Below are positions 1-64,000 of a stretch of DNA of 64,000 bases, in pieces. Position 1 is the stretch's first letter. Each line of letters begins with the position of its first letter. Location of the stretch: the NCBI GenBank assembly GCA_037134655.1, contig JBAXLR010000002.1:6888-70887 (forward strand). Direction: 5' to 3'. The DNA comes from a bacterium (lineage in GTDB: Bacteria; Bdellovibrionota_B; Oligoflexia; Oligoflexales; RGVZ01). The notes under the pieces are model-generated. The model did not search any database. It was given only the letters and a program-made list of their open reading frames with translations, and had not been told where the DNA came from. The position numbers were made by a program, and so were the translations under genes.

Positions 1-279
1 GAATTCTGTTGTTCGTTACAGCAGTCTCTTCTTGAGCAGGCGCGCCAGCGACTCGCGGGTGGTTCGATAAGTGAATCAAACCTTGAAACGATCAACTGCG
101 GAATTATTTCGATCATTGGAAGTGGCTTCTGGCAGAGTCCGGAGACGCTCGATACGGTGCGGAAAATTACTCCCGACGCATTATTTTTTGATGTTAAAAA
201 TTCTTGCCTTACGCTGGCAGTCAGTCCCGAAAAAGTTGAGCGAGTTGTGAAGTCACTTCATAACTCGCTAATCTCTTGA
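1..279 (+). CDS. 3' end of an ACT-domain enzyme, most likely aspartate kinase (partial, runs off window start)
   Basis: Frame 1 is open from base 1 to TGA at 277-279. The translation ...INCGIISIIGSGFWQSPETLDTVRKITPDALFFDVKNSCLTLAVSPEKVERVVKSLHNSLIS looks like the C-terminal ACT repeat of aspartokinases. It is absent from the ORF track because it has no start in the window. Confidence 0.5.
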   Translation, partial: EFCCSLQQSLLEQARQRLAGGSISESNLETINCGIISIIGSGFWQSPETLDTVRKITPDALFFDVKNSCLTLAVSPEKVERVVKSLHNSLIS

Positions 280-373
280 TCGTTAATCTTCTGGCTTTTT
301 ATTCAAGATTCATCAAGAATCCGACGCCAATGGTCGTTGCAGATCTTCCGGCCAAAATCGCTGGAGCAAATCC
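124..373. repeat. Left copy of a 250-bp direct repeat (partner 4076-4325)
   Basis: It aligns at a constant offset of 3952 with 12 mismatches and no gaps by manual alignment. It covers the last ~50 codons of the ACT-domain gene, the spacer, and on the minus strand the stop plus last 24 codons (299-373) of the OMP gene whose intact copy is at 4251-5084. Confidence 0.95.
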
Positions 374-382
374 TCTATAACA

Positions 383-410
383 GCACCCAGATCCCGACGT
401 GATGTCAGTG
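383..410. repeat. 28-bp perfect direct repeat, left copy (partner 3842-3869)
   Basis: gcacccagatcccgacgtgatgtcagtg occurs identically at both positions. This copy lies 9 bp inside the left 250-bp repeat boundary. Confidence 0.9.
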
Positions 411-875
411 GACTTGACTTTAAGTATTCGAGACCTACATCTGCTCGATCAGTGCTCATTCAGTCGGATGTCTCGTTTTACCGTTCCTGTGCAAGCGCAT
501 CGTAGGCAAATGGCATAGTATTTATGCGTCAAGTATAACACACCAAGATCAAACGGCAGTTTCGGCAGGTCGATATTTTTCCTGAGTTTCCTCGGGTCAG
601 TTGGGTAGAACGACATCTTGTCTGGAACGCTGTGCAGAGAAGATGTCCGAAAGGCACTGATTTTTTTCCTAGCGCCAAGATTTAATCTTTCATCACGCGT
701 CATCGGAGTTTATATGGCTAGTCTTAGTCCTGGCGATTGCCATCGTAATCAACGGAGTCTTCTTAGCGAGAATTTAAACCAAAGTTTTCTTTGGACCCAG
801 CCAAGGGTATACCCAGGGTGGCAGTCTTTTCTTGGGCCCACCAAAACATAGATAAATCGGTTTTATGCTGGTTGT

Positions 876-3407
876 TTAGCGCACTGGTGCTAAAGTCTCG
901 CGTCTAAACACAAGTGCTTTCAACAGCTCTGTTGTAAAAACGTATCCAACAACAATAAGTAACACGACGGCCATAAGATCGGCAGATAGCGGGACGAATC
1001 CCATAGCCCCAGCAAACGGCAAGTAAGGGATCGCCAGAGCAACGACGCCCACCGCGACCGTCAACTTTAATAACAGTCGTCCGGGTGAACTCTTATAGAC
1101 CGGTCTTCTCGTTCTGACCACCAACGCCACGACTAATTCTGTTAAAAGCGATTCCACGAACCATGTCGTTCTAAATTCTTGTGCTCCAGCGGAATAAAAC
1201 ACAATTAAAACACCAAAAATAACAAAATCAAAAAATGAGCTCACCAAACCAAATTCAATCATGAATCGCTTTATATAGCTCATATCCCATCGACCAGGTC
1301 CAGCGACTAATTCATCATCTACACTGTCTGCCGCAATCCCGATGGCAGGGATATCCGAAAGAAAATTGTTAAGCAAAACCTGCCCAGCCAACAACGGCAG
1401 AAACGGCAGAAATAGGGACGCCACCGCCATACTGATCATATTCCCCAAATTAGCACTCATGGTGATCAAAATGTATTTGAGGGTATTGGCAAATGTTTTT
1501 CGGCCCTGCTCTATGCCCTGCTTGATCACATCGAGGTCGCGCTCGAGCAACACAAAATCTGCAACATCACGAGCGACGTCTACGGCACTATCCACTGACA
1601 GACTGGTATCAGCTGCATGCATAGCGGGCGCATCATTTACACCATCGCCGAGAAAACCGACAACCGCCCCCATTTTTTTGAGAGATAAAATAATTCGTTC
1701 TTTTTGGTTTGGATCAACCTCCGCAAAGACGGTTGTGTCTATTGCGCTATGCCAGAGGGCCTCATCATGAAGCTCATCGAGGTCTTTACCCGTTAATGTT
1801 TTTTGAGCATCTAAGCCAACGGCACGTGCTACATTTTGAGCAACCGATTTCGAGTCGCCCGTTATAATCTTTATTCCAACACCAAGCTTTTCCAGGCTCT
1901 TGATCACATCAGCTACCCCAAGTTTCGGTCGGTCTAAAAATGTAAGAAAGCCTAGAAAACTCATCTCCTCCTCATCATCGCGAGTATAATTATCACCGAG
2001 AATCAATCGTTTGGTCGCTACCGCTAACACACGGATACCTCGCGATGACCATGCTTCATAGTTCTTCGTAATCTCGTCCCGATGTCCCTCCGTTATCACT
2101 GAACCGTCTCCTAACATCGTGCAGCTGGCCATTACGGTAGGAAAAGCTCCCTTTGTGATCAAAACCCGCTCACGACCACCACTCTCTATGATCACACTCA
2201 TCCGTTTCCGGATAAAGTCGTATGGAATTTCGGCAAATTTCACAGGAAGATGAACAGTGCCAACACGCGCGGCAATAGCTTCATCCAACGGATTTTTCAA
2301 GCCAGTTTGTAGCAAAGCATTGATAGCAGCCTGACTCAATACTGCTGTGCTTTCGACTCCATGCCAATCGTAAGCCCCAGAAAGCTCCACAACGCCTTCA
2401 GTTAAAGTTCCCGTCTTATCAGTGCACAGAACCGTCATGCTACCAAGATTTTCAATCGCATTGAGATTTCTAACAATCACGCCCTTTTTTGCCATCAGAT
2501 TTGCTGCCGTTGCCAAATTCACATTTAAAATAGCTGGTAATAATTCCGGGCTTAAGCCAACTGCAAGAGCAATAGAAAACAGTAACGACTCTATCATTGG
2601 CCTCTCAAGGATTAAATTCGCAATGAACACAATTAGGGTCATCGCCAGCATTGCTATCGTTAGAAAATCACCAAATTTTCTTATTCCGCGTTCAAATTCG
2701 GTTTCAGGAGCACGAAGTGATAGACGCTTAGCAATACCACCGTACTCCGACCTGGGGCCCGTACGAACAACAACGCAGGTACCTATTCCCGCCCTAACGT
2801 TAGTACCCATGAAAACACTGTTTAATCTCTTAGACAGTTCAACCTTCGGGGGTAAAACAGCAGGCTCTTTTTCAACCGGAAAACTCTCGCCTGTCATCAC
2901 GGCTTCATTTATAAACAAATCCTTCGCTGTTAAAACTCTTGCATCAGCCGGCACGAGACTTCCTGCCGACAGCACAAACACATCACCAGGCACTAACTCT
3001 CGCACATCAATAGAGATCTCCACCCCATCGCGAAGAACCCGCGCCTTAGTTTGCAGTCTATCTTTGAGCTGTCTAACAGCAACCTGAGCGCTGAATTCCC
3101 TTGAGTATCCAATACCGACGGATCCAGCTAATATCAGCATGATGATTGAAGAGTCGACCCATTCACCGCTAATCATGGACACCACTGCGGCGATTATAAG
3201 AATCCATAAAAGATGACTTTTAAGCTGGTTCCATAAAATCCTGCCCTTAGACAACCTAATCTCTTCTTTGACCTCATTACGACCATACTCTGAGATTCTC
3301 ATATTTGCTTCTGCCGTACTCAGCCCATGGAACGATGAGTCCAGCGAATGTATAAGCTCAGTTTCAGAAACACTCCAGAATTGATTTATAACGATTTTTG
3401 AACTCAT
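876..3407 (-). CDS. mgtA: Mg2+-transporting P-type ATPase (MgtA/MgtB-like, P3B)
   Basis: P-type motifs TGES, CTDKTGTLT and GDGVNDAPA are present. The TM4 motif PELLP resembles the MgtA PEMLP. The ORF track starts at GTG 3422, but ATG 3407 (MSSKIV) has a GGGGAG RBS 7 nt upstream. Confidence 0.85.
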   Translation of the reverse strand: MSSKIVINQFWSVSETELIHSLDSSFHGLSTAEANMRISEYGRNEVKEEIRLSKGRILWNQLKSHLLWILIIAAVVSMISGEWVDSSIIMLILAGSVGIGYSREFSAQVAVRQLKDRLQTKARVLRDGVEISIDVRELVPGDVFVLSAGSLVPADARVLTAKDLFINEAVMTGESFPVEKEPAVLPPKVELSKRLNSVFMGTNVRAGIGTCVVVRTGPRSEYGGIAKRLSLRAPETEFERGIRKFGDFLTIAMLAMTLIVFIANLILERPMIESLLFSIALAVGLSPELLPAILNVNLATAANLMAKKGVIVRNLNAIENLGSMTVLCTDKTGTLTEGVVELSGAYDWHGVESTAVLSQAAINALLQTGLKNPLDEAIAARVGTVHLPVKFAEIPYDFIRKRMSVIIESGGRERVLITKGAFPTVMASCTMLGDGSVITEGHRDEITKNYEAWSSRGIRVLAVATKRLILGDNYTRDDEEEMSFLGFLTFLDRPKLGVADVIKSLEKLGVGIKIITGDSKSVAQNVARAVGLDAQKTLTGKDLDELHDEALWHSAIDTTVFAEVDPNQKERIILSLKKMGAVVGFLGDGVNDAPAMHAADTSLSVDSAVDVARDVADFVLLERDLDVIKQGIEQGRKTFANTLKYILITMSANLGNMISMAVASLFLPFLPLLAGQVLLNNFLSDIPAIGIAADSVDDELVAGPGRWDMSYIKRFMIEFGLVSSFFDFVIFGVLIVFYSAGAQEFRTTWFVESLLTELVVALVVRTRRPVYKSSPGRLLLKLTVAVGVVALAIPYLPFAGAMGFVPLSADLMAVVLLIVVGYVFTTELLKALVFRRETLAPVR

Positions 3408-3520
3408 GTTACGGCTCCCCACCTCTGAGCTCCGTCTTACCTGAGTTGCAGATCGCCATCACTAGTTAATTTGAATGAGCACGCTCGCTGCGGATTAAAC
3501 TAAAAATCAATAAGGACGAT

Positions 3521-3910
3521 TTAACTCGCCCTTCCTTTGGAACTGCTTGGGTTGATGTAGCATCTTAGTTTCGCTTGTCTCTCCGCTCCCATTCGTAAGA
3601 CATTTGCCTTCAAATCCGCGTGGCGGGCAATTAATTCATTGAACTGGGTTTTGCTCAGCTTAAATACATCGCAATAGGTTGCTGCAGTTTCATCTGTTGT
3701 GCGCTTAAATTCACTAATTAGCGCCATTTCACCAAAAGAGGATCCTGGACCGAGAGCGGTTATGAATTGGTCGCCCATGTGTACGTTGATTGTACGGTGC
3801 CCTATCAGTAATATATTTTCTCCGATATGATATCTCAACCGGCACCCAGATCCCGACGTGATGTCAGTGCAAGGGTGGTGTAATGTACTCACCGGTGGTT
3901 TTCCTTGCAT
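3521..3910 (-). pseudogene. 5'-truncated cyclic-nucleotide-binding domain gene
   Basis: Only the C-terminal half of a cNMP-binding domain is recognisable (GSSFGEMALISEFKRTTDETAATYCDVFKLSKTQFNELI). Recognisable similarity stops at the 28-bp repeat (3842-3869), and the N-terminal 20 aa of the ORF look non-homologous. Confidence 0.55.
3842..3869. repeat. 28-bp perfect direct repeat, right copy
   Basis: Identical to 383-410. It lies inside the truncated cNMP-binding ORF. Confidence 0.9.
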
Positions 3911-4075
3911 GCCGGAGTCAAAGTTGAGTGCATAGACCGTGCAGGCTTAAGAAAGCTTTTTCATTACGGTGGCCGGTTAGCAGGGAATCGGTCGTTGCTG
4001 AGCTGATCCCAACCAGATGATCCAGGTCCTGCCAGGAAACGAACCTGCCCAGCACACGGTGAGCCTAACGACTCT

Positions 4076-4325
4076 GGCTTTTGGCAGAGTCCGGAGACGC
4101 TCGATACGGTGCGGAAAATTTCTCCCGACGCATTGTTTTTTGATGTTAAAAATTCTTGTCTGACGCTGGCAGTCAGTCCCGAAAAAGTTGAGCGAGTTGT
4201 GAAGTCACTTCACAGCTCGCTAATTTCTTGACCATTAATTTTCTGGCTTTTTATTCAAGATTCATCAAGAATCCGACGCCAATTGTCGTTGCAGATCTTC
4301 CGGCCAAAATCGCTGGAGCAAATCC
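4076..4325. repeat. Right copy of the 250-bp direct repeat
   Basis: See 124-373. This copy is contiguous with the intact OMP gene. Confidence 0.95.
4082..4231 (+). pseudogene. Start-less fragment duplicating the last ~50 codons of the ACT-domain gene
   Basis: It translates WQSPETLDTVRKISPDALFFDVKNSCLTLAVSPEKVERVVKSLHSSLIS*. The frame is closed by a TGA at 4004-4006 and has no ATG. Confidence 0.8.
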
Positions 4326-5084
4326 AGCTTCGACTTGAACCGCATCAAACTTATAACCTGCGGCGATAAGTCCGCGTCCGTGAACTCCAATGCCGGAATT
4401 GACCTCGTAACCCCAATCAGCCGATTTAGCTGCGCTGGCACTCCCATTTATGCTTGCCATCATATAGGCAAGGCCCAGACCCGCTTCGGTTCTCAAGACA
4501 AAATTGTCGCGTGAAAATAAGTTATAGGACAGGCCTGCGGTTGCTGCGAGTGCATTAGCTTTAAACTCTCCCACTTCGCTCTCGCCAAAAACAACCCTTG
4601 AGGTTCCACTGATCGTATAGATGCTTCCGCGAGCAAATCCATCAACTTGGCCTAAGAACCGGCTTCGTATAGCCTGTCCGCTGATTTCGTAGCCGGCTGA
4701 ATCTGCGCCTGCTCCAAAGGTTGTAAGACCCACGGAAGAGCCAATTAATAAATTCGCTGGACGACGATACGTTTTATATCTTTGCATTACTGGCGAGCTC
4801 CCGTCCAACATGGCGTAGGAGTCGGCTTGCGTGTCAACCTGACCCATAACTTGTTGAAGTTGAACCGAGCGTTTTGATCCATTCATTTTCGTGACTTTTC
4901 CAGTCGCAATAAGTTCGCCTCGATCAGTGAAAAAGCCAAGCTCATCACCTGAGACGATGCTTTTGTCGTTGACCACACAGACGTCATTACGAGGGCTGCA
5001 ATTAAATCCTCGTCCGAAGGCTGCGCTTGGCGCTAGGGCCAGAATGCAGGCATATTGAAGCATTTTTTTTGTACGAGTGTTCAT
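4251..5084 (-). CDS. Secreted protein, putative outer-membrane beta-barrel
   Basis: It has a signal peptide (MNTRTKKMLQYACILALAPSAAFG) and a Gly/Ser/Ala-rich alternating C-terminal half. An AAGGAG RBS lies upstream. I recognised no family. Confidence 0.6.
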   Translation of the reverse strand: MNTRTKKMLQYACILALAPSAAFGRGFNCSPRNDVCVVNDKSIVSGDELGFFTDRGELIATGKVTKMNGSKRSVQLQQVMGQVDTQADSYAMLDGSSPVMQRYKTYRRPANLLIGSSVGLTTFGAGADSAGYEISGQAIRSRFLGQVDGFARGSIYTISGTSRVVFGESEVGEFKANALAATAGLSYNLFSRDNFVLRTEAGLGLAYMMASINGSASAAKSADWGYEVNSGIGVHGRGLIAAGYKFDAVQVEAGFAPAILAGRSATTIGVGFLMNLE

Positions 5085-5112
5085 AGGGCATTCTCCTTAC
5101 GCCCCCTTTAAA

Positions 5113-5128
5113 AGCAAATGACATGCCA
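5113..5128 (-). promoter_or_regulatory. sigma54 (-24/-12) promoter candidate for the OMP gene
   Basis: The minus strand reads TGGCATGTCATTTGCT, against the consensus TGGCACG-N4-TTGCW with correct GG-N10-GC spacing. It lies ~30 nt upstream of ATG 5084, with AAGGAG in between. Confidence 0.45.
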
Positions 5129-5206
5129 AAGGAAAGGTTTGTAACTTCCTGTAATTTTTGCTCATTTTTTGGGCCTAGGTGTCAATAATTTTGACATTGT
5201 CCAGTT

Positions 5207-5854
5207 TTATTCCCAGTTGGGAAAACCGCCACCAGAAGCTAGGCCCACCATTGAGGTTTCCAGGTGGTCCATGAAAGCTCGGGAATTGCCATTCCAGAAA
5301 AGCTTATCACCGATGAGCACGTCACAAAAAAATGGAACCAACAAGGCCTCGCCTTTTGGTAGAGACTTACCAAGTCCATGTAGGAAGACGGGATAAACAG
5401 GAATCATGGGATATTTTTCTGCGATATAGGCAACCCCTGATTTGAATTTAGCCATTTTTTCTGGTTCGCCGCGACTACCTTCCGGGAATAGGATCAGAAT
5501 CTCGCCCCGGTCCAGTGCTTGAAAAACACCGCTTAGACGCTCGTCCAATGAAGCTCCATCAGCAGTACGCTTTAGTGGGATGATGCCCATTATCTCCCGT
5601 GAGAACCATGCCAGCAGCTTATTCTTGAGAAAATAATCGGCTGCCGCCACGGGGCGAATCTTTCGAAGCCTACTTAGTGGTAATAGGGTCATAAGTACGA
5701 CCGTATCAAGATGGCTATTGTGATTGGCGACAATAATCGCTGGCCCGTCTTGGGGTAGCTCTTTCTGTCTACGGACGTTCAATCCGATTACCACCAGAAT
5801 AATCGGTCTTACAATCAGGGCAAAAAAAATAAGTTGAATAAATCGGTTCATCAA
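5207..5854 (-). CDS. plsC: 1-acyl-sn-glycerol-3-phosphate acyltransferase
   Basis: It carries the HX4D motif NHNSHLD and the FPEGSRG motif, with an N-terminal TM segment. Confidence 0.8.
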   Translation of the reverse strand: MMNRFIQLIFFALIVRPIILVVIGLNVRRQKELPQDGPAIIVANHNSHLDTVVLMTLLPLSRLRKIRPVAAADYFLKNKLLAWFSREIMGIIPLKRTADGASLDERLSGVFQALDRGEILILFPEGSRGEPEKMAKFKSGVAYIAEKYPMIPVYPVFLHGLGKSLPKGEALLVPFFCDVLIGDKLFWNGNSRAFMDHLETSMVGLASGGGFPNWE

Positions 5855-5866
5855 TTCATTCCGGGA

Positions 5867-6802
5867 CTAATATTTTAGGTAATAGATGTAGTGAAAGAAC
5901 AGTGGAACAGTAAAATAAAGGCTATCGATTCGATCCAAGATACCGCCGTGACCGGGCAGCAGTTGTCCACTGTCCTTAAGGCCGACGTCCCGCTTTAAAG
6001 CTGAAATAGTCACATCGCCAATAAAACCAAACAGACCAATAATTAAGCCAGCCACTGCGGAGTAAAAGTGATCAAGAGGCGTCAGATAAGGTCCAAGGAA
6101 ATAGGCGATAACAACTGTTGTGGTCACGCCGCCAATCAGGCCTTGATAAGTTTTATTGGGACTTACGGTGGGTACAACCTTATGTTTTCCAAAGAGCTTA
6201 CCCCAGAAGTATTGGGCTACGTCATTGAATTGAGAAAGGAATGTTACACACAGAACAAGACCAACTCCGCCGCCATTGGGATTACCACTTTGAGGAAGCA
6301 CTAGCAAGTAGGCTAGATGGCTTACACAAAAAACTGTGGTCATTAGGCCCCAGTGCAGTGTGCCAATGGCTTGAAGATAACCCTTTGTTTCGCCGATAAG
6401 GATTACTCGCATGGGTATGAATAGAAACATGTAAACCGGGATGAATATGATAAATAAACCATACCAAGCTGTGGCTACCCAGTAATACTGCAACACGATA
6501 CTGGCGTAGGCCCAAAAAATAACGCGACGATCCGCACGTCGCGTAGGGATCATGGAGAGGTATTCCTTGAGAGCCAAAAAGCTTACAAATCCGAAGAAAG
6601 CAACGGCATAGTTCGTTGGCAGCATCATAGCGGCAGTGAAAATCCCAACGAGAATCCACCAGGTTTTCACCCGTAGAACAAGTTCTTCAAATTTCCCAGG
6701 TCCTTTGATTTTTAGTAAATAAGTTGTGACGATCGTGGCAACAATGAGGAGTGCCACGATTCCGGTCAATACATTTTGAACGTGAGGGTGAAAATTGCTC
6801 AT
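5867..6802 (-). CDS. cdsA: Phosphatidate cytidylyltransferase
   Basis: It is a polytopic membrane protein with the CdsA signature SALKRDVGLKDSGQLLPGHGGILDRIDS. Confidence 0.85.
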   Translation of the reverse strand: MSNFHPHVQNVLTGIVALLIVATIVTTYLLKIKGPGKFEELVLRVKTWWILVGIFTAAMMLPTNYAVAFFGFVSFLALKEYLSMIPTRRADRRVIFWAYASIVLQYYWVATAWYGLFIIFIPVYMFLFIPMRVILIGETKGYLQAIGTLHWGLMTTVFCVSHLAYLLVLPQSGNPNGGGVGLVLCVTFLSQFNDVAQYFWGKLFGKHKVVPTVSPNKTYQGLIGGVTTTVVIAYFLGPYLTPLDHFYSAVAGLIIGLFGFIGDVTISALKRDVGLKDSGQLLPGHGGILDRIDSLYFTVPLFFHYIYYLKY

Positions 6803-6915
6803 GATCGTTCTATCCTATAATTTAGAAGCCAGATTATACGCCTATGATACCATGAAACCTCATTCCGAACGAGGGTGGATATGATTCTGTATTTTGTCAT
6901 AAAGTCGCACCGATC

Positions 6916-8295
6916 ATGAAAGATCAATCTCTCGAAACATCGTCCTTATTTTCGGTTGAAAGATACCAGTATGAGGTCGCGCAAAGACGAGTCGCCACTT
7001 GGCACGAAGCTGAGGCGCAGTGGTGCCCAATTCCTGTAGCTCTCTCCCCAACAGTTATTGAAAAGACTACTTGGGATCAATTGTATCGTGATGCCATGCT
7101 GATTGTGGGCTGTTTTCCTAGGGCCTTACGATGGCTTCAGGTGATGTCTGATAAGGATGAAGTCGTCGCGAAATTTTTTAACCGTATGTTAGTTGGGCTC
7201 TCTGATTGTGAGATCAAACTAGCCAAAAAAAGTCCTGATCCCTATTGGGGGCATGCATCCATCCGCTTGGATCTGTTCTGGCATTATGGTGAACTGCGAA
7301 TTATTGAGGCTAATTGTACAATTCCTGCGATGCAGGCCTATAGCGACAATGTGCTGGAGTCTTGGCTGTTGGCGGGCGGGAGAACCAACTATCGACCGCA
7401 AAATGTTGATCAGCTCCTTACGAGTCTTTTGAGTCTCTATCGTACCAATGGTGGTCTTACAGCACGACCGCGGATTGTAATTCTACATCGTCAAGGCGAT
7501 AGCCAACTTGGTGAATTGCAATGGCTAGCCCAACGTTGGACGGGGATGGGATTCGAGTCGATCCTCGTCACGCCAGAAAAAATTGAGCGTCGTGGAGATC
7601 TCTGGCTCGCGGAGGGAATTCCTTGTGAAATTGTCTATCGACATATATTTGCCTTTCGTATCAAAAACGAGCAAATTTTGTCGGCACTTGATCGGTCGTT
7701 TGAAACCCATATCTACAATCCCGTCAGCGCCCACTATGAGTCTAAAGCTTTCTTTGCGCTGTTAAGTCACATAGCGGCAGATGAACAACTGTGCGCACAA
7801 GTGGGGGTTAGGAGGGAAGAAGCGCTAGCGATTGAGCGCCGCCTGCCGTGGTGCCGTGTTATCGGACCCTCATTTGCCGGAGTTTCACTTGAAAATGTCG
7901 AGCGTCGCCTGGAAGGACTGGTCATTAAACGAAGCGTGGGCTACGGTGGACACTCAGTAGTTCTCGGAGAAAGCTGGTTTTCACAGGAAACTCAAGACAG
8001 ATTGCGCGCACTAACTGGTATGAGTACTGATGTCGATGTGAAAAGTTTTCTCAAATGGCTGGAAAAAGATGAATCTCTTTGGGTCGCGCAAGAACGCATG
8101 TCAGGACTGCAGCGCGAGACTAAAATCCTAACCAAAAACGGCATCGAAGAATGGAAAGCATGGTTCGATGCATCCATATTTATAAATTCAAACGGCAGCG
8201 CCATCTGCCATGGTGGCGTTAGCCGTGTTGCCAAGAGTCCAATTGTGAATATCGGAACTGGCGGCGGTTTGGCGCCACTCATAATCACGCCCTAG
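6916..8295 (+). CDS. ATP-grasp enzyme of the glutathionylspermidine-synthase-like (GSP_synth) type
   Basis: IRLDLFWHYGELRIIEANCTIPAM resembles the RfDf...llEyNADTP motif of that family. A C-terminal VIKRSVGYGGHSVVLG element is also present. Confidence 0.45.
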   Translation: MKDQSLETSSLFSVERYQYEVAQRRVATWHEAEAQWCPIPVALSPTVIEKTTWDQLYRDAMLIVGCFPRALRWLQVMSDKDEVVAKFFNRMLVGLSDCEIKLAKKSPDPYWGHASIRLDLFWHYGELRIIEANCTIPAMQAYSDNVLESWLLAGGRTNYRPQNVDQLLTSLLSLYRTNGGLTARPRIVILHRQGDSQLGELQWLAQRWTGMGFESILVTPEKIERRGDLWLAEGIPCEIVYRHIFAFRIKNEQILSALDRSFETHIYNPVSAHYESKAFFALLSHIAADEQLCAQVGVRREEALAIERRLPWCRVIGPSFAGVSLENVERRLEGLVIKRSVGYGGHSVVLGESWFSQETQDRLRALTGMSTDVDVKSFLKWLEKDESLWVAQERMSGLQRETKILTKNGIEEWKAWFDASIFINSNGSAICHGGVSRVAKSPIVNIGTGGGLAPLIITP

Positions 8296-9313
8296 AAGTT
8301 CATATCAAAACTCACTTCACCGCTTACGCCAACTTGATAGCTGCTGGCTCGTCTTTCAAAGAAGTTTGTCAGTTCTTGGACGTCCTGTAAGTCCATGAAC
8401 GGGAAAGGATTCGTGCTGTTGAATAACGGCGCCATGTCCAAAGCCAGGAGGCGCTGATCTGCGATGAACTCGAGGTATTGTCTCATGAGTTTCGGGGTCA
8501 TTCCGGGGACTTCTTGGCCCAAAACGTCTTCCGCAAATTGAGTTTCGCAATCAACGGCTTCAGTTATCATCGTCTTGATTTTTTCAACCAACGATTCATC
8601 GAAAAGTCCGGGCTCTTGCGTGCGAATCTCTTTGATGACTTCAAAGGCAAAAGCCATGTGACCACTCTCATCACGGAACACCCAATTCGTACCTGCTGCA
8701 AGTCCGTGCAATAAGCCTCGATTCCGCAGGTAATAAACGTATGCGAACGCCGCAAAGAAAAATAAGCCTTCAATACACGTTGCAAAACAGATGAGATTCA
8801 GCAAAAAATCTTGTCGATCAGAGCGGTCGCGCAGCTCGTCCATATCCTTGATGGAATCGATCCATCGTTGACAGAAGGTTGCTTTGGCACGAATTGACGG
8901 AATATTTTCGATGGCTGAAAAGGCCTTCGCTCGCTCCTCAAGATTCGGCACATATGTGTCAAGTAGCGTCAGGTAAAATTGCACATGAAGAGCTTCTTCA
9001 TACAGCTGACGGGATAAATACATCCGAGCTTCTGGCGCATTGATATGTTTGTAGAGGTTAAGGACCAAATTATTGGCAACGATGGAATCTCCTGTGGCAA
9101 AAAAAGCTACAAGGCGATTTATCAAATGCCTTTCGCCAGCATTCATTTTTTGCGCTAAATCTGTAATGTCAGTGAGAAGTCCACCTCGTCAACGGTCCAT
9201 GTGTTCTTTATGGCGTTCCGGTACATCTCATAAAACGCGGGATAACGCATGGGACGAAGGGTTAGATTAAATCCGGGATTAAGTAAACTCGTAGCACTTG
9301 GGGTCAAAGTCAT
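8292..9313 (-). CDS. nrdB: Class Ia ribonucleotide reductase beta subunit, interrupted by a 1-nt frameshift
   Basis: The 284-aa ORF (8292-9146) has EEALHVQFY (E-x2-H-x3-Y) and FRDESGHMAF but lacks the N-terminus. A 52-codon ORF starts at ATG 9313-9311 (an ATGA overlap with the nrdA stop) and encodes MTLTPSATSLLNPGFNLTLRPMRYPAFYEMYRNAIKNTWTVDEVDFS. That is the missing R2 N-terminus, in another frame. Confidence 0.85.
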
Positions 9314-11622
9314 TGGCAGGCCTCACATGATTCTGGGTTTTCTAACGAGCAAGCCAGGGCCTGCTCAGCGGTAACTGACGGCGTTGTAGCGGTCTTTGGC
9401 AGGTCAGCGCTCACTTTCGCAATGCGAGTCGCTGGACGCGACCTAAGGTAGTAAGTCGTTTTAAGTCCCTGTTTCCATGCGTGCATATACATGGATGAAA
9501 GTAATCCAATGTTAGGATTCTCAACGAAAAGATTTAAGGATTGGCTTTGATCGATAAATGCTCCTCGGTCTGCGGCCATGTCGATGAGACTTCGCATGGG
9601 TAACTCCCAAGCCGTGCGGTAGACTGCTCTAATGGTTACAGGGATTTCTGTGATCTGCTGGATTGACCCTTCATTCTGTTTGATTTTCTGCCTAATCTCG
9701 TTGGTCCATAGTCCAAGTCGCTTGAGGTCTGCTACGAGATAGCGGTTTACCTGTAGAAATTCGCCCGATAAGGTCTCGCGTTTGAAGAGATTGCTGACTT
9801 GCGGTTCGATACACTCATAGCTTCCTACGATTGACCCAATAGTAGCTGTTGGAGCAATTGCGATCAGCAGACTATTTCTTACCCCGATCTCTTTGATTTT
9901 GAGTCGAAGAGCATTCCAGCGTGCAAGATTGCCGGCAGAAGGTTGAACTCCCCATAGGTCGAATTGCAGTTGTCCATTGGCTAAGCGTGTTTCTGAAAAG
10001 TTAGGATGGGCTCCACGTTCTGCGGCGATGTCAACGCTGGCGCTGAGGGCAGACAGATAAATCTCTTCCAAGATCAGTCGATTAAAGTTTCGAGCATCCT
10101 CTGAGTCATAAGCCCAGCCTTTCAAGAAAAATACATCTTGAAGTCCCATGATACCTAGCCCAACGGGACGCCACTTTAAATTGGAAAATTTGGCGGACTC
10201 AATTGGATAAAAATTCAGGTCGATGACTCGGTCGAGATGGCGTACGGCGTATTTGACGTTTCGGCGCAGCAGGTCCCAATCAAAGCTTTGGTCGGCTTTT
10301 AGGTAGGACGGTAGGTTAATAGAGCCGAGGTTGCAGACTGCAGTTTCACCATCGTTTGTAACTTCAAGAATTTCCGTACACAGGTTTGATAAGTGAACTG
10401 TTTTGCCTGGCATGGCAGTTTGATTGCATTTTTTGTTGCTGGCGTCTTTAAATGTGATCCAGCCGTTGCCCGTTTGCGCAAGGGTTTTCATCATTCTTGC
10501 GTAAAGATCTCTAGCTTTCACTTGCCGGGCATATTTTTGCGCGGCCTCGAGCTCTTGGTATCGACGGTCAAAGTCGTCGCCGAACAAATCAACGAGCTCT
10601 GGGGCTACGGCAGGATCAAACAAGCTCCACATTTGATCATTTTGGACTCTCTGCATAAAGAGATCCGGAATCCAATTGGCGATATTCAGATTGTGTGCGC
10701 GTCGGGCATCGTCTCCCGTATTGTCCCGCAACTCTAGAAACTCTTCGATATCTGCGTGCCAAGTTTCCAAATAAACGCAACAAGCACCTTTGCGTTTTCC
10801 CCCTTGATTGACTGCATTGACGCTGGAATCTAGCGTCTTTAGCCAAGGAATTACACCATTGCTGAAACCGTTTGTACCGCGAATGAGTGAGCCGCGACTT
10901 CTCACCCGGCTGTAAGACAGTCCAATCCCGCCAGAAAATTTACTTAACATGGCAGCGTCTTTATATTTGTCGTAAATGGAAATCAAATCATCTTGCGGTG
11001 ACTCCAAAAGAAAGCAGGATGAAAGCTGTTCATTTTTCGTTCCAGCGTTGAATAGGGTGGGTGAGCTTGACATGAATTCAAAGCTTGAATACATGCCGTA
11101 AAGCTCCATGGCTTCCGTGATTGTCTCAGACAGGGCACAAGCGACACGCATGAAAAAGAACTGCGGAGTTTCAATGACATCTCGGCTTTTTGGATCTTTC
11201 AATAAGTAGCGATCGTATATGGTTCGAATCCCGAAATATTCAAATCGATCATCCTGTTGGTTGTTGACGGCAGCATTTAAAACATTGCTGTGAGACGTGA
11301 CAAATGCATGCAAGCGTTGGTTGATCAACCCATGACGAACTCCGCGGTCAATGCTGTCTTTGAAGCATTCGATACCCTGTTCCTGAACCTCTGTATAGAT
11401 TAGCTGGGCCAGTTTGGAAGCTGCGCGCTTGCTATAGATGGGATCTTCGAAAATTCTGCCGGCGTCGTTATTAATCTCGATCAGCATTTGCTCGCGCTGA
11501 CGTTTTTTTTCCACGCTACTAAGGTGCAACGCAGGCTGTTGATCGAGGTGATTTGGTCCTGTCTGGTTGTGAATTGCTAGGTGTTCTGTATTAATTCCCG
11601 AATTTTGCATAAAAACTCCCAT
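9310..11622 (-). CDS. nrdA: Class Ia ribonucleotide reductase alpha subunit
   Basis: It has the active-site NLCTEI motif and the C-terminal Cys pair CSLENPESCEACQ. The likely start is ATG 11610 (MQNSG), which has a GGGAG RBS. Confidence 0.95.
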   Translation of the reverse strand: MGVFMQNSGINTEHLAIHNQTGPNHLDQQPALHLSSVEKKRQREQMLIEINNDAGRIFEDPIYSKRAASKLAQLIYTEVQEQGIECFKDSIDRGVRHGLINQRLHAFVTSHSNVLNAAVNNQQDDRFEYFGIRTIYDRYLLKDPKSRDVIETPQFFFMRVACALSETITEAMELYGMYSSFEFMSSSPTLFNAGTKNEQLSSCFLLESPQDDLISIYDKYKDAAMLSKFSGGIGLSYSRVRSRGSLIRGTNGFSNGVIPWLKTLDSSVNAVNQGGKRKGACCVYLETWHADIEEFLELRDNTGDDARRAHNLNIANWIPDLFMQRVQNDQMWSLFDPAVAPELVDLFGDDFDRRYQELEAAQKYARQVKARDLYARMMKTLAQTGNGWITFKDASNKKCNQTAMPGKTVHLSNLCTEILEVTNDGETAVCNLGSINLPSYLKADQSFDWDLLRRNVKYAVRHLDRVIDLNFYPIESAKFSNLKWRPVGLGIMGLQDVFFLKGWAYDSEDARNFNRLILEEIYLSALSASVDIAAERGAHPNFSETRLANGQLQFDLWGVQPSAGNLARWNALRLKIKEIGVRNSLLIAIAPTATIGSIVGSYECIEPQVSNLFKRETLSGEFLQVNRYLVADLKRLGLWTNEIRQKIKQNEGSIQQITEIPVTIRAVYRTAWELPMRSLIDMAADRGAFIDQSQSLNLFVENPNIGLLSSMYMHAWKQGLKTTYYLRSRPATRIAKVSADLPKTATTPSVTAEQALACSLENPESCEACQ

Positions 11623-11743
11623 AACCCTGATGATGGTCAGAGATTAAACAGTTGGTGATTTTCGCCGAAAAAATTAACCGACGAGATGCTTCTTTGCTCT
11701 ATGTAGAACTGTAAGCGACATAGTGTCCCCATGTCAATACGAT

Positions 11744-11759
11744 ACACCATAGGTAGTGT
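11744..11759 (-). promoter_or_regulatory. Candidate NrdR box upstream of nrdA
   Basis: The minus strand reads ACACTACCTATGGTGT, matching 13/16 of the acaCwAtATaTwGtgt palindrome as I recall it. A weaker half-site (ACACTAT...) lies at 11711-11726, with centres 33 bp apart. Confidence 0.3.
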
Positions 11760-12032
11760 TGTGGATTTGGGCAGCTAGACCTGAATACCGCGAATCCCTT
11801 GGCATTGCAGTATTGGAAAAAAAACTGTCCACAGGTTGTCCCAGGACTAGTCTCCCGCGCAAACCGTTTTACGTTGTAAACTGGCGAGACATAAAATGCG
11901 CTGTTTCACACCACATGCCATGGTCGACAGTCCCCAAAGCCCCTGCTGCGCATGGACGAAACACTTGAGAAATGTTAGCATTTCAGCTCTCGATAACGTG
12001 GTCTTGCGATATTTTTCCAACGAGGAGATTGT

Positions 12033-12647
12033 GTGATGGGACAGAGCCAATTACCGGTAGAAGTCATGAATCAATTGGGGCTGGATGCAATGGCTTATCA
12101 CCTCACGGAGCAGCGTCTTTTAGATAAGCGGACTATCTTCGTCAGCGAAGGCATCAATGCCGCGGTGGCCAAGCGTGTGATTAATCAATTGCTGGCCATG
12201 GAGTACGAAAAGCCCAACACGCCAATCAATCTTTACCTCAACAGCCCAGGCGGAGAGGTCAACAGTGGTTTTGCCATTTACGACACGATTCGCTTTCTAA
12301 GTTCTGACGTCAGAATCATCAATACAGGTCTTTGCGCATCCATTGCCACCATCATAAACATCGCAGCCAAAAAGCAGCATCGCTTCTCGATGCCAAACTG
12401 TAAGTTTCTGATCCATCAACCGCTGATCCCGGGTCAGATATACGGGCAGGCGTCTGACATTGAGATTCATGCTCGCGAGATCCTTAAAACGCGCCAAAAA
12501 ATCAATGAGTTATTGTCCAAAGAGTGTGGGCAACCATTGGCTAAAGTAGAAAAAGACACGACACGTGATTACTGGATGAATGCCGGCGAGGCTCTCGAGT
12601 ATGGGCTTGTGACAAAAATCATAGAAAACATTACAGACGTGCGGTAA
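12033..12647 (+). CDS. clpP: ATP-dependent Clp protease proteolytic subunit (divergent, stand-alone)
   Basis: ClpP is recognisable throughout (NLYLNSPGG, CASIA Ser, LIHQP His, RDYWMNAGEALEYG Asp). No clpX is adjacent. Confidence 0.85.
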   Translation: MMGQSQLPVEVMNQLGLDAMAYHLTEQRLLDKRTIFVSEGINAAVAKRVINQLLAMEYEKPNTPINLYLNSPGGEVNSGFAIYDTIRFLSSDVRIINTGLCASIATIINIAAKKQHRFSMPNCKFLIHQPLIPGQIYGQASDIEIHAREILKTRQKINELLSKECGQPLAKVEKDTTRDYWMNAGEALEYGLVTKIIENITDVR

Positions 12648-12666
12648 GTTCACCGCGATTCACCCT

Positions 12667-12751
12667 GCGAAGATGGTGGAATTGGTAGACACGCTGGTCT
12701 CAGAAGCCAGTGCTGAGAGGCTTGGGGGTTCAAGTCCCCCTCTTCGCACCA
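12667..12751 (+). tRNA. tRNA-Leu (anticodon CAG), CCA encoded
   Basis: The acceptor stem is GCGAAGA/TCTTCGC. The anticodon stem-loop is CTGGT-CTCAGAA-GCCAG. It has a long variable arm, a GGTTCAAGTCC T-arm and a terminal ACCA. Confidence 0.9.
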
Positions 12752-12762
12752 CGAAGTGAACA

Positions 12763-14586
12763 GTGCAAACATTAATTTCCAGCAAAATCTCAGTCAATGA
12801 GCGCATCCTGCAGGGCTTGCGTCGTTGGCGTATCCTTATTTATGTGGCCCATTGCGCGGCGATTCTTCTCGGAGTGGTTACTGCGATTCTCGGGGTGATC
12901 ATTGGCCCTGCTGTCCAAGCGTTGATTCGACCAGACCAAGAAATACTACAATTTAGGGACTTGATTGGACCTGTTTGGTCTGGTTGGTTGTCGAATGTCT
13001 TAAATACTGATGGCATCCGCGCATTGGAGCTGTACTGGTTCCTTCCGATTTTTCTGGCTTTTATCGCGACGGTCAAAGCTTTGTTGACAATTTTTCAATG
13101 GTACACGTGGGAGTGGCTCGGTGAACAGCTTGCATATGGCTGGCGCCAGAAAATGGTTGAATCGTTTGTCAAGTTGAAGCCGTCGCGTCGAGAATATGAA
13201 GATATCATTGCGGCAGAGCGGGAATTGGGTGGTTTGATGACTCAAGATATCCGCACTTGCCGTGATTACGTTGTGCACTTTTTTGGTGGATTACCACGCG
13301 AAGGTATGCAGGCTTTGTTTATGGCGATTTCAGTGTCAACGCTGAGCCCCAAGTTATTTTTTGTATTTGCGCTTTGTCTGGCGCCCATTGTTGCCTTTCT
13401 TGGGCGTCTTGGAAAAAAAATTCGAAAGCGCGCTAATCGTGCCTTGGAAGATAATTCGGTTTTGGGTGAGTGGATTCAGCAACGACTTTTGGGTATCGAG
13501 ACGATCAAGCAGTATGGCACAGAGAGTTTTGAAATTGGATCCATGCGGCTCGCCAGCGCAAACCTCTATGAAGGATTTCTGCGTGCGACACGGCTTAAAT
13601 CCCGCACCGGGCCTATGATTGAAGTTTTTGGCGTCTTGGCAATCTGTATTGCTGTAGGGGTTGCATTTTTTGAAATTGCGTCTGGCCGAATCTCAGGAGC
13701 GGTAGCGATGTCGTTCTTTGCTAGTCTAGCTATTTTTGCTCAGTCCGCGACGAAACTAGGTCGATACTTCAATAGCAATCGCGAAGGGCTCGCCGCTGCA
13801 GACCGTATATTTCGCGTAATTGATCAGTTTGATGGTGCCAAACTAGAATCTGTGCGTTCGCCAGATATTTTCAAAAAAGCAGATCAAAACGCATTAGTTT
13901 TGAGTAACCTATGCGTGAACTATGGCAAAAAAATCGCCGTAGAGCTTGTTAGTCATAGGTTTTTGGCAGGAAAGATTTATTGCATCGTTGGCGCTTCGGG
14001 TGCAGGTAAAAGTAGCTTGTTCTCGGCGATGTTGGGACTGCGAGATATCACATCTGGCTCACTTAATTATGAGCTGGCCGATAAAATTAGCCCTAGTCAA
14101 CGGTTACTGATTTCATATATGCCACAGCAGGTCCCGACCTTTCCCGGAACGATTGCCCAGAATGTGGCTTATCCCGAGCAGTCCATCGATCTTGCGCGCG
14201 TTGAGACGGCGCTCGCGGCGGTTGGATGGACAATGGATCAGCGACGATTAAATCAGGGACTTAAAACAAGGGTTGGTGCAGGCGAATTGCAGTTATCGGG
14301 TGGTGAGGCACAGCGTTTACAGTTGGCCCGGTTGATTTATCATAAGTCGCCATTTATTTTAATCGACGAGGGAACGAGTGCTTTGGACCCTGAGCTCGAA
14401 AAACAAGTTTTAGTGCAGGCTCGCGAGTTGGCAAAATCTGGCTCAGTTGTGATTATGATTGCTCATCGACCAGCTGCGACTGATTTTGCAGATGAATTAA
14501 TTGTGATGGATCAAGGTCGATTTTCAAAATTTGGTCCACGTTCGGAAGTCATAACAAGCTCTGACTTTAGGCGTGTTTTTGGATGA
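12763..14586 (+). CDS. ABC transporter, fused permease/ATP-binding protein (MsbA/exporter type)
   Basis: The N-terminal half has TM segments. Walker A is GASGAGKSS, the signature is LSGGEAQR and Walker B is ILIDEGTSALD. The GTG start lies 12 nt after the tRNA, so the start is uncertain. Confidence 0.85.
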   Translation: MQTLISSKISVNERILQGLRRWRILIYVAHCAAILLGVVTAILGVIIGPAVQALIRPDQEILQFRDLIGPVWSGWLSNVLNTDGIRALELYWFLPIFLAFIATVKALLTIFQWYTWEWLGEQLAYGWRQKMVESFVKLKPSRREYEDIIAAERELGGLMTQDIRTCRDYVVHFFGGLPREGMQALFMAISVSTLSPKLFFVFALCLAPIVAFLGRLGKKIRKRANRALEDNSVLGEWIQQRLLGIETIKQYGTESFEIGSMRLASANLYEGFLRATRLKSRTGPMIEVFGVLAICIAVGVAFFEIASGRISGAVAMSFFASLAIFAQSATKLGRYFNSNREGLAAADRIFRVIDQFDGAKLESVRSPDIFKKADQNALVLSNLCVNYGKKIAVELVSHRFLAGKIYCIVGASGAGKSSLFSAMLGLRDITSGSLNYELADKISPSQRLLISYMPQQVPTFPGTIAQNVAYPEQSIDLARVETALAAVGWTMDQRRLNQGLKTRVGAGELQLSGGEAQRLQLARLIYHKSPFILIDEGTSALDPELEKQVLVQARELAKSGSVVIMIAHRPAATDFADELIVMDQGRFSKFGPRSEVITSSDFRRVFG

Positions 14587-14608
14587 ATTACGCGGGGCGT
14601 GAAGCAGT

Positions 14609-15475
14609 ATGCTAAAAGCGATTGCAGATATTGACCAGCCAAAGAATGGGGCACTCTATGCTCTGGGCGATGTTCACGGCTGCTTTGATGCTCTGATCGC
14701 CTTGGAAGAAAAAATCAAAAAGAGCGTAAAACGAAGCGGACGAAGCTGTTATAAAATTATTTCTGTTGGCGATTTATGCGATCGAGGTCCAGACACAAAA
14801 AAGGTGATCGAACATTTTGTTGCCGGAAAACTCGCAGGTACCCATGAACTTCTACTGGGTAACCACGAAATGTTCTTTATTATGGCCTTTGTGGGTCTTC
14901 GACCAGACCTCCTTGAGCGTGCAGGAGTTCAACTAGCCTGGTATCACCAGTCGCTCATTCATTTGTACAAGGCTGTTACCAAGCAGGTGGAGAGTTGGCG
15001 TAGTAATGGTGGTGATAGTGTTTTTCAAAGTTATGATGCTGATATTAGTGATCCAGGGACTTGGGATCAGGTGCCGTCGTCCCATTTACGATTGCTATTT
15101 GGTGCGCCGCTAGTTGCGATGACGCCCACCGCTATCATAAGTCATGCTGTGCTGCATGATGGCGACTTAGACGCCCTGCGAAGTTGTGACCATAAGTCGA
15201 CAGATGAAAACGACAAGCGCCTTTTGGAGGCAGTGCATCGTTGTCTTTGGGAGAGACACTTTCCGGCGCAGAGAATTGACGTTAGCCGGCGGCAGATTTC
15301 AGGTCATACGCCCGTCCAGGTTGTTCGGCGAGAACCTCCACTGGGGGTCATTCAGATCGATACTGGTGCGGTTTACGGGAGAACATTGACAGCTATCAAT
15401 CTCAGGAGTTTTAGAACAATCGGCGCCCCGTCAAATTTTCAGTACCGGCGAATACAGCGCGAACTTTATGAATAA
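14609..15475 (+). CDS. Metallophosphoesterase (PPP-family Ser/Thr phosphatase / ApaH-like)
   Basis: It carries the motifs GDVHGC, GDLCDRGPD and GNHE. Confidence 0.8.
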   Translation: MLKAIADIDQPKNGALYALGDVHGCFDALIALEEKIKKSVKRSGRSCYKIISVGDLCDRGPDTKKVIEHFVAGKLAGTHELLLGNHEMFFIMAFVGLRPDLLERAGVQLAWYHQSLIHLYKAVTKQVESWRSNGGDSVFQSYDADISDPGTWDQVPSSHLRLLFGAPLVAMTPTAIISHAVLHDGDLDALRSCDHKSTDENDKRLLEAVHRCLWERHFPAQRIDVSRRQISGHTPVQVVRREPPLGVIQIDTGAVYGRTLTAINLRSFRTIGAPSNFQYRRIQRELYE

Positions 15476-15511
15476 AAAGAGCGAATAAAGGAAACTTTAT
15501 CCGCTCTTTTT
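15475..15511. terminator. Bidirectional intrinsic terminator between convergent genes
   Basis: AAAAGAGCGAATAAAG-GAAA-CTTTATCCGCTCTTTTT forms a long hairpin with a GAAA loop. It is flanked by an A-run and a T-run. Confidence 0.65.
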
Positions 15512-15538
15512 GGTTTTTATAGCGACTCGCTCGTTTGG

Positions 15539-16507
15539 TTACTTCAACAATTCTTTGAAGCGCTGCGTCATGAGCGGTACGACTTGGAATAAATCGGCGA
15601 CGATTCCATAAGATGCTACGCCAAATATGGGAGCATCTTTATCCGTATTAACAGCCACGATAACTTTTGAGGTTCTCATGCCGGCCATGTGTTGAATAGA
15701 GCCAGATATGCCGCAGGCAATGTAAAGATTCGGATTCACCGTTTTGCCAGTTTGACCTACTTGCATGTCATGACTAGCGTACCCTGAGTCCACGGCTGCA
15801 CGCGAAGCACCAACTGTTGCCCCAATAACATCAGCGCATTCCGCAAGGACTTTGAAATTATCCGCATTACCCATAGCTCGACCGCCAGAAATAATCAGAG
15901 ATGCCTCGGTAAGATCTGGTTTCGCACTCTTGCCTTTGCGGATCTCGATGGTTTTGATCTTCCCATCAGGGGCGGCAGCCGTGACTGGAGTTGCGGTTGC
16001 GGCACCACTACCGGTTTTTTGCGCTGGGAAGACATTTTGGCGAATTGTGGCAAATGAAATTTTGGCGCCGTCTGTTGCGACCTCAGCCAAACATTTACCA
16101 GCATACATTGGTTTTATGCCAGTTACGCCACTGCCGTGTGCTTCGATTGAAACCAGGTCGGTTAAAATCGCTCCATCAAGGCGGGCTGCCAATCGTGGGA
16201 ATACATCTCGACCCATAGGGGAAGCAACACCGAGTACTAACTCTGGGGAGAAAGCTTTTATAGCGGCTTCAATCCCGTTAGCGTAGCTTTGAATGTTGTA
16301 GAGTGAATTGCCAGGAGCATCGGCGACGAACACCGTGTCGGCTCCCCATCCTGAAAGTTGACTTGCCAAGGCCGTAACCCCGTTGCCGATTAAAATCGCG
16401 GCAACGTTGGCAGGACTTCCACCAAGCTTTGCGGCAACCGTCAAGGCTTCGTTGGCAGAGGACTTGATTTTACCATCGCGTTGTTCAACAAATACTAAAA
16501 CCTTCAT
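15539..16507 (-). CDS. etfA: Electron transfer flavoprotein alpha subunit
   Basis: It has an ETF-alpha N-terminus (MKVLVFVEQRDGK) and the C-terminal FAD-binding segment IACGISGSIQHMAGM. Confidence 0.9.
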   Translation of the reverse strand: MKVLVFVEQRDGKIKSSANEALTVAAKLGGSPANVAAILIGNGVTALASQLSGWGADTVFVADAPGNSLYNIQSYANGIEAAIKAFSPELVLGVASPMGRDVFPRLAARLDGAILTDLVSIEAHGSGVTGIKPMYAGKCLAEVATDGAKISFATIRQNVFPAQKTGSGAATATPVTAAAPDGKIKTIEIRKGKSAKPDLTEASLIISGGRAMGNADNFKVLAECADVIGATVGASRAAVDSGYASHDMQVGQTGKTVNPNLYIACGISGSIQHMAGMRTSKVIVAVNTDKDAPIFGVASYGIVADLFQVVPLMTQRFKELLK

Positions 16508-16525
16508 AACGCTTCCTCCAGTTGC

Positions 16526-17311
16526 CTATATGACCTTCGCTTCATCGCGAAGAAGTTTGACGACTTTTTCCACCATGGCTTCAACCGGTTCCCCTGCAAA
16601 GACCTGTCCCTTCGGTTTTTCCGGCGGGTATTTAAAGCTTTTGGTGATGGATCGTGGTTTGAGGGCACTTGCGTCGACGCCAACATCACTGGGCGCTTTG
16701 ACGTCGAAAGGCTTTTTCTTGGCTTTCATGATTCCTGGAAGCGAGGCATAGCGCGGCGTATTTAGGGACTTGTGAGTGCCAAATAAGGCAGGAAGAGAGA
16801 CATCATAAACTTCGACTTGCCCGCCCTCGACCTCGCGTTCGACACGTGCTGTCGTGCCATTCAATTCAAACTTGGTGACGACATTGACGTGTGGCCAGCC
16901 TAAAAGCTCAGCGGTCATTGTGCCGACATGCATGTTGTCATCATCAATGGCTTGCTTGCCGCAGAAAACAATGTCGGCTTTTTCAGCTTTAATCGCCGCC
17001 GCCAAAACCTTTGCTACGCCGAGCGAGTCTGTATTTTCTGCGCCAGAATTTGATACGAGCAGTCCGCGATCAGCTCCCATGGCCAGACCTTTGATAATCA
17101 ACTCTTTGGCCGATTCTCCGCCAAAACTTGCAATGACAACTTCGCCAGAGCCGATTTTCTCTTTTAGTTTAAGAGCCTCTTCAATCGCAAACTCATCGTA
17201 GGGGTTAATGATGTATTTTACATCACCCTGCTCGACAGTTTTACCGTCAGACGATAAGCGGATTTTTGTTTCCGTATCAGGAGTTTGCTTGATCAAAACT
17301 AAAACCTTCAT
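16526..17311 (-). CDS. etfB: Electron transfer flavoprotein beta subunit
   Basis: ETF-beta similarity begins at MKVLVLIKQTPDTETKIRL (ATG 17311), which has a GGGGGA RBS. The 37 upstream codons of the tracked ORF look like read-in. Confidence 0.9.
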   Translation of the reverse strand: MKVLVLIKQTPDTETKIRLSSDGKTVEQGDVKYIINPYDEFAIEEALKLKEKIGSGEVVIASFGGESAKELIIKGLAMGADRGLLVSNSGAENTDSLGVAKVLAAAIKAEKADIVFCGKQAIDDDNMHVGTMTAELLGWPHVNVVTKFELNGTTARVEREVEGGQVEVYDVSLPALFGTHKSLNTPRYASLPGIMKAKKKPFDVKAPSDVGVDASALKPRSITKSFKYPPEKPKGQVFAGEPVEAMVEKVVKLLRDEAKVI

Positions 17312-17442
17312 AGGTCCCCCTTTTTTAGGTGCCTTGTTTAGCCGGAAATTACATTCCGGTTTAAGTGTGGTGAGAGAGAGTAACAAGAGCCTACTGCAGG
17401 TGCAAGCAGTAACAACCCTCAAAGAGTCACGATCTTAAAGGG

Positions 17443-18966
17443 TTAGCCTTGTGAACGAACGTCCCGGCTTGCCTGTTTTTTGGTCGAGCTGGACTTGGGG
17501 ACAAAGGTCGTCATTGGCACTGCAACTTCGGCTCCGATCTTTAGTCGGGATGCCCGGATGCTGGGGTTAAGGGCTAATATACGCCTGGAGTCGACTCTAT
17601 ACCGCGCTGCGATAGCTGCGATGGTGTCGCCTCGGCGAATCCTATGCACGAGGACGTCTTTCACCTCGATGGCCTCAAGAGTTGGCTCTATGAATCGCCA
17701 CTTGTCAGCTGCATTCACGGAAAGTCGCAGTGGGTAACCATCTCGACCCTGCCGAACCGGAGGGGTTACCGAGTTAATCAGCTCTGGGTTCCAATGACGC
17801 AATAGTTTTTCGGGAATATTTAGCTTTGTCGAAATTTCTATAAGTTGGGACGGTGACTTAACTAAAACCGATGTCGTTGGCAGGGTGTCCAGCGGATCCG
17901 CTGTAACGGCAAAGCCGTGTCCTGCAGGATTAGATGCGAGCTGAAGGGCTGCCAATACTTTTGGCACATAGTTTTTGGTTTCCACCGGTAGGTATGCGGA
18001 ATCAGCTAGTTTCCAGAAATCACTGCTGTGCGTCATACGGATGGCCTTGCGCACGCGGCCTGGGCCGGCATTATAGGCGGCCATTGCAAGATACCAATCC
18101 CCAAACTCCTCGTACAGATCTCGCAAGTGACGAGCTGCGGCTAGCGTTGATTTGGCCGGATCTCTGCGCTCATCGATAAATAGGTTCATTTGTAAGCCAT
18201 ATAATCGTGCCGTACCCGGCATGAACTGCCATGGGCCTGTGGCTTTGGCGTGACTGTAAGCTTGATTTGAAAATCCGCTTTCAACCATGCTCAAAAAAAT
18301 AAACTCTGGCGGTAGGCCCTCTGCTTTCAAGATCGGCACAACTACGTCACGCACAGACTCGCCCCGCACCAGCCATTTTAAAAATGAATTACGTCCGGAA
18401 TTTTTGAAGTAACGTATCCAATGTTCGACCCGGGGGTTGGTTACTACTGGAATAGCCCCAAAGTAAGGAACTGTTTCGCCGACCATACGTGTGCGCGCGA
18501 AAAACAAGGCTTCAACGTCCCTTTGGTCGTATGGGGAGCGTGTTGGGTAGCGTCGACGGCGTGTGTGACGTGCAAATTTGAATGCTTTTTCGGGAGTTTT
18601 TGCCTTTGGATTCTCCCTCAGGTACTTATTCTTCAAATATTGGGCGTAAATGTTATCTTTACAAAACTCCGCATCGTCGATTTCCGAAATAAGGTCTTCC
18701 TCTGGCTCTTCTTCGTCAGTGTCCGAAATCTCGTTAATTGGCTCGCCTGAGGTGCTTTCAAAATCGTTTGAATAGTTTTGTTGGCTTAGCGCTGACTTAG
18801 TTTTTCTGGAGGCATCATTTTGGGAGATTTGAACGGAGGCCAATCCGCGTGAGCGTGAAGTCGCACAGCCTGATGCCGCGTACACTGTTAAGAATACGTA
18901 AACAAAAATTTTTGAGACAAACTTCACCGACACAGGTTTGTGTTCTCCTGGGCGAATAGTGCGCAT
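17443..18966 (-). CDS. Membrane-bound lytic murein transglycosylase (MltD-like) lipoprotein with LysM repeats
   Basis: It has the lipobox AASGC and the SLT catalytic region ESGFSNQAYSHAKATGPWQFMPGTA. LysM-like repeats sit at the C-terminus (HRIRRGDTIAAIAARYRV...). Confidence 0.85.
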   Translation of the reverse strand: MRTIRPGEHKPVSVKFVSKIFVYVFLTVYAASGCATSRSRGLASVQISQNDASRKTKSALSQQNYSNDFESTSGEPINEISDTDEEEPEEDLISEIDDAEFCKDNIYAQYLKNKYLRENPKAKTPEKAFKFARHTRRRRYPTRSPYDQRDVEALFFARTRMVGETVPYFGAIPVVTNPRVEHWIRYFKNSGRNSFLKWLVRGESVRDVVVPILKAEGLPPEFIFLSMVESGFSNQAYSHAKATGPWQFMPGTARLYGLQMNLFIDERRDPAKSTLAAARHLRDLYEEFGDWYLAMAAYNAGPGRVRKAIRMTHSSDFWKLADSAYLPVETKNYVPKVLAALQLASNPAGHGFAVTADPLDTLPTTSVLVKSPSQLIEISTKLNIPEKLLRHWNPELINSVTPPVRQGRDGYPLRLSVNAADKWRFIEPTLEAIEVKDVLVHRIRRGDTIAAIAARYRVDSRRILALNPSIRASRLKIGAEVAVPMTTFVPKSSSTKKQASRDVRSQG

Positions 18967-19041
18967 AAAATTTAATCAGCTCATGTCTTATGATAGCGTC
19001 TTGAGTGGGATATTGATAGGTGAAATCCTTGCTCAGCCAGC

Positions 19042-19065
19042 GCACGTTTGTGTACACAAGCGTGC
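19042..19065. promoter_or_regulatory. 24-bp near-perfect palindrome (operator or hairpin)
   Basis: GCACGTTTGTGTACACAAGCGTGC is self-complementary except for one T/G pair. It lies between the tonB-like stop and the mltD-like start. Confidence 0.4.
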
Positions 19066-19094
19066 TAGATACCTGGAATATTAGAGATCTTTGC

Positions 19095-20057
19095 TCAATG
19101 TGACGCGAAGGTCAAAATGTAGTGAAATGAACCTGTGACCACGAGACGATCCTTACCCCAAGTTTTGGGTAATGGGGCAAAAGGGGAGGCTAACTTAATT
19201 GTTTTCACCATGTTCTCGTCCAAACTTTTATAGCCCGATGATTGAACAACACGTACACGACTGACTCTTCCGTCACTTTCAATCACCATTTCAAGTTGCA
19301 CAGCACCCTGCAGCCCTCGTCTAACTGCTTCGGATGGGTAGATCCAAACCATTTCAATTTGTTTACGAAGCCCTGTGAAATAGGAAATATATTTAAAACT
19401 AGATGTATTCATGTCCACTCGGTCGCCCTCGGCGATATTCTTATCCAGTGGCTCGATGAAGCCCCCACTTTTTGGCGCGAAGACATCTTCTGCCTTTTGC
19501 GGAAGGAGTTTCTCGTAAGCAGTCTCTGGTTTTTTTGAGTTTTTTCGCACCGATAGCTGCCCCGGCGCTGCAATGACGCGTGGCACGATGGCGTGTTCGA
19601 TCTTTTTCTCAATGTTTTTTGGTGAAATTTGTGGGGTTGCTACAGGGTTTTTTACGGATTCAGACGCAGGATCTTGCGCTCTAGTTTCGGCAAGTTTCCG
19701 CTCAGATAGGCGGGTTTCTTTTGCGGTAAAGTGGTCTTGCGCGCCGAGACTTGTTGGCGATTTTGGCGGTGCGGTTTCGGTTTGTTTGGTTTCAATAATC
19801 CGTTTTGCCTTGGCTATTTCCTTTTTCGTGGCATCCAGAATGCGCGACTCCTCATTGGTGATCGATCGAATTTTAACACGATCATGATCCAATGGAATGA
19901 TTGGGTCTCGGGCCATTCGTGCACCGAGCCAGCTAGCGACGTGCAAGAGTAAAGATACGATCAATGCAGCAAAAATAATTTTGGGATGCACAGATGGCAA
20001 AGACTGCCATCGGCGATCGTTTTTACTGACCTCGATTTTGATACGGATACTCGTCAA
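19095..20057 (-). CDS. TonB-family energy transducer
   Basis: It has an N-terminal TM anchor, a Lys/Pro/Glu-rich linker and a TonB C-terminal domain (GLQGAVQLEMVIESDGRVSRVRVVQSSGYKSLDENMVKTI). Confidence 0.75.
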   Translation of the reverse strand: MTSIRIKIEVSKNDRRWQSLPSVHPKIIFAALIVSLLLHVASWLGARMARDPIIPLDHDRVKIRSITNEESRILDATKKEIAKAKRIIETKQTETAPPKSPTSLGAQDHFTAKETRLSERKLAETRAQDPASESVKNPVATPQISPKNIEKKIEHAIVPRVIAAPGQLSVRKNSKKPETAYEKLLPQKAEDVFAPKSGGFIEPLDKNIAEGDRVDMNTSSFKYISYFTGLRKQIEMVWIYPSEAVRRGLQGAVQLEMVIESDGRVSRVRVVQSSGYKSLDENMVKTIKLASPFAPLPKTWGKDRLVVTGSFHYILTFASH

Positions 20058-20356
20058 CGTGGGTTTCCATCCTCGTTCAATTTTTAAAAGTCGGCCTTAT
20101 GTTATCGGTAGAATCCTCCCGTGTCCAAATAGCATCCCTAAGATCCACCCAAAATACTTGGATTAAATCCCTGATTTTTGTGTTTCTTTAAAAGGTGTTC
20201 TTGCCTAGACGGGTGTATTTTTAGGCGCAGGGCATGATTGTCCAAGTGATTTTTTGTTTAAACCGACTTGGCCTATTTGGCTTAATCGGTTCAAATTTAG
20301 TTCCCAGCCTGGTGCCAATTTGGCTGGAAAAACCCGCGCGGACAAAGTTTTCTGTC

Positions 20357-20372
20357 TGGCACAACTCCTGCA
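20357..20372 (+). promoter_or_regulatory. sigma54 (-24/-12) promoter candidate
   Basis: TGGCACAACTCCTGCA shows exact GG-N10-GC spacing and lies 68 nt upstream of ATG 20440. Two copies of GCC(T/A)ATTTGGCT at 20271-20282 and 20314-20325 could be an enhancer-binding-protein site. Confidence 0.45.
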
Positions 20373-20439
20373 GTTTTAGATTGCTGAAAGCTCACAATGG
20401 CGTGGGTCGATATGCTCCGTAGGGGCTTGGGAGGGGTTT

Positions 20440-21087
20440 ATGAAGATTCAAAAAGTAATGGGTTGCTTCATCATGTTTTCAATTTCCCAGTGGGCTCTGG
20501 CTCAACAATCGGTGCAATGGGACGTCGGCTCTCCGCAAACAATCATAGCTGGTTCAGGTTGCCAGAAAGATGTGGACGCATTCGCATCGACGAACGGCAA
20601 TGATCTAGCCGTGGTCTTCACACGACTCGGCGTCGATCTTCCTGGTGGAGGTAAGCCTGCATTGGCTGACAGAAAAAACTGCTCCGTGCGAGTTCCGGCG
20701 ACCATCGCCCCCGGCGTTTATATTGGACGGCTTGTGCAAAGGCTAAGCTACGGGGTTATAAAAACCGCTAATTCAACAGGTGCATTGTCGACGCGCAGTA
20801 CTTTTTTCGGGTTTGACGTCAGTCCTTACACGGTCTCATTACCATATGGCTATGCGTTGAATCGTCCATTGATGACCCAGCAACGCGTCGATCAATTCAG
20901 CGTCACGACATCGCCCACCTGGTTCCAGGGCTGGTGTGCGCGCAGTCGAGCTCCGCGAGGATTCTACCAAGCAAATATCGCGGTCTCCGGTCAAAAAAGT
21001 AACCGCTACGAGGATTTAATCATGTTTGTCGACGGTCTTGATCTTAAATACGAAGTTGGGGCTGCTCTGATGCGTTGTCAGATCTGA
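20440..21087 (+). CDS. Secreted DUF4360-like protein
   Basis: It has a signal peptide (FSISQWALA/QQ). GSGC ... DRKNCSVRVPATIAPG matches my recollection of the DUF4360 pattern, and the ~215-aa size fits that family. Confidence 0.55.
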   Translation: MKIQKVMGCFIMFSISQWALAQQSVQWDVGSPQTIIAGSGCQKDVDAFASTNGNDLAVVFTRLGVDLPGGGKPALADRKNCSVRVPATIAPGVYIGRLVQRLSYGVIKTANSTGALSTRSTFFGFDVSPYTVSLPYGYALNRPLMTQQRVDQFSVTTSPTWFQGWCARSRAPRGFYQANIAVSGQKSNRYEDLIMFVDGLDLKYEVGAALMRCQI

Positions 21088-21169
21088 CGGATTTTTTCAA
21101 AAGATGACGGCGAAAAAAATAAACTAGTTCTTGGCAATGTCTAGGCGAAACAACGGAGTGAAAAAAGTT

Positions 21170-21835
21170 ATGAAAAAATTTTTTGTCGCGAACGTGAGAC
21201 TAGCCATGTTGCTGATGACTTTTTTTAGCTCGGCAGCTTGGGCAGGTGATAAAGCGGTTTTGAACGACTGGTTTGCACTTGGTTCAGGTTGTCGAGCCCG
21301 CTCGGATCTTGCGGGGAACGTTGACGTAAAGATGCGATCTGATCTAGGGTCTTCAACTGGGATTCATGCAGCAAAGTTTTTTTTCAAGAACTTTAAATTA
21401 GCAGAGAGCAACATAAGTCGTGATCTTAGGCAGTTTGGCCGTGAGTGTGCTATCAGATTGAACATTAATCCTCCGCCCGGGAAAAAGATTTTAGCTCTGC
21501 GTGCGCAGACAAAATTTGCCATCCGGAAAAGTCAAGGATACGCATTAGATCTACTGTCTGAATTAAAACTAGGTCCGGTGTCTTTGGGGCTTGATCGTCA
21601 AAAGTTTCTTGTCTCTGATGTCCAGGAGTATCGCCCGCATTTAGTTTCGTTGTCTGCTGGGCAGGGTCTACCAACGGGACTACCACAACTGGGTTGTGGC
21701 GAGCCAAAAATAATCGGCTTTGATTACTCGTGGATTGTGAGTGACAAGCAAGCTGGCAAACAAACACTACCAGTTGAACTTACTGACGATAGCTCGCTTC
21801 TGATCGAGGCGGTCCTAGGTGATTGTAGCACCTAA
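21170..21835 (+). CDS. Secreted DUF4360-like protein, tandem paralog
   Basis: It has a signal peptide (MKKFFVANVRLAMLLMTFFSSAAWA/GDK). It shows the same GSGC ... GRECAIRLNINPPPG pattern as the upstream gene. The tracked ORF starts earlier, at TTG 21131. Confidence 0.55.
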   Translation: MKKFFVANVRLAMLLMTFFSSAAWAGDKAVLNDWFALGSGCRARSDLAGNVDVKMRSDLGSSTGIHAAKFFFKNFKLAESNISRDLRQFGRECAIRLNINPPPGKKILALRAQTKFAIRKSQGYALDLLSELKLGPVSLGLDRQKFLVSDVQEYRPHLVSLSAGQGLPTGLPQLGCGEPKIIGFDYSWIVSDKQAGKQTLPVELTDDSSLLIEAVLGDCST

Positions 21836-21851
21836 GACAATCCAATTGCTC

Positions 21852-22607
21852 TCATTTAGGTTGAGCGGCTGGAGGCTGCACCGATGTCAGGTACGAAAAA
21901 AGCTGGCGGTATTCGGGTTCATCGGGATAAATATTTTCAGCTTCAGGGGTGTAGCCCGGGCGATCAGAGTGCGAGACTGGCGCCACGTTTCTACCGATGC
22001 AGTAAGCAAAGGACTCGAGCACAGGGTACTTGAATTTTCCTTCGAGCTTAAGAGGTGTGAGCTGGATCATGATTGAAGCGACCGTCTCTGACCAAGCCTC
22101 CTCCTGTGCAAGTTTTGGATCCGCAGGGTAGGCTTTCCTGTAGCGTTCCATTCTGGTTTGGGTCCACGCATCGGAACGTGCGCTCGCGTAACGTTGCTCT
22201 TTTAGAAAAACAAGTCCATACCAAGCGTGGAACAGCTCATTATAAAATGACGACCACTCACCTTTTGTCCAAGCTTCCGGCTTGTAGGCGGCTGGCATGG
22301 ATATCGTACCACCGTAGAGAATTCCAGGTTGGTAGGAAGGCCAGTCGCCCTCGGCGACTGTAACCGCCGAATCGACCTGAATTAGCTCACGAAAAAATCT
22401 GAGCGGCAACTCCCGTGCGGCTGCTGCACGCATATATCTCATTAAAGGATTATTCTGATTGAGGCTTTGGTCTGATGATTCGACAACTCGCCAAAATCGT
22501 TCGACTTCTCCACTTTTAAGGTGACTGACGTTCTCGCGACCGCAGCTCACTACGGAGGCGGCGAGGCAAAACATTAGGGGCATTGCTCTAAAATCAAACA
22601 AGCGCAT
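21852..22607 (-). CDS. Hypothetical lipoprotein
   Basis: The internal start MRLFDFRAMPLMFCLAASVVSCG provides a lipobox. I recognised no family. Confidence 0.45.
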   Translation of the reverse strand: MRLFDFRAMPLMFCLAASVVSCGRENVSHLKSGEVERFWRVVESSDQSLNQNNPLMRYMRAAAARELPLRFFRELIQVDSAVTVAEGDWPSYQPGILYGGTISMPAAYKPEAWTKGEWSSFYNELFHAWYGLVFLKEQRYASARSDAWTQTRMERYRKAYPADPKLAQEEAWSETVASIMIQLTPLKLEGKFKYPVLESFAYCIGRNVAPVSHSDRPGYTPEAENIYPDEPEYRQLFSYLTSVQPPAAQPK

Positions 22608-22764
22608 GTGACACCTCAAAATGGTTGGCGAAAGTGGCCACCTTCTACCCCACAGAGTGGATATTGCAAGTAAAAACCCCCTGGGACACACTCCGTGTTG
22701 ACATCAGAGGCGTGCTTGTGTGAGTCTAACCCCTTGTAATGAAATGGTGTTCAGTGGGGGAAGC

Positions 22765-23532
22765 ATGAAAATTGTTGCGCGATCGATAGCCTTGGGCCTG
22801 CTGGTTTTGGTGCACATGTTAGCGGTTTCATGCTCGGAAAAAGAATTCGACGCGAATGATCCGAAAAAATCATTTTTGATCGCCAAAGAGCCTTTTGATG
22901 ATGGGTATTATGAAGAGGCCCTTAAGCGACTTGGTGAATTTAAGGCACGCTTTCCGTACAGCCAATATTCAGCTGAGGCTGAGTTACTCATCGCGGATAC
23001 GCACTTTCGCTTGGAGCATTTCGGTGAAGCGGCGGCCGCTTACGATACATTTGTAAAGCTGCACCCAAAGCATCCAAAAACGGTCTACGCCCTCTACCGA
23101 ATCGCTGAAAGTTACTGGGAAGACTCGCCTGACGAGCCAAGCCGTGAACAAGAGTACACGGAAAAAGCGATCGATCAGTGGAAGGAGGTCATTGAAAAAT
23201 TTCCTAATACTGAATTTGCAAGTAAAGCTAAGGATATGGTCACTCAGGGCCGAAGGCGTCTGGCGGCCAGTATTCAATTTGTGGCACGATTTTATTGTAA
23301 ACAGGAAATTTGGCACTCCTGCGCATATCGCTACACAGAGCTCTTGGAAAAATATCCAGAGCAGAAGGATATGGCGCAGGAAGCACTCGAAAAAGCTGCC
23401 TTTTCCCTGGATCAAGTTGCAGAACAAAAAGAAAAAAACCCAGATAGCGATAAAAATCTTTATCACCGCTCGATGACGGCCCCGCAAATCCGCGAGAAGG
23501 CGGCATCTTTGAGAAGAATATTGAAGGGCTGA
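22765..23532 (+). CDS. bamD: Outer membrane protein assembly factor BamD (YfiO/ComL family)
   Basis: It has the lipobox MLAVSC, with ATG 22765 preceded by a GGGGGA RBS. The TPR-like body is typical of BamD (FPYSQYSAEAELLIADTHF..., HPKHPKTVYALYRIAESYW). Confidence 0.8.
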   Translation: MKIVARSIALGLLVLVHMLAVSCSEKEFDANDPKKSFLIAKEPFDDGYYEEALKRLGEFKARFPYSQYSAEAELLIADTHFRLEHFGEAAAAYDTFVKLHPKHPKTVYALYRIAESYWEDSPDEPSREQEYTEKAIDQWKEVIEKFPNTEFASKAKDMVTQGRRRLAASIQFVARFYCKQEIWHSCAYRYTELLEKYPEQKDMAQEALEKAAFSLDQVAEQKEKNPDSDKNLYHRSMTAPQIREKAASLRRILKG

Positions 23533-23556
23533 GCACTCCTAGGCTACCATAGAGGG

Positions 23557-25383
23557 ATGCACCTCTCGTTTCGACATCAGATTAAAGTCCGCGCCCTGCT
23601 TGGACCCACACTCCTAGCCGCGGGCTTGCTTTCGCTCCTTGCGTTTGCACTCTTTGTCGCTTCGGTTTTGCAGCCAATTTCAGGCGATGTAGCTGGCGCC
23701 GTACGACAGAGTTCTCAGTCCCTGCAAATTTCGTCCCAGATAAAAGATATTCAAGGCCGTGATATCGGTGTTTTTAGCGATCAGGCGCGCTATGTGGTAC
23801 CCATCAAGCAAGTGCCTCGGCACGTGCAGCGGGCATTTATTGCAGCTGAAGACGATCGCTTCTGGAAACACAAAGGCGTAAGTCTCAAAGGTATGCTGAG
23901 GGCGGCCATTGCCAACTTAAAGCGAGATCGATTTGCCCAAGGAAGCAGCACCATCACGCAGCAGCTCGTAAGACAGTTGTTGCTGCCACGCGAAAAAACG
24001 ATCTTTCGGAAGGCACTTGAAATAGTCCTGGCTGCGGCGTTAGAGCAGCAAATGACAAAAAAAGAGATTCTCGAACTTTGGCTCAATAGTGTTTATCTAG
24101 GAAATAATTCATGGGGGGTCGAGGCTGCGGCCCGCCACTATTTTAATAAACATGTTGATCGGCTCACGATAGCAGAGTCTGCCATGTTGGCTGGATTGCC
24201 CCAAGCACCCTCTGCTTACGCCCCTCACCTTAGGCCAAAGTTAGCGCGGAAACGCCAGCTGTACGTTCTCAAGCGAATGCTGAAATTGGGATGGTTGGAT
24301 GAAACGCGCTACACAGCTGCGCACAAGGCCAAGCTCCGGGTGACGAAGCGACGAGAAGAAGTCGTGGAACAAGCGCCCTGGATTACTGAAATGACTCGCA
24401 TCGAGCTCTGGCGCCGTCTCGAGCAAAAGAATCTACCGAGCTCAGGTTTAGTGATTAACACGACCATCAATAAAGATTGGCAGCTAGACTTACAAGGCCT
24501 TGTCCGTTCAAGTTTTCACAGTGTCGCAAAAGATGATCTTGAGATTGCCATTCTCGTTTTAGACGCAAAATCAGGTGCTATTCGCTCATTGATTGGTGGA
24601 TCGGACTTCCAACGTAGCCAGTTTAATCGCGTGGTGGATCTGGAGCGCCCGTTCGGAGCGTCGATCTATCCGCTCCTCTTTGTTTGGGGCATGGAAAAAG
24701 GGTTGATGAATATTCACGGTTATTCCTCAATCGCTGAGGCCGCCGTTAAAAGTCGATTTGGCGAAGCCGAGCAAATCGCCCCAGAACTTGGATACGGAAT
24801 TGTCCGGGAAAAATTATCTGACTGGGGGCTAAAAGTTAATGAGGCCATGGCGATTGACGAGCTCAAAGGCAGCCCGCTGGCTCTTGCGAGGACTTACTTG
24901 CGGATGTCGGAGGGTGGTCAAAAAGGTGCTCAAACAAACGGGTTGATTGCGAGCGTTCATGGTGGCGGCAGGGTGCTCTATCAGCAGACTCCGGAGACAG
25001 TAACGCCCACGACGTCGGAAAATTTTGCATGGGTGATAAGACAGTGGATGGCGCTGGGCTCACAAGCGGATTCTCGCGTGCTGGCAGGTCAACCCATCCT
25101 GAAAGCAATTAAGGGCTGGAATGCTTGGTGGGTAATCGATCGCTCAGATGTGATCATCACCGCATGGCTGGGTGCCGAGCGCGGGGAGCCAAAAACACCT
25201 GAGTCCCTTAAACAAAACGACATAGCCATGGATCTTTTACTGTCAAAGTGGATGAGTAAAAATTTGAGCCCGTCTGCCATGGGTCCAGCGCCTGAAGGTA
25301 TTAGTTATCACATCTCGCCGAGTTCCACGGGATTGCGAATCATGCGCCTACCCATAGTTGTGCCCTCGTCTGGCGCGCTTTAG
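23557..25383 (+). CDS. Class-A PBP-like peptidoglycan glycosyltransferase with degenerate transpeptidase module
   Basis: The GT51 motifs are intact (EDDRFWKHKGV, GSSTITQQ, RKALE, KKEILELWLN). The position of the SxxK box reads RPFGASIYP. Confidence 0.85.
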   Translation: MHLSFRHQIKVRALLGPTLLAAGLLSLLAFALFVASVLQPISGDVAGAVRQSSQSLQISSQIKDIQGRDIGVFSDQARYVVPIKQVPRHVQRAFIAAEDDRFWKHKGVSLKGMLRAAIANLKRDRFAQGSSTITQQLVRQLLLPREKTIFRKALEIVLAAALEQQMTKKEILELWLNSVYLGNNSWGVEAAARHYFNKHVDRLTIAESAMLAGLPQAPSAYAPHLRPKLARKRQLYVLKRMLKLGWLDETRYTAAHKAKLRVTKRREEVVEQAPWITEMTRIELWRRLEQKNLPSSGLVINTTINKDWQLDLQGLVRSSFHSVAKDDLEIAILVLDAKSGAIRSLIGGSDFQRSQFNRVVDLERPFGASIYPLLFVWGMEKGLMNIHGYSSIAEAAVKSRFGEAEQIAPELGYGIVREKLSDWGLKVNEAMAIDELKGSPLALARTYLRMSEGGQKGAQTNGLIASVHGGGRVLYQQTPETVTPTTSENFAWVIRQWMALGSQADSRVLAGQPILKAIKGWNAWWVIDRSDVIITAWLGAERGEPKTPESLKQNDIAMDLLLSKWMSKNLSPSAMGPAPEGISYHISPSSTGLRIMRLPIVVPSSGAL

Positions 25384-25389
25384 TGTTTT

Positions 25390-26136
25390 TTATCGTCCGA
25401 TGCGCTCGAACTTTCCTGATTTTTTAGAATAGTGGCAACTCATGCAGGTGCTTGGCGCGGGCCGATCACCTGCTGGGAAGTGCGCATTGTTAGCTAAATT
25501 ACCATGAATATCATAGACGAAAAAATCGTGATTACCGGAGCCATCTTTTCGTTCTAGTACGATTTCCGTTTCTAAAACTAGCGCTTCCAAATCACCAGTT
25601 GTCGACTCCAACGTTTCTGAAACCGATAAGTTTTGTAATTGGCTGTTGGATCGATAAATAACTCTTGTTTTGTTCTTCACGCGGCTTTTTTTGACAATGA
25701 TCTTTGGCCAAGATTTGAAATTCGTCAGTCGCAAAAAGTCAGATAAAGTCTCTGGGATCAGCACATTTCCACCATGAATATCTCTTAACTGGTAGGCCCA
25801 TGTGTTCCACCATGGACGTATGACATCCAAACTAATTTCGTTTGTACCATCACTGGTTAGATCTTTTAAACCATCCAAAATAGCGGGTGGCAATTTTGTA
25901 ATGTTAATCGTGCCTCCTAGATTGGCTGCACAACCAGGATGGTATGTTCCTCTTAGGGCGTCAAAAACGTAACAACCAAAGCTGCGAGTATATATATCGC
26001 GTGGCGTTGACCCTTGGGGCAGGCGATAATTTATTGTCTCATCGCTGACTAAGTTTGATGGTCGGTCCGCCATCGTGGGTTGGGACGGCATCCACAGTAG
26101 CAATGGTATCAGCGTCAGAATCAGTTTTGGTAGCAT
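25390..26136 (-). CDS. Secreted hypothetical protein with a C-terminal CxxCH motif
   Basis: The internal start MLPKLILTLIPLLLWMPSQPTMA gives a signal peptide. CMSCH is encoded at 25432-25446. The longer tracked ORF would overlap the rluA-family gene. Confidence 0.5.
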   Translation of the reverse strand: MLPKLILTLIPLLLWMPSQPTMADRPSNLVSDETINYRLPQGSTPRDIYTRSFGCYVFDALRGTYHPGCAANLGGTINITKLPPAILDGLKDLTSDGTNEISLDVIRPWWNTWAYQLRDIHGGNVLIPETLSDFLRLTNFKSWPKIIVKKSRVKNKTRVIYRSNSQLQNLSVSETLESTTGDLEALVLETEIVLERKDGSGNHDFFVYDIHGNLANNAHFPAGDRPAPSTCMSCHYSKKSGKFERIGR

Positions 26137-26269
26137 GGGCCCCTCAAAAGGCTTGGACTCAAGGCTACTATCATGGGGGGGAATAGCTGGCAATCGCGTC
26201 TTGACACTGATCTTGGTGAAGGGTAGTTTTCGCGCGTCGCCAAGTCGCAGATCAGGACCCACAACAACA

Positions 26270-26968
26270 ATGCAAATGCCTGAAATCATTTACGAAGACC
26301 GACACCTGGTGGCTGTCAATAAGCCAGCTCGCGTGCCGGTAGCCAGCGAAGACAGCGGGGATTTGACCCTGCTCTCCATGGTTCGGGAATGGAACAAATT
26401 ACGGCAAGAGCCTGGTAAGAAGGGGTACTGCGTCCCCATTCACTTTCTGGACAGGCCGGTCAGCGGTGTCATTTTGTTCGCAATCAGCAGTAAAGGTGCC
26501 AGTCGACTTAATCAGATGTTTCGCGATCGTTTAATGCACAAGACTTACTTGGCCGTCGTGCACGGTGCGCCTGGCTCGGCTGAAGGTCAGCTCGAGCATT
26601 GGTTGGCAAAAGATCACAACGAGAACTTCTCCAAGGTGGTCTCAGCCAAGAGTGAAGATGGAAAAAAATGTGTTTTAAATTTTCGCGTACTGGCAACGGT
26701 CGAGGGACGCTCACTTGTAAAAGTAAATCCCATAACTGGACGCAGCCATCAGATTCGCGCCCAATTTGCCGCTATTGGCTGCCCCTTGCTTGGCGACACC
26801 AAATATGGCGCCGTCTCATCCTGGGACGGAAGGGTAGCCCTTCATGCCGCAACTCTGAAGTTTGCTCACCCGGTGGGGGGTAGTGCCATGAGTCTAGCAG
26901 CCAAATTGCCCGACTACTGGCGTGATGTTTGGTTCGGACAACTTCCTGATGTAACCGACATCAGCTGA
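26270..26968 (+). CDS. RluA-family pseudouridine synthase
   Basis: Similarity starts at MQMPEIIYEDRHLVAVNKP. The catalytic HFLDRPVSGV (HRLD-type Asp) and GRSHQIRAQ motifs are present. Confidence 0.85.
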   Translation: MQMPEIIYEDRHLVAVNKPARVPVASEDSGDLTLLSMVREWNKLRQEPGKKGYCVPIHFLDRPVSGVILFAISSKGASRLNQMFRDRLMHKTYLAVVHGAPGSAEGQLEHWLAKDHNENFSKVVSAKSEDGKKCVLNFRVLATVEGRSLVKVNPITGRSHQIRAQFAAIGCPLLGDTKYGAVSSWDGRVALHAATLKFAHPVGGSAMSLAAKLPDYWRDVWFGQLPDVTDIS

Positions 26969-27005
26969 TATGAGGATTTAGTCTATGGTTTTTCGAGGAG
27001 GAAAG

Positions 27006-28019
27006 ATGCGCGCTGATAATCAGAACTCGCGCCTTACGGGCGAACGGTTCAAACAGCCAAAGCCCATGATTCAAACAACCACCCTTTGGGATTTTCCTAG
27101 TCAGCACTATGGTGATAACGAACAAGGTGATGGAGAATACGCTGGGGTGACGCCGAGTTATGTCATCTGGAACCTGCTGCAGCGCTATACCAAGCCTGGC
27201 GCTTCTGTGCTTGATCCGATGTGTGGAAGTGGCACAACCCTAGATGTTTGCAAAGATTTAGACCGCAGTGGAGCTGGTTTTGACATTTCACCCACGCGAG
27301 CTGATGTGGTCAAAGCGGATGCGCGTCGACTACCAGTTAAGGATGCGACAGTTGATTTTGTTTTTGTTGATCCCCCGTATGGTACTCATATCAAGTACAG
27401 TGGAGATCAAGCTTGTATCGGGGAACTGGATCAGCGTGGTCCAGACTACTATGCGGCCATGGAAAAAGTTTTCGCTGAAATCTACCGAGTGCTGAAAGAT
27501 GGCGGTTACGCTGCCGTCTACATTCAAGACTCCTTTGCAAAAGGCAAGGATTTTGCCCCGCTTGGATTTGAGTTATTTTTAAGAATGTCGGTATTGATGC
27601 AGCCTGTCGATATTGTCTGTGTGACGCGTCATAACAAAAAGCTCAAGCGTAACCATTGGCACACCTCAGCGATTGAGGGCAACTTTTTCCTGAGGGGGTT
27701 TAACTATCTCTTCATTTTTAGGAAAAATGTCAGAAAGGATTCGGAGCGACTGTCCCATGCTGATTCTGGCGCTCTGTCCTTTTATTTCAGACAGGTCGCA
27801 AAATCTAAGCCTGGAGAAGTGGTGACCCCCGAGGCGCTCGCCCAGGCTATCGCGACAGATCGACAAATTCTCGACAAGAAATTGGTACGCAAAGAGGGCA
27901 AAAAGAATTTCAAGAAAATGGCAAGAGAACAGCAGAAGCATCATTTTAAAGGTAAAAATAACGATGCCAAGCGTCCTGGGCGGTTTGAACCCAAAGGGAA
28001 AGGGCAGAAGAAGCCATGA
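27006..28019 (+). CDS. SAM-dependent DPPY-type methyltransferase (N6-A/N4-C DNA or RNA base MTase) with a Lys-rich tail
   Basis: It has WDFPSQHYG ... LDPMCGSGTT (motif I) followed by VDPPYG (motif IV). ATG 27006 is preceded by a GGAGGA RBS. The ~45-aa C-terminus is K/R-rich. Confidence 0.7.
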   Translation: MRADNQNSRLTGERFKQPKPMIQTTTLWDFPSQHYGDNEQGDGEYAGVTPSYVIWNLLQRYTKPGASVLDPMCGSGTTLDVCKDLDRSGAGFDISPTRADVVKADARRLPVKDATVDFVFVDPPYGTHIKYSGDQACIGELDQRGPDYYAAMEKVFAEIYRVLKDGGYAAVYIQDSFAKGKDFAPLGFELFLRMSVLMQPVDIVCVTRHNKKLKRNHWHTSAIEGNFFLRGFNYLFIFRKNVRKDSERLSHADSGALSFYFRQVAKSKPGEVVTPEALAQAIATDRQILDKKLVRKEGKKNFKKMAREQQKHHFKGKNNDAKRPGRFEPKGKGQKKP

Positions 28020-28363
28020 AAAATATTGAAGAATTACAGGGAGCTTTGCGGAAGTTCGCCGGTGATCGCGATTGGGAGCAGTTTCATACACCGAAAAATT
28101 TGGCAGCAGCACTTTCAGTGGAAGTGGCAGAACTTCAAGAGATTTTTATGTGGCTGACGCCGGATCAAAGTCAGGACTTGAGTCCAGAGAAACGCGTCCA
28201 GGTGACCGATGAGGTTGGCGATGTGTTCATTTGTCTTTTAAATTTTTGTAACAGCCTGGGACTGGATCCCGTTCAAGCGGCGGCGGATAAGCTCGTAAAA
28301 AACGAGCTCAAATACCCGGTCGAGAAGGCTAAAGGCCACGCGAAAAAATATACTGACTTTTGA
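28016..28363 (+). CDS. MazG-like nucleotide pyrophosphohydrolase (small all-alpha NTP-PPase)
   Basis: It has EVAELQEIF and DEVGDVFICLL metal-binding helices and is ~115 aa. Its ATG overlaps the methyltransferase stop (ATGA). Confidence 0.8.
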   Translation: MKNIEELQGALRKFAGDRDWEQFHTPKNLAAALSVEVAELQEIFMWLTPDQSQDLSPEKRVQVTDEVGDVFICLLNFCNSLGLDPVQAAADKLVKNELKYPVEKAKGHAKKYTDF

Positions 28364-28378
28364 TCCACAGAAGACGGA

Positions 28379-29551
28379 TTAAAACTCGGGCGGTACGATA
28401 AATTGACTCAGCGCACTGTGCCAGGAGCCGCGGCTGATATCAGTTTCGTCTTCCGGTAAACCAAATGGCAGTGGTCGATTCAAATAGTCGGCTGTGAAAC
28501 GCGTGTAGCCGTCAGATAAGCCGCGATCCGGTCGCTCTGTACCCCAGCTATTCTTGGCGACTAGATATTTCAAGTCCCCTTGCAAAGCGGCTTCTTTGAG
28601 TTCGTTACTCACGTCGCCCTCTCCGATTGAGCCGACGCCTGGAACATTTTCAACCGCGTAATCTTCAAGGACGAGAAGGTGGCCCCCTTGTCCAGAGGAA
28701 TATCCGCGCTGAAGATAAAGGTCATAGTCAAACGTCGCTGATTTCTCCGTATTAAGGGCGGAAAATTCAATCATAACACTCATAATCACGGGCTTTTTTT
28801 GGTTTACCGCTTCGAGAGCTCGTTGCAAAACACTGGCTCGTTGTCTTCTAACGCGAAGCGGTATGCGGGGGTCTGGCCCAAATAGCTGTGGGTAAGATAG
28901 AATCGTCCATGCGTGGCGACCACCTGCGATTTCATCGGCAAGTGAGTAATTACCCCGCGAGGCCTCTGCATTTGTTCTCAGCTCAGACGCTGGTCGTATC
29001 TTTTCTTTTAGGGATGACATCTTGACGCCAAAGGCCTGGTCAAGCGCAGCCATTACGTTGGCTGCCGTGCGGTTAGCGGGATCTTTTAACTGACCCTCAC
29101 GCATGGCCAGGTTGAGAGCCTCTTCGGCAGTTTTTTGGGTTGTTGAAATCTCGGAGTCAGCTTCTCCAGCGATAAAGTCTGCCTCCAGCATATAGCCGTG
29201 TTTGCGGATGATGCGGCTAGCGTCCATCCAGCTGCCCGATGTGTTGACTTGCTGGGAGCGACTATTCAAAACTTTGTAATACCAGTCCCAATAGGTCCAG
29301 TAGGACTCAGAAAGATTGACCGTTTGCCCTGTTGCTGAAAGGTGCAAGGATTCGGCCCAGCTGGAAGTTGCATACAGCCAGCAATTACCGATGGACTGCC
29401 GTTTGACTGGGGTGTGTGCGACATCTGATACGGAGAGATGGGATGTAGATGGGCGTTCGCCGCAGCTGCTAGAGATCAAGGATGCGAAGAGAAGCATGAC
29501 GGCAAGGCGGTATCGGGTGTTTTTAAAAAGCATCAGTTCTTCTCTTTGCAT
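28379..29551 (-). CDS. Papain-like (C1 family) cysteine peptidase lipoprotein
   Basis: It has the lipobox LISSSCG. The catalytic elements are QSIGNCWLYA (Gln/Cys), GGHLLVLEDY (His) and AKNSWG (Asn). Confidence 0.8.
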   Translation of the reverse strand: MQREELMLFKNTRYRLAVMLLFASLISSSCGERPSTSHLSVSDVAHTPVKRQSIGNCWLYATSSWAESLHLSATGQTVNLSESYWTYWDWYYKVLNSRSQQVNTSGSWMDASRIIRKHGYMLEADFIAGEADSEISTTQKTAEEALNLAMREGQLKDPANRTAANVMAALDQAFGVKMSSLKEKIRPASELRTNAEASRGNYSLADEIAGGRHAWTILSYPQLFGPDPRIPLRVRRQRASVLQRALEAVNQKKPVIMSVMIEFSALNTEKSATFDYDLYLQRGYSSGQGGHLLVLEDYAVENVPGVGSIGEGDVSNELKEAALQGDLKYLVAKNSWGTERPDRGLSDGYTRFTADYLNRPLPFGLPEDETDISRGSWHSALSQFIVPPEF

Positions 29552-29807
29552 GGTTTTAGGCCCGGGAAGGGGTCATTAAAAAACTTAAAATTCATGCTCG
29601 AATTATCAGCATCTTATAGCGATGTCTAGATATTATTAATAACTTTGAAAATTTATCTTTGACGGACAGAGGATGCTTTTGACGGGGAGCTTCGCTGGGG
29701 TTATATTATTGGAAAATCGGGAATTTATTATTGTTTTTCATAGTTATTGCCCGGCATTCCAACTGGGCCGAAGCTTTTGACCTACAAACCAGCTAGAGGC
29801 GACTATC

Positions 29808-30716
29808 ATGACCAGTTTTACGCGGCGTTTTTTCATAATATTTATAGTTATTACAGGATCTTACTGGGGTTCGGTCCTGCTCGCCGCTGACGCGAAAATC
29901 AACGCGCCCGTTGCCGTGACGGCCGAGCAGGAGAAGCCCGAGGCTTCAAAGGCAGTAGCTCAGACCCCTGCCATGGATTCCGCGTCAGCGCCAAGGTCTG
30001 AAAATGTCAGTGAAGCTGGGATTTTTTCCCGCGCTTGGGACGCCGGCCTTATCGCATTCATGACGCTTTTACTGTTGATCGGATCCTCGATTGGTTGCTG
30101 GGTGATCATCGTCACCAAGTGGAAGGACTTGGAAAAAATCAGTACCGCTAACGATGCGTTTATCAAAGCTTTCTGGGAGTCTCGTTCATTGAATGATCTG
30201 AATACCCGCTTGCAGGAGTACCAGTACAGTCCAGCGCGCGAAGTGTTTCGCGGCGGCTATGCAGAGTTGGCGCGCAGTAATCAAATGCGTGAGCACACGA
30301 GCTCGCATGAAATCGGTATTAGTTCTGCCATGGATAATTTGAATCGATCTCTGCAAAAAGCCAAACTACTGGAAAGAAAACGCCTGGAAAAAAATATGAA
30401 TTGGCTTGCCATCATCGCTTCGGTTTCGCCATTTGTGGGTCTATTTGGAACCGTGTGGGGGATCATGAACTCCTTTGAAGGGATAGCTCGAACCGGCAGC
30501 GCCAGCTTGGCAGCAGTTGCACCAGGTATCGCAGAGGCGTTGACAGCGACAGCTTTCGGCTTGGGAGCAGCGATTCCAGCGGTCATTGGGTATAACTTGT
30601 TTAATGGCAAACTTCGCTTTCAGATGATCACAGTGGACGGGTTTTGTGTGGATTTTTTGAATATTGTAGAACGCTACCTCGTGACAGAAAAAACCAAGGG
30701 CGTTGAGAAGGCTTAA
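29808..30716 (+). CDS. tolQ: TolQ/ExbB-family proton channel, with an N-terminal signal-peptide extension
   Basis: It has a MotA/TolQ/ExbB C-terminal core (AVAPGIAEALTATAFGLGAAIPAVIGYN). A ~75-aa extra N-terminal region carries a signal-like segment. Confidence 0.8.
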   Translation: MTSFTRRFFIIFIVITGSYWGSVLLAADAKINAPVAVTAEQEKPEASKAVAQTPAMDSASAPRSENVSEAGIFSRAWDAGLIAFMTLLLLIGSSIGCWVIIVTKWKDLEKISTANDAFIKAFWESRSLNDLNTRLQEYQYSPAREVFRGGYAELARSNQMREHTSSHEIGISSAMDNLNRSLQKAKLLERKRLEKNMNWLAIIASVSPFVGLFGTVWGIMNSFEGIARTGSASLAAVAPGIAEALTATAFGLGAAIPAVIGYNLFNGKLRFQMITVDGFCVDFLNIVERYLVTEKTKGVEKA

Positions 30717-30744
30717 GGTCTAATTTCTAAAAGGAAACTGCGTT

Positions 30745-31173
30745 ATGGCGCTTGGTCGTTTCAACATGAATCAAAACGATGATTACAGTGGTGACTTTGC
30801 CGATATCAACGTGATTCCACTGGTCGATGTGCTCTTGGTGCTTTTGATCATTTTTATGGTTGCAGCTCCTATCAGCATTGGCGGTATTAATATTGATCTG
30901 CCGATTAGTAAGGCCAGAGGCTCGTTGTCTGACGAAGAGCGTGTGATTGTTACGATTAACAAAGATGGCGAATTTTGGATGGACAAAGTGAAGGTTCTCC
31001 CGCCAGCATTACCTGAAAAGTTGAAGGCGATTTATCAGTTTAAAGATCGCAAAGAGATCTTCATTCGAGCAGATAAGAGTGTGATTTATAGCCGCGTCAT
31101 TGATGCCATGACGGCAGCACGTATGGCTGGTGTGACAAAAATATCAATGCTCACGCAACCGCCTAAGGCTTAA
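30745..31173 (+). CDS. tolR: TolR/ExbD-family protein
   Basis: DINVIPLVDVLLVLLIIFMV contains the conserved TM Asp. The size is ~140 aa. Confidence 0.85.
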   Translation: MALGRFNMNQNDDYSGDFADINVIPLVDVLLVLLIIFMVAAPISIGGINIDLPISKARGSLSDEERVIVTINKDGEFWMDKVKVLPPALPEKLKAIYQFKDRKEIFIRADKSVIYSRVIDAMTAARMAGVTKISMLTQPPKA

Positions 31174-31178
31174 TTCCC

Positions 31179-32102
31179 ATGGCTGTGGCGCACCCAAAAT
31201 TAGCTTTTAAACACGACTTCGGGCCGGCCCTGATCTCGCGCGTGGAGCCAGTGGGAATGCCCGCGGATCGTAGGTATTTTAGCAAGATTCTCGGCGCGAC
31301 TCTTTTGCTTCATGCACTGGTTTTGACTCTAAATCCGGATTGGTTTTTCTCCATGCCGATCGTCAATCTTGAAGAAAGCATCGCCGTGGATGCAGACTTT
31401 ATGTCCGATATAACTCTCAACGCGCCTCAGGAAAATGCATTGCCGAATGCGAAAAAATCTGAAGACGTAGCGGTCCCTTCCAATCTCCTACCCCAGCTGC
31501 CAAAGAAGTTTGAAGTTGAAGAGCAGTTAAAAACCGAGGAGAAATCTTTAGCCGATAAGAAAGAGCAAGACATTGCGGATGAGGCTGACAAAAAGCAGAC
31601 GGTCCCTGTTGAAAAGCTTGAATCACAGAAAACCCAAGACGACCCCAATAAAGTCTCAAAAGAGGACTTGCTGAAGCGTCTGGCGGTTGAGCGCCTTAAG
31701 CAGCAGAACAAAGTCGATAAGCAAATGAAAGCCCAGAAAGACGCCCTGGCGAAATTAAAAGAAGAGCTTGTGGCTAAGGATGCCAACAAGAACAGTAGCC
31801 TTGGTGGGGCAGTGGGAGTCGGCGCGATCCGTGCCAAGAACTACGCAGATTTGTTGCGAGCTGCGGTGAAGCGAAATCTATACTTGCCCAAGACATTTGA
31901 GTATGACCGGGCCCAACTTGTCACCCAATTAAGTGTTGTGCTTAATGCGCGCGGCGAGTTGGTTGATGTTAGGCTCGCAAAATCTAGTGGTAATGTCGCC
32001 TATGATCAGGCCGCGATTGCCGCCTTACAGAACTCTGTGCCGCTGCCCCAGCCGCCCTCTGAATTTGTTGGGCAGGCCATTACGTTTAATTTATCGAAGT
32101 AG
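31179..32102 (+). CDS. tolA: TolA/TonB-like protein
   Basis: It has a TM anchor, a long K/E/Q-rich helical region and a TolA/TonB-type C-terminal domain (GELVDVRLAKSSGNVAYDQAAIAALQNSVPLP). Confidence 0.7.
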   Translation: MAVAHPKLAFKHDFGPALISRVEPVGMPADRRYFSKILGATLLLHALVLTLNPDWFFSMPIVNLEESIAVDADFMSDITLNAPQENALPNAKKSEDVAVPSNLLPQLPKKFEVEEQLKTEEKSLADKKEQDIADEADKKQTVPVEKLESQKTQDDPNKVSKEDLLKRLAVERLKQQNKVDKQMKAQKDALAKLKEELVAKDANKNSSLGGAVGVGAIRAKNYADLLRAAVKRNLYLPKTFEYDRAQLVTQLSVVLNARGELVDVRLAKSSGNVAYDQAAIAALQNSVPLPQPPSEFVGQAITFNLSK

Positions 32103-32114
32103 TGAGGAAATGAT

Positions 32115-33518
32115 ATGAGCTCAAAAAATATTGCATTCAGAATTTTTGTAAGCTTTATGGCCGCAGTGTCAGTTGGAACTTTGGCGCGCGCCGCAGGCGT
32201 TGTTGTTAATATTGATAGCCCACAGTTTCGTGAAGTTGTTTCAGCGGTGCCTCAGTTCGCCCTAGGTGAGGGTAGCTCCGATGCAGAGAGTCGTGAGGTG
32301 GCGGATGAAGCTAATTCCGAACTTAAGCGCTTACTTGAGTTCTCGGGTATTTTTAAAATTATGGGAGAAGCTGCATTTAAGGAGCTTGTGACCAAGGCGC
32401 CGCCCGCTTTTTTTCGGGAGCAGGGCGTGGGAGGGGGCGATTTACTAGAATGGAAAAATGTTGGGGTCGAATCTTTGACCCTTGCGGAAGTTAGCCGAGA
32501 AAAAGGCTCCTCATGGTCATTGATTATCAGAACGATTGATATTGGGCGCCGGGAAGTCTTAGTCGGTAAGAAGTACAGCGACATATCTAGAAAGCAAATT
32601 GTGGGTGTCGTCAGGCGCTATGCCGATGAGATTCTCAGAGCCTACACGGGCAAATCAGGTATTTTTAATTCCAAGCTTGTGTTCGTTGGTCGGACATCGC
32701 AATCGGCTGCGAAGCAAATTTTCATTTCTGAATTTGATGGATCTAATCCCGTTCAGATTTCAAAAGGTAATTATCCCCATTTGTCCCCGAGCTTTAGCGC
32801 TGATGGCAAGTATGTGACTTACACATCCTACGAGGCAGGAAATCCAGACCTGTATATTTACGATATAGCAGCGGGATCAACCAGAAAGTTATCCGGCCAT
32901 AAAGGCATCAATAGTGGCGGAAATTTCGCTCCCTCCGGAAAGCTATTGGCGTTTACGGGCTCAGTTAATGGTGACGCAGATATTTATACGGTCATGCCTG
33001 GCGGTAGTTCCCGGAAATTGTTCATCAGCGGCACTGGACTGGATGTTGACCCCTCGTTTTCGCCGGACGGCAGTAAGATAGCATTCGTCAGTGGTCGGTA
33101 TGGTAATCCCCATATCTTCGTCGCAGCTCTCGAATGGAATTCACCGACCGATCCACGGGTTAAAGATGACAAGAGGCTAACTTATGCCGGCTGGTATAAC
33201 GCCACTCCCGCCTGGACGCCTGAAGGTGACCGAATTGCGTTTGCTGGCTACGATAAGGAAATCGATCGGTTTGATCTTTTTATGATGAATCCCGATGGTA
33301 CGAAGTTGGAACGCCTCACCTTAAGAACAGGTGATAATGAGCGTCCGTGGTTTTCGCCCAATGGGCAAAATTTGGTTTTCATGTCCAATCGGACCAAGGG
33401 CCAAAATGTAAAGAGTGTTCACCAGCTCTACATTATGAATCGAGATGGCAGCAACCAACGGCAATTGGCAACTGGATTGTATGAGGCTCAAACTCCTTGT
33501 TGGGGTCCGAATTTTTAA
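32115..33518 (+). CDS. tolB: TolB periplasmic beta-propeller protein
   Basis: It has a signal peptide, a TolB N-domain and repeated propeller blades (SPSFSADGKYV, FSPDGSKIAF, WFSPNGQNLVF). Confidence 0.9.
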   Translation: MSSKNIAFRIFVSFMAAVSVGTLARAAGVVVNIDSPQFREVVSAVPQFALGEGSSDAESREVADEANSELKRLLEFSGIFKIMGEAAFKELVTKAPPAFFREQGVGGGDLLEWKNVGVESLTLAEVSREKGSSWSLIIRTIDIGRREVLVGKKYSDISRKQIVGVVRRYADEILRAYTGKSGIFNSKLVFVGRTSQSAAKQIFISEFDGSNPVQISKGNYPHLSPSFSADGKYVTYTSYEAGNPDLYIYDIAAGSTRKLSGHKGINSGGNFAPSGKLLAFTGSVNGDADIYTVMPGGSSRKLFISGTGLDVDPSFSPDGSKIAFVSGRYGNPHIFVAALEWNSPTDPRVKDDKRLTYAGWYNATPAWTPEGDRIAFAGYDKEIDRFDLFMMNPDGTKLERLTLRTGDNERPWFSPNGQNLVFMSNRTKGQNVKSVHQLYIMNRDGSNQRQLATGLYEAQTPCWGPNF

Positions 33519-33548
33519 TTTTTAATTCCCTGCGCAGGAGGCGTGAAT

Positions 33549-33818
33549 ATGAAAATGCTTAGATGTCGTCAGATAGTATTTGTGGGTCTCATAGGTTTTT
33601 TCTTCCCGTTCGCATGTGCTGAAAAGAATGCTGAGGAAGTGGTTGCGCCAGAGCAGCCACTGACCGACTTGCCGGTGGCCCCAGCGGCGCCTGTTGCGCC
33701 TGAAGCTCCAGTCACTATGGAGATTGATGAACGTGCGCCGAGCGAACCTGTGGCGAAGAAGAAAAAACCCAAAGCCAAGCCAGCAGGTAAAACCAAAAAT
33801 AAACGTGTAAGAAAATAA
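33549..33818 (+). CDS. Small Pro/Ala- and Lys-rich putative lipoprotein in the Pal position
   Basis: A GGAGG RBS precedes ATG 33549. It has a signal with FPFAC, a PVAPAAPVAPEAPV repeat and a KKKKPKAKPAGKTKNKRVRK tail. There is no OmpA/Pal domain. Confidence 0.5.
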   Translation: MKMLRCRQIVFVGLIGFFFPFACAEKNAEEVVAPEQPLTDLPVAPAAPVAPEAPVTMEIDERAPSEPVAKKKKPKAKPAGKTKNKRVRK

Positions 33819-33829
33819 CGGCGAAAAAC

Positions 33830-34828
33830 TTACTGTTTTTGTAGAAGTAATGAGCCCCAGGTAAGTCCTGCTCCGACTACGGCCATGACTATGAAGTCAC
33901 CTTTTTGGTAGCGGTCCCAATTCTGCGAAAGAACAGACGGTGCGCCGCAGGCGCCTTGATTGCCATAGTGCACCACGTTGAACAAGTGTTTGGATTCCGG
34001 CACACCCATTTTTTCCATCGCTGACGTCAACATGCGGTAGTTGGCCTGATGGCCGATGAACCAGTGCGCTTCCGATACCTTCAAGTGATTTCTTGCCAAA
34101 ATATCCTGGGCGGCCGCGATCGTTTTGGTAACCGCGAATTTCTGTACAGCAGCCCCGTTTTGGTGAAAGAATTCGCCGTCGGGGAGATGAATGTGTTCCC
34201 AGCCGCTTGGAGCAGATTCAACGAGGCTATCTATGACTTTTAATGCGCCTGGTCGAGTGGTCGAGCTCGTAACAGCACTGATTGACGAGTCACCAAATAG
34301 AATGGAGTTACGTCTGTCCGCATAATTAACCCTGGTGGTATACCTTTCGGTGCAAAATATGGCCCCTTCAGTGGTTAGGCCGCTTGCAATTAAACCACGC
34401 ATCACATGGCATTGGACAACAAAGGTGCTGCAAGCTGAGTTGACGTCAGAAGCGCGTACCCGCTCAAGTCCAAGTTGTGATGCGATGACGCATGCACTTG
34501 CTGGGATGTCGTCATCCGGTACCGATGTTCCGCCAATGACAGTATCAATTGATTCAGAAACAATATGAGAACGACCTTGTGCAACCTTCCAGGCTTTCTC
34601 ACTCATGCTGGCAATGGACTCAATCTGGCCTGCGGCTTTTAGGGCTACGCGATTGGTCTGGCCGTGCCGTATTTTTGTAATCAGTTCTTTGGTCAATACG
34701 GACCTACGAGTTTCGATACCAACTCGGTCTTTTATCCAGTCGGCAGCGGAACCGATATCCAATTGATCGAAAAAAGAATTTTCGAGTACGTTATCCGGAA
34801 AATGATGGCCCATGGAATAGATAAACAT
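33830..34828 (-). CDS. fabH: 3-oxoacyl-ACP synthase III (FabH-like KAS III)
   Basis: The Cys-His-Asn triad contexts are present: NSACSTFV, GHQANYRM and GNQGACGAP. Confidence 0.8.
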   Translation of the reverse strand: MFIYSMGHHFPDNVLENSFFDQLDIGSAADWIKDRVGIETRRSVLTKELITKIRHGQTNRVALKAAGQIESIASMSEKAWKVAQGRSHIVSESIDTVIGGTSVPDDDIPASACVIASQLGLERVRASDVNSACSTFVVQCHVMRGLIASGLTTEGAIFCTERYTTRVNYADRRNSILFGDSSISAVTSSTTRPGALKVIDSLVESAPSGWEHIHLPDGEFFHQNGAAVQKFAVTKTIAAAQDILARNHLKVSEAHWFIGHQANYRMLTSAMEKMGVPESKHLFNVVHYGNQGACGAPSVLSQNWDRYQKGDFIVMAVVGAGLTWGSLLLQKQ

Positions 34829-34848
34829 AGAGCGAAGCTCCCAGGATT

Positions 34849-35595
34849 TTAATTGGTAAACATTCCACCATTCACGTGGATCGTGCTGCCAGTTATATAG
34901 TTGGAACCCTCGCCGGCCAGGAAGGCTACAGCAGCAGCAACATCACCTGGTTCGCCGAATTTTTTCAGAGGTATTTTGGCCATGATGGCGTCTTTAGCCT
35001 GATCGGGCAGGGCATCAGTCATGTCGGTTTTTATAAAACCAGGTGCGACGCAATTACATAGGATGCCGAATTGGGCCAAGTCTTGTGCGATGCTCTTGGT
35101 GAAAGCTGTTATTGCGCCCTTTGTTGCAGCATACATACTTTGACCTGCGTTGCCTGTGTATCCAACGACTGAGGCAATATTGATGATTCGTCCAGATTTG
35201 GCGCGGATCATGCCTTTCGCAGCAAGTTTACTAAGGAGAAAGGCTGGCTTCAGGTTTGTATTGATCAAGGTTTCGAAGTCTTCAGGTTTTGCGAATGGGA
35301 GTATTTGATCAATCGAAATGCCTGCGTTGTTTACCAATACTGAAATCGGTCCGAGTTCTGCTGTGATTGTTTTTATGAGGTCTTGACAGCTTTGCGGATC
35401 GGATAGATCTGCTTTGAACGGCATCGCGCCTGGAATTGATTTAGCCAGCTGGTGAGCTTTTTCTTCTGAACCACGATAATGAAGAGCCACTCGAAAACCT
35501 TGTTGACCTAGTGCGACGGCACATGCAGCCCCGATTCCACGACTTGCGCCCGTGACTAAAGCGACTTTGCCGGTCGCGGCGGATGACACGCTCAT
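34849..35595 (-). CDS. fabG: 3-oxoacyl-ACP reductase (SDR)
   Basis: It has TGASRGIG, NNAG and YAATKGA motifs, and FabG-like similarity runs the full length. Confidence 0.9.
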   Translation of the reverse strand: MSVSSAATGKVALVTGASRGIGAACAVALGQQGFRVALHYRGSEEKAHQLAKSIPGAMPFKADLSDPQSCQDLIKTITAELGPISVLVNNAGISIDQILPFAKPEDFETLINTNLKPAFLLSKLAAKGMIRAKSGRIINIASVVGYTGNAGQSMYAATKGAITAFTKSIAQDLAQFGILCNCVAPGFIKTDMTDALPDQAKDAIMAKIPLKKFGEPGDVAAAVAFLAGEGSNYITGSTIHVNGGMFTN

Positions 35596-35687
35596 GATCT
35601 ATTTCCCCCAAGCACATTCATTGGCCTGAGAGGATAACACCATGGTCTCGTGACCACAATCGCCTTTGAGGGGGCTGACCTTACTGT

Positions 35688-38135
35688 TTAGGAGGCTTTT
35701 TTTGCGTGCAACGGGCTGTCTGATTTTTGAGCATTCTTAATTTTGAAAGCCCACTGCACAACCGACGCGGTTGTCCGCCAGATGCCTTGAATATCGTTAC
35801 TGGCATCTGGATGAAAGCCCTCATGGGCCGCGCGGTTTCGGAAATCCTGGAAAACGTGTAGTTCCTTACACAGATCCGCAAGTTCTCTATCATCATTAGC
35901 GCCGGTATTGAGTGTATTGGCTAGGCCCGCGGTACAGTTTTGTCGACCAAATATAAGAAAATATAGACCGAATGCTTTTAGACCATCGAGGGTAAAACGC
36001 CTTCCGGGTTGGAATTGACAAATTGCACGCAGCATTTTGCGTAATTTAAACTTCGAGAAAAATGGGATGTCCCGCACAACAGGTATTGATGCGATGTAGG
36101 CTTCAAACTCATCCATTTGTCGAACAATTGGGCGTGCATAGCCAAGAACATCGAGCTTTCTTTGAATGGAGCCGTTTTGCAGGGACTGGCTCACCATGTC
36201 TTCGAAAAACTCACGATATAGTAACTCCATCGCTTTGTACTGCATGTCGATCAGAGGCGAAAGGTCAATAGAGTCAGCGTGTTCACTAACCGTCGCCGTC
36301 TTGTTGAAAAATAGCGCCGTGCGAAGTGCTCGCTTGACCTCACTAGAAAGTACTTTGTAATTTGGAATCATGGCGGCCAATTCTTGATCCAAATTGAAAC
36401 TATCGGACCTTATGGGTTCAACAACTGTAGTTGAAGAGAGATTATTGTGGCTAATGCCTGGTGTCGGAGCAATGAGGGCTGAGAGCTCATCTTTAATTTG
36501 TGTCAATGGATGGTCCAAATACAGTGGTGTTTTCAAATCTCTTACGGCACTGCGCAGTTCTTTTTGAAGATCCTGCAGATCTTTCTTGGTTAGAGCTGCG
36601 ACAATGTCTTGTTGCACCGACGGAGTGGAGTTTGGTCTTGTCAGCATTGAAATTAGCTCTAAGTGGCTTCGCGGTGTATTGATTGAGGCGAGGGCATGGA
36701 CCACGGCCCGGAGGAGTGTCTCATCATCGGAACGAATATAATCAAGGAGCTTCAAGACGGCATCATCTCGCCCAGCCATCTTGGACATCAATCTGATAAA
36801 TCCAAGATGTGCCAAGCCCTTTTGCTTGCGACATAGCGTACTCAAAACAGCGATATTGGCGCCCTCAGGATCTTTCCATGCCATGGCCAGGGATGTCCAA
36901 ATATTCTGATCCGACTGGACCAGTGGCGCTTTCGTCTGTAATGACGCGAAGAAATCCATCAGGGGATGCGCTTTGCTTGGTGCATCATCCGTGAGTGTGT
37001 CAAAAAATTGTTCGATGGAATGGACTTTGTCACCTGCAATGGCGAGTTGGCCTGAACTTGCTTTTAAGCGTGCTTCTGCCAATTGGGGGTATTTTGATGC
37101 TTCATAAGAGCCTGCAAAGTGACCGCCTGCCATGAGATTTTGAGGCAATTGCTCGAGTGGCAAATGAGATATAACTATTTCTTTCCAGCAGTTCTTCAGA
37201 GGCGCTCTTTGGAGGGCATTTTGAATAGCTTTCCGAGGGAAGCCTGCAAGATCATCAAAACTAGCTTCGTTAGCTGAAAAAATTCCATTTAAAATCGATT
37301 CCGGCGCGTCGTGTCTGGACCATATGGGCGGTAGGCTTGCGGAGATTTGAGGCTGACGAACGTCCTTTGATAGCTGCTTTTCAAGTTTTGAAAAGCTGGC
37401 TTTACGTCTCCCGTGCGATTCGCGCGCGCTTTGCAATAAGTCGATCCAAACGAAGTTAGTGTGACTGGAGAAGATGGCATCGGCTTTGCTTTCAACATGG
37501 CGCAATAGATAAGCGTACGCTGTAAATATGGCTTTGTGGTCTGGATGGCTTTGCGAGACGATGTTTGTCAAAATATTCTTGCTAAGGGATTTCAATCGCT
37601 CGGATTCAATGTCAAATTGAAGGGCTCTTTCAAGTAAAAGAGCATGAAATGCTGGTGACAATTCTTCCCACCCGGCGCTGGCGATCGTTGCGCGCGTTAT
37701 CTCATAACCATGACACAATGGCGCCAGTTCGAGAATCGTATAGCGAATTCGTTGCGGTAATTCTGGTATTGCCAAAACGGGAATAAGGCGGTGCCACAAG
37801 ACTCTTTCGGTTGTTCTTGCCCAAGCACGCAGAGCAGCAGCCGCAATATTCTGGTTCCAGTTAAGAAATTCCCGCATGACCCAGAGTTCAAATTCAGGCC
37901 GATTAGTTGCGATGCAAAACTCAAGCCCCATGCCAATCTCGCGCTCTGACGCGCGGAGTTCAATGAGTGTATGGATAACAAAATCGGGTAGGCCAATGCG
38001 AGATTGATGCCAGCTTTCAAGTAGCCTCACTCGGTCTTGAGAACTGTCGGTATTGAGATATTGATCTAACTCTTGGCTACTGGCGACACGCCAATTCGAA
38101 CTTATTTCCATAAAACCCTCGCGCTTTAGTGGCAC
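35688..38135 (-). CDS. Large HEAT-repeat protein with a C-terminal HEPN-like (R-x4-H) domain
   Basis: HEAT-like repeats sit mid-protein (DDAVLKLLDYIRSDDETLLRAVVHALASINTP...). The C-terminal helical region ends in FQDFRNRAAHEG (35823-35840). The likely start is ATG 38111 (MEISS), which has a GAGGG RBS. Confidence 0.6.
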   Translation of the reverse strand: MPLKREGFMEISSNWRVASSQELDQYLNTDSSQDRVRLLESWHQSRIGLPDFVIHTLIELRASEREIGMGLEFCIATNRPEFELWVMREFLNWNQNIAAAALRAWARTTERVLWHRLIPVLAIPELPQRIRYTILELAPLCHGYEITRATIASAGWEELSPAFHALLLERALQFDIESERLKSLSKNILTNIVSQSHPDHKAIFTAYAYLLRHVESKADAIFSSHTNFVWIDLLQSARESHGRRKASFSKLEKQLSKDVRQPQISASLPPIWSRHDAPESILNGIFSANEASFDDLAGFPRKAIQNALQRAPLKNCWKEIVISHLPLEQLPQNLMAGGHFAGSYEASKYPQLAEARLKASSGQLAIAGDKVHSIEQFFDTLTDDAPSKAHPLMDFFASLQTKAPLVQSDQNIWTSLAMAWKDPEGANIAVLSTLCRKQKGLAHLGFIRLMSKMAGRDDAVLKLLDYIRSDDETLLRAVVHALASINTPRSHLELISMLTRPNSTPSVQQDIVAALTKKDLQDLQKELRSAVRDLKTPLYLDHPLTQIKDELSALIAPTPGISHNNLSSTTVVEPIRSDSFNLDQELAAMIPNYKVLSSEVKRALRTALFFNKTATVSEHADSIDLSPLIDMQYKAMELLYREFFEDMVSQSLQNGSIQRKLDVLGYARPIVRQMDEFEAYIASIPVVRDIPFFSKFKLRKMLRAICQFQPGRRFTLDGLKAFGLYFLIFGRQNCTAGLANTLNTGANDDRELADLCKELHVFQDFRNRAAHEGFHPDASNDIQGIWRTTASVVQWAFKIKNAQKSDSPLHAKKAS

Positions 38136-38271
38136 TAGGGTTATCGGATGCCGGCCTACGTATCCGAGCCTGGTGGTCTATGTGAAAGTGGAAAAAGTCT
38201 AAAATATTCAATTTAATTAGTTGGTTATATGATATTCCGAGGCTCGTCATTTCGGTGTTCGGCGCTGGATT

Positions 38272-41200
38272 TCAAAATTTGGCGCCAACGTTGAAGTGGA
38301 ACTCCCCACGTTTCCAAAGGGGGGCTTTTTGATCGGACCTCGGAAAACAGAATGCGCTATCTTTTTGACACTTCTCACTCTTGGGTTCATGCCAAGGAAT
38401 ACCGTACGCCAAATTGATTGAGCCGATGGGGGTCAGAAAATTGATAGCGGTTCCTGCCGATGTGAAGTTTCTCTCCCAAATAATCTTAGGATCTGAGGCC
38501 ACGTCAGAAATTTCATAGCCGATATTATCCTCGATACTACGTTGGGGAGTGCCTGAACAGGCTGGATTTGGGCCAACTGATGAATCCTCAGCAAACGCCT
38601 TCTCAAATTTTTGTTTTTCCTTTTGGCTGAAACTTGAGGTGCCGGAGTCAATGAAGAGTGTACCTGCAAGAGACGACGCAAATCGGTAGCGTGCTTCTGC
38701 CTTAAGAATTAATCGCCGCGATCCCCCTGTGGGAGAGGCAGTAAACGTACAGTCCCACACCTCGTCTTCACCAAGGTTGGGACGACGGACTATTGGCCCC
38801 AGACTGCGTTCACGGAAGCCTCGAACGGTATCGACGCCTCCTGCGGGAAGTCGCTCGCTGGCAGGCAAGATGTCACTATTTTGTTGACCTCTTCGCTCGA
38901 CATCCTCATAACTCGTGAAGTTTACTCCGAATGCAAAGACAACATCCTCAGAGAGGGATAAATAGCGATTATTTGTGACCTCCCACCGGAAGTAGCGGAG
39001 ATCTCCACCTAGATCATAACGAGCCCATGTGGCCTCGGAGTCAATTGAATATCCAGAGCTTGTCCAGGTTTGGTCATTGCGCTTGTCTAGTACGAATCTT
39101 AGGCCACCTCTACCCACTGCAAACGTGTCGGCAAGAAAGGCGTCAACGTCCTCGAGCGTTCCTTCTTCATCGTTCAGCTTTCTTGAATAGAAAGTCGAGA
39201 TTTTTGATCCAGGAATGAGGGTTCTCAAACTATGGGACAGTTCAATTTCAAAACCCTTGGTCAACGACCAGGCGTTATCAGTAGCGCGTGCCGCTTGGGA
39301 GACCGATACGGTTCCATCGATCACGGAATCGAGGATATGGGGTTCCAAGTAGCCGGCCGAAATTGATCGACCAAGGAGAGTTTTTGAACCAATGGCTTTT
39401 TGGTGAGCCTCTTCGTTGAAACTAGCTCGTCCGTACAATTGGCGCCCCGTTCCAGCAATATTGGTTAAAGCGCCCTCTAGGTTGTACCTCATGCCATAAT
39501 AAGAGCTCCAACCTGGGCCAAAATTAACTGATCGAGACGGGCTTTCTGTAACTTGCACCAACAAGTCCACAATATCAGGCTTAGTGAACATCAAATCTGG
39601 ATCCAATGGTCTAATCATAACAGTAGAAAAAGCTCCGATGCGAAGAAGAGCCTTTCTTGAAGCCGATACCAATTCGGGATCATACCAGTCACCTGTTTTG
39701 AAATGCAGCTCTCGCAAGACGACTTTTGGCACTGTCTTCACAAGGCCTGTCACAAACACATCGCCAAATTTAACCCGTGGACCCTCGTCTATTTTTATAA
39801 TAACAATGGTCTCTTGTTGTCCGTTTTTCAGGTTGCGAGAGGATGTATCTCCTGCAGCGGTCGTGTAAAAATAACCTTTCGCAGCATAGAGGGATCTGAT
39901 TTTTTGTTGAAGGTCGAGAATTTTAGATCGATCGATAGGCTCTCCAGGCGAGAATTCTGCAAAATCGGTGATTTCCTCAGTTGGTATTGACTGGTTGCCG
40001 CTTATGCTTAGTCGCTCGAATACTCGCTGATCACCTTCTTCAATTGACACCACGACAATAACTTGACCGCCTTGCCCTTCCCGCGATTGGCTCTGGATCT
40101 GCCGATCAATTATTTTAACGTCCCAAAAACCTTTATTGATGTAGTTTGCCCTGACGCGCTCGATTCCAGCGGCAATCGCATCTGGATTAAAAATAACTTC
40201 TGACGGCTCGTCGTCTGATTGCGTCGGTCGTTCGACTCCTAACAAGTTAAAGATTTCGGATTCACTAAACGACGTGTTCCCCTCGATTTGCAATCGCGTG
40301 ATCACCGTGATGTCACCAAGTTGTACAAAGTAACGATAAATCAGATCGCCATTTGCGCCCTCGTTTGTCGCTGTGTTTACAAGCTGAGCATCGCTATAGC
40401 CTCGAATTCGCAATTGCCTCAATAGCTCAAAGTTTACAGACTCTGCACTTAAAATTGCTGGATCAAATGATTGCATGTCTGCGTTGGTGAATATGTTGGA
40501 AAGGCTGCGGCCTGTTGCTTGATCGATGAATTCGTAAACTATCTTTCGACCGAATCGACCCTTAATTCTAATAATGGCTGCCGTGCTCGTGGCATCAAGT
40601 TGAAGCCCATCAAAGGCAAGATTAGCGTCAGCATAGCCAAGGCTTCGAGCCTTGCTTTCAGTTTCTGCAATTGAGCGGGCAATATCATCAACGTCACAAA
40701 TATCACCGCTGTGAATGCTTTGATCTGTTAATATTGGTGGCTTTTGTTCCCACGAAAAACCAGCGATGACACATGGCTGGCCGATATCAAGTTTGAAGAT
40801 GTAAACGATCTCTTCAGCCGTTTCTTTAATGAGATTTATGACCTTTCCATTGATATAGCCACGCTTGGCGATGGCCTCCTGCAGCTCCTGCGAAATTTTT
40901 TCCTGCAGCTTTGGCGAGTGTACCTGTCCCACGTACGGGGTGATTATGGCTCGCAGTTGCGCAGACAAAGCTAGTGGTGCAAGTTTAAACTCAATGCGAG
41001 CAACGGGAACTGCGGGCTTTCCTCTCACGACATAGCTGGTATCTGTCTTTTCGACCCACAAGCTACCAAAAGGATGGCGCAATGCGAGGGCTGCGAGGAT
41101 CGTTTTTAAATCAGTCGCGGAAGTGATTTCAGGTGTTCTTACGTGGAGTCTTTTGTCCTCTGCCCTTGGGATATCAAGCTCAGGCGCGATAGTCCACGGC

Positions 41201-41367
41201 GCGGCAAAAGCTGTCCCCGCGACGGTCAACAAAGTCGCAAACAAGATTATCCAAATCAAATGGGCGTTTTTAAGGAAACGCAAATTTGAACTTGAGATCG
41301 ACCCCGGTATCAGCTGGCGTACCGGATGTCTTGCTGTTAATTCCCGACTGATCATTTGTACTCTCAA
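38272..41367 (-). CDS. Omp85-family outer membrane protein (BamA/TamA-like), unusually long
   Basis: It has a signal peptide (...TVAGTAFA/APW), a long POTRA-like N-terminal region, a C-terminal beta-barrel and a terminal Phe (NVGAKF). The start is uncertain: an in-frame TTG (MRFLKNAHLIW...) would reduce the overlap with tamB. Confidence 0.85.
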   Translation of the reverse strand: MRVQMISRELTARHPVRQLIPGSISSSNLRFLKNAHLIWIILFATLLTVAGTAFAAPWTIAPELDIPRAEDKRLHVRTPEITSATDLKTILAALALRHPFGSLWVEKTDTSYVVRGKPAVPVARIEFKLAPLALSAQLRAIITPYVGQVHSPKLQEKISQELQEAIAKRGYINGKVINLIKETAEEIVYIFKLDIGQPCVIAGFSWEQKPPILTDQSIHSGDICDVDDIARSIAETESKARSLGYADANLAFDGLQLDATSTAAIIRIKGRFGRKIVYEFIDQATGRSLSNIFTNADMQSFDPAILSAESVNFELLRQLRIRGYSDAQLVNTATNEGANGDLIYRYFVQLGDITVITRLQIEGNTSFSESEIFNLLGVERPTQSDDEPSEVIFNPDAIAAGIERVRANYINKGFWDVKIIDRQIQSQSREGQGGQVIVVVSIEEGDQRVFERLSISGNQSIPTEEITDFAEFSPGEPIDRSKILDLQQKIRSLYAAKGYFYTTAAGDTSSRNLKNGQQETIVIIKIDEGPRVKFGDVFVTGLVKTVPKVVLRELHFKTGDWYDPELVSASRKALLRIGAFSTVMIRPLDPDLMFTKPDIVDLLVQVTESPSRSVNFGPGWSSYYGMRYNLEGALTNIAGTGRQLYGRASFNEEAHQKAIGSKTLLGRSISAGYLEPHILDSVIDGTVSVSQAARATDNAWSLTKGFEIELSHSLRTLIPGSKISTFYSRKLNDEEGTLEDVDAFLADTFAVGRGGLRFVLDKRNDQTWTSSGYSIDSEATWARYDLGGDLRYFRWEVTNNRYLSLSEDVVFAFGVNFTSYEDVERRGQQNSDILPASERLPAGGVDTVRGFRERSLGPIVRRPNLGEDEVWDCTFTASPTGGSRRLILKAEARYRFASSLAGTLFIDSGTSSFSQKEKQKFEKAFAEDSSVGPNPACSGTPQRSIEDNIGYEISDVASDPKIIWERNFTSAGTAINFLTPIGSINLAYGIPWHEPKSEKCQKDSAFCFPRSDQKAPLWKRGEFHFNVGAKF

Positions 41368-44300
41368 TCCCGCCCGTTAACGAAATGCTATCATGAAGGC
41401 TATACTCTGACGACACCTTGACGGTGCTCTGATCCACCTTCAAGACGACATCAAAGTCCTCTGTGATGTTTAGTGGTAAGTTGAATCTGACAACTGGCAT
41501 TCCCTCCTCGTCCGCATAGGTGTCAATATAGACCTGACGGATTACGCTTTGTCCGGATAGATCAAATATTTTCTGGACAGTATCCTCCACCTGTCCAGCC
41601 GCAATATTAAGCGCCTCTGATGCAGCCGTTGATTCTGCTGTACCGATTCCTGAAGAAGAGTCGGGTAGTGAGCCGCGATTTAAAAGACCAATGATATCGA
41701 TTTTTGATAGCGGTGTGCCATCGGGTTTGGTAGGGGGTTCCACCGTGAAATCAATGATTGGAGCGCTGGCACGTCCACTAATGTTAATGCCCACACGATA
41801 CGAGGAGACATCACTGGATGCAGAGATATCCAGAGCCGGATCAACTTTGATGGGGTCGTCGAAGTTGAGTAAGCCTCGTTTAATTTCAAAGTCACGTTTG
41901 TAGAAAAAACGACCCTTTGAAATGTCAACGAGTCCGATTATGCTTGGCAAAATGTTTGATCCACTGACACGTAAATCTGAGGATAGGGTCGCCTGTCCCG
42001 CCCTGCTGCTGAAGCCGATTGACCTATCTGCGCTAATGCTTATATCCATGTTGATCAACGGAATAATTGAATTGGTTGAGTCCGCTGCCGATTGTGAGCG
42101 AATACTTTCTAGGATCGCCTCGCGCAAATCCACATCACGATTGGATCTTGCTTTGACGATATCTATCCGACCTGATGCCGTCCAAGGGCGGCCACTCCCG
42201 GTGATTTTTATTTGACCATCAATCGTTGAGTCGAAGTATTTGATGATAGGAAAAGGGTAAAGGAATGAGGCGTTATCCATATTGACGGTCAGGTCGCTGT
42301 CTTCACCAGAGTCAGGTCTTGCTAGAAAGCCGCTGGCCTGGATGTCGCCATTACCTTTGTTGGCGCGAAGAGTTTTTATATTAATGCCGTTGGTTCCAAC
42401 ATGGGCGTCGAGTTTGATGTTTTGAAATGAAGGCCGAAATCCATTTAGTCCGATGGCTGTGGGTGAATCCGAGTCACGATCTGGCGCATCGCGTAGCTGA
42501 ATATCTACATTTGGCTTTTCAATGGATCCAAATATCCCGCCATCGATACGTAGAGATCCCGTTGCGATCTCTACATCTGATAGCAATAAACGTAGCGCCT
42601 CAATATCGACTTGTCCTTTGGTTGTTAACCCAAGCTGGGAGGGCGGGCGATGGTTTTTGAGCCCGAGACTGAGTTCTCCGACACTGCTGTTAATGACAAT
42701 CGGCCGCTGGTCAGCAAGTCGCCAACCCGACCTTTCAAAATATATTTTAGACGGATGAGCATTTCTGAAGTCTACGCGCTGTCCGCTTCGGGAAACCATT
42801 GAGTAATATCTAATCCTCAAATCGCGCAGTTCCAGCTCGCCAATACTGTCCCACCAGTTCTTAAAGGTTCCCTCCAGGTTCCAGGTGGCACTAAGATAGG
42901 CGAAATTTCGAGCGTCCTGGCTCATGATTGCAGGTAGCCAGGGTCTAAAATCAGCATTTTTAGCGGCGATGTACCAGTTGAATGGGATATCAGGATGTCC
43001 GAGATCTAAACTAAGTCGAGCCTTAAGGGCACTTCCGCCCTGCTCTGCCATAATGTCCAGCTTGGAGCCATCAATAACAATAGAGCCAACGATATCACTC
43101 ACTGGGGAATCTAGAATTTTTGTGTTAGCCAGCTGCAGCTTTGCTAGTCCCGTCAGTCCACTAAATGTCCCAGCAAGCTTTATGTCACCTGAGATTTCGG
43201 TCGAGATCCCAAGGGCGGCCAAATCTTTGCCAATGAAAGGGAGCAGACGTAAGTCGTCGCCACGGCTAGGCGCACCTTTAAGATTGGCAGATATGTCGAT
43301 CTGGTCGGTGCTATGCATACCAACGCCACCCAAAAAGGAATTGTCTTTGGACTGATTATCCCATACGTGATTGAAGCGAATCTGTGCTTGAGTGCCGGCA
43401 GATTTAACGACTAGATCGTCACTATAGTAGCCTGAACTAGTACCATTGATGTTTCCTTTGATAGACTTTGCAATGGTTCCCGAGTCGAGGCGAATATTTT
43501 CCGCATCAATAGTCAATTGCCCTTTCCAGTTAAGTGGTTTTTTTGCCGGACCCTGGAGTTTTGCCGTCAACGAATTTAAAACCATCTCAAATTGGGTTTG
43601 TCCATCTGTAACTTCTCGCACGAGAGTAGCAATAGTTGCGTGATCGATCATTTTAGCGGCTAATTGAAAATCTACATCCATCTCGTCATTGAATGCCATA
43701 GATCCCTGAGGGCTTTCAATGACGCCACCTTGCCTCGTAATAAGTGCCACGTCCTTCCAGGTAAATTTTCCGCCGGCAACTTCTGATGAAAGTTTTATAG
43801 CAGCAAATTGATTGGTGCCAATACTCGCGTCTTTGATGTCAAGATCTGTCTTCACTTTGACGCCAGAGTAGGGTCCAAACATCCGGGACTCGAACGTGCC
43901 CTTGCCGGAAAGCTTTACTTGGGCAAAATGAGAGATAGGAATCAAATTGAATTGCGGTGAGTTCAAGCTTATATCCATACCGGTTGCTTGATCAAAGGTG
44001 GCAAAACCGGAGATTGATAGCGGAAAGCGACCAAGAGATCCGGAAGTTTCGGCTGTAAAACAATGCCCAGCGGTATTTCGGAAAAATAATGCTGATGAAT
44101 TTACTTCCATGTTTAGATTTAATTGGCAAGTCGGCGGAATGGGATACCGGCTGTGATCGTAATCAGCTGACGGCGTACTAAAATTAGTAAGGGTCGCGTC
44201 CGAGGTGATTTCCATTTTATAAGGTGAGCTTGTCCCCTTAATTTTGAAGTCAGGACTCGAAAGCTCAAAATTCACAGTATCGACGTCAACATTAAATAAA

Positions 44301-45484
44301 TCCATAAGGTTTCGAAACGGTAGGTTCATCGGTTTTAAGCTGAAATCGTAGGAAACTGATTTATCAAAATTGATCTGTCCGCCACCTTTTGCAACAACCG
44401 TGTCGCCAATTTTGAGTGATGTATTTAACAGTTTGAATTTGTTCATATCAATTTCGAAGTCAGATTCTGTCTCATACAGGCGGAAACTGAAAAATCGCGC
44501 GTCTCTGCTGGTAATCGAGCCGTTGGTTAGGAATGTCGACGACTGTTTTGAAGCTATTGGGATCGTGAATGTGGTCTTGGTGCTTGCTTTAAACCCACCA
44601 CGACTTCCTGGTATATCGAGGAAAGATCCCATGATGCTCATATCGCCGTCAATATTCTCACCAAGAATATTGACGCCAATGCTGTCAATAATCGGGCTAT
44701 TTTTCTTGGTTTTGATTTCAACGTTTGATTTTCCGAAGAAGTTTATACGTGGGGATGAGATCTCAATTTTTTTGCCGACAAAGTTTTTCCCACGCATCTC
44801 GGCGCGTAGATTTACTCGTCCATCCTCCAGGTAAGAGGAGGAGCGATCTGTAATTGATGTGTTAGTGGAGTTTAGATCGACTTTGAACGACTTCCAGTCA
44901 ATAAACTCAGCGTTGAGGCTTAAACCCTGAGCCGAAAATTTGGTAACTTCTTTTGGGTCTTGATTGGAATTTACGGAAATCCCGTCCAATCGTGCAGTAA
45001 TGGTGGCATTTGCGATTTTGAGCGAGTGGAATGGCGGTGGGAATGCTGGCGGCCATGAAGGTTGAGTTGCAGTCTTTGGGTTGCTTGATTGAAGGGCCTC
45101 AAGGGCCGCCATAAAATCTTGGGGCAGTGGCCACGCCGCTTTTAAGTCCTTGAGCTCCAAATCTCCAAGTTGGGCACTTCCCATAAAGATTGACCATGGT
45201 GAGACTTTGAATGTCAATGTTGACAGCGATAGAAGCTCGTTGGTTACGCCGTTGCTGCTCTGACTGGAAATCTTTATGCCATAGATGTTCACGGCCGGCG
45301 GTACTAGCTGGAGCTTCATGCTTTGGTAGTCCGCGCGAATCGGCAAATTTTTTAATACTTGATTGTTGATATAGTAGTTCACCAGACTGTGTGTATAAGG
45401 ATTGTCAATGAGTAAGTTACCAATATAGACGCAAGCCACGATGACCATGATGGCGATCACACTTTTTTTGTGGCGACGCTTCAT
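41270..45484 (-). CDS. tamB: Translocation and assembly module protein TamB (AsmA-like, DUF490 C-terminus)
   Basis: It is 1404 aa with a single N-terminal TM anchor (SVIAIMVIVACVYIGNLLI). The body is a long Ser/Gly/Asp-rich beta-rich region typical of TamB, and the gene lies adjacent to an Omp85 gene. Confidence 0.8.
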   Translation of the reverse strand: MKRRHKKSVIAIMVIVACVYIGNLLIDNPYTHSLVNYYINNQVLKNLPIRADYQSMKLQLVPPAVNIYGIKISSQSSNGVTNELLSLSTLTFKVSPWSIFMGSAQLGDLELKDLKAAWPLPQDFMAALEALQSSNPKTATQPSWPPAFPPPFHSLKIANATITARLDGISVNSNQDPKEVTKFSAQGLSLNAEFIDWKSFKVDLNSTNTSITDRSSSYLEDGRVNLRAEMRGKNFVGKKIEISSPRINFFGKSNVEIKTKKNSPIIDSIGVNILGENIDGDMSIMGSFLDIPGSRGGFKASTKTTFTIPIASKQSSTFLTNGSITSRDARFFSFRLYETESDFEIDMNKFKLLNTSLKIGDTVVAKGGGQINFDKSVSYDFSLKPMNLPFRNLMDLFNVDVDTVNFELSSPDFKIKGTSSPYKMEITSDATLTNFSTPSADYDHSRYPIPPTCQLNLNMEVNSSALFFRNTAGHCFTAETSGSLGRFPLSISGFATFDQATGMDISLNSPQFNLIPISHFAQVKLSGKGTFESRMFGPYSGVKVKTDLDIKDASIGTNQFAAIKLSSEVAGGKFTWKDVALITRQGGVIESPQGSMAFNDEMDVDFQLAAKMIDHATIATLVREVTDGQTQFEMVLNSLTAKLQGPAKKPLNWKGQLTIDAENIRLDSGTIAKSIKGNINGTSSGYYSDDLVVKSAGTQAQIRFNHVWDNQSKDNSFLGGVGMHSTDQIDISANLKGAPSRGDDLRLLPFIGKDLAALGISTEISGDIKLAGTFSGLTGLAKLQLANTKILDSPVSDIVGSIVIDGSKLDIMAEQGGSALKARLSLDLGHPDIPFNWYIAAKNADFRPWLPAIMSQDARNFAYLSATWNLEGTFKNWWDSIGELELRDLRIRYYSMVSRSGQRVDFRNAHPSKIYFERSGWRLADQRPIVINSSVGELSLGLKNHRPPSQLGLTTKGQVDIEALRLLLSDVEIATGSLRIDGGIFGSIEKPNVDIQLRDAPDRDSDSPTAIGLNGFRPSFQNIKLDAHVGTNGINIKTLRANKGNGDIQASGFLARPDSGEDSDLTVNMDNASFLYPFPIIKYFDSTIDGQIKITGSGRPWTASGRIDIVKARSNRDVDLREAILESIRSQSAADSTNSIIPLINMDISISADRSIGFSSRAGQATLSSDLRVSGSNILPSIIGLVDISKGRFFYKRDFEIKRGLLNFDDPIKVDPALDISASSDVSSYRVGINISGRASAPIIDFTVEPPTKPDGTPLSKIDIIGLLNRGSLPDSSSGIGTAESTAASEALNIAAGQVEDTVQKIFDLSGQSVIRQVYIDTYADEEGMPVVRFNLPLNITEDFDVVLKVDQSTVKVSSEYSLHDSISLTGGIESTNDQSGINSKTSGTPADTGVDLKFKFAFP

Positions 45485-45492
45485 TCGTATCT

Positions 45493-46344
45493 TTAACCTT
45501 TACTTGACTCGGGAGCTAACAGATCATCAAATGGAATAGAGATTTGATCCTGCTGTTTTTTTGTTTTTTTTCCGGATGCATTCTTTTCTTGTTTTTTTGA
45601 CTTGACGGCGGTGGCCGGCATTTCAATGCCGAGTTGAGTACAAACCAGTCTAGTCATGCGCATTGGCGACCCCGCCGCATTTTTTGCCAGATTTAGGACT
45701 TGACTTGCATCGAGCGTTCCTCGTAATGACGGATGCTTGAGAAGTTTTCGGTTAACTAGTTCAGCAAGTTCTTGATCTGAAAAAGATGGTAGAGCCTTTA
45801 CATAAAGAATACGGCTTTCAATTGGTTGGCAGTTTGACAGCGATTGCCAAAGGGAATCGGCACAAGAAACAACGATCGAAAGCTTGATTCCGCTGGCGTC
45901 AGCAAGGTTCAGCAGGGCAGACAGCTCACCCGCCGTCTGGTCCGGGTCAGCCAATTCGTTGACATCGAGACAGATCATAATTGGTCTTTCTGTGTCTTTT
46001 AATCCAGACAATCTCAACTGAAATTGTCTGGTATTTTCTGAGTCACTCGTCAGCCACTGAGACAGCCCTTGAGAAATCCAGCCTGTATGCATGGATGGCG
46101 CTGTCGGGTTAAGTACTAAAATATCGGCGAATTCTGCCCCAACAGTCGCTAGCTGACGGATGAATGTTGTCTTGCCAGCACCTATTTCTGCATGAATGCC
46201 TATGACTGCATTGGCCGATTTCGTGATTTCAAGAATATCGTCATGCACTGATTTCCAAGCGGCGAGCTCCAGCTCTTCCGTTATAGGTGGTCTCGAGAAA
46301 AGAATCCCGATGGCGGCGGAGTCGACAATTGTTTTATTCATCAT
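45493..46344 (-). CDS. ExeA/MshM-like P-loop ATPase with a Lys-rich tail
   Basis: Walker A is AEIGAGKTT. The Walker-B-like strand is IMICLDVNE, where DV replaces the usual DE. The tail reads KSKKQEKNASGKKTKKQQ. Its ATG overlaps the upstream stop (ATGA at 46341-46344). Confidence 0.65.
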   Translation of the reverse strand: MMNKTIVDSAAIGILFSRPPITEELELAAWKSVHDDILEITKSANAVIGIHAEIGAGKTTFIRQLATVGAEFADILVLNPTAPSMHTGWISQGLSQWLTSDSENTRQFQLRLSGLKDTERPIMICLDVNELADPDQTAGELSALLNLADASGIKLSIVVSCADSLWQSLSNCQPIESRILYVKALPSFSDQELAELVNRKLLKHPSLRGTLDASQVLNLAKNAAGSPMRMTRLVCTQLGIEMPATAVKSKKQEKNASGKKTKKQQDQISIPFDDLLAPESSKG

Positions 46345-47375
46345 GATGCATTCTGCTCGTTAGTGGTACCAGTTGGTGGATTTGGCTGACTGTTTTCCAG
46401 AGCCTCCCAGTCGTTTAAATGCTTTTGCATAATTTGCTTTGATAACCCATACCGTTCAAACGTGTCAGGTCTACCGTCGGCTATCAGTAGTTTGGCCAAA
46501 AAATTCTCAAGCTGTGGATTTCCTTGGTTTCGACGACCCCAGTCATGAAGGGCCTGGATCGCTAACGACAATTCTCCGGAGCTTATATAGGCGGTCGCGA
46601 GGTCGAGATTTAATAACGTCGAGGTTGGTGCAATGGCTTTGAGTTTTTCAAGGAAGCGGACTGCTTGAGTTGGCATCCGATTGCTCAGGTAAAACCAGGC
46701 GCAAAGAGCAAGCATAGCCGGATTTTTAATATGAATTTTGCATTGTTCCAGTAGTTTTGATTCCGCTTCTTTGAACATGTTTAGGGACAGTAGCAATTGC
46801 GTAACGGCTGACAAGGCCAGCGGCATGGCAAGATGGTTACTCATGAGACGTTCTAAGATTTCAATCTTTTGACTTTGATTGCCCTCGTCCACCAAAGACG
46901 CAACCTTGCGTAGAGCAGCCATTGGTGGTTGTTCCCAGTGGCTTATCATCTGGGCGAACGCGGTATTAAAGTTATTGGCTGTTAGTGGTTTAGGGCAAGG
47001 TGTGACCTGAAATATCTTTTCGTAAATAATAAGATCAGTTTGATTTGAGCTAGAACACAGCACGAGTGTTGGAGTTAGTCTAGCTCTGGGGTTTTTGAAT
47101 AAAACTCTTAAGATCTCTGTCGCGGGAAGCGTTGGTGAGTCAACGATGATAAAGCTACTGACCCTGTTTGTTAAACGAAGTTCGAGAAGTTCCTCCACTT
47201 TGACGGATACGCCGGTAATTTGCCAAGATTTCAAACGCAGGAGCTCTTTAAAGATTAGTAAGAGTCCTTTTTCGTCGCAGATCATGCCAACGGTTTTTTC
47301 TGACCAATGGTTTAGTGCTACACTTACGGCCATAAGTATCCGCGCCCCCTCAGCATTTAGTAATTTGCCTTGCAT
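46341..47375 (-). CDS. Pseudo-receiver (CheY-like) plus TPR protein
   Basis: The N-terminal ~140 aa show a receiver-like pattern (ILMAVS / FIIVDSPTLP / TLVLCSSS / CPKPL) but lack the N-terminal acidic pair. The C-terminal half is TPR-like (AVRFLEKLKAIAP..., AIQALHDWGRRNQGNP). Confidence 0.55.
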   Translation of the reverse strand: MQGKLLNAEGARILMAVSVALNHWSEKTVGMICDEKGLLLIFKELLRLKSWQITGVSVKVEELLELRLTNRVSSFIIVDSPTLPATEILRVLFKNPRARLTPTLVLCSSSNQTDLIIYEKIFQVTPCPKPLTANNFNTAFAQMISHWEQPPMAALRKVASLVDEGNQSQKIEILERLMSNHLAMPLALSAVTQLLLSLNMFKEAESKLLEQCKIHIKNPAMLALCAWFYLSNRMPTQAVRFLEKLKAIAPTSTLLNLDLATAYISSGELSLAIQALHDWGRRNQGNPQLENFLAKLLIADGRPDTFERYGLSKQIMQKHLNDWEALENSQPNPPTGTTNEQNAS

Positions 47376-47434
47376 CTATTATATGGCTTTGCGCACGCAG
47401 TTGTAAGGTGTCGGATCAGTGGCTTACTTCGATG

Positions 47435-47462
47435 GAATAGCGTCAAATAGCTGACGCTATTC
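47435..47462 (-). terminator. Perfect 11-bp-stem hairpin downstream of the 124-aa gene (no U-tract)
   Basis: GAATAGCGTCA-aatagc-TGACGCTATTC lies 42 nt after the stop at 47504. No T-run follows on the minus strand, so terminator function is uncertain. Confidence 0.35.
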
Positions 47463-47503
47463 AATGGACTTTAAAGTCGCGTGTATGAATGTGACGGCGC
47501 TGT

Positions 47504-47878
47504 TTATGGCCAATCTAAATAAGAACTACTGATAGGAGCGTCATCGTCTGGCTCAACTTGGGGAGAAGTTGATTTGATGCTCAGATTTTCGGCGTTTTTT
47601 TGCTCAAATATCATGTCGTAGTGGGAGATGAAAGTGGTCTGGCCTTCTTCATTTTCAACCTGCAAAACATTGGGATGGCGGGGGTTGATCCGTTTAACGG
47701 TGACCTCGTCGCCGGCTTGAAAGTGATCGCTCCGGCGCGTTTTAAGTTCGACTCGGTCTGTTGGCATGGCGCTATGCAACTTTGGCGGGGGGACGCGGCG
47801 AATTTTTTGTTGTTGTCCCTGGGTGTCTATGTAGGAGACCACATAGGGTTTTCGGTCAAATTTTATTGGAGCCGACAT
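47504..47878 (-). CDS. Hypothetical protein (124 aa)
   Basis: This is an intact ORF. The only SD-like element (GGGGG) lies within the upstream hairpin. I recognised no family. Confidence 0.45.
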   Translation of the reverse strand: MSAPIKFDRKPYVVSYIDTQGQQQKIRRVPPPKLHSAMPTDRVELKTRRSDHFQAGDEVTVKRINPRHPNVLQVENEEGQTTFISHYDMIFEQKNAENLSIKSTSPQVEPDDDAPISSSYLDWP

Positions 47879-47916
47879 TAAAGTAAAACCCCCAAAGATT
47901 AATTCACTTTGGGGGT
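47879..47916 (-). terminator. Intrinsic terminator-like hairpin abutting the 124-aa gene start
   Basis: The minus strand reads ACCCCCAAAG-tgaattaat-CTTTGGGGGT followed by TTTTACTTTA and then ATG. Confidence 0.5.
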
Positions 47917-48015
47917 CTTCGGATTTTTACAAATTAAAGTTAGGCAAATTTTACCGAGCATTTGATAAGGTGCGAAAAAGTCATCAAAATGCCGGTCGAT
48001 GCGGGGGTATACCCA

Positions 48016-48252
48016 TCAGATAATTTCACGACCTGCAATGAAACCAGTGCTTCTCGTGTTGCATCCGCATGTGCGATTACCTGCTGACTCAAACAGCATC
48101 CCACAAGCAATGCATGCACGAACTTTTATGCGGATTGGCGAGAGGTTAGCTAGCCTTCGCGCGTGGTTTTTTAGTTCAATATCTTTGACAACAGAAGGCG
48201 GCAATTTCTTGACCTTGTTGCCGCTGGCATCGGTGGTTGTTTCAAATTCCAT
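48016..48252 (-). CDS. Small Cys-rich (zinc-ribbon-like) protein
   Basis: A GGAGG RBS lies 7 nt upstream of ATG 48252 (MEFETT). CIACG...CGC is a CxxC/CxC arrangement. Confidence 0.5.
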   Translation of the reverse strand: MEFETTTDASGNKVKKLPPSVVKDIELKNHARRLANLSPIRIKVRACIACGMLFESAGNRTCGCNTRSTGFIAGREII

Positions 48253-48446
48253 TATGACCCTCCTCATGCAATTGATTACAGAGACGAACGTCTGGACCGG
48301 AACGGGCTGAAATCTTCAGCGAATATCTAAAAACTTGTTTCGAAGCCCAAAATAGGGGCGTAAGATACACCGGCGCACACTTTAAGTCAATATTTTAATA
48401 GATTTATTAAAATTTATAAGAATTTATAAATAAATCAGGAACTTCC

Positions 48447-49751
48447 ATGGTCATGCTACCCCAAGAAATTATCCGCAAAAAGAGGCGGGGCCTCGTGCTT
48501 TCCCCGGAGGATATACGCGGTTTTTTTGTCGGTTTTCTTAAGGGTGAAGTCGCGGACTATCAAGTTGCTGCCATGCTTATGGCCATAGTGCTCCGCGGCA
48601 TGACCAGGGATGAAGCATCAGCTTTGACTCTGACCATGCGCGATTCAGGAGAAGTTTTAACTTGGTCTGGATCCAAGGACGACATTGTCGATAAACATAG
48701 CACGGGTGGTGTTGGCGACAAGACAAGCCTTATCATTATGCCTCTTTGTATTCTTGAGGGTCTGAAAGTACCCATGATTGCGGGGCGAGGACTCGGTCAC
48801 ACTGGTGGCACTTTGGACAAGCTGGAGTCAATTGATGGGCTGAAAGTCTACCTGACGTCCCAAGAGGCAGAAATGTTACTGAAGAAAAACGGCGGTGTCT
48901 TTATGGGACAAACCGAGCAGATCGCTCCGCTCGATAAACGTTTGTATGCCTTACGAGACGTCACGGACACGGTAGAAAGTGTGCCCTTGATCACAGCCTC
49001 GATTCTTAGCAAAAAGCTTGCTGAAGGAATCGGAAGCTTGGTGATGGATGTGAAGTTTGGTTCTGGCGCTTTCATGCAGGATAAAAACGATGCCCTGGCG
49101 TTGGCTGAATCTATTTCTTCTGTAGGCAAAGCCAGTGGTTTGCATGTTCGTTGCGCGCTAACCGATATGGGAAGCCCGCTGGGCGATCGTGCTGGCAATA
49201 GTTTGGAGGTTGCTGAATGCGTAGAGGTACTGCGTGGTTCAGGCCCCGCTTCAACGCGCGATCTGTCTATTCAGCTTGCCACTGAAATGGTGCTGTTGGC
49301 CCGCCCCAGCGAGTCACGAGACGCAGTGGTTGCTCGCCTTAGTTCTCATCTGGATTCCGGCCGGGCATTTGAGGTTTTTTCGAGAGTTGTGGTGGCGCAG
49401 GGCGGAGATTTACGTCAAGTTGAGGACCCAGAAAAATTACCCAAAGCGAAGTACGTTAGAGAGATTTGTGCCACAAAAAGTGGAGTCATTGCGGACTGCG
49501 ATGTGCGTGAGTTGGGACTCGCGATTGTAGAATTGGGTGGCGGCCGTCGTCGTGCCGCTGATAAGGTAAACCACGCGGTTGGGTTATCAAGTTTGAAGAG
49601 AGTTGGTGATAGAATCTCCGCAGGTGATGTTTTGGCTCTGATCCATGCTGATAACTTGGATAGGGTTGACTCGGTTTCAAAACGGATAGCCTCGGCTTAC
49701 GTATTGAAAGAAACGGCTAAGGCGGAGTCGCTTATTTGGCGATTTGTTTAA
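48447..49751 (+). CDS. deoA: Thymidine (pyrimidine-nucleoside) phosphorylase
   Basis: DKHSTGGVGDKTS is present and family similarity runs the full length (434 aa). Confidence 0.9.
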   Translation: MVMLPQEIIRKKRRGLVLSPEDIRGFFVGFLKGEVADYQVAAMLMAIVLRGMTRDEASALTLTMRDSGEVLTWSGSKDDIVDKHSTGGVGDKTSLIIMPLCILEGLKVPMIAGRGLGHTGGTLDKLESIDGLKVYLTSQEAEMLLKKNGGVFMGQTEQIAPLDKRLYALRDVTDTVESVPLITASILSKKLAEGIGSLVMDVKFGSGAFMQDKNDALALAESISSVGKASGLHVRCALTDMGSPLGDRAGNSLEVAECVEVLRGSGPASTRDLSIQLATEMVLLARPSESRDAVVARLSSHLDSGRAFEVFSRVVVAQGGDLRQVEDPEKLPKAKYVREICATKSGVIADCDVRELGLAIVELGGGRRRAADKVNHAVGLSSLKRVGDRISAGDVLALIHADNLDRVDSVSKRIASAYVLKETAKAESLIWRFV

Positions 49752-49783
49752 TTCGAAAAAGTATTTTCGCAAAGGGATCTTAA

Positions 49784-50320
49784 ATGTCAATCGAACACAA
49801 AACGCTAAAGTTCAAGCCACTTCACGATGAAGCCGCAATCAAATCGCGAGTGAGTCAGCTGGGCCAAAAAATAACGAAAGATTTAAATGGCCAAGAATTG
49901 GTGGTGGTTGTCGTGTTGAAGGGCGCATTTATGTTTGCTGCGGATTTGGTCAGGGAAATCAAAGTACCCGTTGTCGTCGATTTTATTGGTTGTGCCAGTT
50001 ACAACGGCACAAAGACAACGGGAACGGTTAAAATCACGCAAGATCTTTCCACAGATATTACTGATAAGAATGTGCTATTAGTTGAGGATATTGTCGATAC
50101 GGGTCGGACTCTTGATTACCTGTTACGGATCTTGTCTGAGCGCCGTCCAAAATCATTGAGACTTTGCACTTTGCTTAACAAGCCTGAAGCCCGAGAAGTT
50201 GACGTCAATGTCGACTACTATGGTTTTTCCATTTCAAAAGAATTCGTGATTGGCTACGGCCTAGACCTAGATCAGAAATTCAGGGAGCTATCTTATATTG
50301 CCCAAGTGCAATCGACTTGA
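49784..50320 (+). CDS. hpt: Hypoxanthine phosphoribosyltransferase
   Basis: It has the PRPP-binding motif LLVEDIVDTGRTL and is 178 aa. Confidence 0.9.
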   Translation: MSIEHKTLKFKPLHDEAAIKSRVSQLGQKITKDLNGQELVVVVVLKGAFMFAADLVREIKVPVVVDFIGCASYNGTKTTGTVKITQDLSTDITDKNVLLVEDIVDTGRTLDYLLRILSERRPKSLRLCTLLNKPEAREVDVNVDYYGFSISKEFVIGYGLDLDQKFRELSYIAQVQST

Positions 50321-50345
50321 AGGGTTAACCTAAGTCGTTTCTGGA

Positions 50346-50645
50346 TTAGTTTATTTGATCTTTTTCGCGGCTGGTGGATAGTTTCTTAAGATCGGCCATC
50401 AGGGTGTTTATGCGCTCAAGGCTGGAACGAATCTTTTGTAATCGATCGCCAAAGTCTTCAGAGGCTTGAACTGGTTGTGCTCGGTCGCTTGTCCCGGAAA
50501 CGCTTCCTTTGTCTGAATTTACAAAGAGTGGTTTTCTAGCTCTTGAAAACTCGTTGTTGATCTCCTGTTTGTTTTTAAACGCGGAGAAGTCAAGAATTTT
50601 GCCTTCTTTGGTAATTTCTGTGGGATTTGACGGGGTGGATGACAT
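50346..50645 (-). CDS. Hypothetical small acidic/Ser-rich protein
   Basis: An AAGGA RBS lies 8 nt upstream of the ATG. I recognised no family. Confidence 0.4.
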   Translation of the reverse strand: MSSTPSNPTEITKEGKILDFSAFKNKQEINNEFSRARKPLFVNSDKGSVSGTSDRAQPVQASEDFGDRLQKIRSSLERINTLMADLKKLSTSREKDQIN

Positions 50646-50729
50646 GATGGGTTCCTTAACAGCGACAGATGGAGTTACAGCTAAAACAACGACGACAACA
50701 GCAAGAACAACAGTGCGAACAACTATGGA

Positions 50730-51035
50730 TCAGTTTTTGATCCGGTAAGACTTTAAAACTGATTGATTAGCTTTTAGGCGCTCTTTCCTCAGGCGCTCCT
50801 GATTCTCGAAATTTCTTTGCATGGCGTCCATAAAAGACTCCTTAGAAGTTTCGGTTTGATCTAAGTCTTTTTGTTCATCTTCAGCGGTAACTTTCTTGTT
50901 ACCAAACAGGGAGACGATATTAGAGGTCGGTTTTTCCATTTGCTTTTCCAAGACGACGTCCTCCGAATCAGCATTTCTAGATCGACTAAAGCCCGGGCGG
51001 GTTGACGCCCATAAACTAACCGAAGCAAAGGGCAT
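50730..51035 (-). CDS. Hypothetical small protein (start uncertain)
   Basis: There is no SD before ATG 51035. The internal ATG 50939 (MEKPTSNIV) is an alternative start. The C-terminal half is charged and helical. Confidence 0.35.
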   Translation of the reverse strand: MPFASVSLWASTRPGFSRSRNADSEDVVLEKQMEKPTSNIVSLFGNKKVTAEDEQKDLDQTETSKESFMDAMQRNFENQERLRKERLKANQSVLKSYRIKN

Positions 51036-51277
51036 GCCACAAGAGGGGTTTTTTAGAGAGCTGGGAAAAGCCTAATTAAATCTAATGAAAACATGTATTT
51101 GACCAAAAAACCTCAGGCCCATTTCAATCACCTCTGTTGGGTAACCTGACAAACTGTCTAGGCCTCCGACACCCACCCAATTCAGCCAGGACAGATCTCC
51201 CGTATTTTGGGGTCCAACCGCGACCATGAGATAATGGGGAGCAACCCCTTTGGGTTCTCCCTAAGTTCTCCATCAAT

Positions 51278-51817
51278 ATGACAAGGCCATCAATATATAT
51301 GAAGCAAGCAACTGATCTGCAGTCTCGTTTTTACACATCCTTTGACGGAAGCGCCTTGTTAAGCTTCGTTCACCGGCTCCTCAACCTTAGTGACGAAGAG
51401 AGGCGGGGGCTCGACTCCTTTTTAGGGGAGGGATTTCATTTTCAAAGCTTTGAATATCAGGCACATGCGCTACCTCTGGCAGTGAATTTGGCAAAATCGT
51501 CCTTTTTACGTCAGGGTGATTTAGTCTTGAATCGATGGAAAAAAGCCATGGAGATCGCCAGAAGTATGGAGCGAGTTAGCTTGATCCCCCCGATGGAGAT
51601 CATCAGTGGCCAAAATTATTTGGCGGTCGTGATGCCAAAAGGACAAGTTTTGGCAAAAAACCAAGAGCGAAAAGTTGACGACCTCTTGCGCGACACTGCC
51701 AAGGCCCTCGGTGATGTAGGCTTGGCGCTTGATGACTATCCTCAGTTGCGCGAGGCCTGCGGCGTCCCATTCATTATTGATTGGTCGGACTTAAACTTTG
51801 TTACTTCACAGCGTTGA
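51278..51817 (+). CDS. Hypothetical protein (179 aa)
   Basis: This is an intact ORF. Its 3' end overlaps the convergent SRPBCC gene by 17 nt. Confidence 0.45.
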   Translation: MTRPSIYMKQATDLQSRFYTSFDGSALLSFVHRLLNLSDEERRGLDSFLGEGFHFQSFEYQAHALPLAVNLAKSSFLRQGDLVLNRWKKAMEIARSMERVSLIPPMEIISGQNYLAVVMPKGQVLAKNQERKVDDLLRDTAKALGDVGLALDDYPQLREACGVPFIIDWSDLNFVTSQR

Positions 51818-52238
51818 TTAACTTCTGAAAGCCATCAAACATGGCCGGCAGATTGGCCTTCGCGATCTGATCCGTAATCATTGACGGTACGAGTCCGCGG
51901 AATCCAACGTCTAGTTTGTAGATCGCGATTGTCTCGTTAGTTGCGCCTGCAGATAGATTCCAGCTGCCATTATTTGTTTTCATAAGGTTGCTGTCCACAA
52001 GGCTCCACCAAATTCTGTTCGGTGCGTCCTCAAAGATTTCGATGGTGTAATAAAAGGTTTTGACGATATTTAGTTCAGTTCTAACCATGCACTTGGCTTT
52101 ACTGCCTGCATTAGGTGGTAGCACTTTTGTGGCTGTAACACCCGGAATGAACTCTGGATAAAGCTCGAATTGTCCAAGGGCTCTAAAAACCTTATTCACG
52201 TCCCCGTTAAATAAGTGCTTCACTTCAAGTTCCGCCAT
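51801..52238 (-). CDS. SRPBCC/START-fold protein (RatA/CoQ10-like cyclase-dehydrase family)
   Basis: It is ~145 aa with the pattern ...YPEFIPGV...W.L... typical of the polyketide_cyc2 family. Confidence 0.65.
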   Translation of the reverse strand: MAELEVKHLFNGDVNKVFRALGQFELYPEFIPGVTATKVLPPNAGSKAKCMVRTELNIVKTFYYTIEIFEDAPNRIWWSLVDSNLMKTNNGSWNLSAGATNETIAIYKLDVGFRGLVPSMITDQIAKANLPAMFDGFQKLINAVK

Positions 52239-52354
52239 GGAAAATCCTCCTTTGCATTGAAAACGATAATTGTATAAACTTATAGAAGGTTAGTACAGGT
52301 TGTAGCTACCGTTGATACCAGATGCTTTAGTTGAATTTGATCCGAGGTGGAGCT

Positions 52355-52609
52355 GAAATGGGAAATGATTCTCAAATGAAGGAATTGGTCGAGTTCGTCG
52401 CCAAGGCCTTGGTGGATGACGTCGGTAAGATTGAAATTACTGAAATTACCGGTAACCAGACAAATGTTATCGAATTGAAGGTCGCCAAGGAAGATATTGG
52501 CAAGGTCATTGGCCGGCAGGGTAAGACTGCAGATGCCATTAGAACGATTCTTAACTGCGCAGCAGCAAAGTTACAGAAGCGATATATTCTTCAAATCATC
52601 GACGAGTAG
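52355..52609 (+). CDS. KH-domain RNA-binding protein (UPF0109/YlqC-like)
   Basis: It has the GxxG loop IGKVIGRQGKTADAIRTIL and is ~85 aa from MGNDSQ. Confidence 0.8.
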   Translation, partial: EMGNDSQMKELVEFVAKALVDDVGKIEITEITGNQTNVIELKVAKEDIGKVIGRQGKTADAIRTILNCAAAKLQKRYILQIIDE

Positions 52610-52612
52610 ACC

Positions 52613-53611
52613 ATGCGTGACGCGGCCAGTGCAGTCCTTGTTGCCGCTGTAGAAGGTATGGTTTTGACTTCCGAAGAAGAACGCTTCTTCCGCGAGGAAG
52701 CACCTGCGGGTGTCACCCTTTTTAAGCGAAACATCCCACAAGAAGATTATACGAAGCTCCAAAAGCTGACCGCCGACCTGCAAGCTACAAGAGGAAATGG
52801 TCAGCCACCTCTTGTCATTGCCATAGATCAAGAGGGCGGACGAGTCGCCAGAATAGGCACGCCCTTTCCCAACTTAGGTCCCGCCATGCAACTGGCCGGC
52901 GGCGGTGTGGATCCGTCGAGTCTTAAAAGCATCGAAAAATATGGCGCCACTGTGGGTGCCGAGCTTAAAAGGCTTGGTGTGAATGTCGACTTTGCACCGG
53001 TGGTTGATATTTTTACAGAGCCATCCAATGTGGCCATTGGTGATCGCTGTTTTGGCACCACAGCTGAGCAGGTAGCACTGCGGGCTGGGGCATTTATGGA
53101 CGGTCTCCAAGGCACTGCTGTCCTGGGCTGTTTGAAGCACTTTCCCGGCCAAGGTGATGCTAGAGTTGAAACCCATGAGGGCACTGCAATTATCAGGGCA
53201 AGTCTCCAGACCCTTCTCACGCGCGAGTTAGAGCCATTTCGCAGACTTATGCCAAAAGCTAAAATGGTTATGATCTCCCATTCCATTTTTCCGGCAATGT
53301 GCGAACGCGAAGCAAGTCGCTCGCAAATTGTAATCATGGATTGGCTCCGAGCGAGACTTGGATTTCAGGGGGTCGTCGTTAGTGATGATATGAATATGGG
53401 AGCTTTACCGCAGGAGATAGACGCCTGGAAGGCTGCGTTGATCGATGCAGTAGCTGCAGGTTGTGACATGCTTTTAGTTTGCCGGCATCTTGAGCGCTGT
53501 AAAATAGCTTTGGAGGCTTTGCGCCATGAGAGTACAAAAAGTCCTGCTTTCAAAAGTCGCTTAGAGGACGCAGCTGAGCGCGTAACAAAGCTTCGAAACT
53601 TTCTGTTTTGA
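52613..53611 (+). CDS. nagZ: Beta-N-acetylhexosaminidase (GH3)
   Basis: It carries IDQEGGRVARI, KHFPGQGD and VVSDDMNMGA. Confidence 0.85.
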   Translation: MRDAASAVLVAAVEGMVLTSEEERFFREEAPAGVTLFKRNIPQEDYTKLQKLTADLQATRGNGQPPLVIAIDQEGGRVARIGTPFPNLGPAMQLAGGGVDPSSLKSIEKYGATVGAELKRLGVNVDFAPVVDIFTEPSNVAIGDRCFGTTAEQVALRAGAFMDGLQGTAVLGCLKHFPGQGDARVETHEGTAIIRASLQTLLTRELEPFRRLMPKAKMVMISHSIFPAMCEREASRSQIVIMDWLRARLGFQGVVVSDDMNMGALPQEIDAWKAALIDAVAAGCDMLLVCRHLERCKIALEALRHESTKSPAFKSRLEDAAERVTKLRNFLF

Positions 53612-53652
53612 TCGCGCGAAAAATACTCAGAGAAAATTAAAGAGCCAGTGGA

Positions 53653-54960
53653 TCAATCAGTGACTCCTTCATTCTCTTGATTTTTACGGACTCTTACGCG
53701 TTCTACCCTGTGCCGTACCACCTGTGACACTTCGCACACGAGAGGACCGATGGTTGTGCTCTGGCCAACTTTTGGCAGATCTCCTGTCACCTGAATCATG
53801 TATCCGGCTACGGTCTCGGCCTCTTGAAGGCCTTCGGCATGAATTTGTGCCGGCGTGATTTCAAAGAAGTCCAGGAATTCGTCTAAATTCATCTGCCCCA
53901 TGACATCGTATATTCCTGGGCTTATTTCGATGATTTTGGCCTGTTCTTCATCGTGCTCGTCTTGAATTTCCCCGACTATTTCCTCGAGCATGTCTTCAAG
54001 TGTAATGAGGCCAGCCGTCCCCCCGTATTCATCAATGACGATAGCCATGTGGGTTTTTGTTCTCTTAAGCTCTTTGAATACATCCATAATCAGTTTTGAT
54101 TCTGGCACTCGTCTTGGTTTTCGCATGAGATGCTGGATTTTTGTGATCTGCATTTTCTCAGGGTTTGCAGCAAATTGTAGCAGGTCTTTGGCCAGAAGGA
54201 TTCCGACTACGTTGTCAATCCTCTCGTCGTAGACGGGAATCCTCGCGTGGCCACTTTCGTAAGCAAGTTTCACGGCTGCATGTAGAGGAGTCTTTAATTC
54301 AATAGCCGTCATGTCAGTCCGTGGTGTCATGATCTCGCGTACTTTGATTTCGTCAAATTCAAACACGCCAGAGATCATATCTTGCTTGGTTTCCTCGAAA
54401 ACGCCTGCTTTTTCTCCGACATTCACCAGAAATTCAAGCTCCTCTTCAGTAATCTGAGGGCCGGGTTGGTGTTTGCCGCCACCAAATAACTCAATCATAG
54501 TTGATGCCAGGTAGCTTAGTCCAATGACTAGCGGCATGGTGCCTCGGTAACAAAAATACACAAACTTCATGGCAGGAACGGCCAGGGCTTCCCCGTAAAT
54601 TTTGCCAATAGTTTTGGGAAGGATCTCGGAAAATATCAAAATGACAAGCGTCGTGAAACCTGTGGCGATCGCAAGAGCGCGATCCTGGAAATACTTATTG
54701 GCATATTCCGTCGCAATAGCTGATGCAAGGATATTTACGGCCGTATTGAATAATAGAATTGTCGAAAGCACACGACTTGGATGATGAAGCCAAAGATTAA
54801 GTTCTTTTGCTTTTTCTCCGCGCGTATCGAGCAAGTGCTTTGCCTTCAGTGAGCCTAAGCCGGTTATTGCGGTCTCTGAACCCGAGAAAAGAGCAGATAT
54901 GATCCCGCAGGCTATGAATCCGACAATCGCAGTTGTGTCGTTAGCAAAAAATTCGTCCAT
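53653..54960 (-). CDS. DUF21-CBS-CorC_HlyC membrane protein (CorC/TlyC hemolysin-like)
   Basis: It has N-terminal TM helices, tandem CBS domains (REIMTPRTDM..., VPVYDERIDNVVGIL) and a C-terminal transporter-associated domain. Confidence 0.85.
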   Translation of the reverse strand: MDEFFANDTTAIVGFIACGIISALFSGSETAITGLGSLKAKHLLDTRGEKAKELNLWLHHPSRVLSTILLFNTAVNILASAIATEYANKYFQDRALAIATGFTTLVILIFSEILPKTIGKIYGEALAVPAMKFVYFCYRGTMPLVIGLSYLASTMIELFGGGKHQPGPQITEEELEFLVNVGEKAGVFEETKQDMISGVFEFDEIKVREIMTPRTDMTAIELKTPLHAAVKLAYESGHARIPVYDERIDNVVGILLAKDLLQFAANPEKMQITKIQHLMRKPRRVPESKLIMDVFKELKRTKTHMAIVIDEYGGTAGLITLEDMLEEIVGEIQDEHDEEQAKIIEISPGIYDVMGQMNLDEFLDFFEITPAQIHAEGLQEAETVAGYMIQVTGDLPKVGQSTTIGPLVCEVSQVVRHRVERVRVRKNQENEGVTD

Positions 54961-54972
54961 AATCTCCCGTTT

Positions 54973-55587
54973 CTACTTTCTTCGTTTCCGCTTTGCACTC
55001 GAGGCTGGAGGCGAAGACTTTTTTGTTTTGTTGTTCTTCAGCCGGCGCGCACAGGCCTCCCATGTGGGTTTACCCGAGCGCCCACCTGCGAAAACTCGCA
55101 TAAGTTTTTTTTGCTCACTGAACATGCGACGTTTTTCGCCAGCCTTCATATGATCATGACCGACTAAATGTAAAATTCCATGAATGACCAGAAAGCAGAT
55201 CTCTTTAGCAAGATCTGATCCTGACTCCATTGCGTTGGACGCCGCATCGCTTGGCGAAATCACCACATCACCGAGGGGCAGTGGATTTAGTATTTTTACG
55301 GCCTGCGCAGGACTTTTTTGTACTTTGGGTGGTCTTTTCCAGTCATATTGTGGAAAGGCGAGAACATCCGTCGATTTGTCTTGTTTTCGGTAACGTTTAT
55401 TGAGTGCGCGCATTTTTAGGGGAGAGACAAATTGGACGCAGATTTCGTATTGGACAACGCCCAAACGTCGCGAGATCTCTGTCACGATGTGAATGATTTT
55501 TTTTCGATCGACCTTGAAACTGCGATGATGATTTGTCACTTGAACGCACGCGACATTCTTGATTGAGAGAGCCACCTTCGTTGTCAC
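54973..55587 (-). CDS. ybeY: rRNA maturation endoribonuclease YbeY with a basic C-terminal extension
   Basis: The zinc motif HGILHLVGHDH is present. An extra ~40-aa tail ends in KKSSPPASSAKRKRRK. Confidence 0.85.
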   Translation of the reverse strand: MTTKVALSIKNVACVQVTNHHRSFKVDRKKIIHIVTEISRRLGVVQYEICVQFVSPLKMRALNKRYRKQDKSTDVLAFPQYDWKRPPKVQKSPAQAVKILNPLPLGDVVISPSDAASNAMESGSDLAKEICFLVIHGILHLVGHDHMKAGEKRRMFSEQKKLMRVFAGGRSGKPTWEACARRLKNNKTKKSSPPASSAKRKRRK

Positions 55588-55887
55588 CTAGTTTTTTCGC
55601 CGTAAAGAGTTGAGGTCCACGAGCTTGTCTGACGAGGTGTCTTGGACGGTGAATTGGATTTTGACACTGCCTGTCTTTCCGCAAAGTTCGCTGAGAGCGC
55701 TGATTTTGGGCGGAAGGCCGGTGTCGTTTGAATGAGCGGTTAAATCTGTTATTGCATGCTGTGCCTTCAAGACCGCGTCTTTATCGGTTTGAATAACTTT
55801 TTCAGCAAATGTTAAAAGTGTGGAAATGGAGATGGGGTCTGCGCCCTTGCGTGCACCAATTGTCCTAACTTTTTTATCAGAGCCCAT
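55588..55887 (-). CDS. Hypothetical protein (99 aa), abuts the ybeY start
   Basis: This is an intact ORF whose stop is immediately adjacent to the ybeY ATG. I recognised no family. Confidence 0.4.
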   Translation of the reverse strand: MGSDKKVRTIGARKGADPISISTLLTFAEKVIQTDKDAVLKAQHAITDLTAHSNDTGLPPKISALSELCGKTGSVKIQFTVQDTSSDKLVDLNSLRRKN

Positions 55888-55976
55888 AGATCCTCAGTCG
55901 TCAAAGTTCTAAACCCCAGAGCATTATTTTATCATGGGCGCCATGGCATCGCCATGCACTGGGTAATGAAATGATT

Positions 55977-56687
55977 TTACGCGTGAATTTTCTGCCATTT
56001 GCGGTTGTACCAAGGCATTCCCTTAAGATCGAATCGCCGCAGGAAAAGACTAGAGTAATCTTCAGACTTAAACACCGGTAACAAGTCTGTTTGTTTAAAG
56101 CCTTGAGTTTCAACAAATGAACACGCATCGGTAAAGTAGGGAAGATGGTCGGTTTTTAGCCAGAGGAAACCTCCGGGTGAAAGGATGTCCCAAGCGGTGG
56201 CGCAAAACTCTGGGGCATACAAACGGTAGTGGGCGTGCTTTTTCTTTTTCCAGGGATCAGGAAAAAATGTGACAAAGCCACTTACTTCGCCTGGTTTGAA
56301 CAAATCACTCAAGCCTCCGGCATTGGCAAGCACGGCGTACACATTGTCTAAGTTTCGTTGTTCAGCTCGTTCCGCGGTCTGATAGACACGCTTAAATGTA
56401 ATATCGACGGCAACAAAGAGAGCCTCTGGATGGGCTTCTGCCATATCACAAACAGTTTGACCGGTGTGACAGCCGATCTCCACAATAAGAGGTCGATTGG
56501 CTTGATCATCATTTCTCGATTTAAATTTACTTCGCCATTGTCCTGGAAAACCCCGCAAGGCCGCACCAGTAGCTACTTGTAAAGTGGATTTTTGCTGAGC
56601 ATCGATAAGTTTACCGACGTAGGCATTGCTGTTCTTATTGAATTTTGCTGCTACATCAACAAAAACATCTGTGGAGCGAACCGGCAT
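55977..56687 (-). CDS. trmB: tRNA (guanine-N7)-methyltransferase
   Basis: It has FFPDPWKKKKH and the SAM-binding VEIGCHTGQ. The start is moved to ATG 56687 (MPVRSTD) because the tracked ORF's 5' end overlaps the rnpB 3' region. Confidence 0.8.
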   Translation of the reverse strand: MPVRSTDVFVDVAAKFNKNSNAYVGKLIDAQQKSTLQVATGAALRGFPGQWRSKFKSRNDDQANRPLIVEIGCHTGQTVCDMAEAHPEALFVAVDITFKRVYQTAERAEQRNLDNVYAVLANAGGLSDLFKPGEVSGFVTFFPDPWKKKKHAHYRLYAPEFCATAWDILSPGGFLWLKTDHLPYFTDACSFVETQGFKQTDLLPVFKSEDYSSLFLRRFDLKGMPWYNRKWQKIHA

Positions 56688-56762
56688 AAAACAAAACCCC
56701 AATTGGTTATGGCTAATGGCGCGTTGAAGCGCCTTCGATTTTTTTGGCTTGTTAAGATGCGA

Positions 56763-57207
56763 ATACCAGAGGGTCGCAGACTTTGGCAGTTTAGCTATAA
56801 GCCGGATTCTGTCCTCGGTCACGTTACAGTGACCTTGGGCTGCCATTCATCTGGGTCGATTGTTACCAATCGCCTCAAGCGACCTACCCGGGAGACGTCG
56901 AGCCGACGTTCGTCTGGTTTTCACCAGAACCTTCCTCTGTTTGGTCTTGCTCCGGATGGGGTTTGCCGAGCCAGCTTGTCACCAAGCTGCTGGTGAGCTC
57001 TTACCTCACCGTTTCACCCTTACCGCTGACATGCAGAGCACGTCAGCTCGGCGGTTTACTCTCTGTTGCACTTTCCGTCGGGTTATCCCCGCCTGGCCGT
57101 TAGCCAGCATCCTGCTCTGTGGAGTCCGGACTTTCCTCAAAACTTAGCCGATTGGCAAAATTCTGCGACCGCCCACTACACTTGCCCAAAAAACTGCGCC
57201 CTCTGGC
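56763..57207 (-). ncRNA. rnpB: RNase P RNA, bacterial type A
   Basis: The minus strand contains GAGGAAAGTCCGGACTCCACAGAGCAGG, GGTAAGGGTGAAACGGTGAGGTAAGAGCTCACCAG and ACAGAATCCGGCTTATAG. The termini pair as P1 (CCAGAGGGCGCAG / CTGCGACCCTCTGG). The ends are good to about +/-10 nt. Confidence 0.9.
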
Positions 57208-57213
57208 CGCGGA

Positions 57214-57242
57214 ACTCTAAGGCTTGCCTATTTTAAAGTCAA
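57214..57242 (-). promoter_or_regulatory. sigma70-type promoter candidate for rnpB
   Basis: The minus strand reads TTGACT, then 17 nt, then TAGAGT. The -10 element ends ~7 nt before the inferred P1 5' end. Confidence 0.45.
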
Positions 57243-57270
57243 CTATAAAATCCCATAAAATAATCCAGAC

Positions 57271-57657
57271 TTAATGCCTAGGGGGCTCACCGGTTAAAGA
57301 CAGTATTTTATCGTAATCATCCGGACAGTTAGGGTCATTTTGGTTAGCCACATTGCGGGTTAAAGCCCCGCACTTCTGACATTTAAAAATCAGGACAAGC
57401 CCCTTTTTCCCCTCTAACTCATAGGAGACGGCCCTCATGATCCCCTGACAGGGGTTTTCCCGGTCACCTGGGAAGATGTCCACATGTTTACTGGTGAGGC
57501 AAAAAGGGCAGTGGTTTCGACAGCCGGTCTTTGCAACTGGTACAACCCGGCCGCAAGCTTCACAATTAAACGTTTCGTTGAGGTGAGTGAATCTGCCAGC
57601 CATATAATGTTTCCAATTTTCGTCTTTTGGCTCTTTTGCCATCAATAGGAAATTCAA
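57271..57657 (-). CDS. RNHCP-domain (zinc-ribbon) protein
   Basis: It has the literal CRNHCPFC motif plus CEACG and CQKCG Cys pairs. Confidence 0.7.
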   Translation of the reverse strand: MNFLLMAKEPKDENWKHYMAGRFTHLNETFNCEACGRVVPVAKTGCRNHCPFCLTSKHVDIFPGDRENPCQGIMRAVSYELEGKKGLVLIFKCQKCGALTRNVANQNDPNCPDDYDKILSLTGEPPRH

Positions 57658-57739
57658 ACTATAATAGATACCTAGACTTTAGCCCAGTGATTTGGATTTC
57701 GAAATAGACTGAGAGATATTTGGCAGTGGGGATATCACT

Positions 57740-58708
57740 ATGAAGTTTGTGTATTTTTCCGTTTTATTACTTTCGTTTACATCCTGTAAGACAGCCCGAC
57801 CAAACGCGAGTTATGGCAAGCAAGTTGTGACCGCTGCCTCAAACCAAAACACAGATCCTGTTGCCAATGGTATGGCGCAGTTTTTTGCTGAGCTTTACGC
57901 GAAAAACGGCGGAGACATTAAAAAAACGATCGAGGCGCTTGAGGCCTCAGGCCAAGAGGGTGAGGCCGTTAAACGCACCCTTAAAGAGCACTTATCAAAG
58001 CTTCACCAGATAAATGATGAACATCGTCTCAATATAGACTTTCATTTGAATGCTGAGAAGGCGGGCGAAGAACTGCGGTTTATCTCCAATATTCTAGCCG
58101 ACACGAAGTTTAAGGAAAACGTAAGTCTCAGTAAGTTTCTTCGAGAGAACACACCAGTTTTTTGTGTCTATGAACTGGCCCAAAATGGCTTTGATCTAGA
58201 GCGGACATGTATCAATGTGGCGGCCGTGGCAGCGGATGTCTTCGGAGCAATAGCGTCAGGCGAGTTTTTCCGAGACGACAATATCCTGAATACCATTACA
58301 GCCCGAGTTGCTTATAAAGAAACCGTCGACTTTGATAAGTACGCTCAGGTGTTAGCCGGCAAAACTCCGGATGAAGTTTATCAGTGGAGTAAGAAGAAAT
58401 TAGATCTTATCCCCATTGAGAACTCTGCGATTCGTCTAGTCATTGAGGCCCTATCGATAAGAAATGCCTGGATCCAAGCTATGGCCGATGGTGATTTTGA
58501 CGCTGCTGATCGCTACGAGCAAATGGGTTGGGACTTGCGAGGGGAGCAAGGAGACTACAAACGAGTTCTAGAGTACCAAACAAAAGATGATCAACAGACG
58601 GTCGTTGGTCGGTTGGTGCGAATCTATAACCTCTCATTCAATGAGCTGAAAGCGAGAGTCGACAATTATAGTGCATCGTCAAAGTCTTGGTGGCAATTTT
58701 GGAAGTGA
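57740..58708 (+). CDS. Hypothetical lipoprotein (322 aa)
   Basis: It has the lipobox LLSFTSC and a helical, charged body. A decayed partial copy lies at 63536-63690. Confidence 0.6.
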   Translation: MKFVYFSVLLLSFTSCKTARPNASYGKQVVTAASNQNTDPVANGMAQFFAELYAKNGGDIKKTIEALEASGQEGEAVKRTLKEHLSKLHQINDEHRLNIDFHLNAEKAGEELRFISNILADTKFKENVSLSKFLRENTPVFCVYELAQNGFDLERTCINVAAVAADVFGAIASGEFFRDDNILNTITARVAYKETVDFDKYAQVLAGKTPDEVYQWSKKKLDLIPIENSAIRLVIEALSIRNAWIQAMADGDFDAADRYEQMGWDLRGEQGDYKRVLEYQTKDDQQTVVGRLVRIYNLSFNELKARVDNYSASSKSWWQFWK

Positions 58709-58965
58709 CGTTCACAGAGCCATTTTAAATCTCGTCAGTTTCCGCGGCTTTCGTTTTTTGTTTGTCTTAGGCTTCGATCTTCCATTCGGAACTGAAGCTG
58801 CACGTAAATTAGCCAAAATCGAATCACAGTCCCTGACTGAAATGCCCGGGTCACTGTCAGGCCAAAAGAAGGTGAAACCCCGCTGGAATTAATCAAACGC
58901 CTATTTAAAACTAAGGGAGGCGCTCCCTCTTACCTCAAAAAAATTCCAGTCAAAGGAGTAAAACG

Positions 58966-60444
58966 TTGAGACAAAAACTCAAAAAAGGATTGTGTATTGC
59001 CTTAGCCCTCGCCGATTGGAGTGCTAGTGCGCAGAACAAAATCATGACGGAGCGAGATCTTGTTCGTCTGTCCCAAGAGAACTCCATTTTGGGTAAAGCC
59101 TATGATGCACAAGCTGCTGGCAAGGCCGCAGCCCTCGCGATGACCCAGGAAATGTATGGCGCAAGACTTAATGCTTCAGCAAGTCAACTGAAGAGCGGCG
59201 AAAGTCCTCTGACTGAATTTCAACCAACAATGACTCCTGTCAATGAGTACAGCGCCACTGTCCTACAGAAAATGCCATACGGAATCAGCCTTGAAGGAGG
59301 TGTGTTTGCAGGTCAGCGCAGCGCAATGGATCGCAGTTTTGAAAATGCGACACAGGTGGGAGCAAAGCTTTCCTTAAGAATCGAACTTTTAAAAAACCGA
59401 TTTGGATCGATCGATAGTGCGCAGATTGACGCTGCTGAGAGTGGACGGAAACGAGGGGAGCTCGAAAGAAGGATCGCGAGAAAGCAGCATGAAATCAATA
59501 TCCGCAAGGTTTTCTGGAGTTTGGTCGCCAATTGGCAATCCATCGAGCTCTCAAAGAAACTCCAGGAGTCTGCCACCCGCCAGCTTAAGTATGCCGAAGA
59601 TCGACGCCGCATTGGCGCAGCAGACATTGGCGAGATAGCGCGCTACAAGTCACAGTTGCAAAGCCGAGTAGGCTCCGTTCTGCTTTTTGAACATGAAAGG
59701 GAGATGCTGTGGCAAACAATCCAACGCCAGATTAGAGATTTCAATCCGCGCGAGTACAGACTGGATGGAAGTTTTCTTGACAGTAGTCAACGAGCCATCA
59801 CTCAGTGCTTGCAGAAAGTACTGGCGACAAAAACGATTGATCGTGATGCCAGCCTTTTCGACGAGGTCATCGATGCCTATAAAGCTGAACTCACCAATGA
59901 GATCAAAGTTACTGAGCAACATGGATCTCCGCAGCTAGCATTGTTCGGAGTATCACAGATGTCAGGGAGCAATAATAGCTACTCCGCGGCATTTGATCAT
60001 CTCGTCGATAAAAAGCAGACCTCCACTGTTATTGGTTTGGAGCTGGATATACCGCTTGGTAGTAAAGCAACCCATACCGAGCAGGCTTTAATCCAGGCCA
60101 AACGAAATGAAATCGAAGCACAGTACGAACAGCTTCAAAGTGATCTAACTGCTTCGTTTCAAACAATGGATTCAAATCTTCTAATTCTCCAAAAAGGTCT
60201 TCGGAACCAGGCTGATACTAGTACAAATTTGACTATTAGTTATCGTGATACGCTGAAGAAATTTGATCAAGGGCGTGTGCCTTTGTCTGTTGTTATCACT
60301 GAACAGGACGCTCTTTTTCAATCGGAGCTTCAAGAGTTGACGTTAAGAAAGCAGATCACCCACACTCTCCTAGATTATTTCGCTGTCTTCAGCGAGTTTC
60401 CTTGCTCTTGGAATCAGATCAATTCAAATCCTTCAAGCAATTAA
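58966..60444 (+). CDS. TolC-like outer membrane efflux protein (OEP family)
   Basis: It has a TTG start with an AAGGAG RBS and a signal peptide. The two-repeat coiled-coil/beta architecture and ~490-aa size are typical of outer membrane factors. Confidence 0.75.
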   Translation: MRQKLKKGLCIALALADWSASAQNKIMTERDLVRLSQENSILGKAYDAQAAGKAAALAMTQEMYGARLNASASQLKSGESPLTEFQPTMTPVNEYSATVLQKMPYGISLEGGVFAGQRSAMDRSFENATQVGAKLSLRIELLKNRFGSIDSAQIDAAESGRKRGELERRIARKQHEINIRKVFWSLVANWQSIELSKKLQESATRQLKYAEDRRRIGAADIGEIARYKSQLQSRVGSVLLFEHEREMLWQTIQRQIRDFNPREYRLDGSFLDSSQRAITQCLQKVLATKTIDRDASLFDEVIDAYKAELTNEIKVTEQHGSPQLALFGVSQMSGSNNSYSAAFDHLVDKKQTSTVIGLELDIPLGSKATHTEQALIQAKRNEIEAQYEQLQSDLTASFQTMDSNLLILQKGLRNQADTSTNLTISYRDTLKKFDQGRVPLSVVITEQDALFQSELQELTLRKQITHTLLDYFAVFSEFPCSWNQINSNPSSN

Positions 60445-60456
60445 GTGTGAGGCTTT

Positions 60457-63400
60457 ATGTACTCCCTAGGTAAGTTTTTTCTATCAAACTATAAGTTCAC
60501 AATGGTGATGACTGGATTTTTAATCCTCTTTGGAGTTTCTGGTGTCTTTGGCATTAATTCCGAGTCATTTCCGTCAGTAAATATTGGAGCTGTGGTTATT
60601 ACCACTGCGTATCCCGGTGCCACGGCTGAGGATATCGAAACTAAGATTACGAAGCCCATTGAAGACGAGGTCCAAAAAGTCTCTGGTTTGAAGTCCGTCA
60701 AATCAACGAGTCAAGCCGGATTTAGCACCATTGTGACTGAGGTTGATATCGATAAGTACCCTGTTGAGAAAGTGATTGCTGACTTACAGCGTGCTGTAGA
60801 TCGAGCCAATGGCTTGCCGACAGACTTGCTGGAGAAGCCGCTTTTTACGGAAATAAAGTCTGATGAGTTTCCCGTCATTGAAGTTGCTGTCATTGGTGAG
60901 AATATCAATCGATTAAGAGACCAGGTCGTCGATGAGCTTCAAGAAGATCTTAAGGATAACAAGAAAGTCTCCAGCATCCAGCTATCAGGATTTACTAAGC
61001 GTAGGTTCAATATATTTCTCAGTCTTGAAGGTCTGAGAAACAACCATGTTTCAATCGAGGAGGTGCAAAATGCACTTGCACAGAGAAATGTCACTATACC
61101 CGCAGGTGAATTGAAGGGTGAGGAAACCCAAAAGTTGGTTCGGATTGAAGGTAAGGCCAAGTCCATCTCTGAACTCGAAACCATCGTGATTCGTTCTAAC
61201 TTCTCTGGTAGGCGGGTGCTGTTGCGTGATGTTGCCAGGATCGAAGACGGCGCAGAAACGCCGACTACGCTGGCTCGCTACGGTGGTTCGCCAGCCGCAT
61301 TCTTGGTAATAGCCAAAAAAAGCGGCGCAGACATCATTGAACTTGCTAAAGATGTGCAGCAAGTAATGAGGATTTATGGAGAAAAATATCAGGGTCAACT
61401 TGAGTTCAAGGTGTATTCGGATGAAGGTGTCAGAGTTGGAGACCGTTTAAACGTTCTGATTACCAATGGTTGGCAAGGAATCGTACTTGTTGTTTTTTTC
61501 TTGCTTCTGTTTCTTCCAGGTAAGGTGGGATTGGTGACGGCATTCTCTCTGCCGCTCGCTCTGGCGGCAACGTTGGGTACAATCAACACGGCGGGATATA
61601 CACTCAATACTATTACTATTATCGCACTTGTGATTGCGATAGGTATGCTCGTCGATAACGCGGTCGTAATAAGCGAAAATTTCACCAGGCTTCGAGATGA
61701 AGGCCTAAGTGTTGAAGAGTCTCTTCTAAAGACCATTAGAGACCTTTGGGCTCCGGTCGCTGCGACAGGTCTCACTACTATTGCCGCCTTTTTGCCAATG
61801 ATGGTCACCACCGGTGTCGTGGGGCAGTTCATAAAAGCAATTCCAATAGTTGTAACATTGTCTTTGATTCTCTCTCTTCTTGAGAGTTTTCTTTTTTTAC
61901 CAGCTCGTTTGAAGTTGATTTCCTACAAACCAAAAAGCCAAGGTTCCGATCGTAAGCTCGACTTTTTTGATAGACGAATCGTGCCAGTTTTTGAGGCCCT
62001 CATGAGCCGCATTGTGGCCTACAAGTGGATAGCGCTTGGTGGATTTTTCTTGATACTGATAACGACAGGCATTGTTCTTGTGAAAGGTAACAAGATTAAT
62101 ATGTTCCCTTCAGATCAGACAGAAATATACTTAGTAAGGGTTGAGACCGAGAAGGGCACGAGACTTGAAGCAACAGACAAGCTAATTTCTGACGTTATCG
62201 GGAAACTAAAAGGTGAACTGAGTGAAGGAATCGCGCACATCGTGGGGGTATCGGGCTCCTCGGCCACCGATCCCGGGGATCCGAAAGGTGAAGTGGGTAG
62301 TAACGTTGGGTTGATTCGTATATTTGTGGATAAGAAAACTCAAGATACGGTCAAGACTCAAGATGTTCTTCAACAAATTCGTCGAATCACTCACCCCAAT
62401 GTTCGATTGAGCGCAGAAGCACTGGTCAATGGCCCGCCTGTTGGCGATCCGGTTTCGGTTACATTTCGCAGTAATAACGCCGCACAGCTTCAGGAGGTTG
62501 CAGAAAAAATCAGAGTCCGAATCGCAAACGAAAAAGGTATTTTTGATTCGAAGATCGATGATATTTTTGGTGATGATGAGATCACGCTCAGTATTGATTT
62601 TGAACAAATATCGAGACTTGGCTTAAATCTGAATAGTATTGGCCTGAGTATTCGGACTGCAGTTGCAGGTTCGACTATTGGTGATGTCAATATTAATAAT
62701 CGTAAGGTTGATTACTTTCTGCAATTTGACCAGCGTGACCGAGCTTCTAGCGAGGGTCTGGCATCTATCAAAATTACTGATCCGAACGGTAATTTAATTC
62801 CGTTAGCTAATCTTACGAAGCTCCAGGAAAGGTCGGGTTCACCGCAAATTAAGCGGTACGATTTCAGACGTGCTAAAACCGTCACTGCAAACTTGGATGA
62901 TTCAGTCATAACATCGATTCAGGCGAACGATATTATCAAGTCGGAGTTTATGAAGATTAGCAAGAACTATCCTGAAGTATCGATCGTATTTGGTGGAGAA
63001 GCCGAGAAGACTACTGAGTCTTTTCAGTCACTATTGGTTGCACTTGTGCTTTCGTTAATTGCCATTTTCGCCCTCATGGTTCTGATCTTTCGCTCCTACA
63101 TTAATCCATTCATCATCGTTACGACGATTCCTCTCGGGCTGACAGGGGTGTCATTTGCTTTCTGGATTCAGAATATGGATTTTAGTTTTATGGCCCTTAT
63201 CGGTGTTATAGGTCTTGGTGGAATCATAGTTAACTCTGGAATTATACTAATGAGCTTTATCGAGCAGATGAGAGTTGAGACGACGATGGATCTCCATGAG
63301 ATTCTCGTGAAGGCGTCAGCAGTCCGACTTCGGGCTGTTTTGGTAACTTCTCTCACGACTATCAGTGGTTTGATTCCAACGGCTTACGGCATCGGAGGAA

Positions 63401-63534
63401 GTGACTTCTTTATCATTCCTATGGCTATGGCCCTGGCATGGGGTTTGACGACAGGCACGATCTTGACGCTGCTATGGGTGCCACCGGCTTACGCCATTAG
63501 TGAGACCTTGACATCATTTTTTAGGAAAGTTTGA
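60457..63534 (+). CDS. RND-family efflux transporter permease (AcrB/CzcA superfamily)
   Basis: It is 1025 aa with 12-TM topology and two large periplasmic loops. The N-terminus is typical (SFPSVNIGAVVITTAYPGATAEDIE). Confidence 0.9.
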   Translation: MYSLGKFFLSNYKFTMVMTGFLILFGVSGVFGINSESFPSVNIGAVVITTAYPGATAEDIETKITKPIEDEVQKVSGLKSVKSTSQAGFSTIVTEVDIDKYPVEKVIADLQRAVDRANGLPTDLLEKPLFTEIKSDEFPVIEVAVIGENINRLRDQVVDELQEDLKDNKKVSSIQLSGFTKRRFNIFLSLEGLRNNHVSIEEVQNALAQRNVTIPAGELKGEETQKLVRIEGKAKSISELETIVIRSNFSGRRVLLRDVARIEDGAETPTTLARYGGSPAAFLVIAKKSGADIIELAKDVQQVMRIYGEKYQGQLEFKVYSDEGVRVGDRLNVLITNGWQGIVLVVFFLLLFLPGKVGLVTAFSLPLALAATLGTINTAGYTLNTITIIALVIAIGMLVDNAVVISENFTRLRDEGLSVEESLLKTIRDLWAPVAATGLTTIAAFLPMMVTTGVVGQFIKAIPIVVTLSLILSLLESFLFLPARLKLISYKPKSQGSDRKLDFFDRRIVPVFEALMSRIVAYKWIALGGFFLILITTGIVLVKGNKINMFPSDQTEIYLVRVETEKGTRLEATDKLISDVIGKLKGELSEGIAHIVGVSGSSATDPGDPKGEVGSNVGLIRIFVDKKTQDTVKTQDVLQQIRRITHPNVRLSAEALVNGPPVGDPVSVTFRSNNAAQLQEVAEKIRVRIANEKGIFDSKIDDIFGDDEITLSIDFEQISRLGLNLNSIGLSIRTAVAGSTIGDVNINNRKVDYFLQFDQRDRASSEGLASIKITDPNGNLIPLANLTKLQERSGSPQIKRYDFRRAKTVTANLDDSVITSIQANDIIKSEFMKISKNYPEVSIVFGGEAEKTTESFQSLLVALVLSLIAIFALMVLIFRSYINPFIIVTTIPLGLTGVSFAFWIQNMDFSFMALIGVIGLGGIIVNSGIILMSFIEQMRVETTMDLHEILVKASAVRLRAVLVTSLTTISGLIPTAYGIGGSDFFIIPMAMALAWGLTTGTILTLLWVPPAYAISETLTSFFRKV

Positions 63535-63535
63535 T

Positions 63536-63690
63536 GGCGAGGGTGGGGCCGTTAAACGCACCCCTAAAGAGTACTCATCGAAGATTCAGCAGATTGATGG
63601 AGATCACACCAGTTTTTTGTGTCTATGAACTGGCCCAAAATGGACAATTATAGTGCATCGTCAAAGTCTTGGTGGCAATTCTGGAAATAG
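63536..63690 (+). pseudogene. Mosaic remnant of the 57740-58708 lipoprotein gene
   Basis: Three collinear blocks match the intact gene. 63536-63600 matches 57951-58020 (diverged, 3-nt gap). 63606-63643 matches 58151-58188 (38/38). 63644-63690 matches 58662-58708 (43/47). The frames are broken. Confidence 0.85.
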
Positions 63691-63799
63691 GCGCATATGA
63701 ATTTAAATCCCAATTAATACAAATAGTTATAATAATCTAAAGTTTATTTCCGTTTAAGCCGAAAGACTCTTAAAACTGAGTGGTGTTGAGGGTCGTGGC

Positions 63800-64000
63800 A
63801 TGCCTAGGTCTCTGTTTCTAATTAGTTTTATCCTCGCTTCAATCTCAATGGCGAGTTGCCAAAAATCTAGTACTACTGCATCACCTAATCGAGGTGACGT
63901 TGGCGGTGGTGGGACAACTTCTGAGGGTGAGATTGAGCACGAAGTTAGTGGCATGATCGCTAATGAGGAACCAGTTGAATTTGTTCAGTCAATGGACTCA
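63800..64000 (+). CDS. Putative lipoprotein, 5' part (runs off window end)
   Basis: ATG 63800 gives MPRSLFLISFILASISMASCQKSS, with a lipobox Cys, and the frame stays open to the window end. The tracked minus-strand ORF 63754-63954 is probably its shadow. Confidence 0.5.
   Translation, partial: MPRSLFLISFILASISMASCQKSSTTASPNRGDVGGGGTTSEGEIEHEVSGMIANEEPVEFVQSMDS

Follow-up and report, generated by a model that had tools for sequence, protein, structure and literature searches.

An insertion of about 3.7 kb, holding an intact mgtA-type gene and no mobility gene, separates two convergent genes (those for aspartate kinase and for a protein of 277 residues) and is bracketed by two direct copies of the 251-bp junction between them; the ancestral site is empty, the filled site is shared among strains, and the two copies have undergone gene conversion. 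Comparison of the loci indicates that the insertion is derived and was gained once, by an ancestor that at least three strains of a single uncultured freshwater Oligoflexales species have in common. The most likely mechanism, with a probability of about 0.5 and as yet unproven, is the integration of a circular DNA by one crossover. Coordinates are positions in the window, that is, in the whole 64-kb stretch of DNA that was analysed, and the left and right copies of the repeat R are called R_L and R_R. The features are as follows.

1 to 279, plus strand: 3' end of the aspartate kinase gene (ACT-domain tail), whose start lies upstream of the window
123 to 373, no strand: R_L, with the last 51 codons and stop of the aspartokinase gene, a 19-nt spacer and the displaced 24-codon tail of the downstream gene
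299 to 373, minus strand: displaced 3' fragment of the 'OMP' gene, 24 codons and stop, non-functional
374 to 412, no strand: S1, first copy of a 39-nt direct repeat, starting exactly at the end of R_L
413 to 875, no strand: Y, non-coding-looking orphan DNA downstream of mgtA, its ORFs without a Pfam match
876 to 3407, minus strand: intact gene for an mgtA-type Mg2+-translocating P-type ATPase, 843 aa, with TIGR01524 and five Pfam domains
3408 to 3520, minus strand: spacer from the cNMP fragment to mgtA, without an Rfam match
3521 to 3832, minus strand: 3' fragment of a cyclic-nucleotide-binding (channel-type) gene, cut within the domain
3833 to 3871, no strand: S2, second 39-nt copy, its start coinciding exactly with the point at which the cNMP gene is cut
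3872 to 4074, no strand: X, orphan filler of 203 nt between S2 and R_R, with stops in six frames
4075 to 4325, no strand: R_R, made up of the aspartokinase stub (next entry), the spacer and the last 24 codons of the 'OMP' gene, here functional
4075 to 4231, within R_R: the aspartokinase stub, 51 codons, no ATG, with an in-frame stop codon ahead of it
4251 to 5084, minus strand: gene for the 277-aa secreted protein (earlier 'OMP'), intact, its 3' end inside R_R

By repeat search and alignment, R is a direct repeat of 251 nt without gaps and with 95% identity (123-373 vs 4075-4325), and the similarity breaks off sharply at either end. The first-pass annotation had described a gap-free duplication of 250 bp with 12 mismatches; the lack of gaps and the mismatches stand, the length does not. 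The 12 mismatches, on which the alignment and a separate count agree, fall at left-copy positions 129, 169, 183, 207, 210, 261, 263, 273, 280, 282, 288 and 332. Each copy runs on into its own native flank, and both flanking genes are whole. On the left, the aspartate kinase frame is open from base 1 to its stop at 277-279, and the translation of 299-373, GFAPAILAGRSATTIGVGFLMNLE followed by the stop, is the same as that of the last 24 codons of the intact 277-aa gene; on the right, the intact end of that gene is joined to the start-less stub, and both copies are thus composed as originally read. R reaches 156 nt into the aspartokinase gene, which in sister strain J is whole and encodes 404 aa (PF00696; TIGR00657 with 303 bits against a cutoff of 209). 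Its neighbor, the 277-aa gene, adjoins it in all relatives; the label 'OMP' is not borne out, as the protein has no family match in profile searches and its N-terminus is signal-peptide-like, nothing more. Its cluster comprises roughly 25 variants from different strains. Taken as a whole, a single unbroken chromosomal segment stands in direct orientation on both sides of the insert, which is the layout of a Campbell-type event.

In all ten related loci the site is empty: the genes lie tail-to-tail over one R, about 20-45 nt separate their stop codons, and mgtA is absent from the vicinity. These relatives range from about 93% DNA identity to 43% protein identity and represent four divergence depths. 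In the closest of them, an Oligoflexales MAG (L003; 92.9% identity over 9.5 kb), the aspartokinase gene leads through one R directly into the 'OMP' gene; the nine further, more distant relatives are likewise empty and have flanks without mgtA. A metagenome scan with the aspartokinase tail yielded at least two loci among the matches listed, both distant. The uninterrupted single-copy site in these ten loci, which is the second hallmark of Campbell-type integration, bears out the earlier view that the 3.7 kb are an insertion that doubled the convergent-gene junction, and the comparison of synteny at the aspartokinase/OMP junction proposed along with that view gives the same answer in every relative.

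The filled site, with identical junctions, occurs in three strains of one species: in that of the window, to which a Logan contig (L001; 3,982 nt, spanning 130-4111) is 100% identical, in strain J (JGI contigs L013 and L014; 98.74% identity to the window) and in strain K (JGI contig L020; 97.6%). The duplication recurs in independent assemblies drawn from four or more samples, and its two R copies carry variants particular to the strain; the source samples are SRR12676975 and JGI 3300071635, 3300071636 and 3300045729. Given the empty relatives and the filled junctions that the three strains share, the acquisition is single and fairly old, and not an assembly artefact; the duplication also withstands the doubt on this point that the first-pass annotation had itself raised. 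It is highly improbable that the locus is an artefact, in which a free circle of 3,952 bp was threaded into an empty-site chromosome, or else that the filled state is ancestral and was lost elsewhere by R x R deletion. The length of L001 equals one repeat period plus k-1, so that its ends meet in a k=31 graph, as those of a free circle would; any direct repeat, however, forms a cycle of this kind when assembled by de Bruijn graph, which makes this length uninformative on a free circle, and the deduction of one from it was discarded. Moreover, two further samples gave contigs of 135 kb and 104 kb that share the junctions, as does the third strain, with variants of their own in both copies, the relatives at all four divergence depths are empty, and the two stubs are truncated duplicates, which neither an artefact nor a native locus explains and insertion alone does.

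The insert consists of the intact gene for a Mg2+-importing ATPase, the 3' third of a cNMP channel gene, and about 0.7 kb of orphan DNA. The ATPase belongs to the MgtA family by its score above the equivalog cutoff (TIGR01524, 706 bits vs 611), by a full-length match (residues 13-836 of 843) and by its domain set, in which the N-terminal, E1-E2, hydrolase, Cation_ATPase and C-terminal Pfam domains are all present; transport activity is predicted from this membership. The cNMP fragment matches PF00027 over profile positions 36-89 only, and its homologue P0123 (71% identity), whose alignment starts at residue 28 of the ORF, has 97 further residues upstream. A terminator-like hairpin lies at 3533-3512, by consensus match only, and no Rfam match to a Mg-sensing leader or riboswitch upstream of mgtA was found in 1-5300. 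We also note a promoter-like site at the junction of S2 with the truncated cNMP gene (3838-3810), again by consensus match only, which is broken in strain K.

Several features argue that the insert is foreign: the closest non-self MgtA homologue has 71% identity; the nearest relatives of MgtA (71% and 66%) and of the cNMP protein (71%) have unrelated gene neighborhoods; the window holds no second copy; and the composition is shifted. This last contrast, which had been proposed as a check of the interior against the flanks, is there but mild, with a tetranucleotide distance of z ~2.4 and an RSCU distance of 0.30 for mgtA, vs 0.18-0.23 for genes of similar length. A tandem duplication of a native, distal mgtA locus followed by deletion was rejected, as no second copy occurs in the window and there is no full-length cNMP gene above 71% identity among 5.8 billion proteins.

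As first reported, no mobility gene accompanies this cargo. Genes for an integrase, for a tyrosine or serine recombinase or for a transposase are absent from the whole 64-kb window, the insert included, and from the 10 kb on either side; the insert and these 10 kb are also free of excisionase, phage and ICE genes. The insert has no Pfam mobility domain; its ends show no inverted match to each other, with scores at or below shuffle level. A transposon or IS was rejected for want of a transposase domain in the insert and of inverted ends, and a transposon target-site duplication because it has a short, fixed length (a few bp to ~15 bp, vs 251 bp here). The original argument that 250 bp are too long for a target-site duplication holds in this respect, for transposons; it does not extend to site-specific elements, since the repeat that flanks e14, in icd of E. 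coli MG1655, has 216 nt and 87% identity by our measurement. Great length in a flanking repeat does not speak against site-specific integration.

The reading that we favor is that a patchwork of about 3.7 kb of foreign DNA would have entered the chromosome once, between the convergent genes, by a single reciprocal crossover between the chromosomal R and one R copy on a circular, non-replicating DNA (Campbell-type insertion-duplication), for which either the RecA of the host or a site-specific recombinase in trans could be responsible. This would have left the 251-bp R on both sides, each copy with one complete gene end and one dead stub; the redundant halves would then have decayed where they stood, with occasional conversion between the copies. 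Non-replicating circles with a homologous patch, such as suicide plasmids in the laboratory, specialised transducing phages and F-primes, integrate in this way: the order becomes target, R, insert, R, target, the copies are continuous with the native flanks, and host recombination suffices. The continuity of each R copy with its native flank at our locus is what a single crossover with a circle predicts; the circular intermediate and the crossover are inferred. Against this reading, no circle, donor or recombinase was observed, and the circle would need a 251-bp patch of host DNA, gained by two prior illegitimate joins (R to S1 and X to R). In sum, the Campbell-type integration that was first proposed fits the layout, although the mechanism is not demonstrable from sequence; the accompanying suggestion that homology-facilitated illegitimate recombination (HFIR) would give the same layout does not hold for the classical form of this process, which yields no duplication by itself.

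The differences between the R copies bear on where the exchange took place. In the window strain, R_L is wholly of the resident type and R_R wholly of the derived type: the 8 sites that set the right copy apart in two strains all have the base of L003 in R_L, and 7-8 differences of R_R are common to two strains. A RecA crossover would then have to fall within the last 41 nt of R (~16% by chance), which weighs against it unless the differences arose later. The same distribution, with R_L resident at all 8 marker sites and R_R derived, is predicted by a crossover fixed at the right edge, as in a decayed element of the e14/phage-21 type that targeted the 3' end of the 277-aa gene, brought a replacement end (R_R) and lost its integrase and most of its genes. 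Such an element, which we consider rather unlikely, would share with e14 a geometry that is found here, in which the copy next to the insert makes the gene whole and the stub lies displaced at the far end, and the truncated gene and orphan DNA resemble deletion scars. It is at odds, however, with the want of any integrase, excisionase, phage or ICE gene in the insert and its surroundings, with the extension of R into aspartokinase, whose 156 nt exceed what is needed to restore the target gene, and with strain K, which dates at least part of the divergence of R_R to after the insertion.

Indeed, the right copy of strain K keeps the ancestral base at positions 162 and 169. The left copy of strain J is a mosaic, with right-copy bases from position 273 onward, and 162G and 246T occur in both R copies, in some strains only. 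These patterns indicate that the copies diverged in situ while patches passed between them by gene conversion, which blurs the allele pattern that one crossover point would leave. Polarising the R alleles by three taxa and by an outgroup gives conflicting results, at 2 sites against 2. Divergence from L003 is not raised in R_R or to its right, and the comparison with L003 reveals no donor-like tract running right from R_R; a non-identical donor for R_R is not supported, given this even divergence and the stepwise change seen in strain K. Of the two origins first offered for the ~5% divergence, a non-identical donor or an old event, the latter is favored, with decay in situ and gene conversion.

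Within the insert lies a second direct repeat, S. S1 and S2 share an identical core of 27 nt (384-410), where 0 would be expected by chance; in strain J the repeat likewise has 39 nt, with 2 mismatches between S1 and S2. S occurs only twice within the window, and is absent from L003 and every other empty-site locus; neither S nor X nor Y has a match in viral contigs, plasmids, the rest of the window or any related locus retrieved. The early reading of the insert as one cassette overlooked this nested repeat, which sits at two further illegitimate junctions and which a simple Campbell event in one step would not predict. No microhomology is seen at the junctions of R_L with S1, of the truncated cNMP gene with S2, and of X with R_R.

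Several identities for S were tried and set aside. As a pre-existing att- or dif-like site (IMEX/Xer type) it should occur in the empty-site loci, from all of which it is absent; to our knowledge, it bears no likeness to the proteobacterial dif consensus. S shows no folding potential that would suit a hairpin or single-strand nick site (DNA fold z-score ~0 on both strands), and no inverted copy occurs anywhere, as a terminal inverted repeat would require. S has a partial dyad (10-7-10, with 7/10 matches), which is weakly unusual and was spotted post hoc. The segment from the start of S1 to the end of S2 (374-3871) corresponds to 1.011 turns of a 3,459-bp circle. It is conceivable, if improbable, that S was a fixed DNA end or recombination site used twice, either in nested integrations of mobility-gene-free circles (with patches of 251 bp and 39 bp) or through the capture of an over-length rolling-circle copy; if so, it would point to a recurrent way in which these bacteria gain genes as cassettes, independent of an integrase.

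The junctions also invite explanations without a circle. In one-step end joining, a break with a 251-nt stagger (or two nearby nicks) would be filled in and linear foreign fragments ligated in the manner of NHEJ, producing a very long target-site duplication. The missing microhomology and the patchwork nature of the insert, where three or four joins within 3.9 kb are illegitimate, would suit this, as would the nested duplication of S, which resembles a second such event with another stagger; bacterial NHEJ is able to capture heterologous DNA at double-strand breaks, as in Sinorhizobium meliloti (PMC6379672). Nevertheless, the 64-kb window contains no Ku or LigD gene, and the start of S1 exactly at the older junction would be an improbable coincidence for two independent events. 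We further know of no documented case of 251-nt staggers in bacteria, which counts against end joining; overall we hold this course to be unlikely. Template switching (MMBIR/FoSTeS-like), in which a nascent strand leaves at 373, copies S and foreign cargo and re-enters 251 nt behind, would cover with one event the duplication at the flanks as well as S1, as a short segment taken from a template 3.46 kb away. Such switches normally use microhomology, however, and none is visible at any junction; the junction of the truncated cNMP gene with S2 is itself illegitimate, so that S2 is not simply native donor sequence, and we regard this course as very unlikely.

The locus offers a clean natural case of gene gain free of mobility genes, in which wild populations have yielded the empty allele as well as the filled one. 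The duplication of the shared 3' junction keeps two essential-looking convergent genes whole, and leaves behind 251-bp repeats that can delete the insert and convert each other. Loci of this kind are easily mistaken for assembly errors, or missed by island finders keyed to integrases. Their wider importance is modest, unless S proves to mark a recurrent mechanism. Gene gain without a visible mobility gene is real and tidy here, yet not unprecedented.

Among known systems, the locus resembles e14 and phage 21 in icd (with its icdC pseudogene) in having a long, slightly diverged repeat of the 3' end of the target gene, here of 251 nt and 95% identity, and in having the gene completed by the copy adjoining the insert, with the displaced stub at the far end; in e14, recombination between the flanking copies can delete the insert (PMC13626634). 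Unlike e14, which has 15 kb and its own integrase and excisionase, it has no recombinase, its repeat spans two convergent gene ends, and its cargo is one transporter gene with scraps. HFIR in natural transformation uses one homologous anchor, and target DNA is normally replaced or deleted, not duplicated (PMC3240628, PMC3410848); foreign DNA is likewise gained without mobility genes, through illegitimate joins with little or no microhomology, whereas here the target is duplicated and no donor-type tract leads from R_R into the flank. With NHEJ capture in S. meliloti the locus shares blunt joins without microhomology and a patchwork insert, the difference being that no long flanking duplication is described there. 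From the insertion-duplication of the laboratory, finally, it differs in being a natural event, fixed in several strains, and in carrying within it a nested 39-nt repeat.

The insert is bracketed by two copies of a direct repeat, R (R_L, 123-373; R_R, 4075-4325), which a repeat search returns as 251 nt of gap-free alignment at 95% identity, with 12 mismatches by MAFFT and direct count and with similarity breaking off sharply at both ends. The reading frame of the gene running into the window at base 1 continues through R_L to a stop codon at 277-279; the full version of this gene, in the sister strain J, encodes a 404-aa aspartate kinase (PF00696 and TIGR00657, above cutoff). R_L also carries the final 24 codons and the stop of the adjoining 277-aa gene (4251-5084, minus strand), whose genuine 3' end is supplied by R_R; R_R further holds an aspartokinase stub of 51 codons, with an in-frame stop upstream and without an ATG. 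The first-pass annotation, which described a gapless repeat of about 250 bp with 12 mismatches, its left copy ending an intact ACT-domain gene beside a 24-codon 'OMP' tail and its right copy completing the OMP gene beside a start-less ACT stub, is borne out by these reading frames; the name 'OMP' is not, as profile searches give no family match for the 277-aa product. A 14-pair hairpin within the last aspartokinase codons (239-269 and 4191-4221), with T-runs on both strands, is probably a bidirectional terminator common to the convergent genes; R differences 261 and 263 lie in the stem of the hairpin at 239-269.

In the closest relative with an empty site, L003, an Oligoflexales MAG from Lake Mendota that is 92.9% identical to the window over 9.5 kb, the aspartokinase tail leads through a single R directly into the 277-aa gene. 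At nine remoter loci (L004-L007, L011, L012, L016-L018), where identity of the 277-aa product falls from 82% to 56%, both genes stand tail-to-tail with no mgtA within 6-10 kb of flank. These single-R sites confirm that the 3.7 kb, as previously claimed, is an insertion that duplicated the convergent junction. The filled site recurs in a Logan contig, L001 (SRR12676975; 100% match to window 130-4111); in two JGI contigs of strain J (135 kb and 104 kb; 98.74% identical over 13.8 kb), with the same junctions and both copies of R and of a nested repeat, S (S1, 374-412; S2, 3833-3871); and in a contig of strain K, from a fourth sample (97.6% identical over 2740-4170), with the same junctions between the truncated cyclic-nucleotide-binding (cNMP) gene and S2, S2 and the orphan stretch X, and X and R_R. 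Since independent assemblies have the same structure, the duplication is not an assembly artefact, a possibility raised earlier. L001, whose ends overlap, is 3,982 nt long, the repeat period of 3,952 plus k-1 (30), and forms a closed cycle in the k=31 graph; any direct repeat yields such a de Bruijn cycle, so that its length is uninformative on free circles, and the cycle is equally compatible with a free circle and a direct repeat. The 433-kb contig of L004 (CAYOEM010000001.1) is titled 'uncultured Polynucleobacter sp.' and has gene order and ~69% DNA identity over kilobases in common with the Oligoflexales locus; its label or binning looks wrong. Some 10 kb to the left of the window, a J contig (L013, 16370-17155) encodes a Lactamase_B protein that also matches the anti-Pycsar Apyc1 family (PF23023); relatives with an empty site conserve it in the corresponding place.

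Recognizable cargo of the insert
876-3407, minus strand: Mg2+-translocating P-type ATPase (MgtA), intact, 843 aa; TIGR01524 at 706 bits (cutoff 611) and all five P-type ATPase Pfam domains
3521-3832, minus strand: cyclic-nucleotide-binding domain, C-terminal part; Pfam domain match

The closest full relative of the cNMP fragment (P0123, 71% identical; JGI name, voltage-gated K+ channel) aligns only from ORF residue 28 and has 97 more residues upstream; the gene is thus cut inside the domain at 3832/3833. The orphan stretches Y (413-875) and X (3872-4074) have no match in any collection searched, and the next-best MgtA among 5.8 billion proteins is only 71% identical, in an unrelated gene neighbourhood. 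This relative lies ~600 nt downstream of a 387-aa HTH_29-domain protein (L009, 213-1376); the domain is often found in IS630-type transposases, which hints that this mgtA lineage travels near mobile DNA elsewhere. The comparison of composition proposed earlier gives only a mild contrast: codon-usage distance of mgtA is 0.30, against 0.18-0.23 for similar-length genes; by tetranucleotide distance the insert ranks mildly high (only 3 of 112 background windows lie as far from the window average); and its GC content matches that of the flanks. The 64-kb window is core housekeeping DNA, and the earlier remark that no integrase or transposase is visible holds for the insert, for 10 kb on either side and for the rest of the window, all free of mobility genes. 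The window also encodes a CNNM/CorC-type transporter (53653-54960, minus strand; CNNM, CBS and CorC_HlyC domains), of a family linked to Mg2+/Co2+ efflux, together with the acquired Mg2+ importer. Within mgtA, 4 non-synonymous and 1 synonymous changes separate the window from J, and 4 of each separate it from K (5' 668 nt); the adjoining 277-aa gene has 2 non-synonymous and 8 synonymous changes. On these counts mgtA looks weakly constrained; the cell may be able to do without the pump, or the pump may still be adapting.

Eight sites separate R_R from R_L in the window as well as in J, and at each of them R_L agrees with L003; R_R could have been diverged already on arrival. In K, however, positions 162 and 169 of R_R are still ancestral, which means that some of the divergence, at least, built up in place. 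Taken together, 162G (in all four copies of the window and J, not in K), 246T (in both window copies only) and the change of J's R_L to R_R bases from position 273 on show that the copies have exchanged sequence by gene conversion. The outgroups are too remote for the remaining sites to be polarized, two sites favoring each topology. Divergence from L003 is 8-13 differences per 250 nt in R_R and the gene to its right, against ~20 further right; it is not raised, and thus no donor tract is visible. Of the earlier explanations for the ~5% divergence, a non-identical donor or an old event, these results favor the second. Over 4075-5075 (aspartokinase tail, R and 277-aa gene), divergence from this 93% relative is only 3-5%, while in genes further right it is 7-12%; recent gene flow between the two species may account for this. 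Only 6 of the ~3,660 interior positions distinguish the window from J, which diverge by 1.26% overall, but divergence is patchy everywhere, and K and the window are 1.2% apart in mgtA and 4.5% apart in the cNMP fragment. In K, positions 3802-3893 form a locally hypervariable or converted patch (17 substitutions and 1 indel in ~92 nt, from the fragment's end across S2 into X). We infer one insertion, later than the separation from the 93% relative and earlier than the divergence of the three strains.

S, overlooked in the earlier repeat inventory, which listed R only, begins where R_L stops (374) and again at the cNMP truncation point (3833). Its length in the window is 37 nt, including an identical core of 27-28 nt, and it is present twice in 64 kb where chance predicts zero. 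J's copies agree at 37 of 39 nt and K's S2 is one base away from J's S1 across the variable first 10 nt; the two copies of S were thus identical at first, over 39 nt or more. S shows no folding (z ~0) and has no inverted partner, and genomes with an empty site lack it. From its position, S lies at two illegitimate junctions. A rival route, in which a long staggered break is filled in and patchwork DNA is captured by end joining, accords with the absence of microhomology at any junction and with documented NHEJ capture of foreign DNA (PMC6379672); it does not cleanly explain S and is unlikely. Replicative template switching, which likewise leaves S without a clean explanation, is improbable. 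A single crossover joining the chromosome to a circle with one copy of R would produce the observed layout, and we rank this Campbell-type origin most likely, at a probability of about one half; it is also one of the two earlier readings, fits the layout and keeps first place as a mechanism we infer from it. Selection explains why an R-duplicating event persisted: a simple insertion in the 251-bp stretch outside the 19-nt spacer truncates one gene, so only an event duplicating the stretch keeps both whole.

The locus thus contains a Mg2+ pump acquired in a real, well-bounded and fairly old event; 251 bp of the target are duplicated, and there is no mobility gene. Its closest natural precedent is E. 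coli e14, which likewise has a long flanking repeat (measured at 216 nt, 87% identical); the 3' end of icd lies within the prophage, and icdC lies outside it. Long flanking repeats therefore do not rule out site-specific integration, and the earlier argument that 250 bp far exceeds any transposase target-site duplication does not exclude such elements. A decayed e14-like element is nevertheless a doubtful source, slightly less probable than end-joining: it too leaves S without a clean explanation, and the insert, unlike site-specific elements such as e14, has no integrase.

Follow-up and report, generated by a model that had tools for sequence, protein, structure and literature searches.

An efflux gene pair was found between an intact putative lipoprotein gene, here called G, and a patchwork of three pieces of that same gene in the 64,000 nt of bacterial DNA analyzed here (the window). 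The patchwork is best read as a non-functional recombination scar at a variable hotspot, left by a homology-anchored addition that was followed by deletions at short repeats, and not as the end of a mobile element; we hold this reading with about as much confidence as doubt. The event was most likely one of an already known kind rather than the work of a new mobile element.

Organization of gene G, the efflux cassette and the remnant

The features of the locus, all on the plus strand, were as follows:

57636..57665, plus strand, promoter-like site upstream of G (TTGCCA, 18-nt spacer, TATAAT; 11/12 matches)
57740..58708, plus strand, intact gene G, 322-aa putative lipoprotein, ending TGG AAG TGA
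58709..58952, plus strand, spacer of 244 nt containing a hairpin at 58913-58929
58953..63536, plus strand, efflux cassette, its limits set by homology to contig L019 (78.5% nucleotide identity)
58966..60444, plus strand, outer-membrane factor of OEP/TolC-like type, 492 aa, TTG start
60457..63534, plus strand, RND permease of AcrB type (ACR_tran), full length, 1025 aa
63539..63606, plus strand, block B1, copy of G positions 217-284, 68 nt, 56/68 identical (82%)
63600..63643, plus strand, block B2, copy of G positions 406-449, 43/44 identical (98%)
63643..63690, plus strand, block B3, copy of G positions 922-965, 43/44 identical (98%) to 63686, then ATAG
63687..63799, plus strand, intergenic region, about 74% identical to L015 despite saturation of four-fold degenerate sites between the two lineages, with a ribosome-binding site (GAGGG) before the next gene
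63800..64000, plus strand, 5' part of another putative lipoprotein gene (Lpp2), cut off by the end of the window

The cassette opened with the ribosome-binding site that precedes the TolC-like gene, closed 2 nt beyond the RND stop codon (TGA, 63532-63534), and had its two genes 12 nt apart. The same pair was present in L019 at another locus, with the identity given above over exactly 58953-63536, flanked on one side by a giant gene and on the other by a TetR gene whose start lies 4 nt beyond the RND stop; the order OEP-RND-TetR recurred in a more distant contig. The arrangement resembles TetR-regulated RND efflux operons, as an outer-membrane factor gene adjoins a full-length AcrB-type permease gene and the copies in the relatives have a TetR-family gene directly downstream. 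It differs from them in that the window copy has lost both the TetR gene and the native upstream region. A further difference concerns the periplasmic adaptor (HlyD-type), for which the window gave no match and which was not listed in the L019 or P0045 contigs. Hence, of the tripartite RND system only the permease and the outer-membrane factor are encoded locally, and the gene for the adaptor may lie in another part of the genome.

The 244-nt spacer was unrelated to what follows G in any of the relatives and showed no significant similarity to the L019 intergenic region upstream of the cassette, and the interval from G to the TolC-like gene yielded no promoter-like site. The compositional signal of the cassette was mild (GC 0.452 vs. 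0.4725 for the window; tetranucleotide z 2.4-3.2). A foreign origin on the grounds of composition was set aside, the signal being comparable to that of the TamB region and expected for a membrane protein.

The G protein carries a signal peptide and an invariant Cys16 and belongs to a small family restricted to Oligoflexales. No Pfam or NCBIfam match was obtained for it, its exact sequence was not on record in the collection searched, and structure prediction yielded a mean pLDDT of 39, too low for a fold search. Furthermore, the tract 57815-58470 was about 93% identical to L009, while its flanks reached about 78% and the core genes placed L011 nearer to the window than L009. Gene G is therefore itself a recombination mosaic.

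A repeat search run on 56500-64000 and on the whole window resolved the remnant (63539-63686) into three collinear direct repeats of G pieces, taken from 57956-58023 (B1), 58145-58188 (B2) and 58661-58704 (B3) and beginning 2-4 nt past the RND stop codon. The preliminary description, made from the window alone, had reported one diverged and two near-identical pieces just behind this stop codon, as well as an efflux pair lying between a complete gene and a decayed partial duplicate of that gene; the repeat search and the ORFs agreed with both. The 23-nt core of B3 occurred twice in the window (up to three mismatches allowed) and not at all in 100 shuffles. All three blocks were nearest to the window's own G allele. 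B1 and B2 were joined at an imperfect 5-7-nt repeat (GAACA), with a shift of the reading frame by 121 nt; B2 and B3 overlapped by 1 nt, and only 1-2 nt of overlap could be assigned at the RND/B1 junction. The remnant ended in TGG AAA TAG where G ends in TGG AAG TGA; both read Trp-Lys-stop, with synonymous Lys codons and different stops. Divergence from G was unequal, with 12 of 68 positions differing in B1 vs. 2 of 88 in B2 and B3 together (Fisher p = 0.0012). By our reading of the alignment, at least 10 of the 12 B1 differences were remnant-specific and most would change an amino acid, a pattern of the sort expected of a pseudogene.

Several other roles for the remnant were considered and rejected. 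B1 is not a native allele displaced by import, being nearer to the window G (56/68) than to that of L011 (43/68) or L015 (42/68). A silent donor cassette for varying G was discarded because the blocks are mutually out of frame and a transfer would delete 121 nt. Against a diversity-generating retroelement, no reverse transcriptase match was obtained in the window, and adenine was present in either copy at only 6-7 of the 12-13 differing positions, as counted from the alignment. Moreover, an exact scan of metagenome contigs with the B2/B3 junction, CCCAAAATGGACAATTATAG, gave no matches, a search of Rfam (E up to 1) over 58600-64000 gave none either, and the consensus fold of the remnant with the intergenic region was weak (-12.5 kcal/mol over 164 columns).

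The junctions might also be assembly artefacts, such as a chimeric metagenome contig joined via short repeats. The source appears to be an uncultured lineage, all of the related sequences are metagenome contigs, and the right junction, from RND through the remnant to Lpp2, is present in one assembly only, as L018 ends at 63356. However, L018, an independent assembly that is 98% identical, reproduced the left junction from G through the spacer to the cassette. The B1-B2-B3 mosaic is nowhere contiguous in G, so that repeat collapse cannot create it, and an analogous layout of gene, cargo and remnant was obtained in three independent assemblies (L015, L016 and L017). This explanation was considered extremely improbable.

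The 3' end of G in related genomes

Similarity to the window stopped at 58708, the stop codon of G, in L009, L011-14, L015-17, L024 and L025, and the genes downstream of G differed in each of these. The upstream order YbeY-TrmB-RNase P RNA-RNHCP-G was kept in the contigs reaching that far (L009, L011-14, L016-17 and L025). L025 was 96% identical to the window over 57551-58708 and continued past the TGA into L010-type DNA leading to a 470-aa lipoprotein gene. No TolC or RND homologues were found at G-bearing loci outside the window lineage, to which L018 belongs, and a metagenome scan with the G alignment added five further G loci, none with a remnant.

The cassette is therefore not ancestral at this locus, since relatives with upstream synteny, including L025, lack it. 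The efflux pair had been described beforehand as a lineage-specific arrival, and its absence from all cassette-free relatives keeping the upstream order bears this out; the opposite case, a cassette ancestral and universal at the locus, is contradicted by five related lineages. A direct succession of G and Lpp2 in the relatives had also been suggested as a check. No such arrangement, of G, the intergenic region and Lpp2, was found, and L025, the only cassette-free strain of the same species, differed downstream. At least eight distinct downstream contexts were counted at the 3' end of G among related uncultured Oligoflexales, and these comparisons indicate that the DNA just past the G stop is a strain-variable hotspot in this clade.

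L015-17 showed the layout of gene, cargo and remnant with a 213-aa gene as the cargo and no efflux genes. B3, the AAATAG end and about 135 nt beyond it were orthologous to the remnant region of these contigs; of Lpp2, L015 keeps only the first ~8 codons. The intergenic region is presumably the control region of Lpp2, for which a protein search with the 66-aa start found nothing and of which little is seen, the window extending only 310 nt beyond the remnant. All intact G copies, in every lineage, ended in AAGTGA or AAGTAA. The remnant thus marks an older end of G, because it has the synonymous Lys codon, the other stop and DNA orthologous to L015-17 behind it, and B3 with its flank is older than the cassette's presence here. 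This goes against the earlier claim that insertion of the cassette made the whole duplicate. It is also near to the condition named beforehand as refuting that claim, a remnant derived from an independent tandem paralogue in relatives without the efflux genes, although the remnant is no tandem paralogue.

These data can also be read as an old partial duplicate of the 3' end of G, located between G and Lpp2 and older than the split of the window and L015 lineages, which gene conversion from G kept recognizable and next to which unrelated events later brought in cargo. The TolC-RND pair, together with extra G-derived filler, would then be one cargo landing in the gap or replacing it. The window and L015-17 share the AAATAG end, the DNA behind it and a left edge within 4 nt (G position 922/923 for B3 vs. 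923-926 in L015), their cargos differ, and AAATAG looks like a shared derived state given the ends of the intact copies. Each remnant was nearer to the G of its own genome (44/48 and 39/48) than to the other remnant (35/48), and four-fold degenerate sites between the window and L015 lineages were saturated (37/114 identical). Nevertheless, a 45-nt repeat is near the minimum length for homologous exchange and its conversion would be inefficient, the origin of B1 and B2 and their abutting the RND stop are left unexplained, and L011-14, which are nearer to the window by core genes, showed no remnant within 3.1 kb. A B2-like piece in L015 was not significant (p about 0.15). We consider this history unlikely.

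Mobility genes and a second gene-plus-remnant structure

In a Pfam scan, the 47 ORFs in the 64-kb window that encode 150 aa or more gave no match to integrase, transposase, resolvase or recombinase families, in accordance with the lack of a mobility gene noted at the outset; several of these ORFs had no Pfam match of any kind. The scan reaches only 310 nt past the remnant, and a recombinase gene could lie further downstream. The cargo ends carried no terminal inverted repeats. The cargo was bounded by direct repeats containing the 3' end of G (58661-58704 vs. 63643-63686, 43/44), and an analogous pair was present in L015-17.

The last 45 nt of G could accordingly be an attachment site at which a recombinase encoded elsewhere swaps promoterless cargo modules, with parallels in integron cassettes, Xer-dependent modules and recombinase-less SCC-like elements. 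In two lineages, the cargo lies between 44-45-nt direct repeats whose right edge (TGGAA) is identical and whose left edge is nearly so, and the target gene end is restored. The cargo is trimmed from its ribosome-binding site through a stop codon, and the downstream content differs in every lineage. On the other hand, the 47 ORFs gave no recombinase, no more copies of the site were found in the window or in the 21-kb loci of the relatives, the left ends of the cargos carry no conserved motif, no palindromic core was evident by eye, and B1 and B2 fall inside the supposed element. In place of the precise empty site expected for an att-flanked island, L025 has G followed by unrelated L010-type DNA. 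This explanation was judged quite improbable.

Islands integrated at gene 3' ends by site-specific recombinases include recombinase-less derivatives, such as pseudo-SCC at rlmH. The G locus is like such islands in that the direct repeats hold the last codons of the gene, the gene is restored and the cargo is strain-variable. It differs from them in the missing recombinase gene, further site copies and empty site, in the length of its repeats (44-45 nt) and in the extra gene-derived pieces inside the supposed element.

A second structure with cargo between an intact and a truncated copy in direct orientation was present at 123-4325, so that the two examples in 64 kb of the preliminary description were recovered:

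123..410, minus strand, remnant side A' + B', located by the repeat search
411..4325, minus strand, cargo and intact side: P-type cation ATPase, cNMP-binding protein and repeat A
876-3422, minus strand, P-type cation ATPase
3521-3910, minus strand, cNMP-binding protein, containing B at 3833-3869
4075-4325, minus strand, repeat A, overlapping the 3' end of a 277-aa gene (4251-5084)

A' (123-373) duplicates the final 75 nt of the 277-aa gene together with the next 176 nt downstream, with 239/251 identical positions vs. 4075-4325, and B' (374-410) is a 37-nt copy of the piece of the cNMP-binding gene at 3833-3869.

In a wider sense, the last 45 nt of G might be a dedicated site at which a recombinase encoded elsewhere, or a short-homology pathway of unusual efficiency in this clade, swaps TolC-RND and 213-aa modules, with 123-4325 as a second product. 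We regard this as improbable. If true, a little-studied phylum would have a cassette system that resembles integrons but lacks a local integrase.

Possible histories of the scar

A single replicative template-switching event (MMBIR/FoSTeS-like) could have made both the duplication and the patchwork in one step. A stalled fork would leave the end of G, copy the efflux genes from the TetR-linked locus and jump back to G for three short stretches (positions 217-284, 406-449 and 922-end), after which it would proceed downstream. The blocks are indeed collinear and short with small overlaps at the joins, and B', copied from its own cargo, lies between that cargo and the duplicated target. The identity of the cassette to L019 is like that of core genes to the L009 contig of the same sample (72-76%) and therefore fits an intragenomic relocation, and no donor with G already beside the cassette is needed. 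However, patches of a single event would be of the same age, yet B1 is 18% diverged and B2 and B3 2%. B3 should at first have ended in AAGTGA like G, and it ends in AAATAG, as the remnant of L015-17, and runs into orthologous DNA. The spacer has no identified template and, to our knowledge, copying of 4.6 kb by template switching is undocumented in bacteria. We find this history rather unlikely.

For the homology-anchored addition that we favour, the route and the order of events that we infer are the following. From a conserved OEP-RND-TetR operon, a promoterless copy without the repressor would have been added behind G in the window lineage. This could have occurred by a single crossover within G of a circularized fragment holding part of G and the efflux genes, or by pairing of homologous DNA in G while the other end was joined illegitimately. 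Either way an intact G would be rebuilt upstream, and a 5'-truncated copy, which retains the older end (TGG AAA TAG) along with the former downstream DNA, would be left behind the cargo. Two later deletions at short repeats would have shortened this copy to the three blocks, which share no common reading frame, and the pump would be expressed by read-through from the G promoter.

In E. coli, tests for homology-facilitated illegitimate recombination yielded mostly single crossovers of circular molecules, with duplication of 109-950 bp of the homologous stretch (Amarir-Bouhram et al., 2011; PMC3240628). Partial duplication of the anchor is thus a documented result of single-crossover or homology-facilitated integration (PMC3240628), and the recurring special mechanism proposed beforehand is not supported. 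The preliminary description as a whole is supported in part: the arrival, the flanking layout, the lack of a recognized mobility gene and the second structure of like layout are borne out, whereas the insertion-made duplicate and the special mechanism are not supported. For homology-facilitated illegitimate integration of non-replicating DNA, PMC5361080 cites de Vries and Wackernagel (2002) as well as Prudhomme et al. (2002). The G locus resembles integration of this or the Campbell type in its single homologous anchor, with DNA added beside it, partial duplication of the anchor and no need for a mobility gene, and its cargo lies between the intact and the truncated anchor in direct orientation. 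It differs in being a natural case in an uncultured Oligoflexales lineage, in the loss of two internal pieces from the truncated copy and in the unequal divergence of its parts. Furthermore, no donor or ancestor with G directly before the cassette was found: none of the G loci outside the window lineage adjoins the cargo, and the L019 cassette is not adjacent to G.

At rhs and T6SS loci, gene 3' ends are proposed to be displaced by homology-facilitated recombination or through circular intermediates (Jackson et al., 2009, PMC2935791; Kirchberger et al., 2017, PMC5361080). As in the rhs/CDI/T6SS arrays, recombination in a conserved part of the gene would supply a new 3' end with downstream genes and push the old 3' end downstream as an orphan, and repeated events would turn the locus into a variable array. 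In contrast to these arrays, G is not a polymorphic toxin, its old and new ends specify one and the same peptide, efflux genes make up the cargo, immunity genes are absent, and no selective logic is apparent for keeping the G orphan.

Some features of the locus fit the addition less closely. The unequal divergence of B1 vs. B2 and B3 counts against it, because copies made in one event should be equally diverged, and can be accommodated only by a further assumption, for instance that G later converted part of the copy. In this model, the left edge shared within 4 nt by B3 and the L015 remnant is treated as chance, estimated at about 1%. The overlap at the RND/B1 junction amounts to no more than 1-2 nt. 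The limits of the cassette fall exactly at gene boundaries, which is unexpectedly neat for random breakage. A simple insertion is not supported either, since the cassette-free L025 has different DNA downstream.

The locus offers a natural example of a chromosomal efflux operon moved behind the promoter of another gene, with its repressor lost, a datable scar and no mobile-element gene, and its importance is judged modest. It also marks the 3' end of G as a rearrangement hotspot among uncultured Oligoflexales. Should gene-plus-remnant pairs turn out to be unusually frequent in the clade, additive gene gain could be traced with them, and they would suggest active DNA uptake or an unusual repair pathway. 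Finally, the loss of TetR and the possible read-through from the putative G promoter predict constitutive expression of the pump.

Gene G and the patchwork behind the RND gene

The putative lipoprotein gene at 57740-58708, here called G, encoded a product of 322 aa with a signal peptide and a cysteine (Cys16) that was invariant in 14 orthologues, and no match to this protein was found in Pfam or NCBIfam. The family was small: 41 proteins were found, and the organism-named loci were mostly Oligoflexales-type metagenome bins. Upstream of G lay RNHCP, the RNase P RNA (56782-57184, minus strand; bacterial class A, 290 bits), TrmB and YbeY. The long TrmB ORF (55977-56846) overlapped the RNase P RNA by 65 nt and, hence, the true start is probably further in; the product in relatives had 235-236 aa. 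The efflux genes downstream of G and the three pieces of G behind them were as follows.

Efflux genes and remnant blocks of G
58966-60444, plus strand: OEP/TolC-like protein (family match)
60457-63534, plus strand: full-length RND permease, AcrB-type (family match)
63539-63606, plus strand: block B1, 68 nt, 82% identical to G 57956-58023 (repeat search)
63600-63643, plus strand: block B2, 44 nt, 98% identical to G 58145-58188 (repeat search)
63643-63686, plus strand: block B3, 44 nt, 98% identical to G 58661-58704 (repeat search)

The patchwork of three collinear lipoprotein-gene pieces claimed in the preliminary description was thus confirmed. It started 2-4 nt past the end of the RND ORF, and its repeats, all direct, were the top families in both repeat searches (56500-64000 and the whole window). 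A 23-nt core of B3 occurred exactly twice in the window at up to three mismatches, and never in 100 shuffles. The three blocks were out of frame with one another; B1 and B2 were joined at an imperfect GAACA repeat with the removal of 121 nt, and B2 and B3 had one base in common at their join. The remnant ended in TGG AAA TAG and G in TGG AAG TGA, the same Trp-Lys-stop in another spelling. The divergence from G was higher in B1 (12/68) than in B2 and B3 together (2/88; p = 0.0012), and, in a reading of the alignment by eye, the changes in B1 were mostly remnant-specific and amino-acid-changing. The source stretch of B1 was the most variable part of G among near-identical strains, with 8 differences per 100 nt between the window and L018, and 0-7 elsewhere.

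A 40-codon ORF (63531-63653) was also observed, with an ATG overlapping the RND stop (TGATG), in which the reading frame was +1 for B1 and that of G for B2. Two substitutions in B1 eliminated a stop codon present in G in that frame; this ORF and the loss of the stop are probably due to chance.

Variable DNA after G and the origin of the efflux pair

The order YbeY-TrmB-RNase P RNA-RNHCP-G was kept in several lineages of related metagenome contigs, namely L009 (G 94% identical in amino acids), L011-14 (89%) and L016-17 (90%); L015 belonged to the same lineage as L016-17, its contig starting inside G. Nucleotide similarity to the window ended in each of them at 58708, where the stop codon of G is complete, and different genes followed.

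Genes found after G in relatives
L009: rhomboid protease gene
L011-14 and L024: DUF1513 gene, opposite strand
L015-17: gene of 213 aa
P0005 contig: other genes
More distant lineages: still other genes

No TolC or RND homologues were found at any of these G loci. To judge from the relatives with upstream synteny, the efflux cassette (58953-63536) is neither ancestral nor universal at this locus. A comparison suggested in the preliminary description, whether G directly precedes in relatives the second putative lipoprotein gene (Lpp2, starting at 63800 and running off the window end), yielded no simple empty site among the loci compared. Most telling was L025: over 57551-58708 (the end of RNHCP, the intergenic region and G) it shared 96% identity with the window, and its TGA was followed by DNA 97% identical to L010 and then by a gene for a lipoprotein of 470 aa and by ccm genes. 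The window and L025 probably represent one species; therefore, the DNA past the G stop would differ even within it. As for an assembly artefact as a rival explanation, the same arrangement of G, spacer, TolC and RND was present in L018, which was assembled independently, has 98% identity to the window and ends at 63356.

G itself is a recombining gene. In the core genes L011 was nearer to the window than L009 (TrmB 89% vs 72%), and within G the order was the reverse; in a sliding comparison approximately 57815-58470 was about 93% identical to L009, vs about 78% on either side, and this stretch is a recombination tract. Additionally, L010 (1-1180) carried a G copy with 95% identity to that of the window, in which the similarity began exactly at the lipobox Cys codon. 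This copy had another signal peptide, other upstream DNA and an in-frame TAG, and its downstream side matched L025 and L009. A larger variable region with G copies as its borders might have its far end here.

A counterpart of the efflux pair was found elsewhere, in L019, a contig from a sample shared with L009, with 78.5% nucleotide identity over exactly 58953-63536; this span begins 13 nt ahead of the TolC-like start codon and ends 2 nt past the RND stop. The L019 pair was flanked on one side by a gene exceeding 3300 codons and on the other by a TetR-family gene starting 4 nt after the RND stop, and a more distant homologue also had the order OEP-RND-TetR. This TetR gene, found after the permease in the relatives, was absent after the RND gene of the window; the window copy therefore lacks both the repressor and the native upstream region. 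The 244-nt spacer between G and the cassette had no match to anything compared. No periplasmic adaptor gene was found between or near the two efflux genes; OEP and RND genes adjacent without an adaptor gene were also seen in L019 (two pairs, 10001-21455) and in the P0045 contig (one pair).

The composition of the cassette, also proposed for analysis, deviated only mildly (GC 0.452 vs 0.4725 in the window; tetranucleotide z 2.4-3.2). The cassette differed from that of L019 about as much as core genes of the window do from those of L009 (72-76%), which fits a relocation of the cassette within the clade and not an import from afar. The sole promoter-like site in front of a gene within 57600-64000 was upstream of G, and no terminator-like site was found after the RND gene in the scan of this range; we infer read-through expression of the cassette. 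A G+C-rich hairpin (GGGAG GCG CTCCC, 58913-58929) in the spacer ahead of the TolC-like gene scored as terminator-like on the minus strand only, where no gene ends.

Age of the B3 remnant

The three independent assemblies L015, L016 and L017, of one lineage, contained their own remnant of the last ~45 nt of G (L015 1858-1903). It started at G position 923-926 (922/923 for B3 in the window) and likewise ended in AAATAG. The ~135 nt behind it were ~74% identical to 63687-63823, a stretch with the Lpp2 ribosome-binding site and initial codons, and the cargo between intact G and remnant in L015 was the 213-aa gene, without efflux genes. This shared arrangement around another cargo showed that B3 and its flank were older than the cassette. 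The absence of the cassette at this locus in relatives agreed with the arrival of the efflux genes beside G proposed in the preliminary description, and the age of B3 and its flank spoke against a duplicate generated wholly by that insertion. The observation was confirmed and its interpretation partly supported.

As the four-fold degenerate sites of G were saturated between the window and L015 lineages (37/114 identical), the conserved intergenic stretch 63687-63823 is under constraint and is presumably the control region of Lpp2. In L015 this stretch (1904-2038) was retained though the gene behind it was cut after ~8 codons.

Each remnant was closer to the G of its own genome (44/48 and 39/48) than to the other remnant (35/48). 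These facts would fit an ancestral G that ended in AAATAG and whose ends, still in place, became the remnants when each lineage displaced them on its own and fairly recently, a reading with which the well-formed Lys-stop ending agrees. They would equally fit the rival of one old 45-nt duplicate held similar to G by gene conversion, which is favoured by the fact that every intact G copy seen ended in AAGTGA or AAGTAA.

Probable recombination route and a second layout

The succession of intact gene, cargo, 5'-truncated gene copy and old downstream DNA is what homology-anchored additive integration is expected to produce. When homology-facilitated illegitimate recombination was sought experimentally in E. 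coli, most of the events recovered were single crossovers of circular molecules, with 109-950 bp of the homologous segment duplicated (PMC3240628). For rhs loci, a displacement of existing 3' ends by homologous recombination through circular intermediates has been proposed (PMC2935791), and for T6SS effector-immunity arrays, homology-facilitated recombination (PMC5361080). On the basis of this layout and these precedents, the route and order of events that we infer would begin with the displacement or duplication of G's 3' portion, starting near position 212-217, and two deletions at short repeats would later have trimmed this copy. At this hypervariable locus the patchwork thus seems to be the scar of a known kind of event, 3'-end displacement or homology-anchored additive recombination.

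Among the loci compared, neither a donor with G adjoining the cassette nor a simple empty site was found, and both are weak points of the integration model. Its other weak points are the excess divergence of B1 over B2 and B3, the mostly remnant-specific and amino-acid-changing differences in B1, the left edge of B3, which coincided with that of the L015 remnant, and the trimming of the cassette exactly at gene boundaries. A rival is one-step replicative template switching. Another rival is an att-like site on which a recombinase encoded elsewhere would act. As had been claimed, no mobility gene was detected, with 0 of the 47 window ORFs of at least 150 aa matching recombinase or transposase families, and a dedicated 45-nt exchange site is unlikely. 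The Pfam-matched ORFs were ordinary chromosomal genes, several others being without a match. Also noted were a DNA methylase (N6_N4_Mtase, 26985-28019), for which the scanned ORFs offered no obvious restriction partner, and a protein (45493-46344) that weakly matched a novel STAND NTPase domain.

Furthermore, a structurally analogous layout, a putative insertion, was observed on the minus strand at 123-4325.

Remnant side of the second layout
123-410, minus strand: repeats A' and B' (repeat search)

A and A' were direct repeats of 251 bp (239/251 identical), of which A' was a copy of the final 75 nt of a 277-aa gene (minus strand, 4251-5084) and of 176 nt downstream; B' was a 37-nt copy from inside a cNMP-binding gene. 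This cNMP-binding gene and a P-type cation ATPase gene made up the cargo that A and A' enclosed, and the order along transcription (gene, cargo, small patch, 3' remnant) was the same as at G. The cNMP-binding gene may be chimeric at its 5' end, since the domain match covered only positions 36-89 of the Pfam model.
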